The position numbers were made by a program, and so were the translations under genes. A DNA stretch of 64,000 nt from Calothrix sp. NIES-2100 (lineage in GTDB: Bacteria > Cyanobacteriota > Cyanobacteriia > Cyanobacteriales > Nostocaceae): contig AP018178.1 of NCBI GenBank assembly GCA_002368195.1, positions 5,209,286 to 5,273,285 on the forward strand, given 5' to 3'. Every line of letters begins with the position of its first letter. Within the stretch, counting starts at the first letter, position 1. The notes under the pieces were generated by a model, which was given only the letters and a program-made list of their open reading frames with translations, made no database searches and was not told the origin of the DNA. Below are positions 1-64,000 of the stretch, piece by piece.

Positions 1-204
1 CTATTTTTTTGCGTAAATACTACAAGTCATTCCTGTATATCAAAAGACTTAATTACCCCGGATATCACAGTGAAGGTTGAAATTGTCTATTTAAATGCGA
101 TCGCAGAAACTTGAATGTATATTTTTATAACATATTTAAGCTACAAACCAGTCTGTAAAAATTAGATCCGGTAACATCTAAAATTAATTCAATCTATCAA
201 AATT

Positions 205-1878
205 ATGAGTGAAATCCATCTACGTCAAATCAAGTCTTACCTGCAAAAAACATTTAATGATTTGATTGACTTGTCAGATTATCAAAACAAATCTGAAGCA
301 GATAGAGAGTTAATTTTATTAACAAGAAGTCTAGCTGCATTTACATTGATGGTATTAGCTGATATTTCTCCTCAAGAAGCAGCAAAATCAATAGTTGATG
401 GTGGACAAGATAATGGAATAGATGCCATTTATTTTGACAGAAGAGAAAAAATAATGTATGTATTACAATCCAAATGGAAACAGGAAAGTAAAGGAAGTAT
501 AAAAACAGATGAAGTGATGAAATTCACTCGAGGATTTAAAGACTTAGTGAATGCTAGATATGATAGGTTTAACTCAAAACTCAATAACAAAACTCAAGAT
601 ATTGAGGAAGCACTTAATGACGCAGGAACAAGATTTGAAATAATTCTTGTCTATTCAGGACAAACTCCCCTAGCAGATGAGCCTAAAAGAGAATTTGATG
701 ATTTACTAGGTGAGATGAACGATTCATCAGATATAGTCAGTATGAGAGTTCTTAACCAATCAAATATATATAACATAATATCTCAAGGAGCATCTGGCAA
801 TCCTATAAATTTAGATGTTTGCCTTTTTGATTGGGGACAAACTAAAGAACCTTATCAATCTTATTATGGCCAAGTTTCTGCAAGAGAAGTAGCTGATTGG
901 TGGACTAAACATTCTCCTAAATTGTTCTCTTCAAATATTAGACTATTCGTCAAAGATAGTGAAGTCAATGAAGGTATTATCAATACAGTTAAAAAAGAAC
1001 CGGAAAAATTTTGGTATTATAATAATGGTATAACAGCTTTATGTTCTAGTATTGGCAAAAAACCACTTGGAGGTAGTGGAAGAGATACAGGTATATTTGA
1101 ATGCAAAGATGTGAAAATAGTCAATGGTGCTCAGACTGTTGGTTCAATAGCAAGAGCATATCAAAATTCTCCTGAGCAAGTTGAAAAAGCAAGAGTTCAC
1201 ATTCGTTTTATATCTTTAGAAAATTGCCCTGAAGCATTTGCTACAGAGATAACTAGATTCAACAATACTCAAAATAGAATTGATCGTCGAGAATTTGTGG
1301 CTCTCGATCCTGAGCAAGAAAGAATCAAAAATGAACTTCATTTAGAGGGAATTATTTATACTTATAAGTCAGGTGAATCAATTCCAGATGGACAAAAAGG
1401 TTTTGATTTAAATGAAGCTACGATTAGTCGAGCATGTAAACAGAATGAGGTTTCTTTCGCCACAAGAGTTAAAGATAAAATTGGTGTTTTATGGGAAGAT
1501 ATAGAAAAACCCCCATACAAAACTCTATTTAATAGATCGGTGAATGGTTCTAATCTTTGGAAATTAGTTCAAATACTAAGAGTAGTAGAGAAGAAGTTAT
1601 CAGAAGTACAAAAACAACGAGATGGAAGAGAAAAGTTATTTGCTACTCATAGTAATCGTCTCGTTCTACACTTAGTTTACAAAGCTCTACCAGATAATTT
1701 TTTTAGTATATCATCTGATTTAACCCCAGAAGAAATTGATGATATTGAATCTATAACCTCAAAGTTCTTGGGCAGTATTATGAGTGAAAGTAGCAACCTA
1801 TTTCCAAGTTCCTATCCGGCAAATATCTTCAGAAATGTCACAAAATGCCAAGAAATTATTGAAAGAATTTTAAATTGA
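205..1878 (+). CDS. AIPR-family abortive infection (Abi) phage-resistance protein
   Basis: 557-aa ORF. The N-terminal region carries a DGGQDNGIDAIYFD motif and the central region a VNGAQTVGS motif, both characteristic of AIPR (PF10592-type) proteins. The gene is markedly AT-rich and contains no HIP1 (GCGATCGC) sites, unlike the surrounding genome. Confidence 0.6.
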   Translation: MSEIHLRQIKSYLQKTFNDLIDLSDYQNKSEADRELILLTRSLAAFTLMVLADISPQEAAKSIVDGGQDNGIDAIYFDRREKIMYVLQSKWKQESKGSIKTDEVMKFTRGFKDLVNARYDRFNSKLNNKTQDIEEALNDAGTRFEIILVYSGQTPLADEPKREFDDLLGEMNDSSDIVSMRVLNQSNIYNIISQGASGNPINLDVCLFDWGQTKEPYQSYYGQVSAREVADWWTKHSPKLFSSNIRLFVKDSEVNEGIINTVKKEPEKFWYYNNGITALCSSIGKKPLGGSGRDTGIFECKDVKIVNGAQTVGSIARAYQNSPEQVEKARVHIRFISLENCPEAFATEITRFNNTQNRIDRREFVALDPEQERIKNELHLEGIIYTYKSGESIPDGQKGFDLNEATISRACKQNEVSFATRVKDKIGVLWEDIEKPPYKTLFNRSVNGSNLWKLVQILRVVEKKLSEVQKQRDGREKLFATHSNRLVLHLVYKALPDNFFSISSDLTPEEIDDIESITSKFLGSIMSESSNLFPSSYPANIFRNVTKCQEIIERILN

Positions 1879-1916
1879 AGTTGCTTTAAAAAATTTCAAA
1901 ACTTTTTATACAACTT

Positions 1917-2459
1917 TTATCTAATATTTACTGCAGTGACGTTACTACGGAATCGTACCATTTCCTCACTTGCATGAAAATGTAATGCTATTTCTGTCTG
2001 TTTCATTTGACGCTGAACAGCCCAAAGTAAACCCCGCCGAGGAATCTGAAGACAACTACCTAAATAAGTAGCTTCATCTTCATCGCTCTGTCGGCGCAAA
2101 GGAAGCCCAGTATTTGGATCGAAGCGGACAATTTTATGTCTTAATAACAGGTGTCCAAACTCATGCATCAGGTTCGACTCACGCCTCGCGGGTGTATGGA
2201 GTGGGTTGTTTACAATCCAGAGTGGGCTTTGATTGATAATTCCTGCTGACCATTGGTCGCTATCGAGCAATATCTTTACTACACAAGGATCTAAGTTGGG
2301 AATCTGTTCCGGTGTCAAAATTTTGGCATTTAGTTGAACTGCCAGTATATCTGCTGGTAATGGGTCAAATGCCCGTAAGTTTAATAAACTACGTTGCTCA
2401 GTGGCAATGCCTTCACACTTTTGCCTAAACTCAGTTGGTAATGTCTCTGTTAGTGCCAT
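1917..2459 (-). CDS. ImmA/IrrE-family zinc metallopeptidase
   Basis: 180-aa ORF with an HEXXH motif (HEFGHLLLRH). It lies immediately downstream of, and co-oriented with, an XRE HTH gene, which is the classic ImmR/ImmA arrangement. Confidence 0.65.
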   Translation of the reverse strand: MALTETLPTEFRQKCEGIATEQRSLLNLRAFDPLPADILAVQLNAKILTPEQIPNLDPCVVKILLDSDQWSAGIINQSPLWIVNNPLHTPARRESNLMHEFGHLLLRHKIVRFDPNTGLPLRRQSDEDEATYLGSCLQIPRRGLLWAVQRQMKQTEIALHFHASEEMVRFRSNVTAVNIR

Positions 2460-2477
2460 ATTCTTATAATCCGGCTA

Positions 2478-2840
2478 TTAATTGTCGCTTTTTTGAGCAT
2501 TATCGCGAGACGCTGCTTTGACTAATTCTGCTAGTGCATTCGCTATTGCCGGATCGAGTTTTTTCGATGCTCGCAATTGAATTTCTATTGTCTCTAATGT
2601 ATTAAAGTCGGAGGGAGCTTCGGATTCTTCTGTTTTCTTAAATAGTTCAGATGGTGGCACTTGTAGCCAATTGCAAAGTAATAAAAAGGTTTCCATATCG
2701 GGCATTTTGCCATTTTCTACCCGTGAGAGTGTAGCAGAACTAATATTACCTATTTCTTTAGCTGTATCTCGCAAACCCTTGCTCCCTCGCTTCGTCTTCA
2801 CCATTGCACCCAATAAAGCTGTGTCTAAGTTGTATCCCAT
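2478..2840 (-). CDS. XRE-family helix-turn-helix transcriptional regulator
   Basis: 120-aa ORF with an HTH_3-like segment (LRDTAKEIGNISSATLSRVENGK). It is paired with the ImmA-like peptidase and is divergent from the downstream three-gene operon. Confidence 0.7.
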   Translation of the reverse strand: MGYNLDTALLGAMVKTKRGSKGLRDTAKEIGNISSATLSRVENGKMPDMETFLLLCNWLQVPPSELFKKTEESEAPSDFNTLETIEIQLRASKKLDPAIANALAELVKAASRDNAQKSDN

Positions 2841-2988
2841 AGGTTTTTTGTTGCTTTTATGAAACGCTTTGCTTTATTGTATCACTCAGCTATAGTTATT
2901 ATGTATTCTTTATGTATATACGATTAACAGTGTTTCATTTAAGATACGAAATTCATCCAAAACTAATTTTATACAAGGGAGGTACTGC

Positions 2989-4140
2989 TTGGATAATAGC
3001 GAAATCATCTTATTTGATTTCTTGGTTGTTGGGTTAGCAGAGTTTTTGCGTTTAGATACTCTAGACCAAATCCCTAAATACCCCTACCCTGATTTTTTAC
3101 AGCGTGCCTCCAACACTCTGGCATTGAAAATGACAAGTATTCCGTATCCGCGTACTTTAGAAGGTCTTTTTAGTCTTTTAGAAAAACCCTTGCAAACATG
3201 GTATCCACTGGCGATACCGAAAGAGTTTGATTCAGAATATGGCTTGATTTACGATAAAGCGCTAAGTGAAGAAGCAAGTCAATATTTCTACGAACAGTTG
3301 GTAAAACGAGGGCAATTGCCTGAGTTTGCTTCTGTGAAAATACAGCAAATTGCGCTGGAAAACTTTCTATTTCAGAGGCTGCTGGAGAGACTGCAAGAAG
3401 CCAATGAAAAGGATGCTGAACGCGCTGTGCAAGAATATGTTTTGCTGCGGCGATTCTTAATTGAGAATCCTTATACTACTTTAGAGAGCCTACGCAAGAC
3501 CTTTTCTAAAACACGTTACATATCTATTAATGATGTGGGCGAACTGTACGAAGACTGTAAAGAAAATGAATCTTATTGGTGTTGCGATCGCTGCGGCCCT
3601 TTGATTAAAAAACATGGGCATTTACGTAGCATTAAGCCAAGCGTCTGCAACGATCATCGGAAAAACTTGTCTCATGTCCGGCGTATTTATTGGAAGCAAG
3701 GTCTGCGTCGTCTCAAGTTTGGTATTCATTGGCGTGTCTGTTTGCCTGGAATCCCAGAGATAAATCTGTTCGAGGCTTTAAAAAAGCTGCATCAACAACA
3801 GCCAGAATATCTTTGTGAAGTTCAACTTTGGCCTGGTATTGACCGTTACGACTTGCAACTACGTTTTGGTGATGGTTCAATGTGGGCTGTAGATGTCAAA
3901 GACTACCGAAATCCCTATGATTTGGCTTTGCAACTGAAGCCGATATTTGGGGAAGGCGATTTGCACTACGACGAAAGTTTTTATGTGATTCCTAACCATC
4001 GTCTGCGTCAACGCCAAGATTACATTGATATCTTGCGTGAAGAAGCAACAGGATTGCCAAAAAGTACCCATCTTTTCAGCGATAGAGCTTTTGAAGAACG
4101 AGTCAGCACTAAGATAATGCACCTGAGTAAAGGGAAATAG
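2989..4140 (+). CDS. PD-(D/E)xK (restriction-endonuclease fold) nuclease-like protein with Cys-rich insert. Candidate REase component of a pPIWI-RE-type module
   Basis: 383-aa ORF. A candidate catalytic motif FGDGSMWAVDVKDY fits the D...(D/E)xK pattern. A Cys/His cluster (CCDRCGP...H...CNDH) suggests a Zn ribbon. There is a 4-bp gap to the next gene, indicating an operon. Confidence 0.4.
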   Translation: MDNSEIILFDFLVVGLAEFLRLDTLDQIPKYPYPDFLQRASNTLALKMTSIPYPRTLEGLFSLLEKPLQTWYPLAIPKEFDSEYGLIYDKALSEEASQYFYEQLVKRGQLPEFASVKIQQIALENFLFQRLLERLQEANEKDAERAVQEYVLLRRFLIENPYTTLESLRKTFSKTRYISINDVGELYEDCKENESYWCCDRCGPLIKKHGHLRSIKPSVCNDHRKNLSHVRRIYWKQGLRRLKFGIHWRVCLPGIPEINLFEALKKLHQQQPEYLCEVQLWPGIDRYDLQLRFGDGSMWAVDVKDYRNPYDLALQLKPIFGEGDLHYDESFYVIPNHRLRQRQDYIDILREEATGLPKSTHLFSDRAFEERVSTKIMHLSKGK

Positions 4141-4144
4141 CATT

Positions 4145-7100
4145 ATGAGTCAAATGACATTATTTGAGCCACCTGTTATTTTTACAGAACGTATCAAAGA
4201 ATTGAAAGATAACTCTGAGCTAAATCGAGAGCAAGCCCAATCATTACTTCAGGTGGAACTTGGCTTTGCCTTGATGGAGTGTTTAGGAATCGATGATGAA
4301 CCAGTAATAGCAGTTTGGGCAATACTCAGTGGTATGCCTTTGCGACATCCAAGGTTACAAAACTTAGATGAAAGTCAGAAGCGTGCAGTTGCTAACGCTC
4401 GGCAAATTATCCCATTTTCTGCACGTTTTGCATGGTTGGGGGCATTACGTTTTTATATCCGCAATATTCCGCAAAACTGGCGTAATTATGATTTTAATAT
4501 CCAAGACTTAGATTCTCAGATTATTCATGCAGCAAAAGGTCTGCGCCATCAAGTCCACCAAAATTTATATGAAAACTGTCTGAGTGCCGATTTGGAGTTT
4601 CGCCAACGCAGGGCTGAACCAGTAAAGGCAGGAGTTCCCTACCAATTCCAGGCAAAGACAGAAAAAGAAACAGTCACAATGCAAGTACAGTTCACACCAG
4701 AACATTTAAGTAGTGCAAGACAACAGCCTTGGTTTCCCACACCACGCGATCGCAATCCTTTTTCAGTGCGAATTTCAGATTTAGAGTCAGATGCAGAGTT
4801 CCTCGATCGCCGCGAACAGTTACTAGCACGCCGATATGGATGGCATGAAACACAAAAAGGACACTGGGTAAGCCGCTTTCGCAAAATCAACTTTCACAAA
4901 ATTCAGGAAGACGGGACGCTGAGCGATCGCAATACAGAACCACTAGATTTGGATGGTTTTGTACATATTGCGGGACAGGTTGCTTCTGGGAAGTCTACCC
5001 TGTCAACTTTGCTTGCTGTTAATGTATTACGAAATCACCCCGACCGCCGCATCACCTTAGTTGTCAGTGATGTACAGTCAGCAATTCGGTTAGCAAATCA
5101 AATTAATTGGTGGTTCTGTGACGATCCAGAAAACGATGAGCCAGTTGCAGTACCGTTATTAGGACGCACTAAACGAGACGCGCACCTGAAAAGCTTCTAT
5201 GCCTCAAAAGACTTTCAGGAACACTGGCAACGCGGACAACCACACTGGGGCGATCGCTTTTTGGGAACGGCTTGTGCTTTGCAAGGACTCCTACAAGCTA
5301 GCGACATCTTCGACCGTTTGCATGGTAAGCCACTCATACCTGGAACTGAGCCATGTCATGCTTTGAAAGAAGCACCAGAAAGCGAAAGCAAGCGTAAAAA
5401 ACAAAACAATAACCCTGGTGTGTCTCACTTGTGTCCGTTTTTTGCTACTTGCCCATCAAAGCAAGTCTATCGTGATATGCCAAATGCCCGTGTTTGGATT
5501 ACAACTCCAGGCGCAATGGCAATGGCTGGTTTACCGCGTCATCTAGAATTGCGTCCCATCAAGATAGGGGAACTCGTTTATCTACATTCCGATATTGTTG
5601 TGTTTGATGAAGTAGACACAGTTATTAAGTGGTTTGATGACGTATATGCTGAGAAAGTTTTATTGACCAATGGTGGTGTTTTTGATGACATTGGGGTACA
5701 AACTGAAGATTACATGAGATTCAACCGTGTTACCCCACCATTGATGCAGCGATGGACAACCGCAGAACGTCATGTACAAAGTGTAGTTACAGCAACTTTA
5801 ACCCTATTGGATAAGCGTTTAGGACACGAGTTTTTACGTAAATGGATAGAACGTGGCTACTTTACACCTAATTCTCTTCTGTATAAATTTTCTCGTCGCC
5901 TAGCTGGACTTGAAGAGTTAGATTCTCCTGATGTCACTGAGCAAGAAATTAAGGCTAATAATCGACGCGTACAGCAGATAATGCGAAATTTTGACGCATT
6001 ACTTGATGATGACCCTTTACTTGGGCAACCTCGTCCCAATTCTAAAGTTCAGAGACTGGCACTTCTGATTCAACAGATTAATAGTATTGGCGAAAGTGCT
6101 ACCGACGATAGTATTTATCGTGCTTGCAAAGCCTGGATAGTTGATTTTTTCCCCAAAACAGGAAAAAGGTTAGCACGACTGCGAGAACAACTGGAAAAAC
6201 GTCAAAACAATTCACAGCAGACAGCTAAGAAAAAACGGCGGAAGTCCTCAAAACAGGAGGAAGAATCAGATCCCGTAGACACCCTCGAAACCCTAGCTTA
6301 TCGTTTACAGTTTGCCCTGACCATCACCCTTTTAGATCGGCACACGCGCATTGTTTTTTATGAATGGCATCATCGACCACCCACTTTAGATGACGAGCCA
6401 CCACATCGTCGGATGCCGACAGCAATGTTAAATATTTTACCGTTACCACCAACAGGAAGGCAGTTTGGTACCTACTATTCCCGCAAAGATGACAATCACA
6501 ACCAATCTGAAAACAGTAGCGATAATGCCTTATCTTTGTTTGCCTATACCAATATTGGTCGTTACTATGTTTTGAACTTTCATCGCTTGCTGACAGACTT
6601 GGATGGTCAACGCGGCCCCAACGTCTTGGCATTATCAGGAACTTCTTATCTACGAGATTCCACTAAGTTTCATGTGGGTAATCCCCAGGGTATTTTAATG
6701 CCAGAGCCGAGTGCAACAGAAGCGATCGCCCAAAGCCGTTTTAAGTTTTTACCTCAATCGAACCGCAAAGATGAACCTATCCGTATTTCTGGGACACCAG
6801 AACGCCAAAAGATGGGAATGTTTAAAGAGATGGCACAAGCATTAGTTGGTAACAACGGTAGTAGCGATTTAGGACAGGAACTTGAGGAATTGAAACAGCT
6901 TGGCCAGAGCAATCCAGATTTTTGGCAGGATAGGGAACGCATACTATTACTCGTTAATTCCTACGATCAGGCGCGATGGGTAGCAGACGAAATCCGTCAA
7001 TGTTGGTGGGGTATGCGGGAGCAAGTTTACCATTTGCAGCGCGATCGCACAGAAACTCTGACCGAGGATGACATCAACTATCTCTCAAGGATGGAAGTTG

Positions 7101-7768
7101 GTGCGCTCAACCGTGCTGACATCGAAACTTTCGCACTGACTGGCGGTAAAATCCTGGCTGCACCGATAAGTGCAATGGGGCGCGGATTCAACATTTTGAA
7201 TGCCAATGGTAAAGCGGCTTTCGGTGCGGTTTACTTTCTCACCCGTCCCTATCCTCATCCCCATGATACTCAAGCGATCGCTCAAGAAATCAACCGTCGT
7301 GCTTTGGATTGGGTAGAAGATGCGAATTTCGTGGCTTGGGAAAAAGACGGAATTTTAGGGCGTGCGGAAGCTGTGCGCCAATTGGCTGCACGTTACTGGC
7401 GATCGGTAGAACATCGTTCTTACTACAAAACACTGTATAAAAATGAAGAATTACGCGCCTTTCCCCGTCAAGACTTAGCTGCGACTACGGCTGGCGTAAT
7501 CGTTCAAGCCGTAGGTCGCCTTTTACGCGGAGGTGTTCCCTTTCACGCTTACTTTGTTGATGCTGCTTGGGGGCCAAACTATGCCAAAGAGCAACAGCTT
7601 GATACACCACGTACCAGTTTACTAGCAGCAATCATCGATTTGCTTTGTGATTATGTTGATGAAGATACGATAAGTAAGGCTTTATACCAATCAATTGCAG
7701 ATGCTTTGGTTAATATCGATGGCTTCAACTGGGAAATAGATGCAAGAGATAGATCAAGAGATAGATAA
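4145..7768 (+). CDS. Superfamily-2 helicase, DinG/Rad3-like, with unknown ~270-aa N-terminal domain
   Basis: 1207-aa ORF. Walker A is GQVASGKST, Walker B/motif II is IVVFDEVDTV, and motif VI is VQAVGRLLRGG (the Q-x-x-G-R-x-x-R pattern of Rad3/DinG-type helicases). It sits in a tight operon between the nuclease-like gene and the 982-aa gene. Confidence 0.7.
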   Translation: MSQMTLFEPPVIFTERIKELKDNSELNREQAQSLLQVELGFALMECLGIDDEPVIAVWAILSGMPLRHPRLQNLDESQKRAVANARQIIPFSARFAWLGALRFYIRNIPQNWRNYDFNIQDLDSQIIHAAKGLRHQVHQNLYENCLSADLEFRQRRAEPVKAGVPYQFQAKTEKETVTMQVQFTPEHLSSARQQPWFPTPRDRNPFSVRISDLESDAEFLDRREQLLARRYGWHETQKGHWVSRFRKINFHKIQEDGTLSDRNTEPLDLDGFVHIAGQVASGKSTLSTLLAVNVLRNHPDRRITLVVSDVQSAIRLANQINWWFCDDPENDEPVAVPLLGRTKRDAHLKSFYASKDFQEHWQRGQPHWGDRFLGTACALQGLLQASDIFDRLHGKPLIPGTEPCHALKEAPESESKRKKQNNNPGVSHLCPFFATCPSKQVYRDMPNARVWITTPGAMAMAGLPRHLELRPIKIGELVYLHSDIVVFDEVDTVIKWFDDVYAEKVLLTNGGVFDDIGVQTEDYMRFNRVTPPLMQRWTTAERHVQSVVTATLTLLDKRLGHEFLRKWIERGYFTPNSLLYKFSRRLAGLEELDSPDVTEQEIKANNRRVQQIMRNFDALLDDDPLLGQPRPNSKVQRLALLIQQINSIGESATDDSIYRACKAWIVDFFPKTGKRLARLREQLEKRQNNSQQTAKKKRRKSSKQEEESDPVDTLETLAYRLQFALTITLLDRHTRIVFYEWHHRPPTLDDEPPHRRMPTAMLNILPLPPTGRQFGTYYSRKDDNHNQSENSSDNALSLFAYTNIGRYYVLNFHRLLTDLDGQRGPNVLALSGTSYLRDSTKFHVGNPQGILMPEPSATEAIAQSRFKFLPQSNRKDEPIRISGTPERQKMGMFKEMAQALVGNNGSSDLGQELEELKQLGQSNPDFWQDRERILLLVNSYDQARWVADEIRQCWWGMREQVYHLQRDRTETLTEDDINYLSRMEVGALNRADIETFALTGGKILAAPISAMGRGFNILNANGKAAFGAVYFLTRPYPHPHDTQAIAQEINRRALDWVEDANFVAWEKDGILGRAEAVRQLAARYWRSVEHRSYYKTLYKNEELRAFPRQDLAATTAGVIVQAVGRLLRGGVPFHAYFVDAAWGPNYAKEQQLDTPRTSLLAAIIDLLCDYVDEDTISKALYQSIADALVNIDGFNWEIDARDRSRDR

Positions 7769-7773
7769 AGAGT

Positions 7774-10722
7774 ATGACGAGCAAAATTACACCAGAAAAT
7801 ATTCTGTTACCTGCACGGATGAGTTTGGTAAAAAATGCCTTTGCCAAGCTAGAGATTGCTGTGTTGCCATTTCCTTTTGTCCAGATAGTAAGAGACTTTT
7901 GCCACGATATCAAACAAACCCTTTATCGTGGTAAAAACAGGGAGGTTACACCACCATATCGACAGTTAAATAATGCTTTGCTTGCTTGTGCATCTACGCT
8001 GACATACGGCTTTGAGTATGTTGGTTCTGACGAGGAAACCAAGCTTCCTTTATATCAAGCATTAGCTGTAGGAACTCCAGAGAACCCATTGAAAACTCCC
8101 ACACCCCAGCAGATACATGAATTAGTGAGAATTTGGGCGCAAGAGTGGACGAAACAGTATGGTACAAAAAATGAAGTGAATAGCGTGTGCGATCGCTTCC
8201 TTGAAAGGATAAATACCATACCACCTGATTGGGATTGGCAACCTATTAAACCGGAAACACTTGTACGCGATATCAATGCAGAGAGAGGATTAGGATTTCA
8301 AGCCATTCCTAGTCTGCTTGCAACCATGTTGCATGGTAAAAAGTGCATCATTAACTCTGGAAAAAGACAACAGGAAATTCAATGGCGCAAAGTACAGGGA
8401 GGTGGTTCGGGTAGAGTAGGACTTTACGTAGTTAGTAAGCCATTTAAGGCGAATTATACAGATAATTATGGTAAGGAAAAAGAAGGTTACTTTGCTTACC
8501 GTCTAGACTTTAATGTTGAAACCCAAGCAGGAAGATTCAATGATAATGGCAATCTAGAACCGTGGATTTTCTTACATTTGAGTTGTCAAAGATATCCCCA
8601 TAAACCACTTTTAGAAGCTAACTATGGACGTGATATCTCTGTTCTCATGGGTATGAATAAGGCACGTTTATCTGATTATGAGGTGGATTCAACTTTAGTG
8701 CGTCTTGTTATTGATAACAATAGCAAAGAAGAAGAAAATTTGTGGAGGTTACAACTACCAGAATTACTTGCTGCATTCAAAGCACGCGCTCTAGAACAGC
8801 CAGATAATATTCTGAATAATCCCGCAGGATTTGGTAATTTAGATAACTCAAATAATTGGGGTGACAGGGACGAATATTATATAGTTCATACTGAAGGCTA
8901 TAAGTATGAGCATGAGCAACATAAACGAGGACATAGTATAAAAACTGGTTTTAGTTTTTTGGAACGGGGCGATATTATTGCACGAGTATTAGAACTACTC
9001 AACGGCGTTTTAATCCCAGATAATCCGATGCAATCTGACATTCCTGCACCATCAGGTATAAAAGCACCACTAGCAATGCGGGATTACGAATTTATTTCTA
9101 GACCTCGCACAAAACGCCAACCTTATCAGCAAATTGCTACTGATGCTATTTACCGAGCATTACAAGGTAAGCCAATGCACATCTTTATAATTTATCGGGA
9201 ACAAGACACTTGTGAAGTAGTTTACCAGCAATTACGCGATGTATTTCTTCTCAATGAAAATGAAGATTTTCCACAAGATATAACAGTTTCAAAAATTTTG
9301 ATTGATGATGCGACACTTTTACAACCACTTAATACAGGTGGATTTTCGCCTAAAGATCGTAATAAATTCGATGATCAAATACGCAAGCAGCATCAAGTGA
9401 AACGAGACTTATGGCGTACTTTTCTCCAAAAAAATGCTATTCCTCTGATAGATTTTGAGACTAATCCCCACTGTTTAGCGATTATTGAAATTGGCAGAAT
9501 TAAGAAAAAGGGAATTCTCCCCCAACAAAACATTAAAGGAGCTATTCGTGAAGCTTGTGTTAGAGAGGGAATTAGCTCCCAAATGATACAGTCGATACCG
9601 ACAGGTAAACCAAAATCAATTAACTCAGAAGATGATGAAGACAAATCACCAGCCTACAGCAAAGCAACAAAAGGACGGGTGATGAATGCCCTACTGGATG
9701 GAACATTACGTCAAACTGGAGCATTATATGGACTACCTTCTCAACTCTATGAGCAAGCCAAAATACCAAAAGAAATTGCCAAAGAGTTAGATGTAATTGC
9801 TTTTTGTCGTCGCAAAACTAACCAATATCAAGGTGATATTCACTATGTGCTTGCAGTTCGTTTGCGTGCAACAGGTGCGGTATATGTAATGTTTCCTGAT
9901 GGTGATGATTGGATTCCTTACTCACAGGCAGGAATTGCTGTCGGAAAAATTTTTGCTAACGCACGACGCGATCGCCATGAAAATACAAAACGCATTCAAA
10001 GTAAAATCAAGTTGAGCGGTACAGAATTAGTACAGTTTGTTGCACGCGTAGTGACCAAACATTTAGACAGACCAACTATTGTTTTAATTGAAGCCGAAGG
10101 GTGGCGTAACGAACGTGGCGAAGATAATGATGGCTCAGTCTGGTTTCAGTTGAAAAATGAGTACCTGCTGGCAAAACGCAACGTTTTAGACTTTCGCCAT
10201 GTTCCTGGTCACAGTTGCGAGTACAGCCGTGAGAGTAACCAACTAGAGAACTTGCTAGCAGTAATTCGGATTCGCACTGATAAAGAAACACCACAGTACA
10301 TCACCAATCGAGAAACTTGGAACGAAGATTATCCAGCGCGAGATTTCCAACATCTAAGCGGTTTTTACGATAAGTCAGCACCAGAACTACTACATTACTT
10401 CTCTGTGGGAAAACTGCCAAAAACACAGAAGGCGCAAGATGAAAAGCCAATACCTGAACTTTATAAACTCGGTTATCAAGAGGATAAATTCGGTGCTAAC
10501 TTTCCATTCAAACATCAACAGCTAGTGGAAATTGTACCGTTCTTTGTACGCCCAGATTTTCAACCAGAAGAAGCTTTAAAGGCACTATGTCGCGTTCCTC
10601 ACTATTTAAGATGTTCACCTGCTTGGTCTATGGGAAATATCGTTTTGCCATACCCAATGCACTTAGGTCAGGAAGTCATAGAGGATCACCTATGCATACT
10701 TGGTGTAAATTTACAACTTTAA
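7774..10722 (+). CDS. Large uncharacterised protein. Candidate pPIWI-RE (PIWI-RE family) protein of an REase-DinG-pPIWI_RE module
   Basis: 982-aa ORF starting 5 bp after the helicase stop. I see no recognisable enzymatic motif. Size, operon position and the partner genes (REase-fold nuclease plus DinG-like helicase) match the three-gene pPIWI-RE architecture. The assignment rests on context only. Confidence 0.35.
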   Translation: MTSKITPENILLPARMSLVKNAFAKLEIAVLPFPFVQIVRDFCHDIKQTLYRGKNREVTPPYRQLNNALLACASTLTYGFEYVGSDEETKLPLYQALAVGTPENPLKTPTPQQIHELVRIWAQEWTKQYGTKNEVNSVCDRFLERINTIPPDWDWQPIKPETLVRDINAERGLGFQAIPSLLATMLHGKKCIINSGKRQQEIQWRKVQGGGSGRVGLYVVSKPFKANYTDNYGKEKEGYFAYRLDFNVETQAGRFNDNGNLEPWIFLHLSCQRYPHKPLLEANYGRDISVLMGMNKARLSDYEVDSTLVRLVIDNNSKEEENLWRLQLPELLAAFKARALEQPDNILNNPAGFGNLDNSNNWGDRDEYYIVHTEGYKYEHEQHKRGHSIKTGFSFLERGDIIARVLELLNGVLIPDNPMQSDIPAPSGIKAPLAMRDYEFISRPRTKRQPYQQIATDAIYRALQGKPMHIFIIYREQDTCEVVYQQLRDVFLLNENEDFPQDITVSKILIDDATLLQPLNTGGFSPKDRNKFDDQIRKQHQVKRDLWRTFLQKNAIPLIDFETNPHCLAIIEIGRIKKKGILPQQNIKGAIREACVREGISSQMIQSIPTGKPKSINSEDDEDKSPAYSKATKGRVMNALLDGTLRQTGALYGLPSQLYEQAKIPKEIAKELDVIAFCRRKTNQYQGDIHYVLAVRLRATGAVYVMFPDGDDWIPYSQAGIAVGKIFANARRDRHENTKRIQSKIKLSGTELVQFVARVVTKHLDRPTIVLIEAEGWRNERGEDNDGSVWFQLKNEYLLAKRNVLDFRHVPGHSCEYSRESNQLENLLAVIRIRTDKETPQYITNRETWNEDYPARDFQHLSGFYDKSAPELLHYFSVGKLPKTQKAQDEKPIPELYKLGYQEDKFGANFPFKHQQLVEIVPFFVRPDFQPEEALKALCRVPHYLRCSPAWSMGNIVLPYPMHLGQEVIEDHLCILGVNLQL

Positions 10723-10760
10723 TCTCAGGCATCAAGATAGTAATATCCTCCCCCAATATT

Positions 10761-12212
10761 CAGTAAACCAAAAAGTTTTTCCCCAAAGAGCGATCGCTAA
10801 TCACTCTTACGTATAACAAGGTAGTGTAAATTACTAAATGCATAATTAATGCTTATACTGCTCTTTTGGGGTTCAAAAAATGAAATGATGAAAGTAGTGT
10901 GTAGCATATTGGCTCTTAAAATTGACTGTTTCATCAGAAGAACTGGTTTTAACAGACTCAGAAACCCTTGAAGAGGTTATTGAGTGTTTAGTAGAAAATT
11001 TTTCCATTGAAACTCAGGGGGGATGTGACCAACAAACTTTATTTGAGATTCTTATAAAAGCAGCCAGCAGTGGAGATAGTATTGAGAATACAGCCAAATT
11101 ATTAAAAAATGTTCCTACAGCTAATGATATTAGATATCATCTTAATAAAATCAACAATTTTGAGGAGTTAGAGACACGAATTAATCAAGCATTGAAAAGT
11201 CGAATTCCTTTAGGTTTAAAAAAAGGATGTTTAAAAATAGCGATTGATTTAAATTTAATTTGTTATTATGGTAAGCCAACATTCTTAGAATTACCATACA
11301 TATATAAAAGTGAAGCTAAATCTGGTACTCATTCATTTTTGACGGCTGCAACTTTATATGTGATTAACAAAAACAAGCGTGTAACTCTAGCCGTCAGAGG
11401 TGTTCGCCGACTAGATACTAGTGTAGCGATAATTACTTATTTATTGGCGGAACTTGAATCCCTTAAAATAAATGTAAAAAAACTCTATTTAGATAGGGGA
11501 TTTTTTAATACTCCTGTAATAAGATGGTTGCAAGCATTAGATATTCCATTTATGATGCCTGCTATCAAGACAGGAAAAAAGGGAGGAATTAAACAGTTTT
11601 TGAAGGGAAGAAAAAGCTATAAAACTACCCATACTATTACAAGAGACAAAGATGACTCAGTCACCTTTGACTTATGGATTGTCTGTAAATATAGAAAAGG
11701 AAAGCGTAAAAAATATGGGGTGCAATACCTTGCTTATGTTACTTATAAAATCCAAACTAATTTAGATTATATATATCAGGATTATCGAAAAAGATTTGGC
11801 ATCGAAAGTAGTTATCGGCTGCAAAATCTTTGTCGAATTAGAACAAATAATAAAAATCCCGCATTAAGATTACTATTCGTTGGTATATCTTTTCTTTTAG
11901 TTAATATTTGGGTTAACCTCCTCTGGCTTAGAATAAGTCGGAAAAGGCTCATGTTGCCGATTAATTTACCGGACACTTTTCGTACTTAAACAGATGTTAG
12001 CCTTTTTATCTCAAGCCCTACAGCGTAAATATCAAGTAGTAGAAAGCATTTATATTCCACGACTGTTAGCACCAACAAATTATCAATCAGCTAATCATAA
12101 GTAATCATTATCCATACTATGTCTGCTGGTTAAAGGAGCGAGTATTAAAAAGTATCGTAGGCTACAAAATATTTAGCGATCGCTCTTTGGGGAAAAACTT
12201 TTTGGTTTACTG
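10761..12212 (+). mobile_element. Insertion sequence (IS4 superfamily-like) with perfect 39-bp terminal inverted repeats
   Basis: Left IR at 10761-10799 is CAGTAAACCAAAAAGTTTTTCCCCAAAGAGCGATCGCTA. Right IR at 12174-12212 is its exact reverse complement. The element encloses a single transposase ORF. No obvious target-site duplication flanks the IRs. Confidence 0.8.
10922..11989 (+). CDS. DDE transposase (IS4/IS701-like)
   Basis: 355-aa ORF with a probable TTG start. The C-terminal motif YRKRFGIESSYRLQN resembles the IS4-family Y-(2)-R-(3)-E-(6)-K signature. The gene is AT-rich and lies between the terminal IRs. Confidence 0.7.
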   Translation: MTVSSEELVLTDSETLEEVIECLVENFSIETQGGCDQQTLFEILIKAASSGDSIENTAKLLKNVPTANDIRYHLNKINNFEELETRINQALKSRIPLGLKKGCLKIAIDLNLICYYGKPTFLELPYIYKSEAKSGTHSFLTAATLYVINKNKRVTLAVRGVRRLDTSVAIITYLLAELESLKINVKKLYLDRGFFNTPVIRWLQALDIPFMMPAIKTGKKGGIKQFLKGRKSYKTTHTITRDKDDSVTFDLWIVCKYRKGKRKKYGVQYLAYVTYKIQTNLDYIYQDYRKRFGIESSYRLQNLCRIRTNNKNPALRLLFVGISFLLVNIWVNLLWLRISRKRLMLPINLPDTFRT

Positions 12213-12658
12213 ATGATACAAAAGCAACAAAACTTCATCCGTTGCAGAAATATCTCTGGACAGAACTAGAGGTTTTCCATCTAATTCATGAATTATTGAA
12301 TGTTCTAGTTGAACAATTTGGGCAATGGTTTCTGCAACAACTTTTCGATCCTGATTCCAAACTAGGCTAAGAAACTCGGCAAATATCCATTTGCTGGCAT
12401 GAAGCAATGGGAAAAGATGGCAAACCTGCTTACGTAGATTATATTGTTAAATTGCCTAAGCGATCGCTAGAAGAGTTTTGTCGCTGGGTGTATCGTTTTA
12501 TGGACAATGCTCAATTTATCTATCCTCAATATCTAGCTGAACAACACCAGAAAATGGCTTCTGCCTTAATAGCTCGGTATTTTATGTAACAAATAAAAAA
12601 TTGTTATATTACTTTTAAGTATGGATTTTAGCAGGGGTTGTCAGGGTAATTGATGAAT

Positions 12659-13822
12659 TTATCCTGAAATATCCTTTCTTAAAACTCGATACCAATTGTT
12701 AATTTCCCGACTAACTAAAATATCCTGGTTAATAGGTTCTAGATGGGAAAGGGAATTTCGCATTTCTTTAAGTTGTTTAACAAGTCGTCGCAGATCAAGA
12801 GGCACAATTTGATCAGTCTGATTCAGTTGATATTCAATGTGACCAATTTCTAAATCTCTTAAATCTTTAATAACTTCACCAAAGCTGGTTTTAAAAGGTA
12901 CTGTTAAAACTTTAGAAAACCGTTGAATAATTTCTTGTCTTCTCTCTTCAATAAAGGGGAAAATTTCTCCGACTTCACCTCGCCAAATTCTCGATTTTAT
13001 TTCTCCTTGGGCTAAATTATCAACCGCTAAAACAGCCGAATGAATTTTTTCTTCACCCTCAATAGTATTTTTAAATCCTTGACACCAACTCTCTGCAAAA
13101 GTAATATTCTTTGTGCGATCGCACTGCCAACCATGTTGTTGAGCAATTTCTTGTAGAATCGGTTCTGGGTGAAGAATATGCTCAATTTTTTCAGCGGCTA
13201 AACGTTCGCTAACTTCAAAATCCCACAGCGCTAGATGGGTGATAACTGATATCGCTACCCGCTTTTGCAAATCGGAGAGTCGGTTTCCGGGAAAGAGGTT
13301 AGCCGTGAACAATAGCATATCCAGAAAGCTGACAACTCCCTGCCAAGTTTGATGTGATAGACAGACATCCTCGACTGGGGGCGCGATCGCTATTTCTCCG
13401 ACTAATGAGACGATAAATAGCGTACGATGCAATTGGGGGATACCGCGACAAGGTTGTTCGTAGTCGGAAAGGAATTTTTGCCAAGCAGGCCAAACATCGA
13501 CAGTCAAATTATCTAACCAGATAATCTTACCAGCAAATTTTTGATTTTGTGCTAATGTCCGTGCATTCCGTACTTCGTTGGGGCTAATTTCGCCGACAAA
13601 CAAATCAAAGAGGAAATGCACCGGATCGAGATAAGTTTCGTCGCTAACAGAAATTTTATGCCAGTCCCAATCGTCCCCAAGTTCAGAGCGAATCGCGTTT
13701 GCTAGACCACTGGGTAAATGTTCTGGTAAACAAAGAATAACATTTTTTCCATCTCTGAAGTCTTCAACAACGCGATCAATAAATTGGCTAGGGCCAGGAA
13801 GTTGCCAGCAAAAACAAGTCAT
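12659..13822 (-). CDS. Hypothetical protein, operon partner of the 1780-aa P-loop giant protein
   Basis: 387-aa ORF that begins 7 bp after the stop of the upstream giant gene on the minus strand. No recognisable motifs were found. Confidence 0.5.
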   Translation of the reverse strand: MTCFCWQLPGPSQFIDRVVEDFRDGKNVILCLPEHLPSGLANAIRSELGDDWDWHKISVSDETYLDPVHFLFDLFVGEISPNEVRNARTLAQNQKFAGKIIWLDNLTVDVWPAWQKFLSDYEQPCRGIPQLHRTLFIVSLVGEIAIAPPVEDVCLSHQTWQGVVSFLDMLLFTANLFPGNRLSDLQKRVAISVITHLALWDFEVSERLAAEKIEHILHPEPILQEIAQQHGWQCDRTKNITFAESWCQGFKNTIEGEEKIHSAVLAVDNLAQGEIKSRIWRGEVGEIFPFIEERRQEIIQRFSKVLTVPFKTSFGEVIKDLRDLEIGHIEYQLNQTDQIVPLDLRRLVKQLKEMRNSLSHLEPINQDILVSREINNWYRVLRKDISG

Positions 13823-13829
13823 ATTATGA

Positions 13830-16800
13830 TTATGCCCCCAAAGATGTGACGATCCGCCCTACCAGTGGATCGATACTCCAATTACTATTACCCACTGGAT
13901 ATGCAAGTCGTAACAATTCTGCCCATTTAAAAGTTTGATGGACAATTTCCGCTGATATGTCCTCAACAATTTCGATTAAATCTGCAATTGCAGCTTCTTT
14001 GAGGGTAGCTAAAGCGTGTAATATTTGTTTTTGTTGAGGATGAGTATTATCCAATCCCATGAGTATTGCTAATTCATTCAGGTATTCCGAATTAGTTAAA
14101 GAATCTGCTAATTTTTGTAAATGCGGTTCCCAGTGTTGGTCTGATTTAGCTTGTTGGTAAAAACGCTGAAGTAGCACTGGCCAATTTCCGGTAATTTCGG
14201 TAATCTTTTCGCGGCTTTCTTTATTCGCGGCGGTAAAATTGTCATCTTCTAACCATTGTCGGAGTGCTGCATCATGCCAAGGTTTGAGACTAAAAATACT
14301 CACTCCTTGAGACACTAAGGAATCAAGACAATTAAGATTAATTAATTCCCATACTTTTGGGGGATTGGCAACAAAAACAACTCTAGCAAAGGACTTTTTA
14401 GATTTTAGTCTCTGAACTTTTTCTAGTGCTATCTTGACCCATTCTTGACTCCAATCACAAGTAGATGACACAAACATAATAGTTGTGCCATCAATCCCCA
14501 TTTCTCGCTTATCTAAGTTGGCTAAATGTTTAGTAAAATCAGATTCTCCAGCGACATTTTCTATGGGAATCCAGAATTCTTTACCAACTGCGGAAATTAA
14601 GAAATCCTGTAATTCATTTAAACCTGCGGCGGGACAACCAAAAATAATTGAGACTCCATTTTCGCGTCTCCGCAATGCTGATTCTTGTTGTACTGTCAAA
14701 GGACTGCGCCGAGATAAATCGTGTCGCAAAGCTGAGCGAAAAATTTCCGCATCGTAACCTAAAGCAGGTTCGCGACTTCTGAGAAGTTGTTCTTCAATTT
14801 CGGCTTCTGTACCTAACAGCAAAACTACGTTGGGACTTCTCAGCGCAAAGCCGCCTTCATTAGTTTCTCTTAAAACTCCTAAACCCACCATTTCTTCTAG
14901 TAAGGCGCGAAATTCATCGGTGGATTTACCTTGAAATCCTTCTGACCACCAAGACAAAACAGCATCCTGAATCCAGGATACAGAAAATCCATCCACCATG
15001 CCTTTTGGACTGGTGAGTGATTCATAAGCAATGGAATATGCGATCACTTCATAGCGTTGGTCTAGTTGTAGTGTCCATAGTAAGCGATCGCGGATCGCTT
15101 TACGCAGATTATTGCTTTGATAAGTTTCGTCAACTTGCTTATCTGCAATCTCATAGGGCGGTGTATTATTGCGATCGTACTTCTTTAAATGATTATTATT
15201 AACATCTCTGAGCAACTCATGACAGTAGAGTTGAATTAAACTCGGATAGTAATTAGTTTGAGACAGAATTCGCGTTACCAAATCGTCTGATAATTCATAG
15301 CCAATATTTGCTAAAGGGCGTTTGATTAACTCTCTAGCTTCGCGCCATTCCTTATTTTCTAACAATGGGCCAATGCAAAGTGGCTCTCCATAATGAGCTA
15401 GCGGATGGTTTTCTACCCTAGTAGTACGTTGAACATTGTGTAACCCGGCGAATACTACTTTGAAACGGCGATCTGTTTTATCCATCAAACCTTTGAAACG
15501 GCTAGTTTGACTAAATTTATTTTGTCCATCAGATTCTAGGAATTTGTCGGCTTCATCAAGTAATAAAAGAATCCGCCGACTTTTATCCTGTTCTAACCAA
15601 TTTTGCAGATGTCGTAGCAAAGTTTCCGCACCTATATTGGTGGGACTCATCCGGGGTACAACTTCTAATTTTTTAAACTCATCTGCTAATAAGCTCCAAA
15701 TATCTTCAATTGGTCTGTGGATACCAATACCATCAGCTTTTAAATCGAGAAACAGAGCTATTCTTCTTTCCTGGGGTGCGTGAAATTCCCGTTCTACAGA
15801 ACGCAATAAAGCAGTTTTTCCTAACTGTCTACCTCCATAAATAAAGCAAGAACCCATAGAATTAATTACGGAGTCTCGCTCTTGTTTCCGTCCGTAAAAA
15901 ATTTCTGGAGGAACTAAGCCAGCAGTGGTAGCATGAGTTTCTAAAAAAGTAAAAGGTAGAGCGCACTTAAATAATGTCCGCAGTCGTGGTTCTTCTGCAC
16001 CGCAAATATACAGCATTAATATGTCATCAATCAGCACAAATGTTCGACGGCGTTCTCGACAAAGCCTTGCTAAATCTCTACGTCTGAGTTCTGTCAACCG
16101 TCCAAAAAAGAAGACAAAAGCTGGGGAACCATGAGAAGTTTCGCCAACTGCATTGAGAATGTCTTCTGCTGTGGGTCTATCCCAGACACAAAGAATACGA
16201 TATTGTCCGTGAGCCGCCGATCCATAAGTAGCAACAGGACACAATTCTTTATTACGGATGATTTCTGTTGTGATTTGCAGCCAAGTTCGACCGCCGACAC
16301 GTTCAATTGTAATTCGCGATGGATTAAATCCTAAGTTAACCAGAATAATCCCCGCATCAGACTCTAAAATTTGTTGGAATTTACCGGCTTTTTTCGCAGA
16401 AAACCAAGCATTGAGCATTTTCGCTGCTCTTTCAGTTGCAGAACCAGAAAGTCTGCGGAAATTGATTCCACAAAAATCTTCTCGTCTTTGGACTTTGGAA
16501 ATCAGAAGATTCGGGCTATTTTCTTCCATGAATTTGTCAATTTCAGTCACTTTGAGGGGGAAGAAATCGCTAAAATCATTTGCAGCTATTTCTACAGGAG
16601 GAATTTCATCGCCTCTATCTATCATGTCGATGTATTCATTAGCTGTCAGCACATTTCCCTGGTTTAATAGTTCTTGGATGCGGACATAACTTGGTTGTTC
16701 GGAAGTGAGGGAAAGTGCATTTAATCTTTGTCTTACCTGCTCAATTGCTGCTGCTTTCTTTTGCGCGATCGCGGCTTTAATCTCTTCTAACTTTTCATGT

Positions 16801-19172
16801 TTGATATCAAACCGCAAAACTGTTTCAACTTCTTTCTCAATATTGGCAATTTTGGCGGCATAATCAAATCTATCTGCTTCTTTGAGAATTCCTAAAGCTA
16901 CTGCTTGTTCAATTTGATTTCTGGTGTCTTTAATATCTCTGACTAAACTATCTCGACATTCCTTTAGAGAATCTTCGCGCATTCGTAACAGTTCTTCCAC
17001 ATCTATATCAGCTTCTGGATAAACGCGCAAATACTCAATTATTCGCTCTGTGGCTTCGTGATTTTTACTTTCACTTTGAACTAAAAAATTTTGCAGCCAG
17101 TTAAAATTATTCTGGGCTACTAAATTGAGAATACCTTGAACAAGGGAATTTTCGCCAATTTCCGGTTCCCAATTCACATTTAAAGTGACTGCGGGGATTC
17201 TGAGTAAATCCCCATAAATCAGATATTTCGGTTCTGGTTCCACCGTTGCTAAGGGAGTATCGGGAGCGAACAAATCACAAATGTCTCTTACCGCAGCTCG
17301 ACAAATGGAAATTCCAGTTCTCATGAATACTGATGAATTTCTGGACTCAAAAATATTTAATTCTTGCAACACAGCATTGTGCAAACCGGAAAGTTCTTGT
17401 TTGATTTGCTCCGCTAGCTTGGCTTGTCTTTCCGTAGAATTGCTGTTTTGCTCTAAACGTAATTCTTGTAACTCAATCCAACGCCGACAAAAGTCCAGCA
17501 CTTGATGCACATATCGACAAAGTTTAGGAATATCATCTTTGTCGATGGCTCTTTTTTTATTCGCATCAAGGCTTTCTTTAGTTAAATCAATTTTTCTTTT
17601 AATTTCATCTTTTATATATAGTCGTTGAATTTTTTGCTGAATTTCTTGGACATCATTTAAAGTTATATTTCTGATAACAGCAGTATCTTTTTCTCTAATC
17701 TGAGACAACAATTCATAAATAAACCCATCTGACTCTAGCCACTTCTTCCAAATTTTTCGAGCTTGGGTTTTCAGTGGGATTGCAGAAGCTTGTGAGTACC
17801 AAAAATCAACTTCTTGATTCAGCGCTGCAATTTCTTTGTTCCACTCTTCTTGACTTTTAACTTTTTTAATAGCTTTTGTATTTAACGCTATCCGTTGCGC
17901 TCCGTATCTCCCAATAATTTGGCAATATTCATAAAGTTGGTTTAATCCTTCTCCCAATCGCAAAAACAGCAGAATTTGTGAAGCATCAGTATTGGGAGCT
18001 AGCAAGGCTGGGCGAAGCGCTGAAGCTGCTAACAATAAACTGATTTCCTGATTCCACTCACTGTTTCCATTAAAGGGGCGATCGCTAAAATTAGCAAAAT
18101 CATCCCTCAGGATATTTGCTATTTCCCCTATTCCTACTTCATAACGTATCTGACTACCCAAAACTACTGCGCGAATTACCCAAGCAGGAAGTTGGAATTG
18201 AATGTGCGGAAATTCGATTTCTAGACAACGTGCTAAATTAAAAGCTAGACTAACCTTGTTTTCATAAATTAATTGCCAAATTAAATCTTGCAGTGCATTC
18301 TGACTTGATTCTAAGTTACTATTTAATATAGATGTTGCTATTTCTTGGACATATGTCTGGGGCTGAATTGGAGTTGGTATGGGGATATGATTAACTACTA
18401 TTTCTTGAGCAGTATCCCTAGGAATTTCAGCAACTTTGGTTACTTCTACTATCTCTAATTCTGCAACAATTGTATCAACATTAGTTGCAGGTGCGATTAA
18501 TTCAGATTCTAAAATTACTGCTGTGATCGCCTCTGATTTTTCTGCTGAGGAAAATATGAGTTTACCTGTCAAAGCAGCCATAGCAATAGGCATTCCCAAC
18601 GACTGCGCTACGCCTGTTTGCAAGTCGGCTAGTTGTTGGAAATCTGGAGATTCTCGAACAGAAATTAGTGTTAGCAGTTGAACTAATGGATGTTCCCCAG
18701 ATACTAATGCTTTGGCTTCTGGATGTAAGCTATTTTCCGGTGAATTCAAAATTAAATTCTCTAAGTCACGAGCTTGGGCTATACATTGTTGTAATGGCGG
18801 AAAATCGGAGCGATCGCTGTAGGCAATTCGGGAAATATCTTTTAAAATATCTAAAGCTTGTCGGTTAGTTTTACTAACTGTTTGTTCTGCTTCCGCAACA
18901 GATTTTAAAATTGTTTCTAGTTCTTTGAGAGAAATAATATTATTAATATCGGCAGTACTAATATCTAAAGATTGTGCTAATTCCACAACTTGACTACGGA
19001 GTTCTGCAAACCGTCGTTGTTCACTGATAATTTGCTCAACCAGCGCAGGTGATGGCGCAATCAAATTGCTTTCTAACTGAAGTTTAGCTTCAGACAGTTG
19101 TTCGCCAAGTTGTAAAAAACTCTTGCCTAAAGATTGTAAATTAGTTTGTAATTTGCCTAAATTTTGTTCCAT
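13830..19172 (-). CDS. Giant (1780 aa) coiled-coil protein with central P-loop NTPase (AAA-like) domain. Function unknown, candidate defense/conflict-system protein
   Basis: The N-terminal ~900 aa are rich in heptad/coiled-coil-like sequence. Walker A is FIYGGRQLGKTALL and Walker B is RILLLLDEADKF. A long C-terminal region follows. HIP1 sites are present, so the composition is native-like. Confidence 0.6.
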   Translation of the reverse strand: MEQNLGKLQTNLQSLGKSFLQLGEQLSEAKLQLESNLIAPSPALVEQIISEQRRFAELRSQVVELAQSLDISTADINNIISLKELETILKSVAEAEQTVSKTNRQALDILKDISRIAYSDRSDFPPLQQCIAQARDLENLILNSPENSLHPEAKALVSGEHPLVQLLTLISVRESPDFQQLADLQTGVAQSLGMPIAMAALTGKLIFSSAEKSEAITAVILESELIAPATNVDTIVAELEIVEVTKVAEIPRDTAQEIVVNHIPIPTPIQPQTYVQEIATSILNSNLESSQNALQDLIWQLIYENKVSLAFNLARCLEIEFPHIQFQLPAWVIRAVVLGSQIRYEVGIGEIANILRDDFANFSDRPFNGNSEWNQEISLLLAASALRPALLAPNTDASQILLFLRLGEGLNQLYEYCQIIGRYGAQRIALNTKAIKKVKSQEEWNKEIAALNQEVDFWYSQASAIPLKTQARKIWKKWLESDGFIYELLSQIREKDTAVIRNITLNDVQEIQQKIQRLYIKDEIKRKIDLTKESLDANKKRAIDKDDIPKLCRYVHQVLDFCRRWIELQELRLEQNSNSTERQAKLAEQIKQELSGLHNAVLQELNIFESRNSSVFMRTGISICRAAVRDICDLFAPDTPLATVEPEPKYLIYGDLLRIPAVTLNVNWEPEIGENSLVQGILNLVAQNNFNWLQNFLVQSESKNHEATERIIEYLRVYPEADIDVEELLRMREDSLKECRDSLVRDIKDTRNQIEQAVALGILKEADRFDYAAKIANIEKEVETVLRFDIKHEKLEEIKAAIAQKKAAAIEQVRQRLNALSLTSEQPSYVRIQELLNQGNVLTANEYIDMIDRGDEIPPVEIAANDFSDFFPLKVTEIDKFMEENSPNLLISKVQRREDFCGINFRRLSGSATERAAKMLNAWFSAKKAGKFQQILESDAGIILVNLGFNPSRITIERVGGRTWLQITTEIIRNKELCPVATYGSAAHGQYRILCVWDRPTAEDILNAVGETSHGSPAFVFFFGRLTELRRRDLARLCRERRRTFVLIDDILMLYICGAEEPRLRTLFKCALPFTFLETHATTAGLVPPEIFYGRKQERDSVINSMGSCFIYGGRQLGKTALLRSVEREFHAPQERRIALFLDLKADGIGIHRPIEDIWSLLADEFKKLEVVPRMSPTNIGAETLLRHLQNWLEQDKSRRILLLLDEADKFLESDGQNKFSQTSRFKGLMDKTDRRFKVVFAGLHNVQRTTRVENHPLAHYGEPLCIGPLLENKEWREARELIKRPLANIGYELSDDLVTRILSQTNYYPSLIQLYCHELLRDVNNNHLKKYDRNNTPPYEIADKQVDETYQSNNLRKAIRDRLLWTLQLDQRYEVIAYSIAYESLTSPKGMVDGFSVSWIQDAVLSWWSEGFQGKSTDEFRALLEEMVGLGVLRETNEGGFALRSPNVVLLLGTEAEIEEQLLRSREPALGYDAEIFRSALRHDLSRRSPLTVQQESALRRRENGVSIIFGCPAAGLNELQDFLISAVGKEFWIPIENVAGESDFTKHLANLDKREMGIDGTTIMFVSSTCDWSQEWVKIALEKVQRLKSKKSFARVVFVANPPKVWELINLNCLDSLVSQGVSIFSLKPWHDAALRQWLEDDNFTAANKESREKITEITGNWPVLLQRFYQQAKSDQHWEPHLQKLADSLTNSEYLNELAILMGLDNTHPQQKQILHALATLKEAAIADLIEIVEDISAEIVHQTFKWAELLRLAYPVGNSNWSIDPLVGRIVTSLGA

Positions 19173-19572
19173 ATTTTTAACTGATGAAAAATTAACCAGA
19201 GTGGTAGTAAAAACACTCCGTTGTCCCTGAATCAGTACCAGTAGTCAAAACTATATCTCAGTAATTAACCACAACTGCGCGTCAACTTTCCCACTGCTGC
19301 TGGTAAAGCTAGACTCCCGCGTTCTTCAGCTAAAGCACGGTAATGTAACGGAAAAGCACTTTTTATATACAGCTGATAAATACAGTCAAGCCTTTGATAC
19401 GCAGTGACTAGGTCATACATGGGTAGATTCCCATTTACACTTTATGTAAACTTTATAACATATTTGCCGGATTTCCAGAAATAAAGCGGCAATACTGATA
19501 TCTTGCACCTACACCCTATAAGGGTGAGGCTATACAAACTAAGCCTACCTACGCAGGTTTGACAACGTTTAG

Positions 19573-19778
19573 CCCGAATTCAATAAACGACTACCCGAAT
19601 TCAATAAACGACTACCCAAATTCAATAAACGACTACCCGAATTCAATAAACGACTACCCAAATTCAATAAACGACTACCCAAATTCAATAAACGACTACC
19701 CAAATTCAATAAACAACTACCCGAATTCAATAAACGACTACCCAAATTCAATAAACGACTACCCCAATTCAATAAACC
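19573..19778. repeat. 21-bp tandem repeat (~10 copies) GAATTCAATAAACGACTACCC(A/G)
   Basis: Direct reading of the sequence. The track ORFs on both strands (NSINDYP and LLNLGSR heptapeptide repeats) are artefacts of the 21-nt periodicity. Confidence 0.85.
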
Positions 19779-19811
19779 AGAAGCGATCGCCTTCGTCGTC
19801 TGTCCCATGAT

Positions 19812-20046
19812 TAAGTTGACACGTAAGAGGGTAACCATTGGTGTCAACTTAAGCTCAAAGGCTTATCCCACAGGCATTTTACCCCACCCCTCAATCCCCT
19901 CCCCGTAAACGGGGAGGGGAGGTTTTGCGTCAGCAAAGCCAGGGTGGGGTAACGCGGATCTTGATGTTAAGTGAGAGAATTCGCTCATCAAGTCTTGGCA
20001 AGGGTTTCGCGTTAAGTTGACACGTAAGGGGGTAACCCGCCCCTAC
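19812..20046. repeat. MITE-like element (family A) with TTAAGTTGACAC/GTGTCAACTTAA termini and central CCCCTCCCCG-TAAA-CGGGGAGGGG hairpin
   Basis: It is homologous over ~200 bp to 49606-49826. It carries GGGGCGGG / CCCGCCCCTAC-type terminal motifs that recur elsewhere in the window. Confidence 0.7.
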
Positions 20047-20076
20047 GAGTTATACGATAGGTAAGTAGTTAAACAT

Positions 20077-20272
20077 AATTAATTACACAATGTCATTGCG
20101 AATGCAGCGAAGCGAAATGTAGACGCGAAGCGGCTTCCCGAAGGGTAGCAATCCCAACCCCTGTGATTGCTTCGCTTCTCTTCTCCTGACGGAGACGCTA
20201 CGCGAACGAGACGCGAACGCGCTAAGCGAAGCTATGCCGAAGGCTTTACGCTCGCAATGACTGTAATTAATT
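20077..20272. repeat. MITE-like element (family C) with ~21-bp imperfect TIRs AATTAATTACA(C)AATGTCATTGCGA
   Basis: Left end is aattaattacacaatgtcattgcga and right end is tcgcaatgactgtaattaatt. The interior is rich in GCGAAGCG/GAGACGC palindromic units. A degenerate relative lies at ~25778-25893. Confidence 0.55.
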
Positions 20273-20544
20273 TTGCGTGGTTACTTAATTTAATGATTGC
20301 ATTAAGTGACAATGGGTAGACGCAAAGCGTAGTAGACATGTCATCCCGCGAGCCATTGCATTGCGCGATCGCGTATCTCTTCGTCTCAAGGAATATATAA
20401 GATATGGAGTATTGACTGTTAATTCTAAATTTGCTAAACTATAATCGATAAGGAAGAACTATGCTAAACATGTTTATACTGAAACTAAAAACCGCCTGCC
20501 ATTAAGCAAGCGGTTTTTATAATGCTGTAGCAACTTGATAGTGA

Positions 20545-21528
20545 TTAAACAAGTTTCAAATCGGGATACTCAGCCAATAAATCATCAGAAGTGAGAGTAT
20601 CACCTTCAGCTTGAGGAGTCCAAAGCACCTCGAACGCGAGAAGTTGCTCGCTAGGAATACCACCAATTTGACGCAAAGCTTGGCGCAAATCATCAGGGCT
20701 GTTCAGCGCCGGCATTGCATACTTGCCTAGAGTCGCTACCAGCAAGGTAACGATAATGTATTCACCAGGGCCAGAGGTAATTAAATCCGTGGGATTTTCT
20801 GGATTTTGAGTACCTGGTAGAGCTTCTTTCGCCAGTGCGGCTCTCAGTTGGTTGTTAACGTTAGATAAAGTTTCTTCGCTAAACTTGCTACGTTCTGCTA
20901 TTGAGAGACGGTTGAATTGAGCCTCAGCAGAATTCAATTTAGCTTGCTGAGTACCACCACCGACATATACCCAATATTCTGGATGGCGCAACAAAGCTAG
21001 GCTGGTTTCTTGAAGAATTTCTGCTCTTCCCTCTGGGGAGTTAGTATCAGCAGTTTCGGCAATGCGATCGAGTTCGGGTTGTAAATCACGGGCTTGAGCT
21101 AATAAACCCACTTGTAAACGAGTTACAGACACAGCGGGGTTGCTGCTATATCCTGCTTCAGTTGGAGTATCACCACTGGTAACGCGGCGGAAGGTTTGGA
21201 GTAAGAAATTAGCGATCGCAATAAAAATTAAGATGGTAAACAAACCGCCAAATCCTCCACCAATTCCCCAGAAAGGAATTAGGAAAGGAAATCCAAAACC
21301 ACCGCCACCACCATAGGAAGGATAGTATCCACCACCACCAGGAGGTGCGTAGGTGCGAGGTGTGTAGGTGCGGCTAGAAGGCACTCTAAAGGAACCACCG
21401 CCGATTCTACCACCACTACGGGCAGCTAATGCTCCATCTGCGTGACCAAGTGCCAAAGTTAACACTAGGCTGAGGACAAAGAAAGTTTTTAACAGCGGTT
21501 TGATGGCTAGTTTTAGTTTTTTATGCAT
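20545..21528 (-). CDS. DUF1517-family protein (signal peptide, Gly-rich region, TM segment)
   Basis: 327-aa ORF with an N-terminal signal/TM sequence, a GGGGYYPSYGGGGGFGFPF glycine-rich stretch and a hydrophobic segment. This architecture is conserved in cyanobacteria and plastids. Confidence 0.5.
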   Translation of the reverse strand: MHKKLKLAIKPLLKTFFVLSLVLTLALGHADGALAARSGGRIGGGSFRVPSSRTYTPRTYAPPGGGGYYPSYGGGGGFGFPFLIPFWGIGGGFGGLFTILIFIAIANFLLQTFRRVTSGDTPTEAGYSSNPAVSVTRLQVGLLAQARDLQPELDRIAETADTNSPEGRAEILQETSLALLRHPEYWVYVGGGTQQAKLNSAEAQFNRLSIAERSKFSEETLSNVNNQLRAALAKEALPGTQNPENPTDLITSGPGEYIIVTLLVATLGKYAMPALNSPDDLRQALRQIGGIPSEQLLAFEVLWTPQAEGDTLTSDDLLAEYPDLKLV

Positions 21529-21798
21529 AATACAGTCGCTTGAAAAACGGTTTTGGTGATGATTTCTCCCAACGCTGCGTTTGAGAGTTATGCTTGGTCA
21601 CTAACGCGGCTACCGTAGCAAGCAAGCGAGTTGTTGATTGGCAGTAGCTCTCTATAACATCAGTCTTCGTCGGCTACATATTCAATGTACCGCGCCTGAT
21701 CTGGCCTATGCAGCAAGCTTAGGGGGGATTTCTTGCGTAGATAACCGTACCTCAAAATTTTTCGCGATCGCGGGAATTTTGGAATCAATTAACATTTG

Positions 21799-21870
21799 TG
21801 TCAATAGTCAATAGTCCACAGTCCATAGTCAAAACCACTGACCACTGACCATTGACTAATGACCATTTTG
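21799..21870. repeat. STRR-like heptanucleotide tandem array
   Basis: tcaatagtcaatagtccacagtccatagtc...ccactgaccactgaccattgac. Confidence 0.6.
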
Positions 21871-22631
21871 GCATTTTGGCAGAATTTTGAGTTTTTTCAG
21901 GATAGTCTATTGATAGAAAGTAGATTTAGCAATCACCACATTAGTCTATGAGCGATTGATTTAGCTGGCAGTACTGAATTTTAATGCTTGTTAATCAGGT
22001 AGACGAATTTTATGTGGTGAAAATTTGCCCAGAAAAATAAATTAACAATATTTAACCCAAAATTTGGCCAAATACTGTTTTCAAATCCGGCTGAAATTTT
22101 TATACTCCAATCGCTAAAACAAGGATTGAGAATTATGTTGCTACAGCCTATGTGTTACAAAATGATAATTCTTGGTATAAATCCGCTGGAAATTACTGAA
22201 ATAAATACTGATACTCAAACCCAAGGCTAAAAAAATTCTGTAAATTCCAGGATTTAAGAGCTTAGCTGTTGGCGAAGATGACAAAACAGTAGAAAATTAT
22301 ATACAGTTCTGATAAATTCCCAATGGAAATTACAGAAAGTAATTTTTGGTCAAAATCTAGTTTAAGTGGCTCTCTGTAGCAGCTGCGCAGACTACTGGTC
22401 TCTACAGAGAGGGGTAGCCTTGTAGGAACTTCCCCTCAATAGCGAAGTTACTGCTTTTCTCTGACAAATTTTGGAGAGTAAGATATGCCTAAAGTCAATA
22501 AATCATCTATTTTGTTGCATCTTTAGTTCACTATCAATTCCAGAACGGCAGAAAATTGAGATGAATTTCTTAACCAAAATTAATCATCTCAACAATTAAA
22601 AATTATCGGCAGTATAGTTAGAAAATATATT

Positions 22632-23825
22632 ATGGAACATATTTCACAACTTGCAGCAAATGTTAGAGACAAAACTGCGTTTCCCGACATTCTCGTAATA
22701 TCTCGCAGTTTTCTGCCAAAAGAGGCTGTAATTAGCGAATATATTTATAATCGTTGTCTCCAAGATCCAGAACGGGTAATTGTTCTAGCTGCTAGTTGCT
22801 CAGGCGACAAAGTATTTGACCAAGCTCAAAAATTTCCGATATATCGCTGGCCAATTCCGAGAAATTGGAATTTTCTGCATCCTTTTATTAATCTTATATA
22901 TTCATTTGTACTAGCAATTAAATTATATTTTCGCTATCATTATCGTTATATTGAATGGGGACACGGCTACGAATTTCCATCAGTTTTACTTTTAAGTTAT
23001 TTACTCCCTATTCGTTTTTTTATCTATCTTCACGGTAATGATATTATTTGTGGGTTACGCAATCCCTTATGGCGATCGCTATTTAAATTGACACTGAAAC
23101 GTGCTGAAGGAATTGTTTGTAACAGTTCCTTTACAAAAGATTACCTCAGCGCCAGATTGCGATTAAATACCCCTACTCACGTCATTAATCCGACGATCAG
23201 AGCGGAAAAATTTAGTCAAGTTCCGAATCCAGATAATTTGAGTGATTTACGTGCAAATGTGCGGGAAATATACAACATTCCGGAGACAGCAGTAGTGATT
23301 CTCTCAGTGGGAGAGCTGACCAAGCTTAAAAGCTTTAACCGCGTGATTGATAACTTACCCCTCCTGCTGACTGTTGGGGTGGATGTACACTATATAATCT
23401 GTGGTCAAGGCCCTTGTGAATCAGAACTTAAATCTCTCGCCCATCGCTTAAGGGTAGACCAAAGAGTACATTTTGCTGGATATGTAAGCGATCGCGAATT
23501 AGCCGGTTATTATGCAGCCTGCGACATATTTGCCATGCTGAATCGATTGGATACAAAAGCTAAGAGTATAGAAGGTTTTGGTACTGTTTACCTAGAAGCG
23601 AGTTACTTTGGCAAACCTGTGATCGCCTCTCGTTTAGGTAGCGTCATTGATGCCATTCAACACGAAGAGAACGGTATACTAGTTAACCCTAATTCTGGCT
23701 CTGAAGTTTTTCAAGCCTTCAATCGCTTGTGTAAAGACCAAGCGCTAAGGGAAAAACTCGGTCGTAAAGGTAAAGAATTAGCCAAACGCAAAACCTTTCA
23801 CCGTTCTTTATACAGAGCGGAGTAG
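22632..23825 (+). CDS. Glycosyltransferase family 4 (GT-B fold)
   Basis: 397-aa ORF. The C-terminal region EGFGTVYLEASYFGKPVIASRLGSVIDAIQHEENGILV is the GT1/GT4 E-x7-E donor-binding signature. Confidence 0.7.
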   Translation: MEHISQLAANVRDKTAFPDILVISRSFLPKEAVISEYIYNRCLQDPERVIVLAASCSGDKVFDQAQKFPIYRWPIPRNWNFLHPFINLIYSFVLAIKLYFRYHYRYIEWGHGYEFPSVLLLSYLLPIRFFIYLHGNDIICGLRNPLWRSLFKLTLKRAEGIVCNSSFTKDYLSARLRLNTPTHVINPTIRAEKFSQVPNPDNLSDLRANVREIYNIPETAVVILSVGELTKLKSFNRVIDNLPLLLTVGVDVHYIICGQGPCESELKSLAHRLRVDQRVHFAGYVSDRELAGYYAACDIFAMLNRLDTKAKSIEGFGTVYLEASYFGKPVIASRLGSVIDAIQHEENGILVNPNSGSEVFQAFNRLCKDQALREKLGRKGKELAKRKTFHRSLYRAE

Positions 23826-23852
23826 GGGATGAGAGGGACAAGGAGGACAAAT

Positions 23853-23894
23853 GACGGTTGACGGTTGACGGTTGACTGTTGACGGTTGACTGTT
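23853..23894. repeat. STRR heptanucleotide array (GACGGTT/GACTGTT)
   Basis: gacggttgacggttgacggttgactgttgacggttgactgtt, immediately 3' of the glycosyltransferase stop. Confidence 0.8.
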
Positions 23895-24106
23895 CAGCCT
23901 CCACCGACAATTGTGACAACTTCTAAGCGATCGCCTTGTTGTACTTTTGTTTCAGTCCAAAACTGGCGGTGTAAAATCTCACCGTTATACTCTACTGCTA
24001 CCAAACGCGGATTGAAGCCTAGTTGTTGGAGTAATTCAGGTAAAGGCGTTTGGGATGAACATCTGTGGTTTTCCCCATTTACTTGCAGGGTAATTTCATT
24101 AGACAT
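23894..24106 (-). CDS. thiS: Thiamine biosynthesis sulfur-carrier protein ThiS
   Basis: 70-aa ORF ending in GG. Its sequence (MSNEITLQVNGE...GDRLEVVTIVGGG) is a typical ThiS beta-grasp, and it lies directly downstream of thiE. Confidence 0.85.
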   Translation of the reverse strand: MSNEITLQVNGENHRCSSQTPLPELLQQLGFNPRLVAVEYNGEILHRQFWTETKVQQGDRLEVVTIVGGG

Positions 24107-24261
24107 CAGCTTTCACAAATTGATTAAAAGCAATTGGAAGGTTGAGAAAATTCTGAGCAGCAAAGGCTACTACTCAGAAGTTGGGAAATTGTGAATTTTG
24201 ACCCTTAGCGTAGTCGTACCCTACGGGAAGCAAGCTACGCTTAGCGTCCGCACCAGAAGGG

Positions 24262-25380
24262 TCAAGACTCTGGTTGAATGCGATGCAATTGGGAAAGCAA
24301 ATATTGTGCCACGAGGGTGGGTTGTTCTGCTTGCATGAGCGATCGCACTACGGCTACACGTTCTGCACCTGCATCAATTACATCATTGATATTATTTGCA
24401 TCTATTCCCCCAATCGCAAACCAGGGAATACGGCAATTTTGGGCAGCATAACTGACATATTCTAAGCCAGCCGCCGCTTTACCTGCTTTTGTTGGCGTTT
24501 CATACACTGGCCCCACACCAATATAATCAGCACCTTCCGCTATTGCCCCTTGCATTTCTTCAAAATTTGTGGTAGAACGACCAATGATACGCTGAGAACC
24601 GAGTAATTGTCTGGCAATATCAATAGGCATATCTTGCTGTCCCAGATGTACCCCATCTGCATCTACTGCTAAAGCCAAATCTATCCGGTCATTGATAATA
24701 AACAGAGCGCCGTAGAGGTGACATAGCTGTCGCAGTTTTCTAGCTTGTTCTATACGAATAGTATCATCAGCCGTTTTGTCACGGTATTGTAACAAAGTCA
24801 ATCCACCTTTGAGGGCAGCTTCCACCGTTGTCAATAAATTTTCTGACGGTGAGGTAACCAGATACAGACGCGATCGCCACAGTAGTTGATGGCGTTGATA
24901 ACCCAATAAATTGCTTTCTAGGGTATACACTTGATACCGCATCTGCTTAAATGCTTTACCCATGTGGGGATGATGAAGTTTGCCGTATTCTTCCAGCACC
25001 CGCAGTGCTTCTTGCACACGACAAAAGTTAGCTTGCAATAAAGCTTTGATGCTAGTGCGTTGTTCCTCTTGGGGATGGGTTAACTCTGTTCCTGCGTCAC
25101 CTGGGGTATCTCGCGCCGCCCTGAGTTCCGCCGTATGCCAATGAGCTATATCTTGCCGCAGACGCTTGCATTCGCCAGTAAACTGTGCATTATTTAACCC
25201 AAAGCGACACCATTCCTCAATAATTCGCAAACCCTCACGAGCGCGATCTAAATTAGCATCTAAAATGCGGTAAACAACTTGCTGCGTCTGCTGCGTTTGG
25301 CTGTATGGCTCGACCATTTCAACAACCCCATTCCTGCTGTCATCAAAAGATGGAAAATCAACTATTCTAGTAATTGTCAT
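24262..25380 (-). CDS. thiE: Thiamine-phosphate synthase ThiE with ~170-aa N-terminal extension (cyanobacterial type)
   Basis: The C-terminal half (LYLVTSP...IGRSTTN...GADYIGVGPVYETPTK...IPWFAIGGI) matches the ThiE TIM-barrel. The N-terminal domain is an extension of unknown function. Confidence 0.8.
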   Translation of the reverse strand: MTITRIVDFPSFDDSRNGVVEMVEPYSQTQQTQQVVYRILDANLDRAREGLRIIEEWCRFGLNNAQFTGECKRLRQDIAHWHTAELRAARDTPGDAGTELTHPQEEQRTSIKALLQANFCRVQEALRVLEEYGKLHHPHMGKAFKQMRYQVYTLESNLLGYQRHQLLWRSRLYLVTSPSENLLTTVEAALKGGLTLLQYRDKTADDTIRIEQARKLRQLCHLYGALFIINDRIDLALAVDADGVHLGQQDMPIDIARQLLGSQRIIGRSTTNFEEMQGAIAEGADYIGVGPVYETPTKAGKAAAGLEYVSYAAQNCRIPWFAIGGIDANNINDVIDAGAERVAVVRSLMQAEQPTLVAQYLLSQLHRIQPES

Positions 25381-25692
25381 TTATAAAATTGTTATTTTTA
25401 CTAGAAATTTACTATGCACTCAAAAACATAAGAGTAGCAAGGATTCTATCAAATTAGCAGAAAGAAGTGTCGGTTCAGATAAAAGTAGTTTAAGATTACA
25501 CTTCACCACGGGCATTAGCCAGAAATTCTCGAGCAAGCCACAAGCCGCTCAACAACTAGGGCGAAGTGACAGGTTAGCAAATCAGCAATGGGCAAATCAA
25601 ATAGCAGCAACGATACAAGCTGATATTGATCATGCAGATGGGAGTTACTTTGTCCCAAGGGACATCCCATTTTTTAAATACCCAATAAATTT

Positions 25693-25748
25693 GTAGTGCG
25701 AGCGAGACGCTCGCTAATGTTAAAAAGCGAGCGTCTCGCTCGCACTAC
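25693..25748. repeat. Perfect 23-bp-stem hairpin/palindromic element
   Basis: GTAGTGCGAGCGAGACGCTCGCT-aatgttaaaaa-AGCGAGCGTCTCGCTCGCACTAC. It is related to the GCGAGACGC palindromic units found in the family C MITE and at 43950-44050. Confidence 0.7.
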
Positions 25749-26128
25749 CAAATATGAGTAATTTATTTTTTGTAAGTCCCCAACACTAGCTAAATATATA
25801 GCAGGACTTACGCAAGCAAAATTTGTCATTGCGACCGGAACGTATTGTAGGGAAGCAATCCCAGAATTTTAGGCGATTACTTCGCTTTGCTCGTAATGAC
25901 GTAATTCCGTGACTTTTGCGTAAGTCATATATAGAAATCAAGCAATTAACCACAATTATCCAGTAAAAAAATCCTCAACAACTACCTAAACCACATCTAT
26001 TTTGAGAACTATAGTTTTAAAAGTAGTGGGAGCATCTTGCTCCCTACTCTTCGTAGCGGGCTTTCCGTCCAGCACTACTCCAGGTTTCAAAATGGACGAG
26101 GTTTAATTTGGGTAAATTAGGGGCTGAC

Positions 26129-36265: not shown

Positions 36266-38440
36266 ATGCACACAGTAATACTCGTTTTGTTTGAGGTGCT
36301 GATTGTTATTGGACTGTCACGGTTAGTAGGACTGGCATTTAAGTCAGTGAAGCAACCGCTGGTAATTGGTGAGATTGTGGCCGGGATTATGCTTGGCCCT
36401 TCTCTATTCGGTCTGATTGCGCCATCAGTAGCCGAAGCCGTATTTCCACCTGAGACAATTCCATTTTTGAATGTTTTGTCGCAAGTGGGACTGATATTTT
36501 TCATGTTTCTCATTGGGTTGGAGCTTAATCCGAAATACCTCAGTGGTCAGTTAGAAACAGCAGTTTTGACTTCTCATGTGAGTATTTTAGTGCCATTTTC
36601 TTTAGGCACACTGCTAGCGATGTTGCTTTATCCGCTGGTTTCTAATGCTAGTGTGTCCTTTACCGCCTTTGCCCTATTTTTGGGGGCGGCGATGTCAATT
36701 ACAGCCTTTCCTGTACTAGCACGGATTATTACAGAGAATAACTTGCACGGAACGCGCTTAGGGACATTGGCTTTAACTTGCGCCGCTGTGGATGATGTCA
36801 CAGCTTGGTGCTTGTTAGCAGTAGCGATCGCAGTTGCCAGAGAAGGTAATATTGTCGGTGCATTCCCCACAATTATCGAAAGCATACTCTATATCGGCTT
36901 CATGCTCACAGCTGGGCGTTGGTTTCTGCAACGCCTAGCCACCTACTACCAGCGCACAGGGCGCTTAAGTCAATTAGTAGTAGCCTTGATTTATATGGCT
37001 GTGGTCGCTTCGGCTTTGATTACCGAATTAATTGGCATTCACCTGATTTTTGGAGCCTTTTTACTCGGTGCAGCCATGCCCAAAAATGCAGATTTAGTCA
37101 GGGAATTAGCGGAAAAAACCGAAGATTTTGTCTTAGTATTTTTGCTCCCGGTGTTCTTTGCTTTTAGTGGGTTGCGGACGCAAATTGGGTTACTCAACCG
37201 TCCAGAATTGTGGTTAATGTGTGCATTAGTTTTAGGAGTGGCGATCGCAGGTAAGTATATTGGTACTTATGTCGCAGCTCGTGTCAGTGGGATTAATAAA
37301 CGAGAAGCCTCAGCCTTGGGGTGGTTAATGAATACTCGCGGCTTGACCGAGTTAATTGTTCTCAACATTGGTTTAGACTTAGGTGTCATTTCTCCTGTAC
37401 TCTTTACCATGTTGGTGATTATGGCATTAGTCACCACATTTATGACCTCACCATTACTGGAATGGACATATCCGAAAAAACTGATCAGGTTAGATCGCTT
37501 AGAGCCAGAACTGACAGAAACCGAAGGAGAAACTACTGTTGGTAGCGAGTACCGAATTTTAGTACCAGTAGCTAATCCTAGCACCCAAAAGGGCTTATTG
37601 CAGTTAGCAGTAGCGATCGCCCTCAACTATCGTCAACCTGCTGTAGTTCATCCCCTCAGTCTGATTGAATTTGAAGAAGACTATGCGTTTGAGAATACAC
37701 CAGTTGAGGCTAACCGGTTAATTGAGCAACGCCGTCAACAACTAGAAGATTTAATTAATACTCTCGAACCGCCCACAACACGTTCTTATGTCCAACCGAT
37801 AATCCGTATTTCCAGCAACGTTGCTAGAGAAACCGCAGAAATTGCCACAATTGAGCAACCTAACTTGATTTTAGTCGGTTGGCATCGCCCAGCTTTTAGT
37901 AACAATCGCTTAGGCGGTAGAGTCGGTCAAATTCTCACCACTGCACCCGTAGATGTAGCAGTTTTTATTGACCGAGGCGGAGAGCGATTAGAAAGCTTGT
38001 TAGTGCCCTACTCGGCAAATATCCATGATGATTTAGCCCTGGTACTTGCCTTGAGATTGCTGATCAATCGTGATACTTGTATGTTACAAATATTACAGTT
38101 GATTTCCGAAAATCAAGTCAACGATGAATTGAGTTATGAGCTACACACGATGATGGAGCGATTACCAAAGAATGTACGCGATCGCATTGAAATCAAACCG
38201 ATACAAGCCCCAGAGCCAATTCAAGCCGTCGTCACAGCTTCCGAAGCCGTAGACCTGACAATTGCTGGTACTAGCCGCGCTTGGGGTATCGAACGCCAAA
38301 CCCTAGGAAGATACACAGATCAGCTAGCAATTCAATGTCGTTCTTCTTTGCTGATCACCCGTCGCTATAGTCAAGTCACCTCTCATTTATCCTCCGTTCT
38401 TTCGGAAATCAGCACTCAAGAATCAGCAGCAAAAATGTGA
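36266..38440 (+). CDS. Cation:proton antiporter (CPA2) with ~330-aa C-terminal cytoplasmic extension (USP-like)
   Basis: 724-aa ORF. The N-terminal 400 aa are a paralog of the upstream antiporter (IMLGPSLFG and GLELN). The C-terminal soluble region (YRILVPVANPSTQKGLLQLAVAIA...) resembles tandem universal-stress-protein folds. Confidence 0.65.
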   Translation: MHTVILVLFEVLIVIGLSRLVGLAFKSVKQPLVIGEIVAGIMLGPSLFGLIAPSVAEAVFPPETIPFLNVLSQVGLIFFMFLIGLELNPKYLSGQLETAVLTSHVSILVPFSLGTLLAMLLYPLVSNASVSFTAFALFLGAAMSITAFPVLARIITENNLHGTRLGTLALTCAAVDDVTAWCLLAVAIAVAREGNIVGAFPTIIESILYIGFMLTAGRWFLQRLATYYQRTGRLSQLVVALIYMAVVASALITELIGIHLIFGAFLLGAAMPKNADLVRELAEKTEDFVLVFLLPVFFAFSGLRTQIGLLNRPELWLMCALVLGVAIAGKYIGTYVAARVSGINKREASALGWLMNTRGLTELIVLNIGLDLGVISPVLFTMLVIMALVTTFMTSPLLEWTYPKKLIRLDRLEPELTETEGETTVGSEYRILVPVANPSTQKGLLQLAVAIALNYRQPAVVHPLSLIEFEEDYAFENTPVEANRLIEQRRQQLEDLINTLEPPTTRSYVQPIIRISSNVARETAEIATIEQPNLILVGWHRPAFSNNRLGGRVGQILTTAPVDVAVFIDRGGERLESLLVPYSANIHDDLALVLALRLLINRDTCMLQILQLISENQVNDELSYELHTMMERLPKNVRDRIEIKPIQAPEPIQAVVTASEAVDLTIAGTSRAWGIERQTLGRYTDQLAIQCRSSLLITRRYSQVTSHLSSVLSEISTQESAAKM

Positions 38441-38444
38441 CAAC

Positions 38445-38966
38445 ATGAATAATTTTAAATTCAAATCCTTAATCTTTTATGGAGTGACAATAGCTGGAGT
38501 TCTCTTGTTGTTTAAAGTTGTCAGCGCTTACGGAGAAACCAGTCTCAAAGCTCCTCCGGCTATTCAGGGTCACTATCGTCTTGCTTTAGTAGAAGACATC
38601 CCCAACTGTGAAAAACCAGAGAAATTAATCCTCAATATTCAGCAATCAGGTATTTACTTAAATGCTGCTTTCGTAGCAGCTAATACTAATGCTGAAACTC
38701 CCAATAGCCATCCAAAAAACGATTATCTATCTGGCATTTTCAGCGATAGAAATCTAAGTTTATCTGGGAAAATTGACAGAGGCATTCTGTGTAATATTGC
38801 CTCTGCCTCAAATTCACTCGTTCACTCAGCTACAATGCAAATGCAATTGTTGGACAAAGGCAATTTAACAGGTCAATTAGCCTTAAGTGGCAGCACTAGA
38901 ACGTTTAGATTTACTGCTGTACCAGAAAAAAATCAGGAGAGATCTCAGAAGTTAAAAAGCCATTAA
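38445..38966 (+). CDS. Hypothetical secreted/membrane-anchored protein
   Basis: 173-aa ORF beginning 5 bp after the antiporter stop, with an N-terminal hydrophobic segment. Confidence 0.45.
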   Translation: MNNFKFKSLIFYGVTIAGVLLLFKVVSAYGETSLKAPPAIQGHYRLALVEDIPNCEKPEKLILNIQQSGIYLNAAFVAANTNAETPNSHPKNDYLSGIFSDRNLSLSGKIDRGILCNIASASNSLVHSATMQMQLLDKGNLTGQLALSGSTRTFRFTAVPEKNQERSQKLKSH

Positions 38967-39054
38967 AATAGTTCGTAATTCGTAATTGAAAATATTGTTT
39001 TGGAACGACCTAGTAAATTACAACTGTCGCAAAACTTAATTCACCTTAAACGTG

Positions 39055-39092
39055 AATAGCGAATGACGAATGACAAATGACAAATGACGAAT
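39055..39092. repeat. STRR heptanucleotide array (GAATGAC/AAATGAC)
   Basis: gaatgacgaatgacaaatgacaaatgacgaat. Confidence 0.8.
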
Positions 39093-39150
39093 TATCTATT
39101 AACCAGGATAGAAAAATGCCAGATAGCTCAAGATACAAAAGATAAAAATC

Positions 39151-40077
39151 ATGGACAAAGGTTTAAAGACTAAAAAATTTTGCCAATTTTGCAAGTTGCT
39201 ATTTGGTATTAGCTGGTTTGGTGTATATACATCAATTGCGCTGCAAGCAGGTAGCATTAGTGCGAACCCAGTAACGAAGCAGCTACAAGCTCCCAATTCT
39301 GCAAATTTACCACCGCAAACTAATGGAAGAACTATTAGCGCACCATTAGTTAGACTTGATAATTGGAACTTTTCTCCAGAGTCTCTACAACTAGAATTTT
39401 CGCTCTCAGCAGGGACAACACCTCACTACTTTTATCTCCCCCAGCCCCCCCGGATTGTTGTAGATTTACCTAATACTAAATTGGGCTATGTTCCTACACA
39501 ACAAAATTATTCTGGAGCTATCCAAAGAGTCCGTGTTTCTCAATTGAATCCAGGTGTTACTCGGATTGTTTTGGATTTAGCACCAGGAAGTTATTTAGAT
39601 CCAAATCAGGTGAAATTGCAACCTGTGTCTAAAAAAAATCCCACACGTTGGGTTTTACGTCCTTTCAATTCGAGTTATAGGAATTCTGTACAACCTGTAA
39701 ACTATCCACAACAACCTAATAACTTACCCCAAATCCCATATAACTATCCACAACAACCTATTAGTCAACCAATAACTAATAACCAACAATTGCCCTTTTT
39801 TACGTTACCGCCACCATCTAACAACTTGCCAGTAATACCGACTAACCAACAGCAACCATTTGTTGTTGTACCGCCTCTTTTACCTAATAACCAATCTCAA
39901 CTACCCAGTTCTACACTTCCTCCACCCATTTTTTCCAATCAACCTAATAACTTGAGCAACCCTGCTCCAATAACCCAGCCTGATTTTCCCATTCCCACAA
40001 TTCCTCAATATCCATCTAATTTTAGAGAAACACCAGTGATTGAGTTTGGTCAACCTATTCCCAAAACACGAAATTAA
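39151..40077 (+). CDS. AMIN-domain protein with Pro/Gln/Asn-rich C-terminal tail
   Basis: 308-aa ORF with a signal sequence and an AMIN-like beta domain (PRIVVDLPNTKL...VTRIVLDLAPGS). This is followed by a low-complexity PQQPNNLPQ repeat region. Confidence 0.55.
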   Translation: MDKGLKTKKFCQFCKLLFGISWFGVYTSIALQAGSISANPVTKQLQAPNSANLPPQTNGRTISAPLVRLDNWNFSPESLQLEFSLSAGTTPHYFYLPQPPRIVVDLPNTKLGYVPTQQNYSGAIQRVRVSQLNPGVTRIVLDLAPGSYLDPNQVKLQPVSKKNPTRWVLRPFNSSYRNSVQPVNYPQQPNNLPQIPYNYPQQPISQPITNNQQLPFFTLPPPSNNLPVIPTNQQQPFVVVPPLLPNNQSQLPSSTLPPPIFSNQPNNLSNPAPITQPDFPIPTIPQYPSNFRETPVIEFGQPIPKTRN

Positions 40078-40178
40078 TCGGATAAGGAGGATGAGGGAAG
40101 GGAGACAAGGTAGACAAGGAGGACAATGCATCCTCATCTTCCCCTACTCCCTCATCTTTGACTTTGGTGAGTAAACTA

Positions 40179-40718
40179 TTAAAATCTATCCGTTTCTTGC
40201 GTTGGCGCAACTGCTCCTGGTTGAGACATGAAAAAGTTTTGCGCAGACTCATTCTGGTAAATACATCTAATATCAGGTTTGTCAGTGTCCAAGTTACCTG
40301 TGAAGCCAAAAGTGTTCAGGCGGTTCTTACATTCTCTTACCTGCTCAGATGTTACTAGCTTTCGCTGCTCTAAAAGTGCCCAGTTATTTTGGCGGAGAAC
40401 GCATCCAGGGCGCATACTAGGTTGAGCAACGTAGACATTGAAAGGATTGAGAGTGACAAAAAGTCTCGCATCCATCACCATAGCGCTGGCTCCGTATTGC
40501 ACGCAAATCTCAGGGTTTGGTGCTTTGGTATCAATAAATTCACGGGAAGCCACATTAGATGGGGATAAAGTGGTTGTCGAGCTAAAAGCAATGCCAATTC
40601 CAATTCCTAAAACAAGAACGCCCCCCAAAATCGCTATGGTGGTGAAGTTAAATAGAGAAGGTTGGAATGCAGAAGATTTAGAACTATTAGCCGATCTACT
40701 AGTGGTTGTACGTCTCAT
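40179..40718 (-). CDS. Conserved hypothetical membrane protein
   Basis: 179-aa ORF with one TM segment (IAILGGVLVLGIGIGIAF). Confidence 0.45.
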   Translation of the reverse strand: MRRTTTSRSANSSKSSAFQPSLFNFTTIAILGGVLVLGIGIGIAFSSTTTLSPSNVASREFIDTKAPNPEICVQYGASAMVMDARLFVTLNPFNVYVAQPSMRPGCVLRQNNWALLEQRKLVTSEQVRECKNRLNTFGFTGNLDTDKPDIRCIYQNESAQNFFMSQPGAVAPTQETDRF

Positions 40719-40880
40719 TGTCGCTGGTTTACCTTCACGCCTCAGATAGCAGAGAGTTGTTTAAACTGCTCTCCTTCTTTAAGTATGCCGATTATTGGCG
40801 AGAATTGCCCGCAACTTCTTAGTCAATTATTTCGTAGTCAGGACTTTAGTGCTTAACTGAAAGGCTAGTAGTCTGTGTGA

Positions 40881-41576
40881 TTAATTAAGTTGCTGAGGGG
40901 ATGATTTTTCCCAGACAACTGAGTAACGCCAGAACAGATGCTTTCTGACTTGAGCTTCGGTCAAAAATTGCTGATATATTTGTTTTGCTTGCGATCGCGT
41001 CAGATATTTGTCTGTCATACCATGCTCTTGCCATGCTGCAATCGCTTCTGGTGTCGGTCTGAGGCGTTTGTTTTTCAATAGTTGCAATGTCAAGTTTAAG
41101 GGAAAAGCGATTCCATCGCTTACTAAATCCTGTATCCCTTCTGATTCCACCAAATCAAGAATTACCAGCTTACCACCCGGTTTGAGAGCCGCCTGAATTT
41201 TGGGTAATAATACTTCCAAGGGTAAATGATGAACTGTAGCAATCGAAGCGATCGCATCAAAATACTCAAAGGGAAACTGCCATTGCAATATATCCGCTAC
41301 TTGGAAATCTATATTGGCATAACTTTGAGACCGTTGCTGCGCGACTTCGATCATTTTCGCAGATAAGTCTACCGCCGTCACACGATCAGCCCGTTGCGCT
41401 AACAGCCGAGTAAAAACTCCAGTACCACAGCCAATATCGAGAATCCTTTCACAATGGGGTGATAATTGCTGGAGTAAAAAACCGTGGTAATGATTATTAT
41501 GATCCCAGTTCACCGGCTGAAGTAAAGCCAGCCTGTCAAAATCCCGTTGAATTTTTTCAGTTAGTGCGTCACTCAT
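40881..41576 (-). CDS. Class I SAM-dependent methyltransferase
   Basis: 231-aa ORF with motif I ILDIGCGTGVFT. Confidence 0.75.
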   Translation of the reverse strand: MSDALTEKIQRDFDRLALLQPVNWDHNNHYHGFLLQQLSPHCERILDIGCGTGVFTRLLAQRADRVTAVDLSAKMIEVAQQRSQSYANIDFQVADILQWQFPFEYFDAIASIATVHHLPLEVLLPKIQAALKPGGKLVILDLVESEGIQDLVSDGIAFPLNLTLQLLKNKRLRPTPEAIAAWQEHGMTDKYLTRSQAKQIYQQFLTEAQVRKHLFWRYSVVWEKSSPQQLN

Positions 41577-41730
41577 ATTTGTTTATCTTTTATCTTCGTC
41601 AAAAGTGCATAGTCAACACTTCGGCTTCGCAGGAGTTGAATCTCAACTTCGTAGTAGTTGAATCTCGACTTCGCTCGATTCCCGCATAGTCGAAACTCAG
41701 TGAACACAGTCCACAATCTATAATTTCTTC

Positions 41731-41762
41731 ACAAATGACAAATGACAAATGACAAATGACTA
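41731..41762. repeat. STRR array (CAAATGA x4)
   Basis: cacaaatgacaaatgacaaatgacaaatgac, overlapping the 3' end of the phosphoesterase gene. Confidence 0.8.
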
Positions 41763-42584
41763 AACCAAAGCGATCGCAGTTACTTCTGGCGGACAATACC
41801 AACGTCCAGGGGGAAAAGTTCCTAAACCACGATTCACATAAAGTTGGTTTTTTCCCACCCAATGTAAACCTTGACTCCATTGCCAATTTTTTACAACTTT
41901 TGGCCATTTTCCCTGTAAAAAAGGTATCCAAGGCCAAAGGAATTCCGGAATGTTCTGACGCGATGAAGAAATCCAGTAAGGTACAGAACCAATTCCGGGA
42001 ATCACTATTTGACCCCCGTGAGTATGTCCTGAAAGTTGTAAATCCACGCGCCACTTTTGCAATGCTTCTGCACTATCTGGATTATGAGATAATACAATCC
42101 GAGGCGTATTCACATCCAATTGCCCCATGACCGATGCTGGATTGAATTCCGGCGACCAATAATCAGGAAGCCCGACTAATGCTAACCCAGAACCTAAAGG
42201 ATAGGCTACTTGATTCCACAGAACTTGAATACCAGCATTAGTTAAAGCCTTAGTTATTTCGGCTTTGGAATTAGGAAAATATAAATCATGATTGCCTAAA
42301 ACAGCATAAATACCAGCCCGACTTTTTAAGCTTTTTAAACGTTTTGCTAGTTGATATATTGGTTGGGGAATATTAGTGACAAAATCACCTGTAAGTACTA
42401 CTAAATCAGGTTGAAATTGATTGCTAGTATTAATTGCTTGTGCCAGCAATTCTTCAGATAACAGCAATCCATCATAATGAAAATCTGACATTTGAACTAT
42501 CTTAGTATTGCGTAATGACTGAGATAGTCCGGGAATTTCAATATTTAAATATTCCGTACTTAAAGGTTCTGAAAGTAAATCCAT
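41760..42584 (-). CDS. Calcineurin-like metallophosphoesterase
   Basis: 274-aa ORF with the motifs GDFV, LGNHD and GHTHGG. Confidence 0.75.
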   Translation of the reverse strand: MDLLSEPLSTEYLNIEIPGLSQSLRNTKIVQMSDFHYDGLLLSEELLAQAINTSNQFQPDLVVLTGDFVTNIPQPIYQLAKRLKSLKSRAGIYAVLGNHDLYFPNSKAEITKALTNAGIQVLWNQVAYPLGSGLALVGLPDYWSPEFNPASVMGQLDVNTPRIVLSHNPDSAEALQKWRVDLQLSGHTHGGQIVIPGIGSVPYWISSSRQNIPEFLWPWIPFLQGKWPKVVKNWQWSQGLHWVGKNQLYVNRGLGTFPPGRWYCPPEVTAIALV

Positions 42585-42614
42585 CTTCTTAAATAAAGCA
42601 GCACAAATAAAAGT

Positions 42615-42651
42615 TGGTCAGTTGTCATTAGTCATTAGTCATTAGTCATTG
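42615..42651. repeat. STRR array (TCATTAG x4)
   Basis: gtcattagtcattagtcattagtcattggg. Confidence 0.8.
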
Positions 42652-42900
42652 GGAATAACTAGAGGTAGTGAAATTCTGTAGGATGCATTACGGTGCGGGT
42701 AATGCATAGTTTTTAGTAAAGCACCTTCTGCATTTGGTGCATAACACTACATTAACGCACCCAGCATTCTTTCCAGAATTACTGGAGAAATCAAATCTCA
42801 TAAGTAATTGTGCAAAATTAAATCGCCCGTCTACTTAACAGATTAGTGCGATCGCTTAAGTAGCAACGGGCGATTAAGTTCTTTCAGCAGTCCTGGGAAG

Positions 42901-43620
42901 TTAACTCTGTACTGGATTGAGTTTACCCCGCATATCTCCGAAAAAGGTCTGACCTTTTGTATGTAAGTTAAAGTAAAGTTCGCTACGTTTGGCAAATTGC
43001 TCCATTCCCGCAATTGTTTTGACTTTTCCCGGTTTCCCTGATTCAATTGGACATCCTAAGGTGTAAACCCCTACAATATCACTCGCAGAATTAGCGGTCT
43101 TTTCGATATTTTCATTTGTCACTTCTAATGAAAAAAGATTATCAGCGAAGTTCTGCTGAATGTCGCCAGCAAGAGCAAAGTCAACTATAATCGGTCCGAG
43201 TACGTCTGGGTTGCCACAATGGATATGAAACATGACTATATCTTTGGCATTTACGCCTTCAACCCGAACATCGACAAATGCTTTACTCAAGTCTTTAGTG
43301 AATCGCACCACCCCATGTCCTGCTGACTTACGCTGATTTCTCTTAACAGAAGGTGCTGTAGATCGCAGAGATGACGGGATGATTTTTGGTGCATTCTCCT
43401 CTTCACCTGGTTCCTGATGAGGACTCAAAAAAGCTTCGTAAACAAAACCAATTTCTTTACTCTTACTGAGGTTAAGGTCAACTTTACTCGACTGGCTGGA
43501 GGTTACTGCTTGGTTTCTAGTTTGGGCAAAAGTATTTATTCCCTGTTGAGTGAATAAAGTTACCCATGCAAAAACCACTAGAAAAATCAGGGTGGTAAAT
43601 ATATTTTTAGCACGCATCAC
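42901..43620 (-). CDS. CHRD-domain protein (secreted)
   Basis: 239-aa ORF with an N-terminal TM/signal sequence and the motifs MFHIHCGNPDVLGPIIV and FNLHTKGQTFFGDMRG, which are typical of CHRD domains. Confidence 0.5.
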   Translation of the reverse strand: MMRAKNIFTTLIFLVVFAWVTLFTQQGINTFAQTRNQAVTSSQSSKVDLNLSKSKEIGFVYEAFLSPHQEPGEEENAPKIIPSSLRSTAPSVKRNQRKSAGHGVVRFTKDLSKAFVDVRVEGVNAKDIVMFHIHCGNPDVLGPIIVDFALAGDIQQNFADNLFSLEVTNENIEKTANSASDIVGVYTLGCPIESGKPGKVKTIAGMEQFAKRSELYFNLHTKGQTFFGDMRGKLNPVQS

Positions 43621-44160
43621 ATTCTCCTGATAGATAGGTATGTAAGAGAACTTTAGTTAGCGTTGCAACATAGTAGGATGAATGTAGGCAGCTATGGAAA
43701 ACAGGGGGAAAGATTTTTAAATTTGCTCAATCATCCCTTACTTTATGCAACGCCAGAACTTTAGTTTTAGAGATATTAAATTTTATTACCCGTTAACTAT
43801 TGATTAGACAGTAAATTTCCGCTTAATTACCCGATTTGGGAGAGTTATCCGGAATTATTCGATCTCATATCCCTATTTGAATATTGAATTATACACCTAA
43901 ATTCTGCCAAATTACTTAATTGAGGCGATTATACGAAATTTTCTCGGCTAAAAATGCGTTCGTCGGAGACGTTGCCGTTCGCGAAGCGTCTCGAAGAGAA
44001 GGCATCGCAGTGTTCGCTTGCTAGCAACTACGACTATTTACGACGTTTCCAGTATCCAGGTTCTCGGCTGCAATGCATCACGAACCAGCCTTGAAACCTT
44101 CAGTTTTGTGTTTTTTAGATGCTTTGCCTACAAATTTTTGGAGGTTACTGCGTAAAAATT

Positions 44161-44460
44161 TTATTGTCCGCGTCCTGGCTTGCAATCTGCAAAACCTAAC
44201 GCCTCTGTGTCAAGGAAACTAGCGATCGCCATCTCAATAACTGCTTCAACTGGATATTCAATTTCAGCAGCGCGAGTAATTAGAGCAGCTCGAATTTGTT
44301 CAGGTAAGCGTTCTAAGATGACTTCGGCATCAGCGGAAGAAAGTTGCTCCTGAAGTTTGGCTTGCATAAGTTTACCTTTCCATTGGAATTTGGACGTTGT
44401 AAGGGGGTTCAGTGGCTCGCTGCAAGTAACCTTTGTATCCAGACTAAAATCTCGCGTCAA
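44161..44460 (-). CDS. Small hypothetical protein (the true start may be the internal Met, giving ~68 aa)
   Basis: 99-aa ORF. Confidence 0.3.
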   Translation of the reverse strand: MTRDFSLDTKVTCSEPLNPLTTSKFQWKGKLMQAKLQEQLSSADAEVILERLPEQIRAALITRAAEIEYPVEAVIEMAIASFLDTEALGFADCKPGRGQ

Positions 44461-44574
44461 TCCGCTCCCAGCAAGTTATTAGTCTGCCATGAGCATCACT
44501 TACTCTACTACTTAATTTTGAATGTCTATAATATAACTGAATTCACAGATTTGCCATATATATACTTGAGTTGA

Positions 44575-45495
44575 ATGATGCAGCAATCTAATGCTCTACG
44601 AAGACTGGAAGAAATGCTTACTGAGGCAGTTAGCAATGGAGATAGAAATCAAGCATCTGGGCCTATCTTATTAAAGGTAATGAAGCTAAGTAATCAGCCC
44701 CAAAATATTGTGGATTTTTATGAGCTTTTGAATAAGGCTGAGGAGGAAGCGAGAACCATAAGAAATAAAGCAAACATAAATAGATATCTACAGACAATAG
44801 AGGAACTGCATCACGTTTTTATTGTTAATCATGTGTGGAACACAAAATGGGAAACTTTTGCTACTTATATTAAGGATAAAGGTGTTCTCAATACACTAGA
44901 TGCACTAGCATATTTTTTTAATGATCAGAATCCTGCAATATTTCTAGAGCAGGACTTTCTAGATAAACTCAAAAGTGAGTTCAGCAGTCTTTTGGAGAGA
45001 ATTTTTGAATCTGATTTATCTAAAGAGCTAAAGAGGTTTTTGATAGAACGGATTGAAGATATACTAAAAGCAATACGCAGATATTATATAGACGGGACTG
45101 AAGGGCTAGAAAAAGCTACTAAATTATTGGTGAGTGATTTAGTGATGGCAGAGCATAGCCTTAAGGATAATGACAAGAATAATCCCTTGTATAAACGTGT
45201 CAAAGCATGGGGCCTTAGCCTGCTCATATACATTGCGCCTAGCCCTTACGACATCATTGGTGCTGTTCCTGATATACATGATTTTTGGGTGCCTAAATTT
45301 GAAGAACTAGCTACAGGCCACAAGAAGGTTGAGCAGATAATTTGTGAAACCTCAACCATTCAAGAAGCTTTTGAAAAGGCTTCAAACATATTTGAAAAGC
45401 AGCAACAAAAGAGGATTGCAGGTAGGGATCTAAAAGCTCTGCCTGCTTCTAAGGAAGATTTGGAACTTACTACAGATGATAACAGCGATCGCTAA
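44575..45495 (+). CDS. Hypothetical protein in AT-rich HIP1-free islet
   Basis: 306-aa ORF with no recognisable motif. Its GC content is well below the genome background. Confidence 0.45.
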   Translation: MMQQSNALRRLEEMLTEAVSNGDRNQASGPILLKVMKLSNQPQNIVDFYELLNKAEEEARTIRNKANINRYLQTIEELHHVFIVNHVWNTKWETFATYIKDKGVLNTLDALAYFFNDQNPAIFLEQDFLDKLKSEFSSLLERIFESDLSKELKRFLIERIEDILKAIRRYYIDGTEGLEKATKLLVSDLVMAEHSLKDNDKNNPLYKRVKAWGLSLLIYIAPSPYDIIGAVPDIHDFWVPKFEELATGHKKVEQIICETSTIQEAFEKASNIFEKQQQKRIAGRDLKALPASKEDLELTTDDNSDR

Positions 45496-45597
45496 ATATA
45501 CATGAGTTCGACGGGTTGGAGTTGCGATCGCCTATTTACATAATTGCAACTCCAGCCACAGCGGTATCGATGGTCCTGCTAAGAGCTAACATTTAGA

Positions 45598-46014
45598 TTA
45601 GACAATTTCCAGGCGAAAACGCTGAAATGCTCTAGCCGCTTCGGGGATTAACTCAATATACCAATAGCCATTTATTTCATCTTTAAACCAACTAATTATT
45701 GCTAGTGCTGGTTGTCCAAATTCATCATGTTCTAGTCCAAAAAATTTGCAGAACTTTGCACCTAAATGACCTATTTGCCCAGGAGAGTCACCATCATATT
45801 CCGCAGCTTGGGATAATTGCCAAGTTCGTAATCTGCGATTGTCTTTCATAAAGTAACAATGCTGATACAACTTATCCAAGATGGCTTTGTGTCCTGGAGT
45901 TAATCCTTCATAAATTGAGTAAAATGCCTCTAGATATTGTTCTTCTGAAGGAATATAACGTTCAGCATCGTTTAACATTCTCTTCTTCCCATTTTTTGAT
46001 TTACCAGAATGCAA
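45598..46014 (-). CDS. Hypothetical protein
   Basis: 138-aa ORF with no recognisable motif. Confidence 0.4.
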   Translation of the reverse strand: MHSGKSKNGKKRMLNDAERYIPSEEQYLEAFYSIYEGLTPGHKAILDKLYQHCYFMKDNRRLRTWQLSQAAEYDGDSPGQIGHLGAKFCKFFGLEHDEFGQPALAIISWFKDEINGYWYIELIPEAARAFQRFRLEIV

Positions 46015-46142
46015 TAATTAAGTAGCAATATGAGCCATAAATTTTATTGAACACTACTTAAACACATAAAAATGGGATAGGCAACTTGCCCATCCCATTC
46101 AACAATTAAGTTATATCTGCAACCCTAAATTAAGGGTTAGCT

Positions 46143-47432
<1,290 letters not shown>

Positions 47433-47919
47433 CTAAAAAGTCAAAAAAGGTACGTAACCTTTACGTACTCTAATAGATTATTCCACGACTGGCAATTTTT
47501 GGCTGTAATCGCCAAACACTAGTCGAAGGTTCTCTGAACTAGCTTGACGTTTGATCGCTCTTATGTCAACCGAAAGCTCAAGTGGAATGATGAATTTATG
47601 AACATCAAATATGAATTTTTGAATTATAAAACAACTGCTGTTGCGCCGCTGGTTGTGAGCATATGTACTGCGTTTTTAATTTATACTTTTTTAATTTTTC
47701 CTTTATCCTGGATCAAAGTAATATCCAAAACTCCTGTAGTCCTTACAAACAGTAAATAAAGTATGATGTCATCTGCCTAAAGATAGATAATAAGCAAATT
47801 CAAAAACATCTCACCTCAAAAGACAAATTAAACTTTAGATAGGTACATTTACTTAAATTTATTGTGGAGGATAGCAGGGGAGGAATTCAACAGAAGATTT
47901 TACGCAAGGAGGTGTTGGA

Positions 47920-49536
47920 GTGCGCTTTAAATTTTTGGCGCTGATGAGTTCAATGGCGATCGCCGTTGTCTCAGTACCCAAAGCTACAGCCCAAATTCCC
48001 TTTTTACCTAACTTGCCAACTCCTAGTAGTGTAAGTAAAGATTCAGACAATAGAATTGTTAATGGCTGGATCTATTTAGACGGTCGCAGGTTGTTTCAAA
48101 TAGCAGCAACCAGAAGCAATTTTCCAGAGCGATCGCAAAATATTCAACAAAACTTGAATGAAATTAGCCAAAATTACCTGCGTTCATCTGCACAAACCAT
48201 CAATGTCCAGGTAGAAAAAGTCAAAGAAGTCCCTGTAATTACCATCAACGGTCAATACCTGATGACCGTTACTTCTGAAGACGCAAGACTGCGAGAGGAA
48301 GATGCAACACTTACAGCCAATCAAATCACAGATACTTTGCAAGAAGCCTTGCAAAGAGCTAAACAAGAGCGAAATACGCAATACATCATCGATCAGGGTA
48401 AAATAGCAGCTGCGATCGCAGTGGCAATGCTCTTGGCTAGTTGGGGTGTCTATAGTTGGCAGCGTCGTTCTTCAGGACATACAATCAATCCTACTCCCCC
48501 GGCTTCTCGCCAAACCCAACAAATTACTACTCAACTCAAACAACAGCAACATCAGCATTTACACGAAGTTAAAAAACGCCTGTTTCAGCTATCTCAAACA
48601 GGAATTTGGGGAGGTGGTACTTTTATCATCTTAGGTCTATTCCCCTACACGCGAGTTTGGCAATTAGCAATTCTCTCAGCTGCGCAAATTCCCCTGAGAT
48701 TGGGTATTGTAGCGCTGGGAACTTATGTAGCGATCCGTTTTAGCTACGCTTTGATTGACCGCTTTACCTCCACTCTCATCAGCAGCGGTGCTTTATTTAA
48801 CTCCGATACTTCCGAACGGTTACAATTACGTGTTTCTACGTTTTCTGGCGTAACTAAAAGTATTGCAACTATTACCTGTGTGACAGTTGGCTTTTTCCTA
48901 GCACTCATCGCTTTGGGGATAGATATCGTCCCCTTATTAGCGGGTGCGAGTCTGGTGGGTGTTGCAGTTTCCCTAGCTTCGCAAAACCTGATTAAAGATG
49001 CGATTAACGGCTTTTTGATTATCCTAGAAGACCAGTACGCTTTAGGCGATGTGATTAATGTCGGAACAGTGGGAGGTTTAGTAGAAAATCTGAATTTGCG
49101 GATGACTCAAGTCCGGGATTCCGAAGGGCGGTTAATCACTATTCCCAATAGTGAAATCAAAATCGTTGCAAATCTTTCTAGCCGTTGGTCAAGAGCCGAT
49201 TTAACCATTCCCGTAGACTACCAAGCTAATATCGACGAAGTTCTGAAGATAATTAGCACTGTTGCTATGGATATGGATGAAGATCCATTATGGCAGCATC
49301 AGATTGTCGAAACACCAAAAGTTTTGGGAGTTGATAATTTTGGCGATCGCGGTTTAATTATTCGTGTCTGGATTAAAACTCAGCCACTCAAACAATGGGA
49401 TGTGGCGCGGGAATACCGCCGTCGTCTCAAAATCGCCTTTGATCAAGCCGGAATCACTATTCCTGTACCTCAACAAGCGATTTGGATCAATGATGCGCAA
49501 TTGCAGCAACTCCAGGAGAATGGCAAAGCTAATTAG
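47920..49536 (+). CDS. Mechanosensitive ion channel (MscS family)
   Basis: 538-aa ORF with TM helices followed by the MscS beta-domain signature DAINGFLIILEDQYALGDVINVG...TQVRDSEGRLITIPNSEI. Confidence 0.8.
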   Translation: MRFKFLALMSSMAIAVVSVPKATAQIPFLPNLPTPSSVSKDSDNRIVNGWIYLDGRRLFQIAATRSNFPERSQNIQQNLNEISQNYLRSSAQTINVQVEKVKEVPVITINGQYLMTVTSEDARLREEDATLTANQITDTLQEALQRAKQERNTQYIIDQGKIAAAIAVAMLLASWGVYSWQRRSSGHTINPTPPASRQTQQITTQLKQQQHQHLHEVKKRLFQLSQTGIWGGGTFIILGLFPYTRVWQLAILSAAQIPLRLGIVALGTYVAIRFSYALIDRFTSTLISSGALFNSDTSERLQLRVSTFSGVTKSIATITCVTVGFFLALIALGIDIVPLLAGASLVGVAVSLASQNLIKDAINGFLIILEDQYALGDVINVGTVGGLVENLNLRMTQVRDSEGRLITIPNSEIKIVANLSSRWSRADLTIPVDYQANIDEVLKIISTVAMDMDEDPLWQHQIVETPKVLGVDNFGDRGLIIRVWIKTQPLKQWDVAREYRRRLKIAFDQAGITIPVPQQAIWINDAQLQQLQENGKAN

Positions 49537-49568
49537 TCATTAGTCATTGGTCATTTGTCATTTGTCAT
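49533..49568. repeat. STRR array overlapping the MscS stop codon
   Basis: ttagtcattagtcattggtcatttgtcatttgtcat. Confidence 0.8.
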
Positions 49569-49605
49569 AATTTATACGACAAATGTATTTGTAGGGGCGG
49601 GAAAA

Positions 49606-49826
49606 CCCCCATTGGTGTCAACTTAAGTCAAAACGCTTATTCCACAGGCATTTTACCCCACCCCTCAATCCCCTCCCCGTAAACGGGGAGGGGACGTTTT
49701 GGCTTTTAGACAAAACTGGGGTGGGGTAGCGCGGATCTTGGTGCTACGTGATTTTGTATCAAATCATATCTTGGCAAGGGTTTCACGTTAAGTTGACACG
49801 TATGGGTTTCCCCGCCCTTCAGGACA
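49606..49826. repeat. MITE-like element (family A), second copy
   Basis: It has ~35-bp TIRs (GTAGGGGCGGGAAAACCCCCATTGGTGTCAACTTAAG ... CACGTTAAGTTGACACGTATGGGTTTCCCCGCCC). The internal CCCCTCCCCGTAAACGGGGAGGGG hairpin is the same as at 19812-20046. Confidence 0.75.
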
Positions 49827-50130
49827 ATTTTTTGAACCGCAGAGGACGCAGAGGGTAATCAGTTTTGCTAACTCCGAATTTAGGATTTGTGTGTACACCG
49901 CAGCTTTATAGGAGAGAGGTTTAGCAGAGAGATGAATTGAGGGAAAGTTTCATTTTTCTTTGAAGTTGACAAAAATCTTTCAGCCAACAAGAAAAAACTC
50001 ATCATTATATTGTTAATTTTTGTAAAATTGAAGTCTTCAAGACTAGAATAGCAAGATGTAGATAGCTAAACTAACAATAAGTACATCTTTACTGTTAATC
50101 ATTAAAAGTTAATGTGGCCCAATAGCCTCA

Positions 50131-53100
50131 ATGATCCCAGTACAACTAATTCTTAAAAATTTCCTCAGTTATCGTGATGCAACTTTAGATTTCCGGGGTT
50201 TGCATACAGCTTGTATTTGTGGTTCCAATGGTGCGGGTAAATCTTCCCTTCTGGAAGCAATCACTTGGGCAATTTGGGGTGAAAGCCGCGCCGCTGCTGA
50301 AGATGATGTGATTCATTCAGGATCTAAAGAAGTTCGGGTTGATTTCACTTTCCAAAGTAATCAGCAAAAATACCGGGTAATTCGCACCCGTGTACGGAGT
50401 GGAACTAGTGCTTTGGAATTTCAAATCGAAACGCCTTCTGGTTTTCGCCCGCTGACAGGTAAAGGAGTCAGAGCCACCCAAGATTTGATTTTAGAACATA
50501 TCAAGCTGGATTACGATACTTTTATTAATTCTGCCTACCTGCGTCAAGGTCGGGCGGATGAATTTATGCTCAAGCGTCCGGCTGAACGCAAGGAGATTTT
50601 AGCAGAGTTATTAAAACTCAATCAGTATGATGATTTGGAAGAACGAGCAAAGGAATCATCCCGTCAGTTTAAAGCACGGGCGGAGGAATTGGAGCGTTCT
50701 TTAGAGTCGATTAAAATTCAGTTACAACAACGGGAGACTACTCAAGCCCAAAAAGCCGAGTTAGAAGCAGAACATAACCAACTGCAACAGGTGCAAGCTT
50801 TTGAGACGATTCAATTACAAAGTTTGCAAGTTGTCCAGCACCAACGGCAAACTAAAGTTGAACAACTGAGTTTTGTAAGACAGCAATACCAAAATCTTAC
50901 CCAAGATTGCGATCGCCTCCAACAAGAACAGTTAGCTGTTAAAAGTCAAATCTCCGAATTAGAAAAGATATTAAGTCAAGAAGCCGAAATTAAAGCCGGA
51001 TATCTTCATTATCAAAATCTGCAATCGCAAGAAGAAGCTTTTGCTACCAAATTTGTAGAATATAGCCGCGCTGGGCAAACTCGTCAACAAAAGCAACAGC
51101 AACTAAGCAAACAAATTCAGGAAATTGAACGCCAACTGCAACAAGCCCAAGCCCAATTAGAAGCTTTGCAGCAACAAGAGCGAGAAATTCAGCAAACGCT
51201 GACAAAATCCGCTGAGGTGGAAACTGCTTTAGCCCAACTCACAGCAGCACGTCAACGGGTAGCGCATTTCGATCAACTGCAAATGCAGGTGAGTCCCTTA
51301 TTGCAACAACGCGCAACTTTACAAAGCCAACTCGATAGATTTCATGCGGGTTTGGTGGCGCGGATTGAACAGCTAGCAACGACAGAAAATCAACTCCAAC
51401 GCCAGCAACATCGCCAACCGCAACTCCAACAAGCAGTGATGGATGTGGCGATTCAAATTGAAGAATTGGAGAAAAAGCGGGTTTATTTGCAACGAGTCCA
51501 AGAAAAAGGACAGGAAAGGCGACATTTTATTGAACGGCTGCAAGCGCATCAACGAGATTATGAGAAACTCATGGGAGAATTAGAGCAAAAACTGCAAATG
51601 CTCCAAAATCCCAATGCGCTGTGTCCATTGTGTGAACGTCCCCTTGATGAACATCACTGGAACCGAGTGGTGGAAAAAACTGAAGAAGAGTTAAAAGATA
51701 CACAGGGTCAATTTTGGGTAGTCCGAGAACAAATGGCTGTATCGGACAGAGAGATTCAAGTGCTTAGGCAAGAATACAGAGATATATCTCAACAGTTAGC
51801 AACTTATGATACTTTGCGCGAACAACGGGGACAGTTAGCCGCCCAACTAGAAGCTACCAGCGATGTGCAACAACAACTACAACAAATTGCGCTGGAAAGA
51901 CAACATTTAGAGCGATCGCTACAATTAGGTGATTACGCCCCAGATAAACAAGCTGAACTGCGGCAATTAGACCAATATCTGCAACAACTCAATTATAATG
52001 AGCAAGATCATGCCCTAGCGCGGAGTGAAGTCGAGCGCTGGCGGTGGGCAGAAATTAAACTCCAGCAGATTAAAGACGCAAATAAGCGCCAAACCCAACT
52101 CGCAGCCCGCAAACCAGAGCTAGAAGCTGCTATTGCCCAATTGAGAACGAGAATCGAGCAAGAACACACTGATTCTGACTGTGCCAGAGAAATAGCCGCC
52201 CTCGATCGTTATATTACAGAACTCGGCTACAGTTCTGAGCAGCACAATCAATTGCGGATGGCTGTCAGACAAAATCAATCTTGGCAGTTACGCCATCAAC
52301 AGATGTTATCAGCCCAGCAGCAATATCCGCAACTCCAGACGCGATCGCAAGAATTAGCAGCAGCCAAAACTGCGCGATTGGCTGAACGGCAAATACTAGC
52401 TAGCCAAATCGACAGTATTCAACAACAGTTAGAGGAAACTGCTAACCCGACTGCGCAAATTCAAGCTTTAGAACAGCAACTGCAAGTACGCAGACGACTA
52501 CTCGATGAACAATTAGCCAAATTAGGGCGTTTAGAACAGTTGGCGGTGCAACTCGAAGCCTTACAAGTTCAGTACGAACAACAGCAGCAGCAATTGCTTT
52601 CTTGCAAGCAGCAACAGCGTGTATATCAGGAATTAGCCCAGGCGTTTGGTAAAAATGGCATCCAAGCACTGATGATAGAAAACGTGTTGCCGCAATTGGA
52701 AGCTGAGACGAATCAATTACTTTCTCGCCTCAGCGCCAATCAGCTTCATGTGCAATTTATTACCCAAAAAGCTGGACGCAATGGGAAATCAACCAAGAAA
52801 AATGTCAAGCTGATAGATACTCTAGACATTTTAATTGCCGATGCGAGAGGCACAAGGGCTTATGAAACATACTCTGGTGGGGAAGCTTTTAGAATTAACT
52901 TTGCCATTCGCCTCGCCCTGGCGAAATTATTGGCACAGCGGGCGGGGGCGGCGTTGCAATTGTTGATTGTCGATGAAGGTTTTGGTACTCAAGATGCAGA
53001 AGGATGCGATCGCTTGATTGCCGCGATTAATGCGATCGCCTCCGATTTTGCCTGCATCCTCACCGTTACCCATATGCCCCACCTCAAAGAAGCTTTTCAA

Positions 53101-53157
53101 GCCCGGATTGAAGTCAATAAAAATCAACAAGGTTCACAAGTACGGTTGTTAATTTAA
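50131..53157 (+). CDS. sbcC: SbcC/Rad50-family ATPase (DNA double-strand-break repair exonuclease subunit)
   Basis: 1008-aa ORF. The N-terminal Walker A is CGSNGAGKSS. A long central coiled coil contains a CPLC zinc hook (LCPLCERPL). The C-terminal signature and D-loop are YSGGEAFRINFAIRLAL and LLIVDEGFG. Confidence 0.85.
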   Translation: MIPVQLILKNFLSYRDATLDFRGLHTACICGSNGAGKSSLLEAITWAIWGESRAAAEDDVIHSGSKEVRVDFTFQSNQQKYRVIRTRVRSGTSALEFQIETPSGFRPLTGKGVRATQDLILEHIKLDYDTFINSAYLRQGRADEFMLKRPAERKEILAELLKLNQYDDLEERAKESSRQFKARAEELERSLESIKIQLQQRETTQAQKAELEAEHNQLQQVQAFETIQLQSLQVVQHQRQTKVEQLSFVRQQYQNLTQDCDRLQQEQLAVKSQISELEKILSQEAEIKAGYLHYQNLQSQEEAFATKFVEYSRAGQTRQQKQQQLSKQIQEIERQLQQAQAQLEALQQQEREIQQTLTKSAEVETALAQLTAARQRVAHFDQLQMQVSPLLQQRATLQSQLDRFHAGLVARIEQLATTENQLQRQQHRQPQLQQAVMDVAIQIEELEKKRVYLQRVQEKGQERRHFIERLQAHQRDYEKLMGELEQKLQMLQNPNALCPLCERPLDEHHWNRVVEKTEEELKDTQGQFWVVREQMAVSDREIQVLRQEYRDISQQLATYDTLREQRGQLAAQLEATSDVQQQLQQIALERQHLERSLQLGDYAPDKQAELRQLDQYLQQLNYNEQDHALARSEVERWRWAEIKLQQIKDANKRQTQLAARKPELEAAIAQLRTRIEQEHTDSDCAREIAALDRYITELGYSSEQHNQLRMAVRQNQSWQLRHQQMLSAQQQYPQLQTRSQELAAAKTARLAERQILASQIDSIQQQLEETANPTAQIQALEQQLQVRRRLLDEQLAKLGRLEQLAVQLEALQVQYEQQQQQLLSCKQQQRVYQELAQAFGKNGIQALMIENVLPQLEAETNQLLSRLSANQLHVQFITQKAGRNGKSTKKNVKLIDTLDILIADARGTRAYETYSGGEAFRINFAIRLALAKLLAQRAGAALQLLIVDEGFGTQDAEGCDRLIAAINAIASDFACILTVTHMPHLKEAFQARIEVNKNQQGSQVRLLI

Positions 53158-53815
53158 ATTTCGGGCAGGAGAAATTGTCATACCCTGATTGTGGGTGCGA
53201 TCGCATCAACAACAATACCAAATTTGTAGGGTACTTCAGGAGATAATACAAATCTTGCACTATAAATGTCTAGAAATGATAACAAATTGGCACAGATAAT
53301 ATTGTTTGAGAATCTACAGAACAGCCTTGTGTGAAAGGTAATTACGAATTACGAATTACATGGTGTAGGACTCATATTTGATTTTTGAACCAACCACAAA
53401 CCGCGTATTAATCAAGGCTTTTAATTGTAAATATAAAATTATTATTACATTTGAGCAAAATGTATATAAATTATGTTTATCAATTTAAGTAAAAATTATA
53501 TTAAGATTTGCAAATTTTATCTAATATTAAGTTAATAATATTAAAACCTTAGAGATTTAATATAAAAGGTTTATTTAATCTAAGTGAGATTTTATATATA
53601 AGTTAATTTCTTTTACAAAACTGAAATTAGCCAGGAATAATATAATATTTTATTATTCGCAAACTCACAATCATGAGAGTAAATTTAAAACATGACTTAG
53701 GCATCAATCCAATTGCTGAAAACACAAGCTGAAACATAATAATTGTAAAAATTATATTTTATTTGTAATATCTATATAGGGAAAATGTGGATTGGCGACA
53801 TATTAAAACAGGTGA

Positions 53816-55942
53816 TTGATTATGCAAATCACGAGAATATTCCGAAAAATTAAACAAAGACTGCGCATCATAAAAGAGACTACCACGATTGTAGTTATGC
53901 TTGGTTTGTTTACCTACTTATTAGGTAAAATATTAGCCGTATATCAAGCAAATTTACTATTACCGAAAATTAAAAATCTCTCAAACTATGAACTCAAAAA
54001 AATTACTTGGCTAACTCAAAAAGAACCAAAAACAAGTAGCCAAAAAAATAAGAAATTGTTGAGTAAGCAGAGCCTAATAGAAGTATTCAACAAGTATGAA
54101 TGTCTCAAACTGAATAATTCTTTAGGCGAAGTTGCTCAAAATTGCGCTTCCCATTTAGAAAATATAGTCAAAGAAAGAACTGCGGAATTAGAAAAAGAAA
54201 TTGCTGAACGCAAAAAGATACAAACAGAACTAGAAAAATCCTTGTCTTTGCAATGTGCAACTTTAGAATCCACCGCTGATGGGATTTTAGTAGTAGATAG
54301 CCAAGGTATCATTGCAGGTTTTAATCAAAAGTTTCTCCAGATGTGGCGCATTCCTGAGTCGCTAATAACTTCAGGAAATTACACAAAAGCGCTTTTATTG
54401 GCGATGAAACAGCTAGAAGCTCCGAGACAGTATCTTGCTACTATTAGAGAATTACATCTGAACCCAGATACACAGATTTATGATGCGATCGCCTTTAAGG
54501 ATGGGAGGGTATTCGAGCGCTATTCCCAACCGCAATGCATAGCTGGTGAAATTGTGGGTAGAGTGTGGAGTTTTCGCGATATCACAGCGCACAAGTTAGC
54601 CGAAGCCAAAATCCGTCATCAAGCTTTGCATGACCTGTTAACTAATCTACCAAATCGAGTACTATTCAATGAGCGACTTGACCAAGCATTAGCACAGGCG
54701 CAAAAAACTGGTAGTAAACTAGCTGTATGTTTTTTAGACTTAGATCGCTTCAAAACTATCAACGATACACTAAGTCATGGGATTGGAGATAAATTATTGC
54801 AGAGTGTTGCTCAACGTCTAAAAGAATCTCTGCGAGATACTGATACCCTGGCGCGTTGGGGAGGCGATGAATTCACTCTAATTTTACCAGATATCAAAGA
54901 TACTAAAGAAGTTGCCCAGATCCAAGACCGCATCCTAGCCGCTTTCAAACCAGTATTTGAGATAGAAAATTACCATTTGCATATCAGTCCTAGTATCGGC
55001 ATTGCCATTTATCCCAAGCATGGGCAAGATCCAGAAACCCTAATTAAACATGCTGATGCTGCACTAGATACTGTCAAATCCCAAGGACGCAACCATTATC
55101 AATTTTATCACTCAGCTATTAATTCTGGCTCTTCTGAATTGTTAAACTTAGAAAATAGCTTATACTCTGCTTTAGAGCGGCAAGAATTTGAAATTTACTA
55201 CCAACCACAAGTTAATGTTACTACAGGTAAAATTACAAAAATAGAAGCTTTACTGCGTTGGCATCACGTAGAATTAGGTCTGATTTCACCTGATAAATTT
55301 ATCCCGATTGCAGAAGAAACAGGATTAATTTTACCCATTGGCGAGTGGGTTTTAAAAACAGCCTGCGCTCAAACTAAATACTGGCAAGATACTCTAGGTT
55401 TATCCTCACTCTCAGTAGCAGTTAACCTTTCTGCACGACAATTTCAACAACATGACTTGGTAAAGATCGTCTCGCAGATATTATCAGAAACTCAATTAAA
55501 ACCCCAGAGTTTAGAGTTGGAAATAACTGAAAGTATTGCTATGCAAAATATTGAATTCAATCAAAAAATTTTGAGTGAATTATACGATTTAGGTGTCTCA
55601 ATATCCATAGACGATTTTGGTACAGGATATTGTTCTTTAAGTTATCTCAAAAATTTTCCAATTAATTGTATAAAAATTGACAAATCCTTTATCCGCGATT
55701 TATCCCATGATCATCATGATGCAGCGATTACAACTGCCATAATTGGCTTAGCACATGGACTGAAGCTTGCAGTTGTTGCCGAAGGAGTAGAAACTGAAGA
55801 ACAACGCAATTTGTTACAAATTCTCGATTGTGAGCTAATGCAAGGTTACCTATTTAGTCACCCCTTATCAGCACAAGATATTACAGCACTACTGCGAAAG
55901 ACTAAATCCCGCCGAATTAGTACATCTTTTTTAGTTGCTTAG
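53816..55942 (+). CDS. PAS-GGDEF-EAL signalling protein (c-di-GMP cyclase/phosphodiesterase)
   Basis: 708-aa ORF with an N-terminal TM segment and a PAS region. The GGDEF motif is RWGGDEF. The EAL domain includes ALLRW and the EAL-like segment ELEITES. Confidence 0.8.
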   Translation: MIMQITRIFRKIKQRLRIIKETTTIVVMLGLFTYLLGKILAVYQANLLLPKIKNLSNYELKKITWLTQKEPKTSSQKNKKLLSKQSLIEVFNKYECLKLNNSLGEVAQNCASHLENIVKERTAELEKEIAERKKIQTELEKSLSLQCATLESTADGILVVDSQGIIAGFNQKFLQMWRIPESLITSGNYTKALLLAMKQLEAPRQYLATIRELHLNPDTQIYDAIAFKDGRVFERYSQPQCIAGEIVGRVWSFRDITAHKLAEAKIRHQALHDLLTNLPNRVLFNERLDQALAQAQKTGSKLAVCFLDLDRFKTINDTLSHGIGDKLLQSVAQRLKESLRDTDTLARWGGDEFTLILPDIKDTKEVAQIQDRILAAFKPVFEIENYHLHISPSIGIAIYPKHGQDPETLIKHADAALDTVKSQGRNHYQFYHSAINSGSSELLNLENSLYSALERQEFEIYYQPQVNVTTGKITKIEALLRWHHVELGLISPDKFIPIAEETGLILPIGEWVLKTACAQTKYWQDTLGLSSLSVAVNLSARQFQQHDLVKIVSQILSETQLKPQSLELEITESIAMQNIEFNQKILSELYDLGVSISIDDFGTGYCSLSYLKNFPINCIKIDKSFIRDLSHDHHDAAITTAIIGLAHGLKLAVVAEGVETEEQRNLLQILDCELMQGYLFSHPLSAQDITALLRKTKSRRISTSFLVA

Positions 55943-56080
55943 TCAAGTGAAGGATAAAGGATGAAGTATAAAATGACCCCAAAAATAGGGAATTTCGATG
56001 AAATCTTAAGATTGAAGCGATCGCACCAGAACTTTGGCAGCGATCTGAAGTATTGTAATCCCAGATAAGATACTCAGGTT

Positions 56081-56866
56081 TTGAAGATGTGTCAACTGCT
56101 GGGAATGAATTGTAATACCCCAACAGATATCTGCTTTTCTTTTGAAGGTTTTTCTGCGAGGGGAGGAAAAACTGACGATCACTGCGATGGTTGGGGTATA
56201 GCGTTTTTTGAAGAAAAGGGATGTCGGATTTTTATCGATGACAAACCCTCTGTTACTTCTCCGGTAGCGGATTTGGTGCGGCGCTATCCCATCCACTCTA
56301 CCCATGTAATTGCCCATATTCGTAAAGCCACCCAAGGCGAAGTGGCTTTACAAAACTGTCATCCTTTCCAAAGGGAACTTTGGGGGAGGTATTGGGTGTT
56401 TGCTCATAACGGAAATTTACCCGATTTTAATCCAGAAAACATGGGCTTTTATCAAGCTGTGGGTGACACCGACAGTGAAAAAGCATTCTGTATTATCTTA
56501 GAAACTCTCAGACAAAGCTTTCCCTCAAAAAAACCGCCGCTTGAGAAACTATATCCGGTACTACGTCAAGTGACTGAGCAACTCGCATCATTTGGTGTAT
56601 TTAATTACTTGCTATCAGATGGAGAACACTTTTTTGCCCACTGTTCAACTAAACTCAGCTACATTGTGCGTCAAGCGCCCTTTGCAGCTGCGCACTTAAT
56701 TGATCAAGATATGACTGTTGATTTTCGGGAGTTGACTTCAGTGCGCGATCGCGTCGCTGTCATCGCTACTACTCCCCTGACTGATAATGAAATCTGGACG
56801 ACAATCCAACCGGGAGAACTTTTAGTTTTCCAGGATGGCTGGCCTATATTATTAGAAGTTCAATAA
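56081..56866 (+). CDS. Class II (Ntn-type) glutamine amidotransferase, YafJ-like
   Basis: 261-aa ORF beginning MCQLLGMN, with Cys2 as the nucleophile. It also carries the HxRxATxG motif (HIRKATQG). Confidence 0.7.
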   Translation: MKMCQLLGMNCNTPTDICFSFEGFSARGGKTDDHCDGWGIAFFEEKGCRIFIDDKPSVTSPVADLVRRYPIHSTHVIAHIRKATQGEVALQNCHPFQRELWGRYWVFAHNGNLPDFNPENMGFYQAVGDTDSEKAFCIILETLRQSFPSKKPPLEKLYPVLRQVTEQLASFGVFNYLLSDGEHFFAHCSTKLSYIVRQAPFAAAHLIDQDMTVDFRELTSVRDRVAVIATTPLTDNEIWTTIQPGELLVFQDGWPILLEVQ

Positions 56867-56906
56867 AAAAACTCTTTGAGTAAGGACTCAAGTCATGACT
56901 AAAAAC

Positions 56907-58202
56907 TTACGAAGAACAAATTGCTAAATTAGATGAGTTGTCAGCTTGTAGTGTAGCTTTGACATACCTATCAATCATCGCTATCACTTGAGCAGGTACT
57001 ACTGGTTTAGTCATAAATTCCGTCGCTCCAAAGACTCTAGACCGGACTGGATCGAGTAGGCGATCGCTTCCTGTTAAAATAACCACTGGTGTTTTGCTCA
57101 AAAAGGAACTGCGACGAAGCTGAGCGCAGATTTCATACCCATTCATGACGGGCATAATTAAGTCTAAAAAAATTAAATCTGGTTTGTTTTGAATCAGAGT
57201 TGGTAGAGCTTGCACTGGCTCTTGAATTCCCATAAATCTTAGCCCATTGGCGGTAATAATTTCCTCCAAAATTTTGCAGGCCTGTGGACTATCATCGACA
57301 CAAGCTATCAGTGGAGCTTTTGATGTTTTGTTTTTTAAGATTTGCACATTTGCTGGATGATTTGTCTCAAGCGGAGTAGAGACACTGAGATGATAAAATT
57401 TTTGAAACTTTAATGCCGCAATTTCATTTTTTGGTTTAGCAACTTCGGTTTTAACTTTAGTACCTGGTAAAGGTAAGTCAGCTATTTCTACAAGTTCCGT
57501 AATTCCTTTATTAATATAGGGAAGCAAAGAACGAGTAACTGGCAACACACCCTGCTTCATTTTTACTGCTAAGTCCCAAAGTGTATATTTGCCGTTAAAT
57601 AAATTCACAAAGTTGTTGTAAACAAATGAGCTTACCTGCTGTTGGAGTTCTTGTGGTTTACGCAATACAGGTGCTAAGTTAGGAGAGACAATCTCTAACC
57701 CGGCTTGCACCCAATTGTACCAAGACTCTTGCATTTGCTTTAATGACATCTGTGCGCTTGTAGCAATCATTGGTGCCTCTAATATGACTTTATGATTGCG
57801 ATTGCAACTCCATGAATAAGTATTTACTTGTTGAGCTAAATCAAATAAAACCTCTGTGATTGTATTTTCAACAATAGCGTTAAGTTGTTCTTGTTTAATT
57901 TTTTGGCATTTATATAAATTTTCCAGTAAGAAATAATCCCAGGGTTCTATTGATAAATTATCTGCATTTACCTGGATAATATTCATATCAACTTGGGGAC
58001 AATTTTGAGCTATACATCTACATAAACGTCTATAAGGATGACTTCCTCCTGTTGCCCAAACTATTTGTCCTAGACGATAATACAAAGACCATTCTTTTCC
58101 TTGTGAATTTTTAAAAGTTAATCTGCCGCTATATTGTAGTTGAGTACATTTATTCAAACCATTCAGCAATTTACTCAATTCTATTGATTTTTGGTTAGTC
58201 AT
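56907..58202 (-). CDS. PatA-type response regulator (N-terminal PATAN-like domain + C-terminal CheY-like receiver)
   Basis: 431-aa ORF. The receiver domain is at the C-terminus (LIACVDDS...DLIFLDLIMPVMNGYE...KTPVVILTGS). The ~300-aa N-terminal region is unrelated to DNA-binding output domains, as in Anabaena PatA. Confidence 0.6.
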   Translation of the reverse strand: MTNQKSIELSKLLNGLNKCTQLQYSGRLTFKNSQGKEWSLYYRLGQIVWATGGSHPYRRLCRCIAQNCPQVDMNIIQVNADNLSIEPWDYFLLENLYKCQKIKQEQLNAIVENTITEVLFDLAQQVNTYSWSCNRNHKVILEAPMIATSAQMSLKQMQESWYNWVQAGLEIVSPNLAPVLRKPQELQQQVSSFVYNNFVNLFNGKYTLWDLAVKMKQGVLPVTRSLLPYINKGITELVEIADLPLPGTKVKTEVAKPKNEIAALKFQKFYHLSVSTPLETNHPANVQILKNKTSKAPLIACVDDSPQACKILEEIITANGLRFMGIQEPVQALPTLIQNKPDLIFLDLIMPVMNGYEICAQLRRSSFLSKTPVVILTGSDRLLDPVRSRVFGATEFMTKPVVPAQVIAMIDRYVKATLQADNSSNLAICSS

Positions 58203-58835
58203 ACTTTATTACCTTCCGAAATCTAGCCAAGTTCACAGGAAAATCTAACTACTTGCTCATTAAAGACTCATCATATAAAAATGATAATTTTTATCCGGAT
58301 GAAGCTACAACAGTAAAAATACTCATGTTTTAAATGTATGCGTATACGTGTTTGAGTTGTCTATTTTTATAGACATTACGCTGTATACAAATTACCTTAA
58401 ATGCTTGAAATACAATATTTTGCATTAGCTTTTTGAGCAGTGATTATTTAAGCTTAATAAAATTTTTAGATTCATCAGGATGTAAAAGAAACGAGGTAAT
58501 TATGAAAATTAAGTAAAGCAACATTTTCAATAACGGTAGTTTCAAAAGTAAAAACTCACAATAAAAAATTAAATATTTTTTTGCATTAATGCCTTTTCCC
58601 TTTTTACTTGTTCGCTAAACAGTACCCACCTTACATAAATTGTTTTCAGGCGTGAAGTTAATAATATCTAGATAAAATGAGGAAATTATGAGGTTCAAGC
58701 CCAGTGTCAGGGAGCATCCCAATTAAGACTCCATACCCTTCTAGGGTGAGGGCATTTTCATCTCGTTTCCAGCCAGTGGCTGGAAATGCTTATCAGGAGG
58801 CGGAGCCTCCCAGATCTACACTCCCAAATTGCTGA

Positions 58836-59270
58836 CTAGACTTGGTTAAGTCGAGCGCGAATAGTTTCTATGCGTTGACGATTGACACCTAAATCGCTCT
58901 GACCCAAGCGGGAAGCAGAGCGCACCTGGATGACATTTGCATTTCGGTCTAAATAGAACTCAACATCATCGACAAAACCAAGTATTGCACTCTTAAACTC
59001 TGCATATAAGTAATCGGGACTTTCGCTAATTATTTGAGTTCTGGGTAAAGACTCAATAATACTTTTAAGATTAGAGATAGCTTCTTCTGGGGTGGATGTG
59101 AAAGTCAACGGAGCAATTTGATGGACAGCATCCGTACTTTGACTGGAAACACAGTTAGGGCTATTGGGACAAGGTACTAATTTACCGTTGTTTACCCCTA
59201 AATTATTTGGTCGTTTGCCTGCAAAAACCATAATTTTATCTGCGAGTATTGTGCTGAAGTTATATTTCAC
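58836..59270 (-). CDS. DUF1499-like small protein
   Basis: 144-aa ORF. The segment RSASRLGQSDLGVNRQRIETIR resembles the DUF1499 C-terminal motif. Confidence 0.4.
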   Translation of the reverse strand: MKYNFSTILADKIMVFAGKRPNNLGVNNGKLVPCPNSPNCVSSQSTDAVHQIAPLTFTSTPEEAISNLKSIIESLPRTQIISESPDYLYAEFKSAILGFVDDVEFYLDRNANVIQVRSASRLGQSDLGVNRQRIETIRARLNQV

Positions 59271-59414
59271 TCTAGGAGAAATAGTTGGTCACAAGCAAGC
59301 TGAGTGAGAAATCAGCCCAGACACACAACCAGAAATAATCCGCAGGCGGACTAAAACAATGGTGATGCGATCGCTTTATGATGCGGATAAGTACTATATT
59401 TTTGAAAACAAATT

Positions 59415-60563
59415 ATGACATCTACAGTCGCAATCAACGATAGTCAAAAGTTACACATTGCACCGTTAGAAGTACCATCCCGGTTACTGCTGGGGCCAGG
59501 GCCATCCAATGCCCATCCGGCGGTGCTGCAAGCGATGAATACTTCTCCAGTTGGGCATCTCGACCCAGCTTTTCTGGCACTCATGGATGAAATTCAGTCA
59601 TTACTACGCTATGTATGGCAGACAGAAAACCCCCTGACAATTGCAGTCAGCGGTACGGGAACCGCCGCAATGGAAGCAACGATCGCCAACGTTACCGAAC
59701 CTGGTGATGTGGTATTAGTGGGTGTGGCTGGATACTTTGGTAATCGCCTCGTTGATATGGCGGGACGATATGGCGCAGATGTCCGAACTATTACTAAACC
59801 CTGGGGCAAAGTTTTTACACTAGAAGAACTGCGTACTGCACTCTCCACACATCGTCCGGCAATCCTGGCTTTAGTTCATGCGGAAACTTCCACTGGCGCA
59901 CGTCAACCCTTAGAGGGAGTCGCCGATTTATGTCGTGAATTTGGGACGCTGCTACTAGTGGATACAGTCACCAGTCTAGGTGGTGTGCCGATATTTTTAG
60001 ATAATTGGGGAGTTGACCTGGCCTATAGCTGTAGCCAAAAAGGATTGGGTTGTCCTCCAGGTGCTTCTCCCTTTACCATGAGTCCCCGTGCAATGGAAAA
60101 ATTGCAACAGCGCCGCACCAAGGTGGCTAACTGGTATTTGGATATGAACTTGCTAGGTAAATATTGGGGTAGCGAACGTATCTATCATCATACCGCTCCG
60201 ATTAATCTGTACTATGCCTTGCGGGAAGCACTGCGCTTAGTTGCAGAAGAAGGATTAGCAAACTGCTGGCAACGTCATCAAAAAAACGTAGAGTATCTTT
60301 GGGATGGCTTGGAAGATTTAGGACTGAGTTTGCATGTTGAGCGAGAGTTCCGCTTACCAACACTCACTACTGTCCGGATTCCCGAAGGCTTAGATGGTAA
60401 GGCAATTGCCCGACAGTTACTCAATGAACATAACATTGAAATTGGCGGTGGTCTTGGCGAACTAGCTGGTCAAGTATGGCGTGTAGGACTTATGGGCTTC
60501 AATAGCCGTCAAGAAAGTGTTGACCAACTTTTAGAAGCACTGCGGCAGGTTTTACCTAACTAG
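59415..60563 (+). CDS. Class V aminotransferase (alanine/serine--glyoxylate aminotransferase-like)
   Basis: 382-aa ORF with the PLP-lysine motif SCSQKGLGCPPG. The overall sequence is AGXT/SPT-like. Confidence 0.8.
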   Translation: MTSTVAINDSQKLHIAPLEVPSRLLLGPGPSNAHPAVLQAMNTSPVGHLDPAFLALMDEIQSLLRYVWQTENPLTIAVSGTGTAAMEATIANVTEPGDVVLVGVAGYFGNRLVDMAGRYGADVRTITKPWGKVFTLEELRTALSTHRPAILALVHAETSTGARQPLEGVADLCREFGTLLLVDTVTSLGGVPIFLDNWGVDLAYSCSQKGLGCPPGASPFTMSPRAMEKLQQRRTKVANWYLDMNLLGKYWGSERIYHHTAPINLYYALREALRLVAEEGLANCWQRHQKNVEYLWDGLEDLGLSLHVEREFRLPTLTTVRIPEGLDGKAIARQLLNEHNIEIGGGLGELAGQVWRVGLMGFNSRQESVDQLLEALRQVLPN

Positions 60564-60592
60564 TCATTGGTCATTGGTCATTTGTCATTTGT
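60562..60592. repeat. STRR array abutting the aminotransferase stop
   Basis: tagtcattggtcattggtcatttgtcatttgtc. Confidence 0.8.
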
Positions 60593-60806
60593 CTCCCTTG
60601 TCTCCTATTGACTATTGACAGCCTCAACTAGAAATCACTAAACACGCAGCGTTACTCCGAAGGTAAATAGTTTAGCCGTTTAACTGGTACTTTCCTATGA
60701 GAAAGTACGGTCAAACGGCTTTCAGACAAGAGTTACAAAACTCAGTAAATTTTTAACTCAAGCTGTAGTTTATAAATAGGTTGTTAAGTTAAATTACGCA
60801 ATCAGC

Positions 60807-61154
60807 CTATTTATTCTTGTGGCTTTGTTTGCCTGCCTGAGAATGTTGCTCTCGTGTACCACCACGAGTCCCCTTTCCTTCATTCTCTTCATTATCGTCA
60901 TCATTGCTCTCATTATTTTGGTTGCTCTTGCTACCTTTGTGAGAACTCTTGCCACCTTTGCTACCAATTTCAGCCATATGCTCTCTATCTTGGCTTACAG
61001 CTTCTCCGCCTTTGCGGCCAGCTTCGCGAGCTTCTTCAGATGTAAACTCGTGAGCAGTACCTTTCTCATGAGCAGCATGTCCGCCTTTACTGGCGATTTC
61101 GCGCTGCTTAGCTTCATCCATAGAAGCAAAGCCACGCTTACTTGTGTCTGACAT
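60807..61154 (-). CDS. KGG-repeat general stress protein
   Basis: 115-aa highly hydrophilic ORF with repeated ...KGG... units (ASKGGHA, GRKGGEA and GSKGGKS). Confidence 0.7.
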   Translation of the reverse strand: MSDTSKRGFASMDEAKQREIASKGGHAAHEKGTAHEFTSEEAREAGRKGGEAVSQDREHMAEIGSKGGKSSHKGSKSNQNNESNDDDNEENEGKGTRGGTREQHSQAGKQSHKNK

Positions 61155-61779
61155 TTTAGAACTCCTTGTAGCTAACTAAAGCTGTAAAAGTTTTTAGCAA
61201 CTTGAAACCTTAATTGGCTTCTTATGTCCAATCCTCTTTTTTTAAGTTAGCTACCTAACTCAGTAAGATTCATGTCTCCTTAGGGTGAATCATTTAAGTC
61301 TGAGGCATAACTACAGATGTATGCTAATAAGTAGAAGCACTAAGCCAATATTTTGTCTAGGACTTTGTGAGAACTGAAGCCGAAAATTTATAGATGGTGA
61401 TTTGGTGATTTTGTGTTAGCAAGCAAATGATGATTTTGCAGAGCTTGCTTATTTTATTGATAGGGAAAATTTCTCCAATTGCATCATTCTTAAGCTCAAG
61501 GAGACAGATTGCACAGCGCGATCGCTCTACAGACAATTTCCGGCAAAATTTAGTAATGAGTAAGGCTGTTGCAATCTCAGATTATCCATTGCTTATTGGG
61601 AGAGAAACCCAGCTACTAATAGAGGCAAAAGGATGAGGACAGAGACAATCAGAACGAGTGTGCCTGGATCAATTTTTAAAGTATTCTTCTCTTGTTCTGG
61701 CATTTTGCACCTTTTCACAAATAGGTGAATACACTCAGCCTAAACTATTTTTACCCCTGGCTACCAGCACTATGAGAAT

Positions 61780-62376
61780 TTACTTCACCAATGAGAAGAT
61801 GGAATTGGGTCGTTGGAGTTTTGCAGTGGTGCGTCGAATCGCGGGCTGATTCGCCATTGAATAACCCATGAAGAGAATGTTTTGTCTTTCTTTAGCTGAA
61901 AACGAGACTGTATGAATTACTCCATCTTGCTTCCACATTAGGGAAGAAAAAGGTAGTTTTGGGCTTTGCGTATTTCCATCCAAAAAATAACCTTGAATAT
62001 TTTTGGTTAATGAAATTGCATTACCTGTAGCTTTGTGTTTAGAAAACTCGTACAGTGTACTAACCGCATTCGGGCTATCGGCGCTAAAAGTGCCTACTAA
62101 ACAAGGTGTAGCAGCAGCTTCACAACTAAACAAGCCGATAGTTAAACCGCGAGGGCTGGGAAAAACGCGCACAGTTAATTGACTGAGTAAAACGCGATCG
62201 CTACCATTGCTTAAGCTAATGTGTTCGGGTAAGCGCATTCCATAGCCAGATGGTATATTTTGCTGAATTTCTGGCAATTGAGCCGTAAAAATTTCTGAGG
62301 GTATAGCACTAGCAGGAAGTGTACTGCCCAAAACAGCTAGAACAACTGGTAAGGTAACTAAATTACGACTCAGCAT
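61780..62376 (-). CDS. Hypothetical secreted protein
   Basis: 198-aa ORF with a signal peptide (LAVLGSTLPASA). Confidence 0.45.
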   Translation of the reverse strand: MLSRNLVTLPVVLAVLGSTLPASAIPSEIFTAQLPEIQQNIPSGYGMRLPEHISLSNGSDRVLLSQLTVRVFPSPRGLTIGLFSCEAAATPCLVGTFSADSPNAVSTLYEFSKHKATGNAISLTKNIQGYFLDGNTQSPKLPFSSLMWKQDGVIHTVSFSAKERQNILFMGYSMANQPAIRRTTAKLQRPNSIFSLVK

Positions 62377-62556
62377 GTTTTAACCATTTTTCTAAGTGGA
62401 TAATTAAAAATAAATGAAAAAATGGTTAAACGGCTTTAGAAAAATTACTTATTAATTTGTATTTAAACAATACAATAAAATTGCTACAAGTAGACTAGTT
62501 GAAAATAGGGAGAAGAGAGAACTGTTGAGGGTTGACCGTTGACAACTAAGGGACTT

Positions 62557-62654
62557 GCAAATAAAAAAACATCCCAATCATTAACTTACCAAGCCCGCAA
62601 CCTCGTAGGGGCGGGGTCACCCCGCCCCTACAATTTGGGATAATTTATTTTTTG
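62557..62654. repeat. Family D dispersed repeat, second copy, with nested GGGGCGGGG palindrome
   Basis: See 26129-26223. Confidence 0.65.
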
Positions 62655-62684
62655 GAGTTCCCTGACAACTGACAACTGACTAAT

Positions 62685-63821
62685 TTAAAAATCTACCCCT
62701 CGTTTGAGTTCTACACCTTGATTGGCATAGTGCTTATGACAATAAACTTCGGAGTGAATGCTAGCTAAATCGAAGTATGAAGGTTGATTTTGGCAGCGCC
62801 CGGTGATAATTATTTCCGTATCACGGGGTTTGCGCAGTAAGGCTTGAACAATCGGTTCTACAGGGAGTAATTCTAGGTCAACGGTAGGATTGAGTTCATC
62901 AAGGATGATAGTTTTATACAATCCAGAGGCGATCGCTGTTTTGGCAATTTCCCAACCCCTTTCAGCTTCTACGTAGTCTAATTCTTGCCGGGAATTGCGC
63001 CAAACGATCGCATCTCGACCACAACGTAGATGATCTACTACTTCCGGATATGATTGTTGCAAGGCTGCGATCGCTGCATCTTCGGTGTAGCCACTACCAC
63101 CTTTGAGCCATTGCATAATCAACACGCGGGTAGAACCGGGATGATTTATACCTCTACCTATGGCTTGCAAGGCTTTACCTAGAGCACTAGTAGACTTACC
63201 TTTTCCTGCACCCGTGTAAATTTCAATACCATCAATCAACAGAGCTTTTGCTGTTGGGTGGTGTTGCGGTTTCATTTCTGAGTGCAAATCAGCAATATCC
63301 AGCAGCTTTTGCGGTGCAGCACGTCCGGTAGCAATAATTTCTAAGTCTTGGGGTTTAGATTTGAGTGTCCGCACCACCTCATCAATTGGGAGCAAACCTA
63401 AATCTAGAACTGGGTTAATTTCATCTAAAACCACAACTGAATACAAACCAGAGGCGATCGCACCTTTTGCTACATCCCAACCCCTAGCTGCTTCTACACA
63501 GTCAAAAGCCGTGATTTCGTCGGGTCCAAAAAATTCAGCTCTCCCAGTCCGCACCTGGTCAATTAAATGAGGAAAACCTCGCTGCAAGGCAGCAATTGCC
63601 CCATCCTCATCATAATCCCGTTCTGGCCCCTTTAAAAATCGTAATAATAAGACACGATTTGAATTGCTCGGTGCATTAATTCCCAGGCCAATCGAGCGCA
63701 AAACCACTCCTAAAGCCGCTTGGGATTTTCCTTTCCCCGCACCATCGTAAACGTGAATTTGACCAGTGAGCCGTTCAGGACGCACTTGCGCCGTGCGAAT
63801 ACCGATACCGTTCCTTGTCAT
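62685..63821 (-). CDS. cobO: Cob(I)yrinic acid a,c-diamide / cob(I)alamin adenosyltransferase, tandem-duplicated CobA/BtuR-type domains
   Basis: 378-aa ORF containing two BtuR-like halves. Each half has a GAGKGKS P-loop (IHVYDGAGKGKSQAALG and IEIYTGAGKGKSTSALG), a VVLDE/IILDE segment and a I(I)ATGR motif. Confidence 0.75.
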   Translation of the reverse strand: MTRNGIGIRTAQVRPERLTGQIHVYDGAGKGKSQAALGVVLRSIGLGINAPSNSNRVLLLRFLKGPERDYDEDGAIAALQRGFPHLIDQVRTGRAEFFGPDEITAFDCVEAARGWDVAKGAIASGLYSVVVLDEINPVLDLGLLPIDEVVRTLKSKPQDLEIIATGRAAPQKLLDIADLHSEMKPQHHPTAKALLIDGIEIYTGAGKGKSTSALGKALQAIGRGINHPGSTRVLIMQWLKGGSGYTEDAAIAALQQSYPEVVDHLRCGRDAIVWRNSRQELDYVEAERGWEIAKTAIASGLYKTIILDELNPTVDLELLPVEPIVQALLRKPRDTEIIITGRCQNQPSYFDLASIHSEVYCHKHYANQGVELKRGVDF

Positions 63822-63854
63822 CTCTAGAAAATCCGTATTTTAGCAGTTTTTGAC

Positions 63855-64000
63855 ATCCTCCCCACTGTAGAGGGTGGGGGATTCCCCTGTTATAGGTGAA
63901 TAACACAAGTAGCAGAATAGTGGCACACCAATACGCTAAACAGCCAGAACAATGAGATAATTTCCCCCATCACCGTGGCTATGCCAGTTATACTCTCTAA
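63855..64000 (-). ncRNA. Possible cobalamin riboswitch fragment upstream of cobO (truncated by window edge)
   Basis: The minus-strand 5' leader contains GGTG, GGGGAAA and GCCACT (B12-box-like) elements in the expected order. It is incomplete and weak. Confidence 0.2.

Follow-up and report, generated by a model that had tools for sequence, protein, structure and literature searches.

Gene content and neighborhood of the locus

Within the window, by which we mean the whole stretch of 64,000 nucleotides that was analyzed, the Calothrix sp. NIES-2100 chromosome carries at 2989-10722 an intact triad of co-oriented genes for a nuclease, a DinG-like helicase and a PIWI-RE protein, in strict order and with gaps of only 4 and 5 nt (Table 1), a layout that the original prediction had given exactly. 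The nuclease gene (ORF1) begins with a TTG codon, and the AGGGAGG ribosome-binding site in front of it is kept in relatives. Together with an XRE gene and an M78 peptidase gene that lie divergently upstream, the triad forms what is near certain to be a five-gene pPIWI-RE module at 1917-10722.

Table 1. Features of the locus, numbered by position in the window
Feature	Position	Strand	Domains, matches or remarks
AIPR/AbiU	205-1878		flank gene
ImmA-like M78 zinc metallopeptidase, 180 aa	1917-2459	-	Pfam Peptidase_M78 4.3e-15
XRE-family helix-turn-helix protein, 120 aa	2478-2840	-	Pfam HTH_3 3e-7
Divergent control region, 148 bp	2841-2988	.	two operator-like dyads and AGGGAGG ribosome-binding site of the REase gene
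pPIWI-RE-associated nuclease (ORF1), 383 aa	2989-4140	+	helical domain Y, zinc ribbon, PD-(D/E)xK domain
DinG-like superfamily-2 helicase (ORF2), 1207 aa	4145-7768	+	pPIWI_RE_Z 1.8e-31, PADLOC PprDinG 8.1e-126
pPIWI-RE Argonaute-like protein (ORF3), 982 aa	7774-10722	+	domain X, MID, PIWI/RNase H
DDE transposase	10922-11989		flank gene, within IS

The three-gene pPIWI-RE system was described computationally in 2013 (Burroughs, Iyer and Aravind; PMC3702460), and its Pfam families are PF18154, PF18155, PF18156, PF13111, PF18157 and PF13032. As had been proposed for this locus, each of the three Calothrix proteins matches its own Pfam and PADLOC models. Because the family E-values run from 1e-24 to 1e-126 and dN/dS relative to orthologues is 0.08-0.22, the triad is not a chance association; the dN/dS range holds for all five genes, which by this comparison of coding sequences are under purifying selection. 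The locus shares with the described system the order REase, DinG, PIWI-RE, the near-abutting genes, the Y, zinc ribbon and REase parts of the nuclease, the helicase domain Z with an Fe-S cysteine cluster, the X, MID and PIWI domains with the R and E residues, the extra helix after the beta-meander and the lack of a methylase, and no family-defining trait differs. The fallback reading of an unclassified helicase-nuclease module is ruled out by the Pfam families, by the PADLOC category "argonaute type III", which denotes PIWI-RE systems, and by NCBI names given to homologues, such as "pPIWI_RE module domain-containing protein". Comparison of related loci gave no conserved fourth gene downstream of the triad, and no Rfam family was found in window positions 1-20000.

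The surroundings are of defense-type or mobile character, with AbiU/AIPR, a STAND NTPase and an IS whose perfect 41-bp terminal inverted repeats (10760-10800 and 12173-12213) enclose the DDE transposase. The flanking genes expected from the original prediction are all present, although the ImmA/XRE pair among them turns out to be a conserved component of the module. The native HIP1 density claimed for the triad also holds, with 9 sites per 7.7 kb (1.16 per kb) vs. 1.25 per kb in the remainder of the window.

The three proteins of the triad

ORF1 matches pPIWI_RE_REase (1.7e-30) and pPIWI_RE_Y, and structure modeling predicts the restriction-nuclease-like PD-(D/E)xK fold that was anticipated for it. 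Of the "GDG...VDVK" motif first taken as the nuclease signature, the VDVK part is the invariant (D/E)xK element D302-V-K304, while the aspartate of GDG (D295) is only about 90% conserved, occupies a hairpin loop position in the structure model and gives way to E257 and D288 as the invariant partners; the predicted catalytic residues E257, D288, D302 and K304 are all intact. The Cys-rich insert corresponds to a zinc ribbon, in which C199, C202, C220 and H223 are invariant. This PD-(D/E)xK nuclease comes without a partner methylase.

In ORF2, where domain Z is N-terminal, the three expected helicase motifs are all present (GQVASGKST at 277-285, VFDEVD at 486-491 and QAVGRLLRG from 1121), with K283 of Walker A, D488-E489 of Walker B and Q1121/R1125/R1128 of motif VI conserved in 37-38 of 38 aligned sequences and fully invariant in an alignment of 16. 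Four invariant cysteines (C377, C404, C430 and C436) are placed between Walker A and Walker B. The pPIWI_RE profile matches that had been expected for the triad (REase, X, Y and Z) were all obtained, with PADLOC PprDinG for the helicase; matches to the general helicase models are only weak (DEAD in 11 of 16 members, Helicase_C_2 in 5 of 16). We found no solved structure related to ORF2 by sequence, and canonical DinG and XPD are not strongly similar to it; its predicted assignment to DinG is based on architecture and on the PADLOC name.

The PIWI-RE protein, ORF3, consists of domain X (about 26-410; pPIWI_RE_X, 7e-17), a MID domain (about 538-653; MID_pPIWI_RE, 1e-5) and a PIWI/RNase H domain (673-973; RNaseH_pPIWI_RE, 7e-24), and matches PADLOC PprPIWI (1.6e-49). 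Its predicted fold is Argonaute-like, as foreseen, with the extra helix after the beta-meander. A comparison of the predicted folds of the module with solved structures places DdmE and DdmD among the nearest. R832/R834 and E919 are the "R" and "E" of the family. Conservation within the protein peaks at R592 and Q603, the predicted guide 5'-end anchors of the MID pocket, which are invariant in 51 of 51 diverse sequences.

The statement that such systems are almost uncharacterized experimentally is accurate for the triad as a whole, for which we found no defense experiment or in vivo test in the searchable literature, and a September 2026 Argonaute review leaves PIWI-RE unmentioned. It needs amending for PsPIWI-RE of Pseudomonas (Stutzerimonas) stutzeri DSM 4166, the sole biochemically studied family member (PMC10991935), which has been examined in vitro and by deletion. 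The PsPIWI-RE locus has the same triad with the same Pfam families in overlapping genes (REase 345 aa, helicase 1023 aa, PIWI-RE 783 aa) but lacks the divergent XRE/M78 pair. The two PIWI-RE proteins share about 17% identity, the Calothrix protein being about 200 aa longer, and R639/R641, E718 and D766 of PsPIWI-RE align to R832/R834, E919 and D971.

The first catalytic aspartate is where they part. The substitution D525A abolishes cleavage by PsPIWI-RE (PMC10991935), and D or E stands at this position in 21 of 21 sequences of the Pseudomonas clade, whereas in ORF3 three alignment methods place it within the non-acidic stretch C678-R679-R680-K681 (R679-K681 as read by eye from the mafft --add alignment, C678 with MAFFT on 51 sequences, R680 with hhalign). 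Because the equivalent of D525 is lost in the Calothrix clade, its PIWI-RE is probably a non-cleaving sensor, a call made from alignments to a 17%-identical protein with an hhalign probability of only 38%. Given that E773, the counterpart of Ps D610, is still conserved, and so is D971, residual or alternative catalysis might still occur.

PsPIWI-RE is active on RNA/DNA hybrid combinations only, and in vitro it both binds short guides and makes use of them (PMC10991935). The hybrid requirement would suit a guide-independent restriction of R-loops, in which PIWI-RE, not pre-loaded with guides, senses RNA-DNA hybrids on transcribed or replicating invader DNA, the DinG-like helicase unwinds or translocates and the REase cuts the DNA thus exposed; this is the original model of Burroughs, Iyer and Aravind, put forward for exactly this triad (PMC3702460), and both a slicer-dead PIWI acting as hybrid sensor and the conserved Fe-S DinG-type architecture fit it. 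We nevertheless consider it unlikely, since the invariant R592 and Q603 pocket argues for recognition of a discrete 5' end and not of an internal hybrid, since PsPIWI-RE uses short guides, and since host R-loops would be targets too, which leaves self-discrimination unexplained.

The XRE/M78 pair and its control region

Because 41 of 43 related loci, spread over four phyla (cyanobacteria, Bacteroidota, Chloroflexota and Armatimonadota), keep the pair upstream of the triad and divergent from it, sequence comparison identifies it as a component of the module rather than a mere flank; its sequence identity also rises and falls with that of the triad. A divergent XRE/M78 pair with conserved operators is absent from the accessible part of the 2013 description, which names only HTH fusions of the REase and a zincin peptidase joined to a stand-alone PIWI-RE (PMC3702460).

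The M78 protein is a candidate anti-repressor protease of the module. Its HExxH motif is intact (HEFGH at residues 99-103), with H99, E100 and H103 invariant in 48 homologues, its gene has a dN/dS of 0.08-0.18, and it shows weak PADLOC matches to capP and RmrA and no Pfam match besides the peptidase domain. The XRE protein is a candidate repressor of the divergent promoters and has a conserved C-terminal helix with the motif QLRA, in which L89-R90-A91 are conserved; the hydrophobic-Arg pair L89-R90 in its C-terminal part resembles F82-R83, where CapH is cleaved, and may be cut likewise. The operator-like dyads lie at 2850-2865 (GTTGCTTTTATGAAAC) and 2932-2947 (GTTTCATTTAAGATAC) and form conserved islands in an alignment of 20 intergenic regions. 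In the 64 kb the motif occurs at these two places only (0.11 expected by chance), and GTTTC-N(4-6)-GAAAC dyads recur at the Scytonema, Rivularia, Spirosoma and Anaerolineae loci.

A small HTH protein and an HExxH M78 peptidase placed upstream of and opposite to an operon, as in Calothrix, are also seen in ImmR/ImmA (ICEBs1 and prophages), DdrO/IrrE (Deinococcus) and CapH/CapP (CBASS and other defense operons), the last being a type of regulator that responds to DNA damage. At 180 aa the M78 protein is ImmA-sized, too short to accommodate the HTH and GAF ssDNA-sensing domains found in CapP and IrrE. The pair probably controls when the operon is switched on.

Distribution and proposed function of the module

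In Nostocaceae relatives of >80% identity the module adjoins glmS (on the downstream side) and is vertically inherited, and it was not found among catalogued plasmids. Vertical inheritance, native HIP1 density and absence from plasmids are as compatible with a resident defense island as with a housekeeping role. Farther afield the module is patchily distributed across the four phyla named above, and erosion affects about 10 of 67 related loci, with the nuclease and helicase genes frequently lost.

The only known in vivo phenotype of a family member is not lost immunity; when PsPIWI-RE is deleted, P. stutzeri becomes filamentous and its sensitivity to ciprofloxacin rises about 15-fold, and other pAgos show the same effect. 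From this one could argue for DNA-damage-induced chromosome maintenance, in which the triad aids replication, decatenation or repair under compromised topoisomerases or replication, with the ImmA/XRE pair as damage switch. The typically damage-responsive class of the regulators would agree, as would vertical inheritance at the fixed site beside glmS, native HIP1 density and absence from plasmids. This seems rather improbable to us, as patchiness across phyla and frequent erosion are typical of defense and not of core repair genes, the neighbors are defense-type or mobile, a methylase-less nuclease beside an Argonaute sensor is easier to explain as anti-invader, and the Pseudomonas locus that gave the phenotype is the one without the regulator pair.

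In DdmDE of Vibrio cholerae and Lactobacillus casei an Argonaute that is itself inactive passes control to a helicase-nuclease, and plasmids are eliminated. The triad proteins have no detectable sequence homology to DdmDE, and the likeness is one of functional analogy and not of membership: DdmD is a fused helicase and nuclease, unlike the separate genes of Calothrix, and does not have the DinG/XPD-type Fe-S cluster predicted for the Calothrix helicase, while DdmE is a short, INS-domain Argonaute and the Calothrix PIWI-RE has its own X domain. Guided recognition is likewise coupled to a DinG-type helicase in type IV CRISPR-Cas (CasDinG, "type U"; PMC3702460) and to an accessory nuclease in long-B pAgo-nuclease systems, although the Calothrix locus has no CRISPR array or Cas protein and PIWI-RE is distinct from long-B pAgos.

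Characterized inactive pAgos with associated nucleases, such as the long-B pAgo-nuclease systems and SPARDA, work by abortive infection, and here too detection by PIWI-RE could let the helicase and nuclease degrade all DNA including the host chromosome, so that the cell dies or arrests. Tight dedicated repression would fit such a toxic effector, and so would the fact that relatives often lose the genes for the nuclease and the helicase. We think this very doubtful, as DdmE and DdmD, its nearest analogues in structure, clear plasmids without killing and the pairing with a processive helicase suggests that degradation is directed from a marked site, even if sequence by itself does not discriminate killing from clearance.

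By analogy with DdmDE, we lean slightly toward a guide-directed system under derepressible control, with foreign DNA being marked by PIWI-RE and destroyed by the helicase and nuclease. The RNA-dependent restriction hypothesis published for the triad (PMC3702460) also speaks for it. In unstressed cells XRE would sit on both GTTTC/GAAAC dyads of the 148-bp region and hold down its own promoter and that of the operon. M78 would be activated by stress or invasion, the signal most likely being related to DNA damage as in the three related regulator pairs, and would cut the repressor, possibly at L89-R90, and allow the operon to be expressed. PIWI-RE would then anchor the 5' end of a short guide in its conserved MID pocket and pair this guide with complementary invader nucleic acid, probably, judging from PsPIWI-RE, as an RNA/DNA hybrid. 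Because the first catalytic aspartate is lost, the protein of the Calothrix clade would act as recognition subunit and not as slicer. Bound to its target, it would recruit or license the Fe-S DinG-like helicase to unwind and translocate from the marked site, and the PD-(D/E)xK nuclease would cut the DNA, eliminating the plasmid or phage genome. The logic of such a mechanism would be that of the DdmDE handover, here with helicase and nuclease as separate polypeptides.

Family identity and residence of the triad

The original prediction had read three tightly packed genes as a candidate pPIWI-RE-type defence module, and the genes themselves are confirmed as three co-oriented reading frames, ORF1 (the REase protein), ORF2 (the DinG-like helicase) and ORF3 (the PIWI-RE protein), with intergenic gaps of 4 and 5 nt (see table). 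Burroughs, Iyer and Aravind 2013 (PMC3702460) defined the three-gene pPIWI-RE system by its components, by their domain architectures and by the order of the genes, and the Calothrix triad is the same in all three respects. Since each of the three proteins matches the family's own Pfam and PADLOC models, in the defined order, the interpretation is supported as well, and the kind of system is a known one: the locus is a new, intact member of an already catalogued family. PADLOC labels these systems "argonaute type III", which according to a 2024 survey is another name for PIWI-RE systems, and at NCBI close homologues already go under "pPIWI_RE module domain-containing protein" or "restriction endonuclease-related protein". 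The window belongs to the chromosome of Calothrix sp. NIES-2100, where a protein annotated as hypothetical, NIES2100_42180, is 100% identical to ORF3.

Coordinates in the window and profile matches of the triad, its control region and neighbouring features
Feature	Position	Strand	Description	Matches
AIPR/AbiU-like abortive-infection gene	205-1878	+		Pfam AIPR 1.4e-39; PADLOC AbiU 7e-34
M78 metallopeptidase	1917-2459	divergent from triad	180 aa; HEFGH	Peptidase_M78
XRE-type HTH protein	2478-2840	divergent from triad	120 aa	
Dyad GTTGCTTTTATGAAAC	2850-2865			
Dyad GTTTCATTTAAGATAC	2932-2947			
ORF1	2989-4140	+	383 aa; TTG start	Pfam pPIWI_RE_REase 1.7e-30, pPIWI_RE_Y 6.6e-7; PADLOC PprRE 7e-25
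ORF2	4145-7768	+	1207 aa	Pfam pPIWI_RE_Z 1.8e-31; PADLOC PprDinG 8e-126
ORF3	7774-10722	+	982 aa	Pfam pPIWI_RE_X 7.3e-17, MID_pPIWI_RE 1e-5, RNaseH_pPIWI_RE 7.4e-24; PADLOC PprPIWI 1.6e-49
IS	10760-12213		perfect 41-bp terminal inverted repeats, 10760-10800 and 12173-12213	
IS transposase	10922-11989			DDE_Tnp_1
STAND-type gene pair	12659-19172	-	1780-aa NTPase (core at residues ~1090-1320) and 387-aa protein	AAA_22/nSTAND1-like
Vault protein gene	30690-33311	-	873 aa	Vault repeats 6e-65; MVP_shoulder 2.6e-52; Vault_2, Vault_3, Vault_4

None of the three triad proteins has a model in NCBIfam. Because PDB searches by sequence with ORF2, ORF3, the M78 protein, the HTH protein and the helicase profile returned no informative solved relative, the family placement rests on Pfam, PADLOC and fold searches.

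ORF1 combines domain Y, a zinc ribbon and a restriction-endonuclease fold, and a methylase is absent, as defined for the first gene of the family. The "GDG" aspartate of the PD-(D/E)xK-like motif in the original prediction was given up as the catalytic PD residue in favour of D288. An AGGGAGG ribosome-binding site precedes the TTG start, an arrangement kept in relatives. The family's second gene is defined as a DinG-clade SF2 helicase with domain Z, a Cys-rich Fe-S region after strand 2 and a large helical insert. ORF2 retains Walker A K283, Walker B D488-E489 and, in motif VI, Q1121, R1125 and R1128, while its direct similarity to canonical DinG is weak; four invariant cysteines (C377, C404, C430 and C436) lie between Walker A and Walker B and form a putative DinG/XPD-type Fe-S signature.

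For comparison, 67 related loci were fetched, one genome per species, and the order REase, DinG, PIWI-RE is kept in all intact ones. The description of the operon as long-resident also holds, since all five module genes (the triad and the pair discussed below) are under purifying selection against three orthologous loci (dN/dS 0.08-0.22), the HIP1 density of the triad is near native (1.16 per kb vs. 1.25 per kb elsewhere in the window), and the module lies downstream of glmS in Nostocaceae relatives with >80% identity as well. A tblastn search of 72,556 plasmids with the Calothrix and P. stutzeri PIWI-RE proteins gave no match and thus no evidence for plasmid carriage. The Rfam scan of window positions 1-20000 returned no RNA family, and no guide-producing or CRISPR-like RNA element was evident there.

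Directly upstream of the defence-type island (AbiU, the PIWI-RE module, the IS and a STAND pair), before the start of the window (positions 1-2162 of locus L001), stands glmS, itself preceded by a psaC-like ferredoxin gene; eight close relatives likewise have glmS upstream. Tn7-like elements classically insert at the 3' end of this gene, a known hotspot. The AIPR/AbiU gene was ruled out as a component of the module: it is found with the triad in close Nostocaceae relatives only, has 0 HIP1 sites and 32.5% GC, and looks to have been acquired more recently than the PIWI-RE module. On the other side, the IS, each terminal repeat of which contains the HIP1 octamer GCGATCGC, begins just 38 bp past the PIWI-RE stop codon, so that the native 3' end or terminator of the operon may have been displaced. 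No fourth conserved gene was found downstream of the PIWI gene, where there is only local synteny among close relatives. Beside the IS, the NTPase gene is followed directly by one for a 387-aa protein that has no Pfam, PADLOC or NCBIfam match, and the two may constitute a second, unclassified STAND-type defence pair. Farther along this cyanobacterial chromosome, the 873-aa frame is homologous to the eukaryotic Major Vault Protein over its full length and contains native-looking HIP1 sites.

Erosion affects about 10 of the 67 loci. In Nostoc and Aulosira (loci L016, L020, L024, L025, L028 and L055), a recurrent deletion has removed the N-terminus of the repressor, the entire nuclease gene and helicase residues 1-841, and a full-length PIWI-RE reading frame survives in four of the six (L016, L020, L024 and L025). 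Others (among L033, L046, L049 and L064) are broken by insertions, including that of Tolypothrix tenuis PCC 7101, which is 93% identical. This erosion suggests that the nuclease/helicase part is costly or dispensable.

The divergent XRE/M78 pair and its control region

The PIWI-RE module is one of five genes, not three. Among the 43 of 67 loci that include the nuclease N-terminus and at least 1.3 kb of upstream sequence, a divergent pair of an XRE-type HTH gene (a candidate repressor) and an ImmA-like zinc metallopeptidase gene of the M78 type lies within 1.7 kb in 41, in hosts that range from Spirosoma and Hymenobacter (Bacteroidota), Anaerolineae (Chloroflexota) and one Capsulimonadaceae genome (Armatimonadota) to many cyanobacteria, and the identity of the pair follows that of the triad across loci. 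Of the two loci without it, one is eroded and the other, from Microcoleus, has unrelated upstream genes. The latter (Microcoleus sp. GLPB, L040 1961-5204) is the only intact triad without XRE/M78, and carries a short-chain dehydrogenase-like gene and a leucine-rich-repeat gene in that place.

The 148-bp divergent region contains two dyads, which are the islands of conservation when 20 intergenic regions are aligned. The motif has 2 matches in the 64 kb against 0.11 expected, both of them here, and GTTTC-N(4-6)-GAAAC dyads recur, often twice, in the equivalent region of the Scytonema, Rivularia, Spirosoma and Anaerolineae loci. A generic scan for sigma-70 promoters and terminators showed no signal above background, either in the control region or 3' of the PIWI gene.

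This arrangement, a small XRE protein and a short HExxH M78 protein encoded divergently around operator-like repeats, is that of ImmR/ImmA, and CapH/CapP and DdrO/IrrE share the layout of repressor and protease upstream of and opposite to an operon. In all three systems the protease cuts the repressor following DNA damage; CapH is cut at F82-R83. The Calothrix HTH protein has a variable linker and then a conserved C-terminal helix with invariant L89-R90-A91. CapP binds ssDNA through C-terminal HTH and GAF domains, and the Calothrix M78 protein has neither: Peptidase_M78 (residues 82-172) is the sole domain detected in its 180 residues, and at this ImmA-like size an ssDNA-sensing GAF domain like that of CapP or IrrE would not fit. 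It is therefore by analogy that we infer a switch of this type, with the conserved XRE/M78 pair as the likely regulator of the Calothrix-type clade.

The Pseudomonas triad lacks the pair. In the Stutzerimonas locus that encodes the PsPIWI-RE protein discussed below (L069 3537-11352), the triad genes overlap and are preceded by co-oriented genes for 119-aa and 277-aa proteins with no Pfam match, and the surroundings include BrxC/BrxD-like, TerB, IS21 and Mu-transposase genes.

Putative guide pocket and slicer residues of the PIWI-RE protein

Domain X (pPIWI_RE_X, formerly DUF3962) covers residues 26-410 of ORF3, the RNaseH_pPIWI_RE match reaches 85.5 bits against a cutoff of 25, and the AF2 model resembles Argonaute, PIWI, Med13 and EndoV folds. 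DSSP assigns strands at 673-681, 690-697 and 703-706 of this model and then a helix at 716-732, which corresponds to the additional α-helix after the first three-stranded β-meander in the family features described in PMC3702460. The "RE" residues of the family, an absolutely conserved Arg and Glu on an extension of the PIWI β-sheet, are present too: R639 and R641 of PsPIWI-RE, the Pseudomonas (Stutzerimonas) stutzeri DSM 4166 protein whose numbering is marked Ps here, align with R832 (45/51 sequences) and R834 (48/51), and Ps E718 with E919 (50/51).

The MID domain, with its conserved putative 5'-end-binding cleft, is also found in ORF3; the MID_pPIWI_RE match of 26.3 bits is slightly below the 26.6 cutoff, and PF18157 is precomputed for a protein identical to ORF3. 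None of the 51 sequences departs from R592 or Q603, and conservation of R635 and R646 is 90% or higher. The original proposal for the triad, a guide-independent R-loop model (PMC3702460), is a rival of the guide model; the invariance of R592 and Q603 argues for guide 5'-end binding by PIWI-RE.

The sole studied member of the family is PsPIWI-RE, itself encoded within a triad, and its sequence was taken as the translation of the gene in the paper's supplement. It was aligned in three ways: by mafft --add, with the mapping read off the printed alignment; within the 51-sequence set, taken from an exhaustive HMM search of 1.84 billion proteins that yielded 269 representatives at E <= 1e-3; and by hhalign, profile to profile, against a 21-sequence alignment of the Pseudomonas clade. 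By all three methods Ps D525 falls on a non-acidic Calothrix residue (C678, R680 or within R679-K681), and none of residues 678-681 is acidic in the Calothrix-type clade, while all 21 Pseudomonas-clade sequences have D or E at this position. Ps D610 falls on E773 or A774, the second acidic position is retained as E773, and Ps D766 corresponds to the conserved D971. D673 was ruled out as a candidate for the first catalytic Asp: its place is at the N-terminal end of strand β-1, and it is D in only 16/51 sequences and invariant in the near clade only.

The DEDX slicer pattern, with one acid ending β-1 (Ps D525) and another after β-4 (Ps D610), thus appears incomplete in the alignments. Slicing was probably lost in the Calothrix-type clade, the PIWI-RE protein of which is most likely a non-cleaving recognition subunit. 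According to PMC3702460, only a subset of the PIWI-RE family keeps the catalytic residues.

Proposed mechanism and its alternatives

In the mechanism we propose, the XRE protein would repress both divergent promoters until, upon a stress or invasion signal, the M78 protease lifts repression; a guide-loaded PIWI-RE would then recognise complementary invader nucleic acid without cutting it and license the Fe-S helicase and PD-(D/E)xK nuclease to unwind and degrade the DNA. The logic is the same as in DdmDE, the plasmid-elimination system in which an inactive Argonaute (DdmE) passes the target to a helicase-nuclease (DdmD). In fold searches with the predicted models, DdmE ranks among the closest solved structures for ORF3, and DdmD for ORF1. 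However, helicase and nuclease are fused in DdmD and encoded by separate genes in Calothrix, and phmmer searches with ORF2 and ORF3 against all PDB sequences, the DdmD and DdmE entries included, gave no match. As sequence homology is not detectable, the relationship is one of analogy, not membership. It is possible, although we hold the combined claim to be somewhat doubtful, that the ~980-aa "cyanobacterial-type" PIWI-RE clade is a distinct inducible variant, in which a slicer-dead sensor, an Fe-S DinG helicase and a stand-alone PD-(D/E)xK nuclease, silenced by XRE and released by the ImmA-like protease, form an independently evolved DdmDE-like DNA-elimination machine.

Two further readings compete with elimination of invader DNA. 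The ciprofloxacin phenotype seen upon deletion of PIWI-RE in P. stutzeri suggests a role of the triad in DNA damage and chromosome maintenance, and the triad could also act by abortive infection. Our literature search found no test of a PIWI-RE triad against phage or plasmids, and a September 2026 review on Argonaute target recognition leaves PIWI-RE unmentioned. The DdmDE-like reading makes the testable prediction that the PIWI protein of the Calothrix-type clade passes its target to helicase and nuclease without slicing.

PIWI-RE is the one major prokaryotic Argonaute-type branch for which our search turned up neither a structure nor an in vivo function in print, and in NIES-2100, a culture-collection strain, the locus is complete and under purifying selection. 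The likely repressor, the protease and the two candidate operators provide experimental handles for induction, and mutations predicted to abolish function are K283 (helicase), D302/K304 (nuclease) and R592/Q603 (guide 5'-end pocket). What is new here is the evidence for conserved repressor/protease regulation and for a probable loss of slicing in the clade. If this is not confirmed, the locus is merely another annotated member of a known family. If it is, the "inactive Argonaute plus helicase-nuclease" solution would have evolved at least two times, and Argonaute-type systems would join the defence operons gated by repressor/protease switches. Were the clade indeed the inducible variant described above, this would be the first Argonaute-family system known with a dedicated proteolytic derepression switch, and the conserved operator GTTTC-N4-6-GAAAC could be used for switching the system on in the laboratory.

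Follow-up and report, generated by a model that had tools for sequence, protein, structure and literature searches.

Two adjoining genes of Calothrix sp. NIES-2100 are, in our judgement, a probable and previously uncatalogued form of immunity combining an ATPase, an iSTAND domain and a predicted nuclease, the function of which we infer. The first gene encodes what we propose to be a giant AAA+ ATPase of the ORC/Cdc6-STAND type with a sensor and switch role; the second encodes its partner, in which a catalytically dead AAA+/STAND-like domain precedes a predicted RNase domain. Our favoured reading, held with moderate confidence, is that the pair forms an NTP-dependent conflict module directed against phages, probably through abortive infection, the large protein being the switch and the partner's HEPN domain the output. 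Should the pair prove to be a defence system, the ORC/Cdc6-STAND branch of prokaryotic immunity would gain a widespread and previously uncatalogued family, with an unusual division of labour: the predicted nuclease is carried by a second, catalytically dead version of the ATPase fold.

Gene pair and predicted domains

Both genes lie on the minus strand of the window, that is, the whole stretch of 64,000 nucleotides that was analysed. The ORF coordinates bear out the arrangement first read from the sequence: the large gene (13830-19172, 1780 aa; BAY24428.1, NIES2100_42230) and the partner gene (12659-13822, 387 aa; BAY24427.1, NIES2100_42220, an exact NCBI record) are co-directional and 7 nt apart, the TAA stop of the former being followed by TCATAAT and then by the ATG of the latter. 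Both products are annotated as hypothetical. The large one is a 100% match to the protein labelled P0001 and has 107 close homologues, and the partner has 84, in none of which a Pfam domain was found; since both genes are kept in many genomes, neither is a chance ORF. The IS separating the pair from the three-gene pPIWI-RE operon (2989-10722) carries an ISH3-family transposase gene (10922-11989), 670 nt downstream of the partner, and the repeat-dense boundary beyond the pair corresponds to a tandem repeat of 21 bp in 9.8 copies (19573-19777) upstream of the two-gene operon. The features of the pair are as follows.

18531-19172, minus strand: N-terminal helical domain of the large protein (residues 1-214); its alignment to P0018 begins at P0018 residue 549
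18303-18530, minus strand: variable, probably disordered linker (residues about 215-290) of low EKQRLA composition
16533-18302, minus strand: conserved helical core (residues about 291-880), a candidate sensor or scaffold
15918-16532, minus strand: helices and small alpha/beta domain (residues about 881-1085) preceding the ATPase, with strands at about 951-1048
15183-15917, minus strand: AAA+ nucleotide-binding domain (residues about 1086-1330)
14748-15182, minus strand: helical lid and winged-helix domain (residues about 1331-1475)
13833-14747, minus strand: C-terminal alpha/beta (Rossmann-like) and helical region (residues about 1476-1780; AF2, pLDDT about 88)
13823-13829, minus strand: intergenic spacer of 7 nt between the large gene and the partner
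13073-13822, minus strand: catalytically dead AAA+/STAND-like (iSTAND-type) domain with helical lid (partner residues 1-250)
12662-13051, minus strand: predicted HEPN-like RNase domain (partner residues 258-387), placed by motif and model position

The Walker A (GGRQLGKTALL, residues 1113-1123, nt 15804-15836) and Walker B (LLLLDEADKF, residues 1202-1211, nt 15540-15569) motifs of the large protein were both located, which places the ATPase in the interior of the protein, as first read; some 570 residues follow Walker B. They are accompanied by FYGR (1092-1095), the sensor strand FKVVFAGLHNVQR (1237-1249), IGPLL (1267-1271) and TNYYPSLIQ (1306-1314). GGRQLGKT and LLLLDEAD do not vary among 34 aligned homologues and occur in 77-78 of 80 homologues from metagenomes, and the fold, with a helical lid and wHTH directly C-terminal to the NTPase, matches ORC/Cdc6 (the top structural matches), BrxC and STAND proteins; the invariance and the fold match together predict an active ATPase. 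The sequence-only reading had assigned the protein to no recognisable family, which holds in that no PADLOC or NCBIfam model covers it, but the ATPase falls within the ORC/Cdc6-STAND/BrxC-like assemblage that it had excluded. An SMC/Rad50-type ATPase was rejected: in place of an ABC-type head divided between the two termini by a long antiparallel coiled coil, the protein has a single internal AAA+ domain, limited heptad signal, and no SMC, Rad50 or AAA_23 Pfam matches.

The N-terminal 900 or so residues had been described as rich in coiled coil. This was not confirmed, and the region is not simply coiled coil: a crude heptad scan flags residues 43-124 and 686-713 only, and comparison with homologues shows about 210 aa of helical domain, a variable, probably disordered linker (60-400 aa of acidic or Pro-rich sequence in homologues) and the conserved core. 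A domain of the helical type also opens many distant homologues. As for the core, its conserved part begins at about residue 270 by phmmer, and residues about 270-880 are matched by 1179 representatives of clusters at 50% identity (E<=1e-3), 331 of them at E<=1e-30. Comparison of homologues shows it to be rich in aromatic residues and conserved motifs, the only invariant columns being A310, L390, L401, L430, W565 and G761; searches of Pfam, PDB and PADLOC gave no match to it. The C-terminal region has no profile similarity to the partner and is a candidate sensor or partner-docking part.

The partner, too, had been left unassigned. It matches no Pfam, PADLOC or NCBIfam model, as expected from that reading, but its nature as a pseudo-AAA+ domain joined to a HEPN-like R-N-x3-H domain had been missed. 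The pseudo-AAA+ part is modelled confidently as an AAA+/STAND alpha/beta fold with an eroded Walker A: LPEHLPSG stands at the P-loop position, and none of 65 partners has a Walker A. Helices 166-247 are retained after the core in the AF2 model, 228-253 residues of which align to CED-4 and to the NOD plus lid of NLRs. The C-terminal half carries R355-N-S-L-S-H360 (nt 12743-12760) and, within DLEIGHIE (nt 12833-12856), E325. Among 64 further partners, R355 and H360 are found in all, E325 in 62 and N356 in 59 (D, H or R in the others); R355, H360, E325, R295 and H261 are essentially invariant in more than 100 partners, down to 23% identity, and an R-N-x3-H-type motif is kept in the distant partners of loci L019 and L020. 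The motif fits the Rx4-6H pattern of the HEPN superfamily, in which R is followed by a polar residue (N, D or H). The AF2 model has R355 and N356 closing helix 342-359, H360 opening the loop that follows, E325 where helix 326-335 begins, and a kink in the last helix (366-382), a placement that agrees with the description of HEPN domains (PMC3710099). Among weak Pfam matches HEPN_Swt1 recurs most often, sub-threshold and in 14 of 45 members (residues 341-368), and a fold search with the partner did not confirm the HEPN call for residues 258-387. From motif and model, we predict that the C-terminal half is probably a HEPN RNase.

It is conceivable, though unlikely in our view, that within the same defence module the partner is a regulator or sensor and that the toxic or effector activity resides elsewhere, be it within the large protein (residues about 950-1075 or the N-terminal region) or in host factors acting in trans. 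The outcome of the fold search leaves room for this, the small alpha/beta domain of the large protein does carry an invariant residue, D1049, a PLD-SNF2 helicase lies beside the partner in L103 and L094, and iSTAND proteins of BREX have been proposed to do the sensing and to turn on an effector distinct from themselves (PMC12839542). However, the near-invariance of R355, H360, E325, R295 and H261 is a pattern usual for catalytic sites but not for sensors, which evolve fast, the homologue alignment shows no invariant polar residues of catalytic type in residues 1-880 of the large protein, and a sister clade, described below, exchanges the partner for a nuclease-helicase.

Linkage, distribution and genomic setting

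Co-occurrence of the two homologues across genomes, proposed as a check by the sequence-only reading, is nearly obligate. The large gene lies directly upstream in 14 of 14 partner loci: in the 11 found through the partner profile it encodes a homologue of 1780-1990 aa on the same strand, and likewise in L001, L019 and L020. Conversely, the partner lies directly downstream in 70 of the 75 assessable large-gene loci from metagenomes. In most loci the genes are separated by -4 to +9 nt, which suggests translational coupling, and the divergence of the large protein correlates with that of the partner (r = 0.97). The flanks are variable, and no conserved third gene was found beside the pair among the compared loci. 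The pair is present in Cyanobacteria, 'Deltaproteobacteria', Acidobacteriota, Thermomicrobiales and Candidatus Parabeggiatoa, and the metagenome scan gave at least 561 matching stretches; this patchy spread over five phyla is consistent with horizontal transfer. One copy, L022, is disrupted by an IS, and such copies fit a costly, dispensable gene set.

The defence-island setting first proposed for the window recurs elsewhere, and most loci of the pair lie in such islands. In the window the pair neighbours the pPIWI-RE operon and an AIPR/AbiU-like gene (205-1878). Its neighbours are type I R-M and DarT-Macro in Planktothrix, type I R-M in L014, and DzbA, HEC-01/AriA-like and type II REase genes in L017. 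In 10 further loci, 5 of the sampled downstream neighbours match pAgo, type I REase, MkoA, ZacC or PDC-S41. Within the sample, known defence genes make up half of the neighbours; some loci, L019 and L033, sit among housekeeping genes. Neither core protein was matched in PADLOC, NCBIfam or the literature searched. Near-obligate co-occurrence, location in defence islands and the absence of a PADLOC or NCBIfam model all uphold and strengthen the earlier proposal of an uncatalogued, self-contained two-gene candidate defence system.

The gene content of a few loci raises another explanation, namely that the window pair is what remains of a larger BREX-related or DISARM-like R-M-type system in which ATPase and partner were joined by a methyltransferase and an HKD-SNF2 helicase, both since lost here, perhaps through the adjacent IS. 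In L103 the pair does stand in one co-directional array with genes for a DUF1156/N6 methyltransferase and a PLD-SNF2 helicase, SNF2-like genes lie near the pairs of L094 and L051, and the ISH3 transposase lies close to the partner in the window. Yet among 70 partner-type metagenome loci a PLD-SNF2 gene is found in only 3 and a methylase in only 1, the two-gene form prevails in each of the sampled phyla, and tblastn found no remnants of PLD-SNF2 or methylase genes anywhere in the window. We regard this explanation as highly improbable.

Proposed mechanism and the sigma-70-fused sister clade

In the favoured conflict module, the large protein would act as sensor and switch and the partner as output. 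Regions of the large protein outside the ATPase would sense a cue derived from the invader, and its AAA+ module would then undergo an ATP-dependent conformational change or oligomerise. The pseudo-AAA+ domain of the partner would dock onto, or intercalate into, this assembly, much as BrxB does with BrxC, or in the manner of the inactive subunits of ORC and clamp loaders. Docking would bring HEPN domains together as an active dimer, which would cleave RNA and so arrest the infected cell.

A sister clade of the large protein points to a tie between immunity and the transcription machinery. Its proteins, of roughly 2400 aa, have a complete, primary-type sigma-70 fused N-terminally, upstream of the helical domain; about 60% of close cyanobacterial homologues carry such a complete RpoD-like sigma-70 (regions 1.2-4). 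This architecture is absent from a 2024 census of cyanobacterial sigma-factor architectures. A PLD(HKD)-SNF2 helicase, matching the PADLOC models 'HKD+Snf2', DrmD and HmaA, takes the partner's place and always follows the sigma-fused forms; the exchange suggests that partner and nuclease-helicase are functionally equivalent. The sigma part of one member, P0018, matches PADLOC MzaA (E 8e-52). Among partner-type loci, a separate sigma gene ends 4 nt before the large gene in L090.

These observations can be read in two ways beyond the simple module. The whole family may be an immune receptor guarding the transcription apparatus, its N-terminal region working with sigma factor and RNA polymerase, a reading that we consider quite unlikely. 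The integrated sigma-70 of the sister clade may then be a decoy for anti-sigma proteins of phages or for phage proteins that hijack RNAP, much like the decoys built into plant NLRs, or it may tether RNAP. In the pair of the window type the same sensing may trigger a HEPN RNase carried by a dead-NOD adaptor, which would assemble together with the active NOD, so that one active and one inactive AAA+ protein may form a heteromeric 'resistosome'. Alternatively, the pair may have nothing to do with immunity and be a regulatory machine linked to transcription, acting together with RNA polymerase and sigma factors, for instance to control stress responses or development in filamentous or social bacteria, with the partner processing RNA. 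The frequency of sigma-70 fusions, the sigma gene of L090 and the housekeeping surroundings of some loci speak for such a machine. We nevertheless give it little credence: the spread is patchy, over five phyla, and consistent with horizontal transfer, the flanks vary and include no conserved third gene, known defence genes often adjoin, some copies are disrupted by IS, and in the sigma-fused forms themselves both the PLD-SNF2 protein and the sigma part match defence models.

Comparison with known systems

MzaA is the sigma component of the validated defence system MzaABCDE (PMC9523054) and thus a precedent for sigma-70-type proteins in defence, but the likeness is confined to the sister clade. 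No MzaB-D homologues were found, the window pair has no Mza matches, and for the AIPR gene at 205-1878 AbiU is a better match than MzaE. The vWA-MoxR iSTAND ternary systems, NTPase-centred conflict systems with an inactive STAND that are enriched in cyanobacteria (PMC7159879, Kaur et al. 2020), share the use of such a domain as a component; unlike them, the pair lacks MoxR and vWA genes, and its own active ATPase belongs to the ORC/Cdc6-STAND type.

With HEPN proteins of the Swt1/Abi2 clade, the partner shares a third helix that ends with R-N-x3-H, an acidic residue in the helix before it, a kinked last helix, fusion to an AAA+-type domain and a defence context (PMC3710099). In that clade, Ava_2192 is a HEPN fused to a DUF499 AAA+ ATPase, whereas the partner's fused AAA+ is inactive and N-terminal to the HEPN-like domain. 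Moreover, Pfam similarity is sub-threshold only, and the additional invariant H261 and R295 fall outside the canonical HEPN description.

STAND, Avs and NLR-like proteins share with the large protein a P-loop NOD with lid and winged helix, the hallmarks FxGR upstream of Walker A, hhhhDEAD, GPL and a TNYYPSL-type motif, as well as large flanking non-catalytic regions, variable N-terminal modules, location in defence islands and a preference for multicellular bacteria (PMC13581612, PMC7159879). In contrast, the large protein matches Pfam nSTAND1 below threshold and PADLOC Avs not at all, resembles ORC/Cdc6 in structure more than Apaf-1 or NACHT, and ends in alpha/beta and helical parts in place of a TPR, WD40 or LRR sensor (no repeat Pfam matches); the effector is on a separate protein with a dead NOD of its own.

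The closest framework is that of BREX and the BREX-related (BR/Hma, DUF499-centred) systems, which pair ORC/Cdc6-type ATPases with iSTAND proteins and with HEPN and HKD-SNF2 effectors (PMC12839542). An ORC/Cdc6-type AAA+ fold followed by a wHTH is common to these and to the large protein, but the latter has no PADLOC BrxC/HmaC or Pfam DUF499 match (E<=0.01), and its ATPase lies behind about 1080 unrelated residues whereas that of BrxC/DUF499 is N-terminal. PglZ, PglX and BrxA do not accompany the pair, and a methyltransferase is absent from the window and from nearly all loci. The partner retains a helical lid that BrxB-type iSTANDs lack, and it is the inactive domain, not the active ATPase, that bears the HEPN-like part. 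As a defence system, the pair would offer a simple two-protein model of how inactive STAND subunits, such as BrxB and BrxF of BREX, couple an active ATPase to an effector.

The gene pair, its linkage and its neighbourhood

The sequence-only reading placed the pair in a defence island, and the content of the window (39-45% GC) agrees with it: an AIPR/AbiU-like gene, a pPIWI-RE operon and an insertion sequence were found, then a repeat-rich spacer. The features are as follows.

205-1878: AIPR/AbiU-like gene, a member of the defence island
2989-10722: complete three-gene pPIWI-RE operon (PprRE, PprDinG, PprPIWI)
10922-11989: ISH3-family transposase, between the pPIWI-RE operon and the pair
12659-13822, minus strand: partner gene, ORF of 387 aa, 100% identical to NIES2100_42220 / BAY24427.1, annotated hypothetical
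13830-19172, minus strand: large gene, ORF of 1780 aa, 100% identical to NIES2100_42230 / BAY24428.1, annotated hypothetical
19573-19777: 21-bp tandem repeat (CCCAAATTCAATAAACGACTA), 9.8 copies, 95% match, about 400 nt upstream of the large-gene start

Past the repeat-rich spacer come the housekeeping genes DUF1517, GT4 and ThiD2-ThiE, at the onset of which, at about 19.2-20.5 kb, the defence island appears to end; inverted-repeat and HIP1-like elements were also seen beyond the tandem array, reaching about 20500. The large gene and its partner are separated by 7 nt (TAA-TCATAAT-ATG), and a promoter and terminator scan of this operon gave results no better than those of shuffled sequence.

A scan with a partner profile, using one genome per species, returned 11 loci, distributed among cyanobacteria (Laspinema, two species of Planktothrix, Phormidium and a cyanobacterial MAG), two 'Deltaproteobacteria' MAGs, two Acidobacteriota, a Thermomicrobiales MAG and Candidatus Parabeggiatoa. 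A large-gene homologue lies directly upstream of the partner, on the same strand, at 11/11 loci, and is fragmented in one of them (L017). Large-protein homologues of 32% and 27% identity also precede partner homologues (hhalign E 2.5e-58 and 4.5e-22). Conversely, scanning metagenomes for the ATPase region produced at least 561 matching stretches, from which the best 80 loci were taken. Among the 75 of these 80 that had enough downstream DNA, the partner immediately follows the large gene in 70, a sigma-70-fused form of the large protein occurs with a PLD-SNF2 helicase in three, and neither partner nor PLD-SNF2 is present in two. In most loci the two genes lie -4 to +9 nt apart, and the large protein and the partner diverge in tight correlation (r = 0.97). 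The two-gene association put forward from the sequence alone is recovered from both sides.

A few loci depart from this arrangement. L022 (609-9492) and L023 hold decayed copies, in which the large gene is split into ORFs of 1299, 431 and 322 aa, and the partner is cut down to a 163-aa C-terminal fragment, with IS200-like and Transposase_mut insertions between the two. At L096 (4998-16238), a partner-less large-gene homologue is followed by genes for a 1379-aa TPR and AAA_22 protein and a 503-aa AAA_22/nSTAND2-like ATPase. A 396-aa gene lying upstream, beside the distant homologue P0104, was rejected as a partner. A phage origin of the pair was also rejected, as IMG/VR viral contigs lack the partner and the only viral-family signal in the PHROG search is a weak match on the ATPase core (phrog_6841, of no annotated function; E 1e-7, large-protein residues 1193-1326, window 15194-15595).

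Defence genes are frequent neighbours of the homologous pairs. In Planktothrix mougeotii (JADEWU010000025.1, about 30-74 kb; loci L001 and L006), the pair and its sigma-fused paralogue lie within about 17 kb in one island. DarT-Macro (a 1780-aa SACS-DarT fusion with Macro), a second SACS-domain protein of 852 aa, a SWIM/SNF2 pair (SWIM and DUF3670-SNF2), YgjP and type I R-M belong to the same island. Other neighbours are NB-ARC-TPR (L008), CHAT-TPR (L010), type I R-M (L014), an RmrA-like gene (L015), and DzbA, a HEC-01/AriA-like ATPase and a type II REase (L017). As a rough sample, not amounting to a formal enrichment test, the longest ORF in the 5.5 kb that follow the partner was taken at 10 further loci, and gave strong PADLOC matches in 5/10: pAgo, type I REase, MkoA-like, ZacC (E 1e-253) and PDC-S41 (E 1e-138). 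Housekeeping surroundings were seen at a few loci (L019, L033). We consider it quite probable that the pair is a conflict or defence module.

The large protein

The P-loop motifs of the large protein are the following.

Residues 1113-1123: Walker A, GGRQLGKTALL
Residues 1202-1211: Walker B, LLLLDEADKF

AAA_22 exceeds its Pfam threshold (34.8 bits vs 27) and nSTAND1 falls just under its own (23.6 vs 27.1), the latter reaching 38.7 bits in P0104. In an AF2 model of residues 881-1780 (pLDDT 87.7), helices and a small alpha/beta domain (about 950-1075) precede a classical AAA+ core, itself followed by a helical lid, a winged helix and a C-terminal Rossmann-like and helical region. The protein also bears sequence hallmarks of the ORC/Cdc6-STAND assemblage, namely FYGR ahead of Walker A, hhhhDEAD, IGPLL, TNYYPSL and a sensor strand that ends in R1249. 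STAND and BrxC-like folds had been excluded by the sequence-only reading; this no longer stands as regards the fold, although curated BrxC, DUF499 and Avs models all fail to match. Membership of the pair in SMC/Rad50, Lamassu, Septu, RADAR or BrxC was rejected, since PADLOC matches none of them. Because the Walker residues are invariant in 34 homologues, at identities down to 22%, and are found in 77-78 of 80 metagenome homologues, the ATPase is very probably active.

The N-terminal 880 residues are more than a simple coiled coil. The roughly 900 aa of coiled-coil-rich sequence initially proposed shrink, in a crude heptad scan, to residues 43-124 and 686-713. When 1.84 billion cluster representatives were scanned in full with phmmer, 1179 relatives emerged, 331 of them at E<=1e-30; most are 1800-2100 aa long, and their conserved region corresponds to query residues ~270-880. 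N-terminal to this core the relatives vary: a helical domain of about 200 aa resembles query residues 1-214, some relatives carry another domain, and acidic or proline-rich linkers of 60-400 aa also occur. Invariant positions within the 880 residues are hydrophobic or glycine; this speaks for a scaffold or sensor that is not an enzyme.

The partner protein

The partner family comprises 84 clusters and has no Pfam, PADLOC or NCBIfam model. The AF2 model of the partner is very confident (pLDDT 94.3), and conservation in the family is strongest in the C-terminal ~130 residues. In 64 further partner sequences, R355 and H360 are each present in 64/64, E325 in 62 and N356 in 59 (the remainder having D, H or R); R295 and H261 are conserved too, and the R355/H360 motif is retained in partners of only 23-30% identity. 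In the model, R355-N356 close a helix (342-359) after which H360 is the first loop residue, E325 lies ahead of the preceding helix, and the last helix is kinked. In position and context this motif agrees with the Rx4-6H motif of HEPN RNases as PMC3710099 describes it, and HEPN_Swt1 is the most recurrent Pfam match, sub-threshold, in 14/45 members (residues 341-368). Fold searches with the whole partner gave results dominated by the AAA+ half, and profile searches with the isolated C-terminal domain reached no annotated HEPN family. The partner might then be a regulator and not a nuclease, which we judge unlikely given the residues retained; the C-terminal domain is best read, from conservation and model, as a putative HEPN RNase.

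Sigma-fused relatives and comparison with known systems

About 60% of the close cyanobacterial homologues form a sister clade of ~2400-aa proteins (P0018, P0042, P0046 and others; loci L003-L007, L028, L031, L032). At their start stands a full RpoD-like sigma factor (regions 1.2, 2, 3 and 4, residues ~180-480, each well over Pfam thresholds), and the remainder aligns over its whole length to the large protein of the window at 47% identity. Their genes have no partner, and the next gene downstream always encodes a PLDc_2-SNF2-Helicase_C protein of ~1095 aa, which matches PADLOC 'HKD+Snf2', DrmD and HmaA. A census of sigma-factor architectures in cyanobacteria, published in 2024, does not list the fusion to AAA_22. 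No hidden partner-like domain was detected by hhalign in the PLD-SNF2 protein or in the C-terminus of the large protein (probabilities <1%), and a 380-aa ORF that follows the sigma-fused gene of L003 was rejected as an unrelated protein. The sigma factor could point to a transcription-related, non-immune role of the family; this we regard as improbable, the sigma part being matched by PADLOC MzaA (E 8e-52), which PMC9523054 describes as the sigma factor in mzaABCDE, a validated system.

Two loci show intermediate arrangements. In L090, a separate sigma-70 gene (2-586; regions 2-4, cut by the contig end) stops 4 nt before a gene for a 2100-aa large-protein homologue (590-8043), followed by the partner, a 326-aa gene of no assigned family and a PLD-like gene; the sigma association therefore also exists, unfused, in partner-type systems. 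L103 (1-13771) is a co-directional array of four genes, DUF1156/N6 DNA methyltransferase, large ATPase, partner and PLD-SNF2 helicase, in which the pair is elaborated in a DISARM-like or BREX-related way. Such an array could suggest that the pair is the remnant of a larger R-M-like system, which we hold to be very improbable. All-vs-all BLAST, run on the neighbours at the 11 genome loci and on the ORFs upstream at the 80 metagenome loci, revealed no conserved third gene. The window contains no separate sigma gene, methyltransferase or PLD-SNF2 accessory.

PADLOC v2 and NCBIfam have no model for either protein, and Pfam has none that is specific. Phmmer with both proteins found no meaningful PDB relatives, and profile searches against PDB returned only sigma factors (from fused members) or noise. 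The pair is not described in the main texts of the literature searched, including STAND censuses and the BREX/BR survey. Its pieces fit a known grammar: an active ORC/Cdc6-STAND-type ATPase switch with large non-catalytic sensor regions, an inactive STAND domain joined to an effector, and nucleases that can be exchanged (HEPN RNase or HKD-SNF2). Among the frameworks described so far, BREX and BREX-related (Hma) systems come closest. According to PMC12839542, BrxC/DUF499 is their ORC/Cdc6-type ATPase, often with a HEPN fusion for DUF499, BrxB/BrxF are inactive STANDs associated with or fused to effectors, and type-2 BR helicases bear an N-terminal HKD nuclease.

From this likeness we propose that the large protein would sense a cue and then assemble in an ATP-dependent manner; the dead AAA+ domain of the partner would mediate its recruitment, bringing HEPN domains close and activating them, and RNA cleavage would lead to growth arrest. 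We lean slightly towards this specific mechanism of ATPase switch and iSTAND-HEPN effector. Compared with known systems, the building blocks are known and the architecture is new: a protein of ~1800 aa, whose internal ATPase is preceded by a large, conserved helical region, in obligate pairing with a predicted iSTAND-HEPN fusion.
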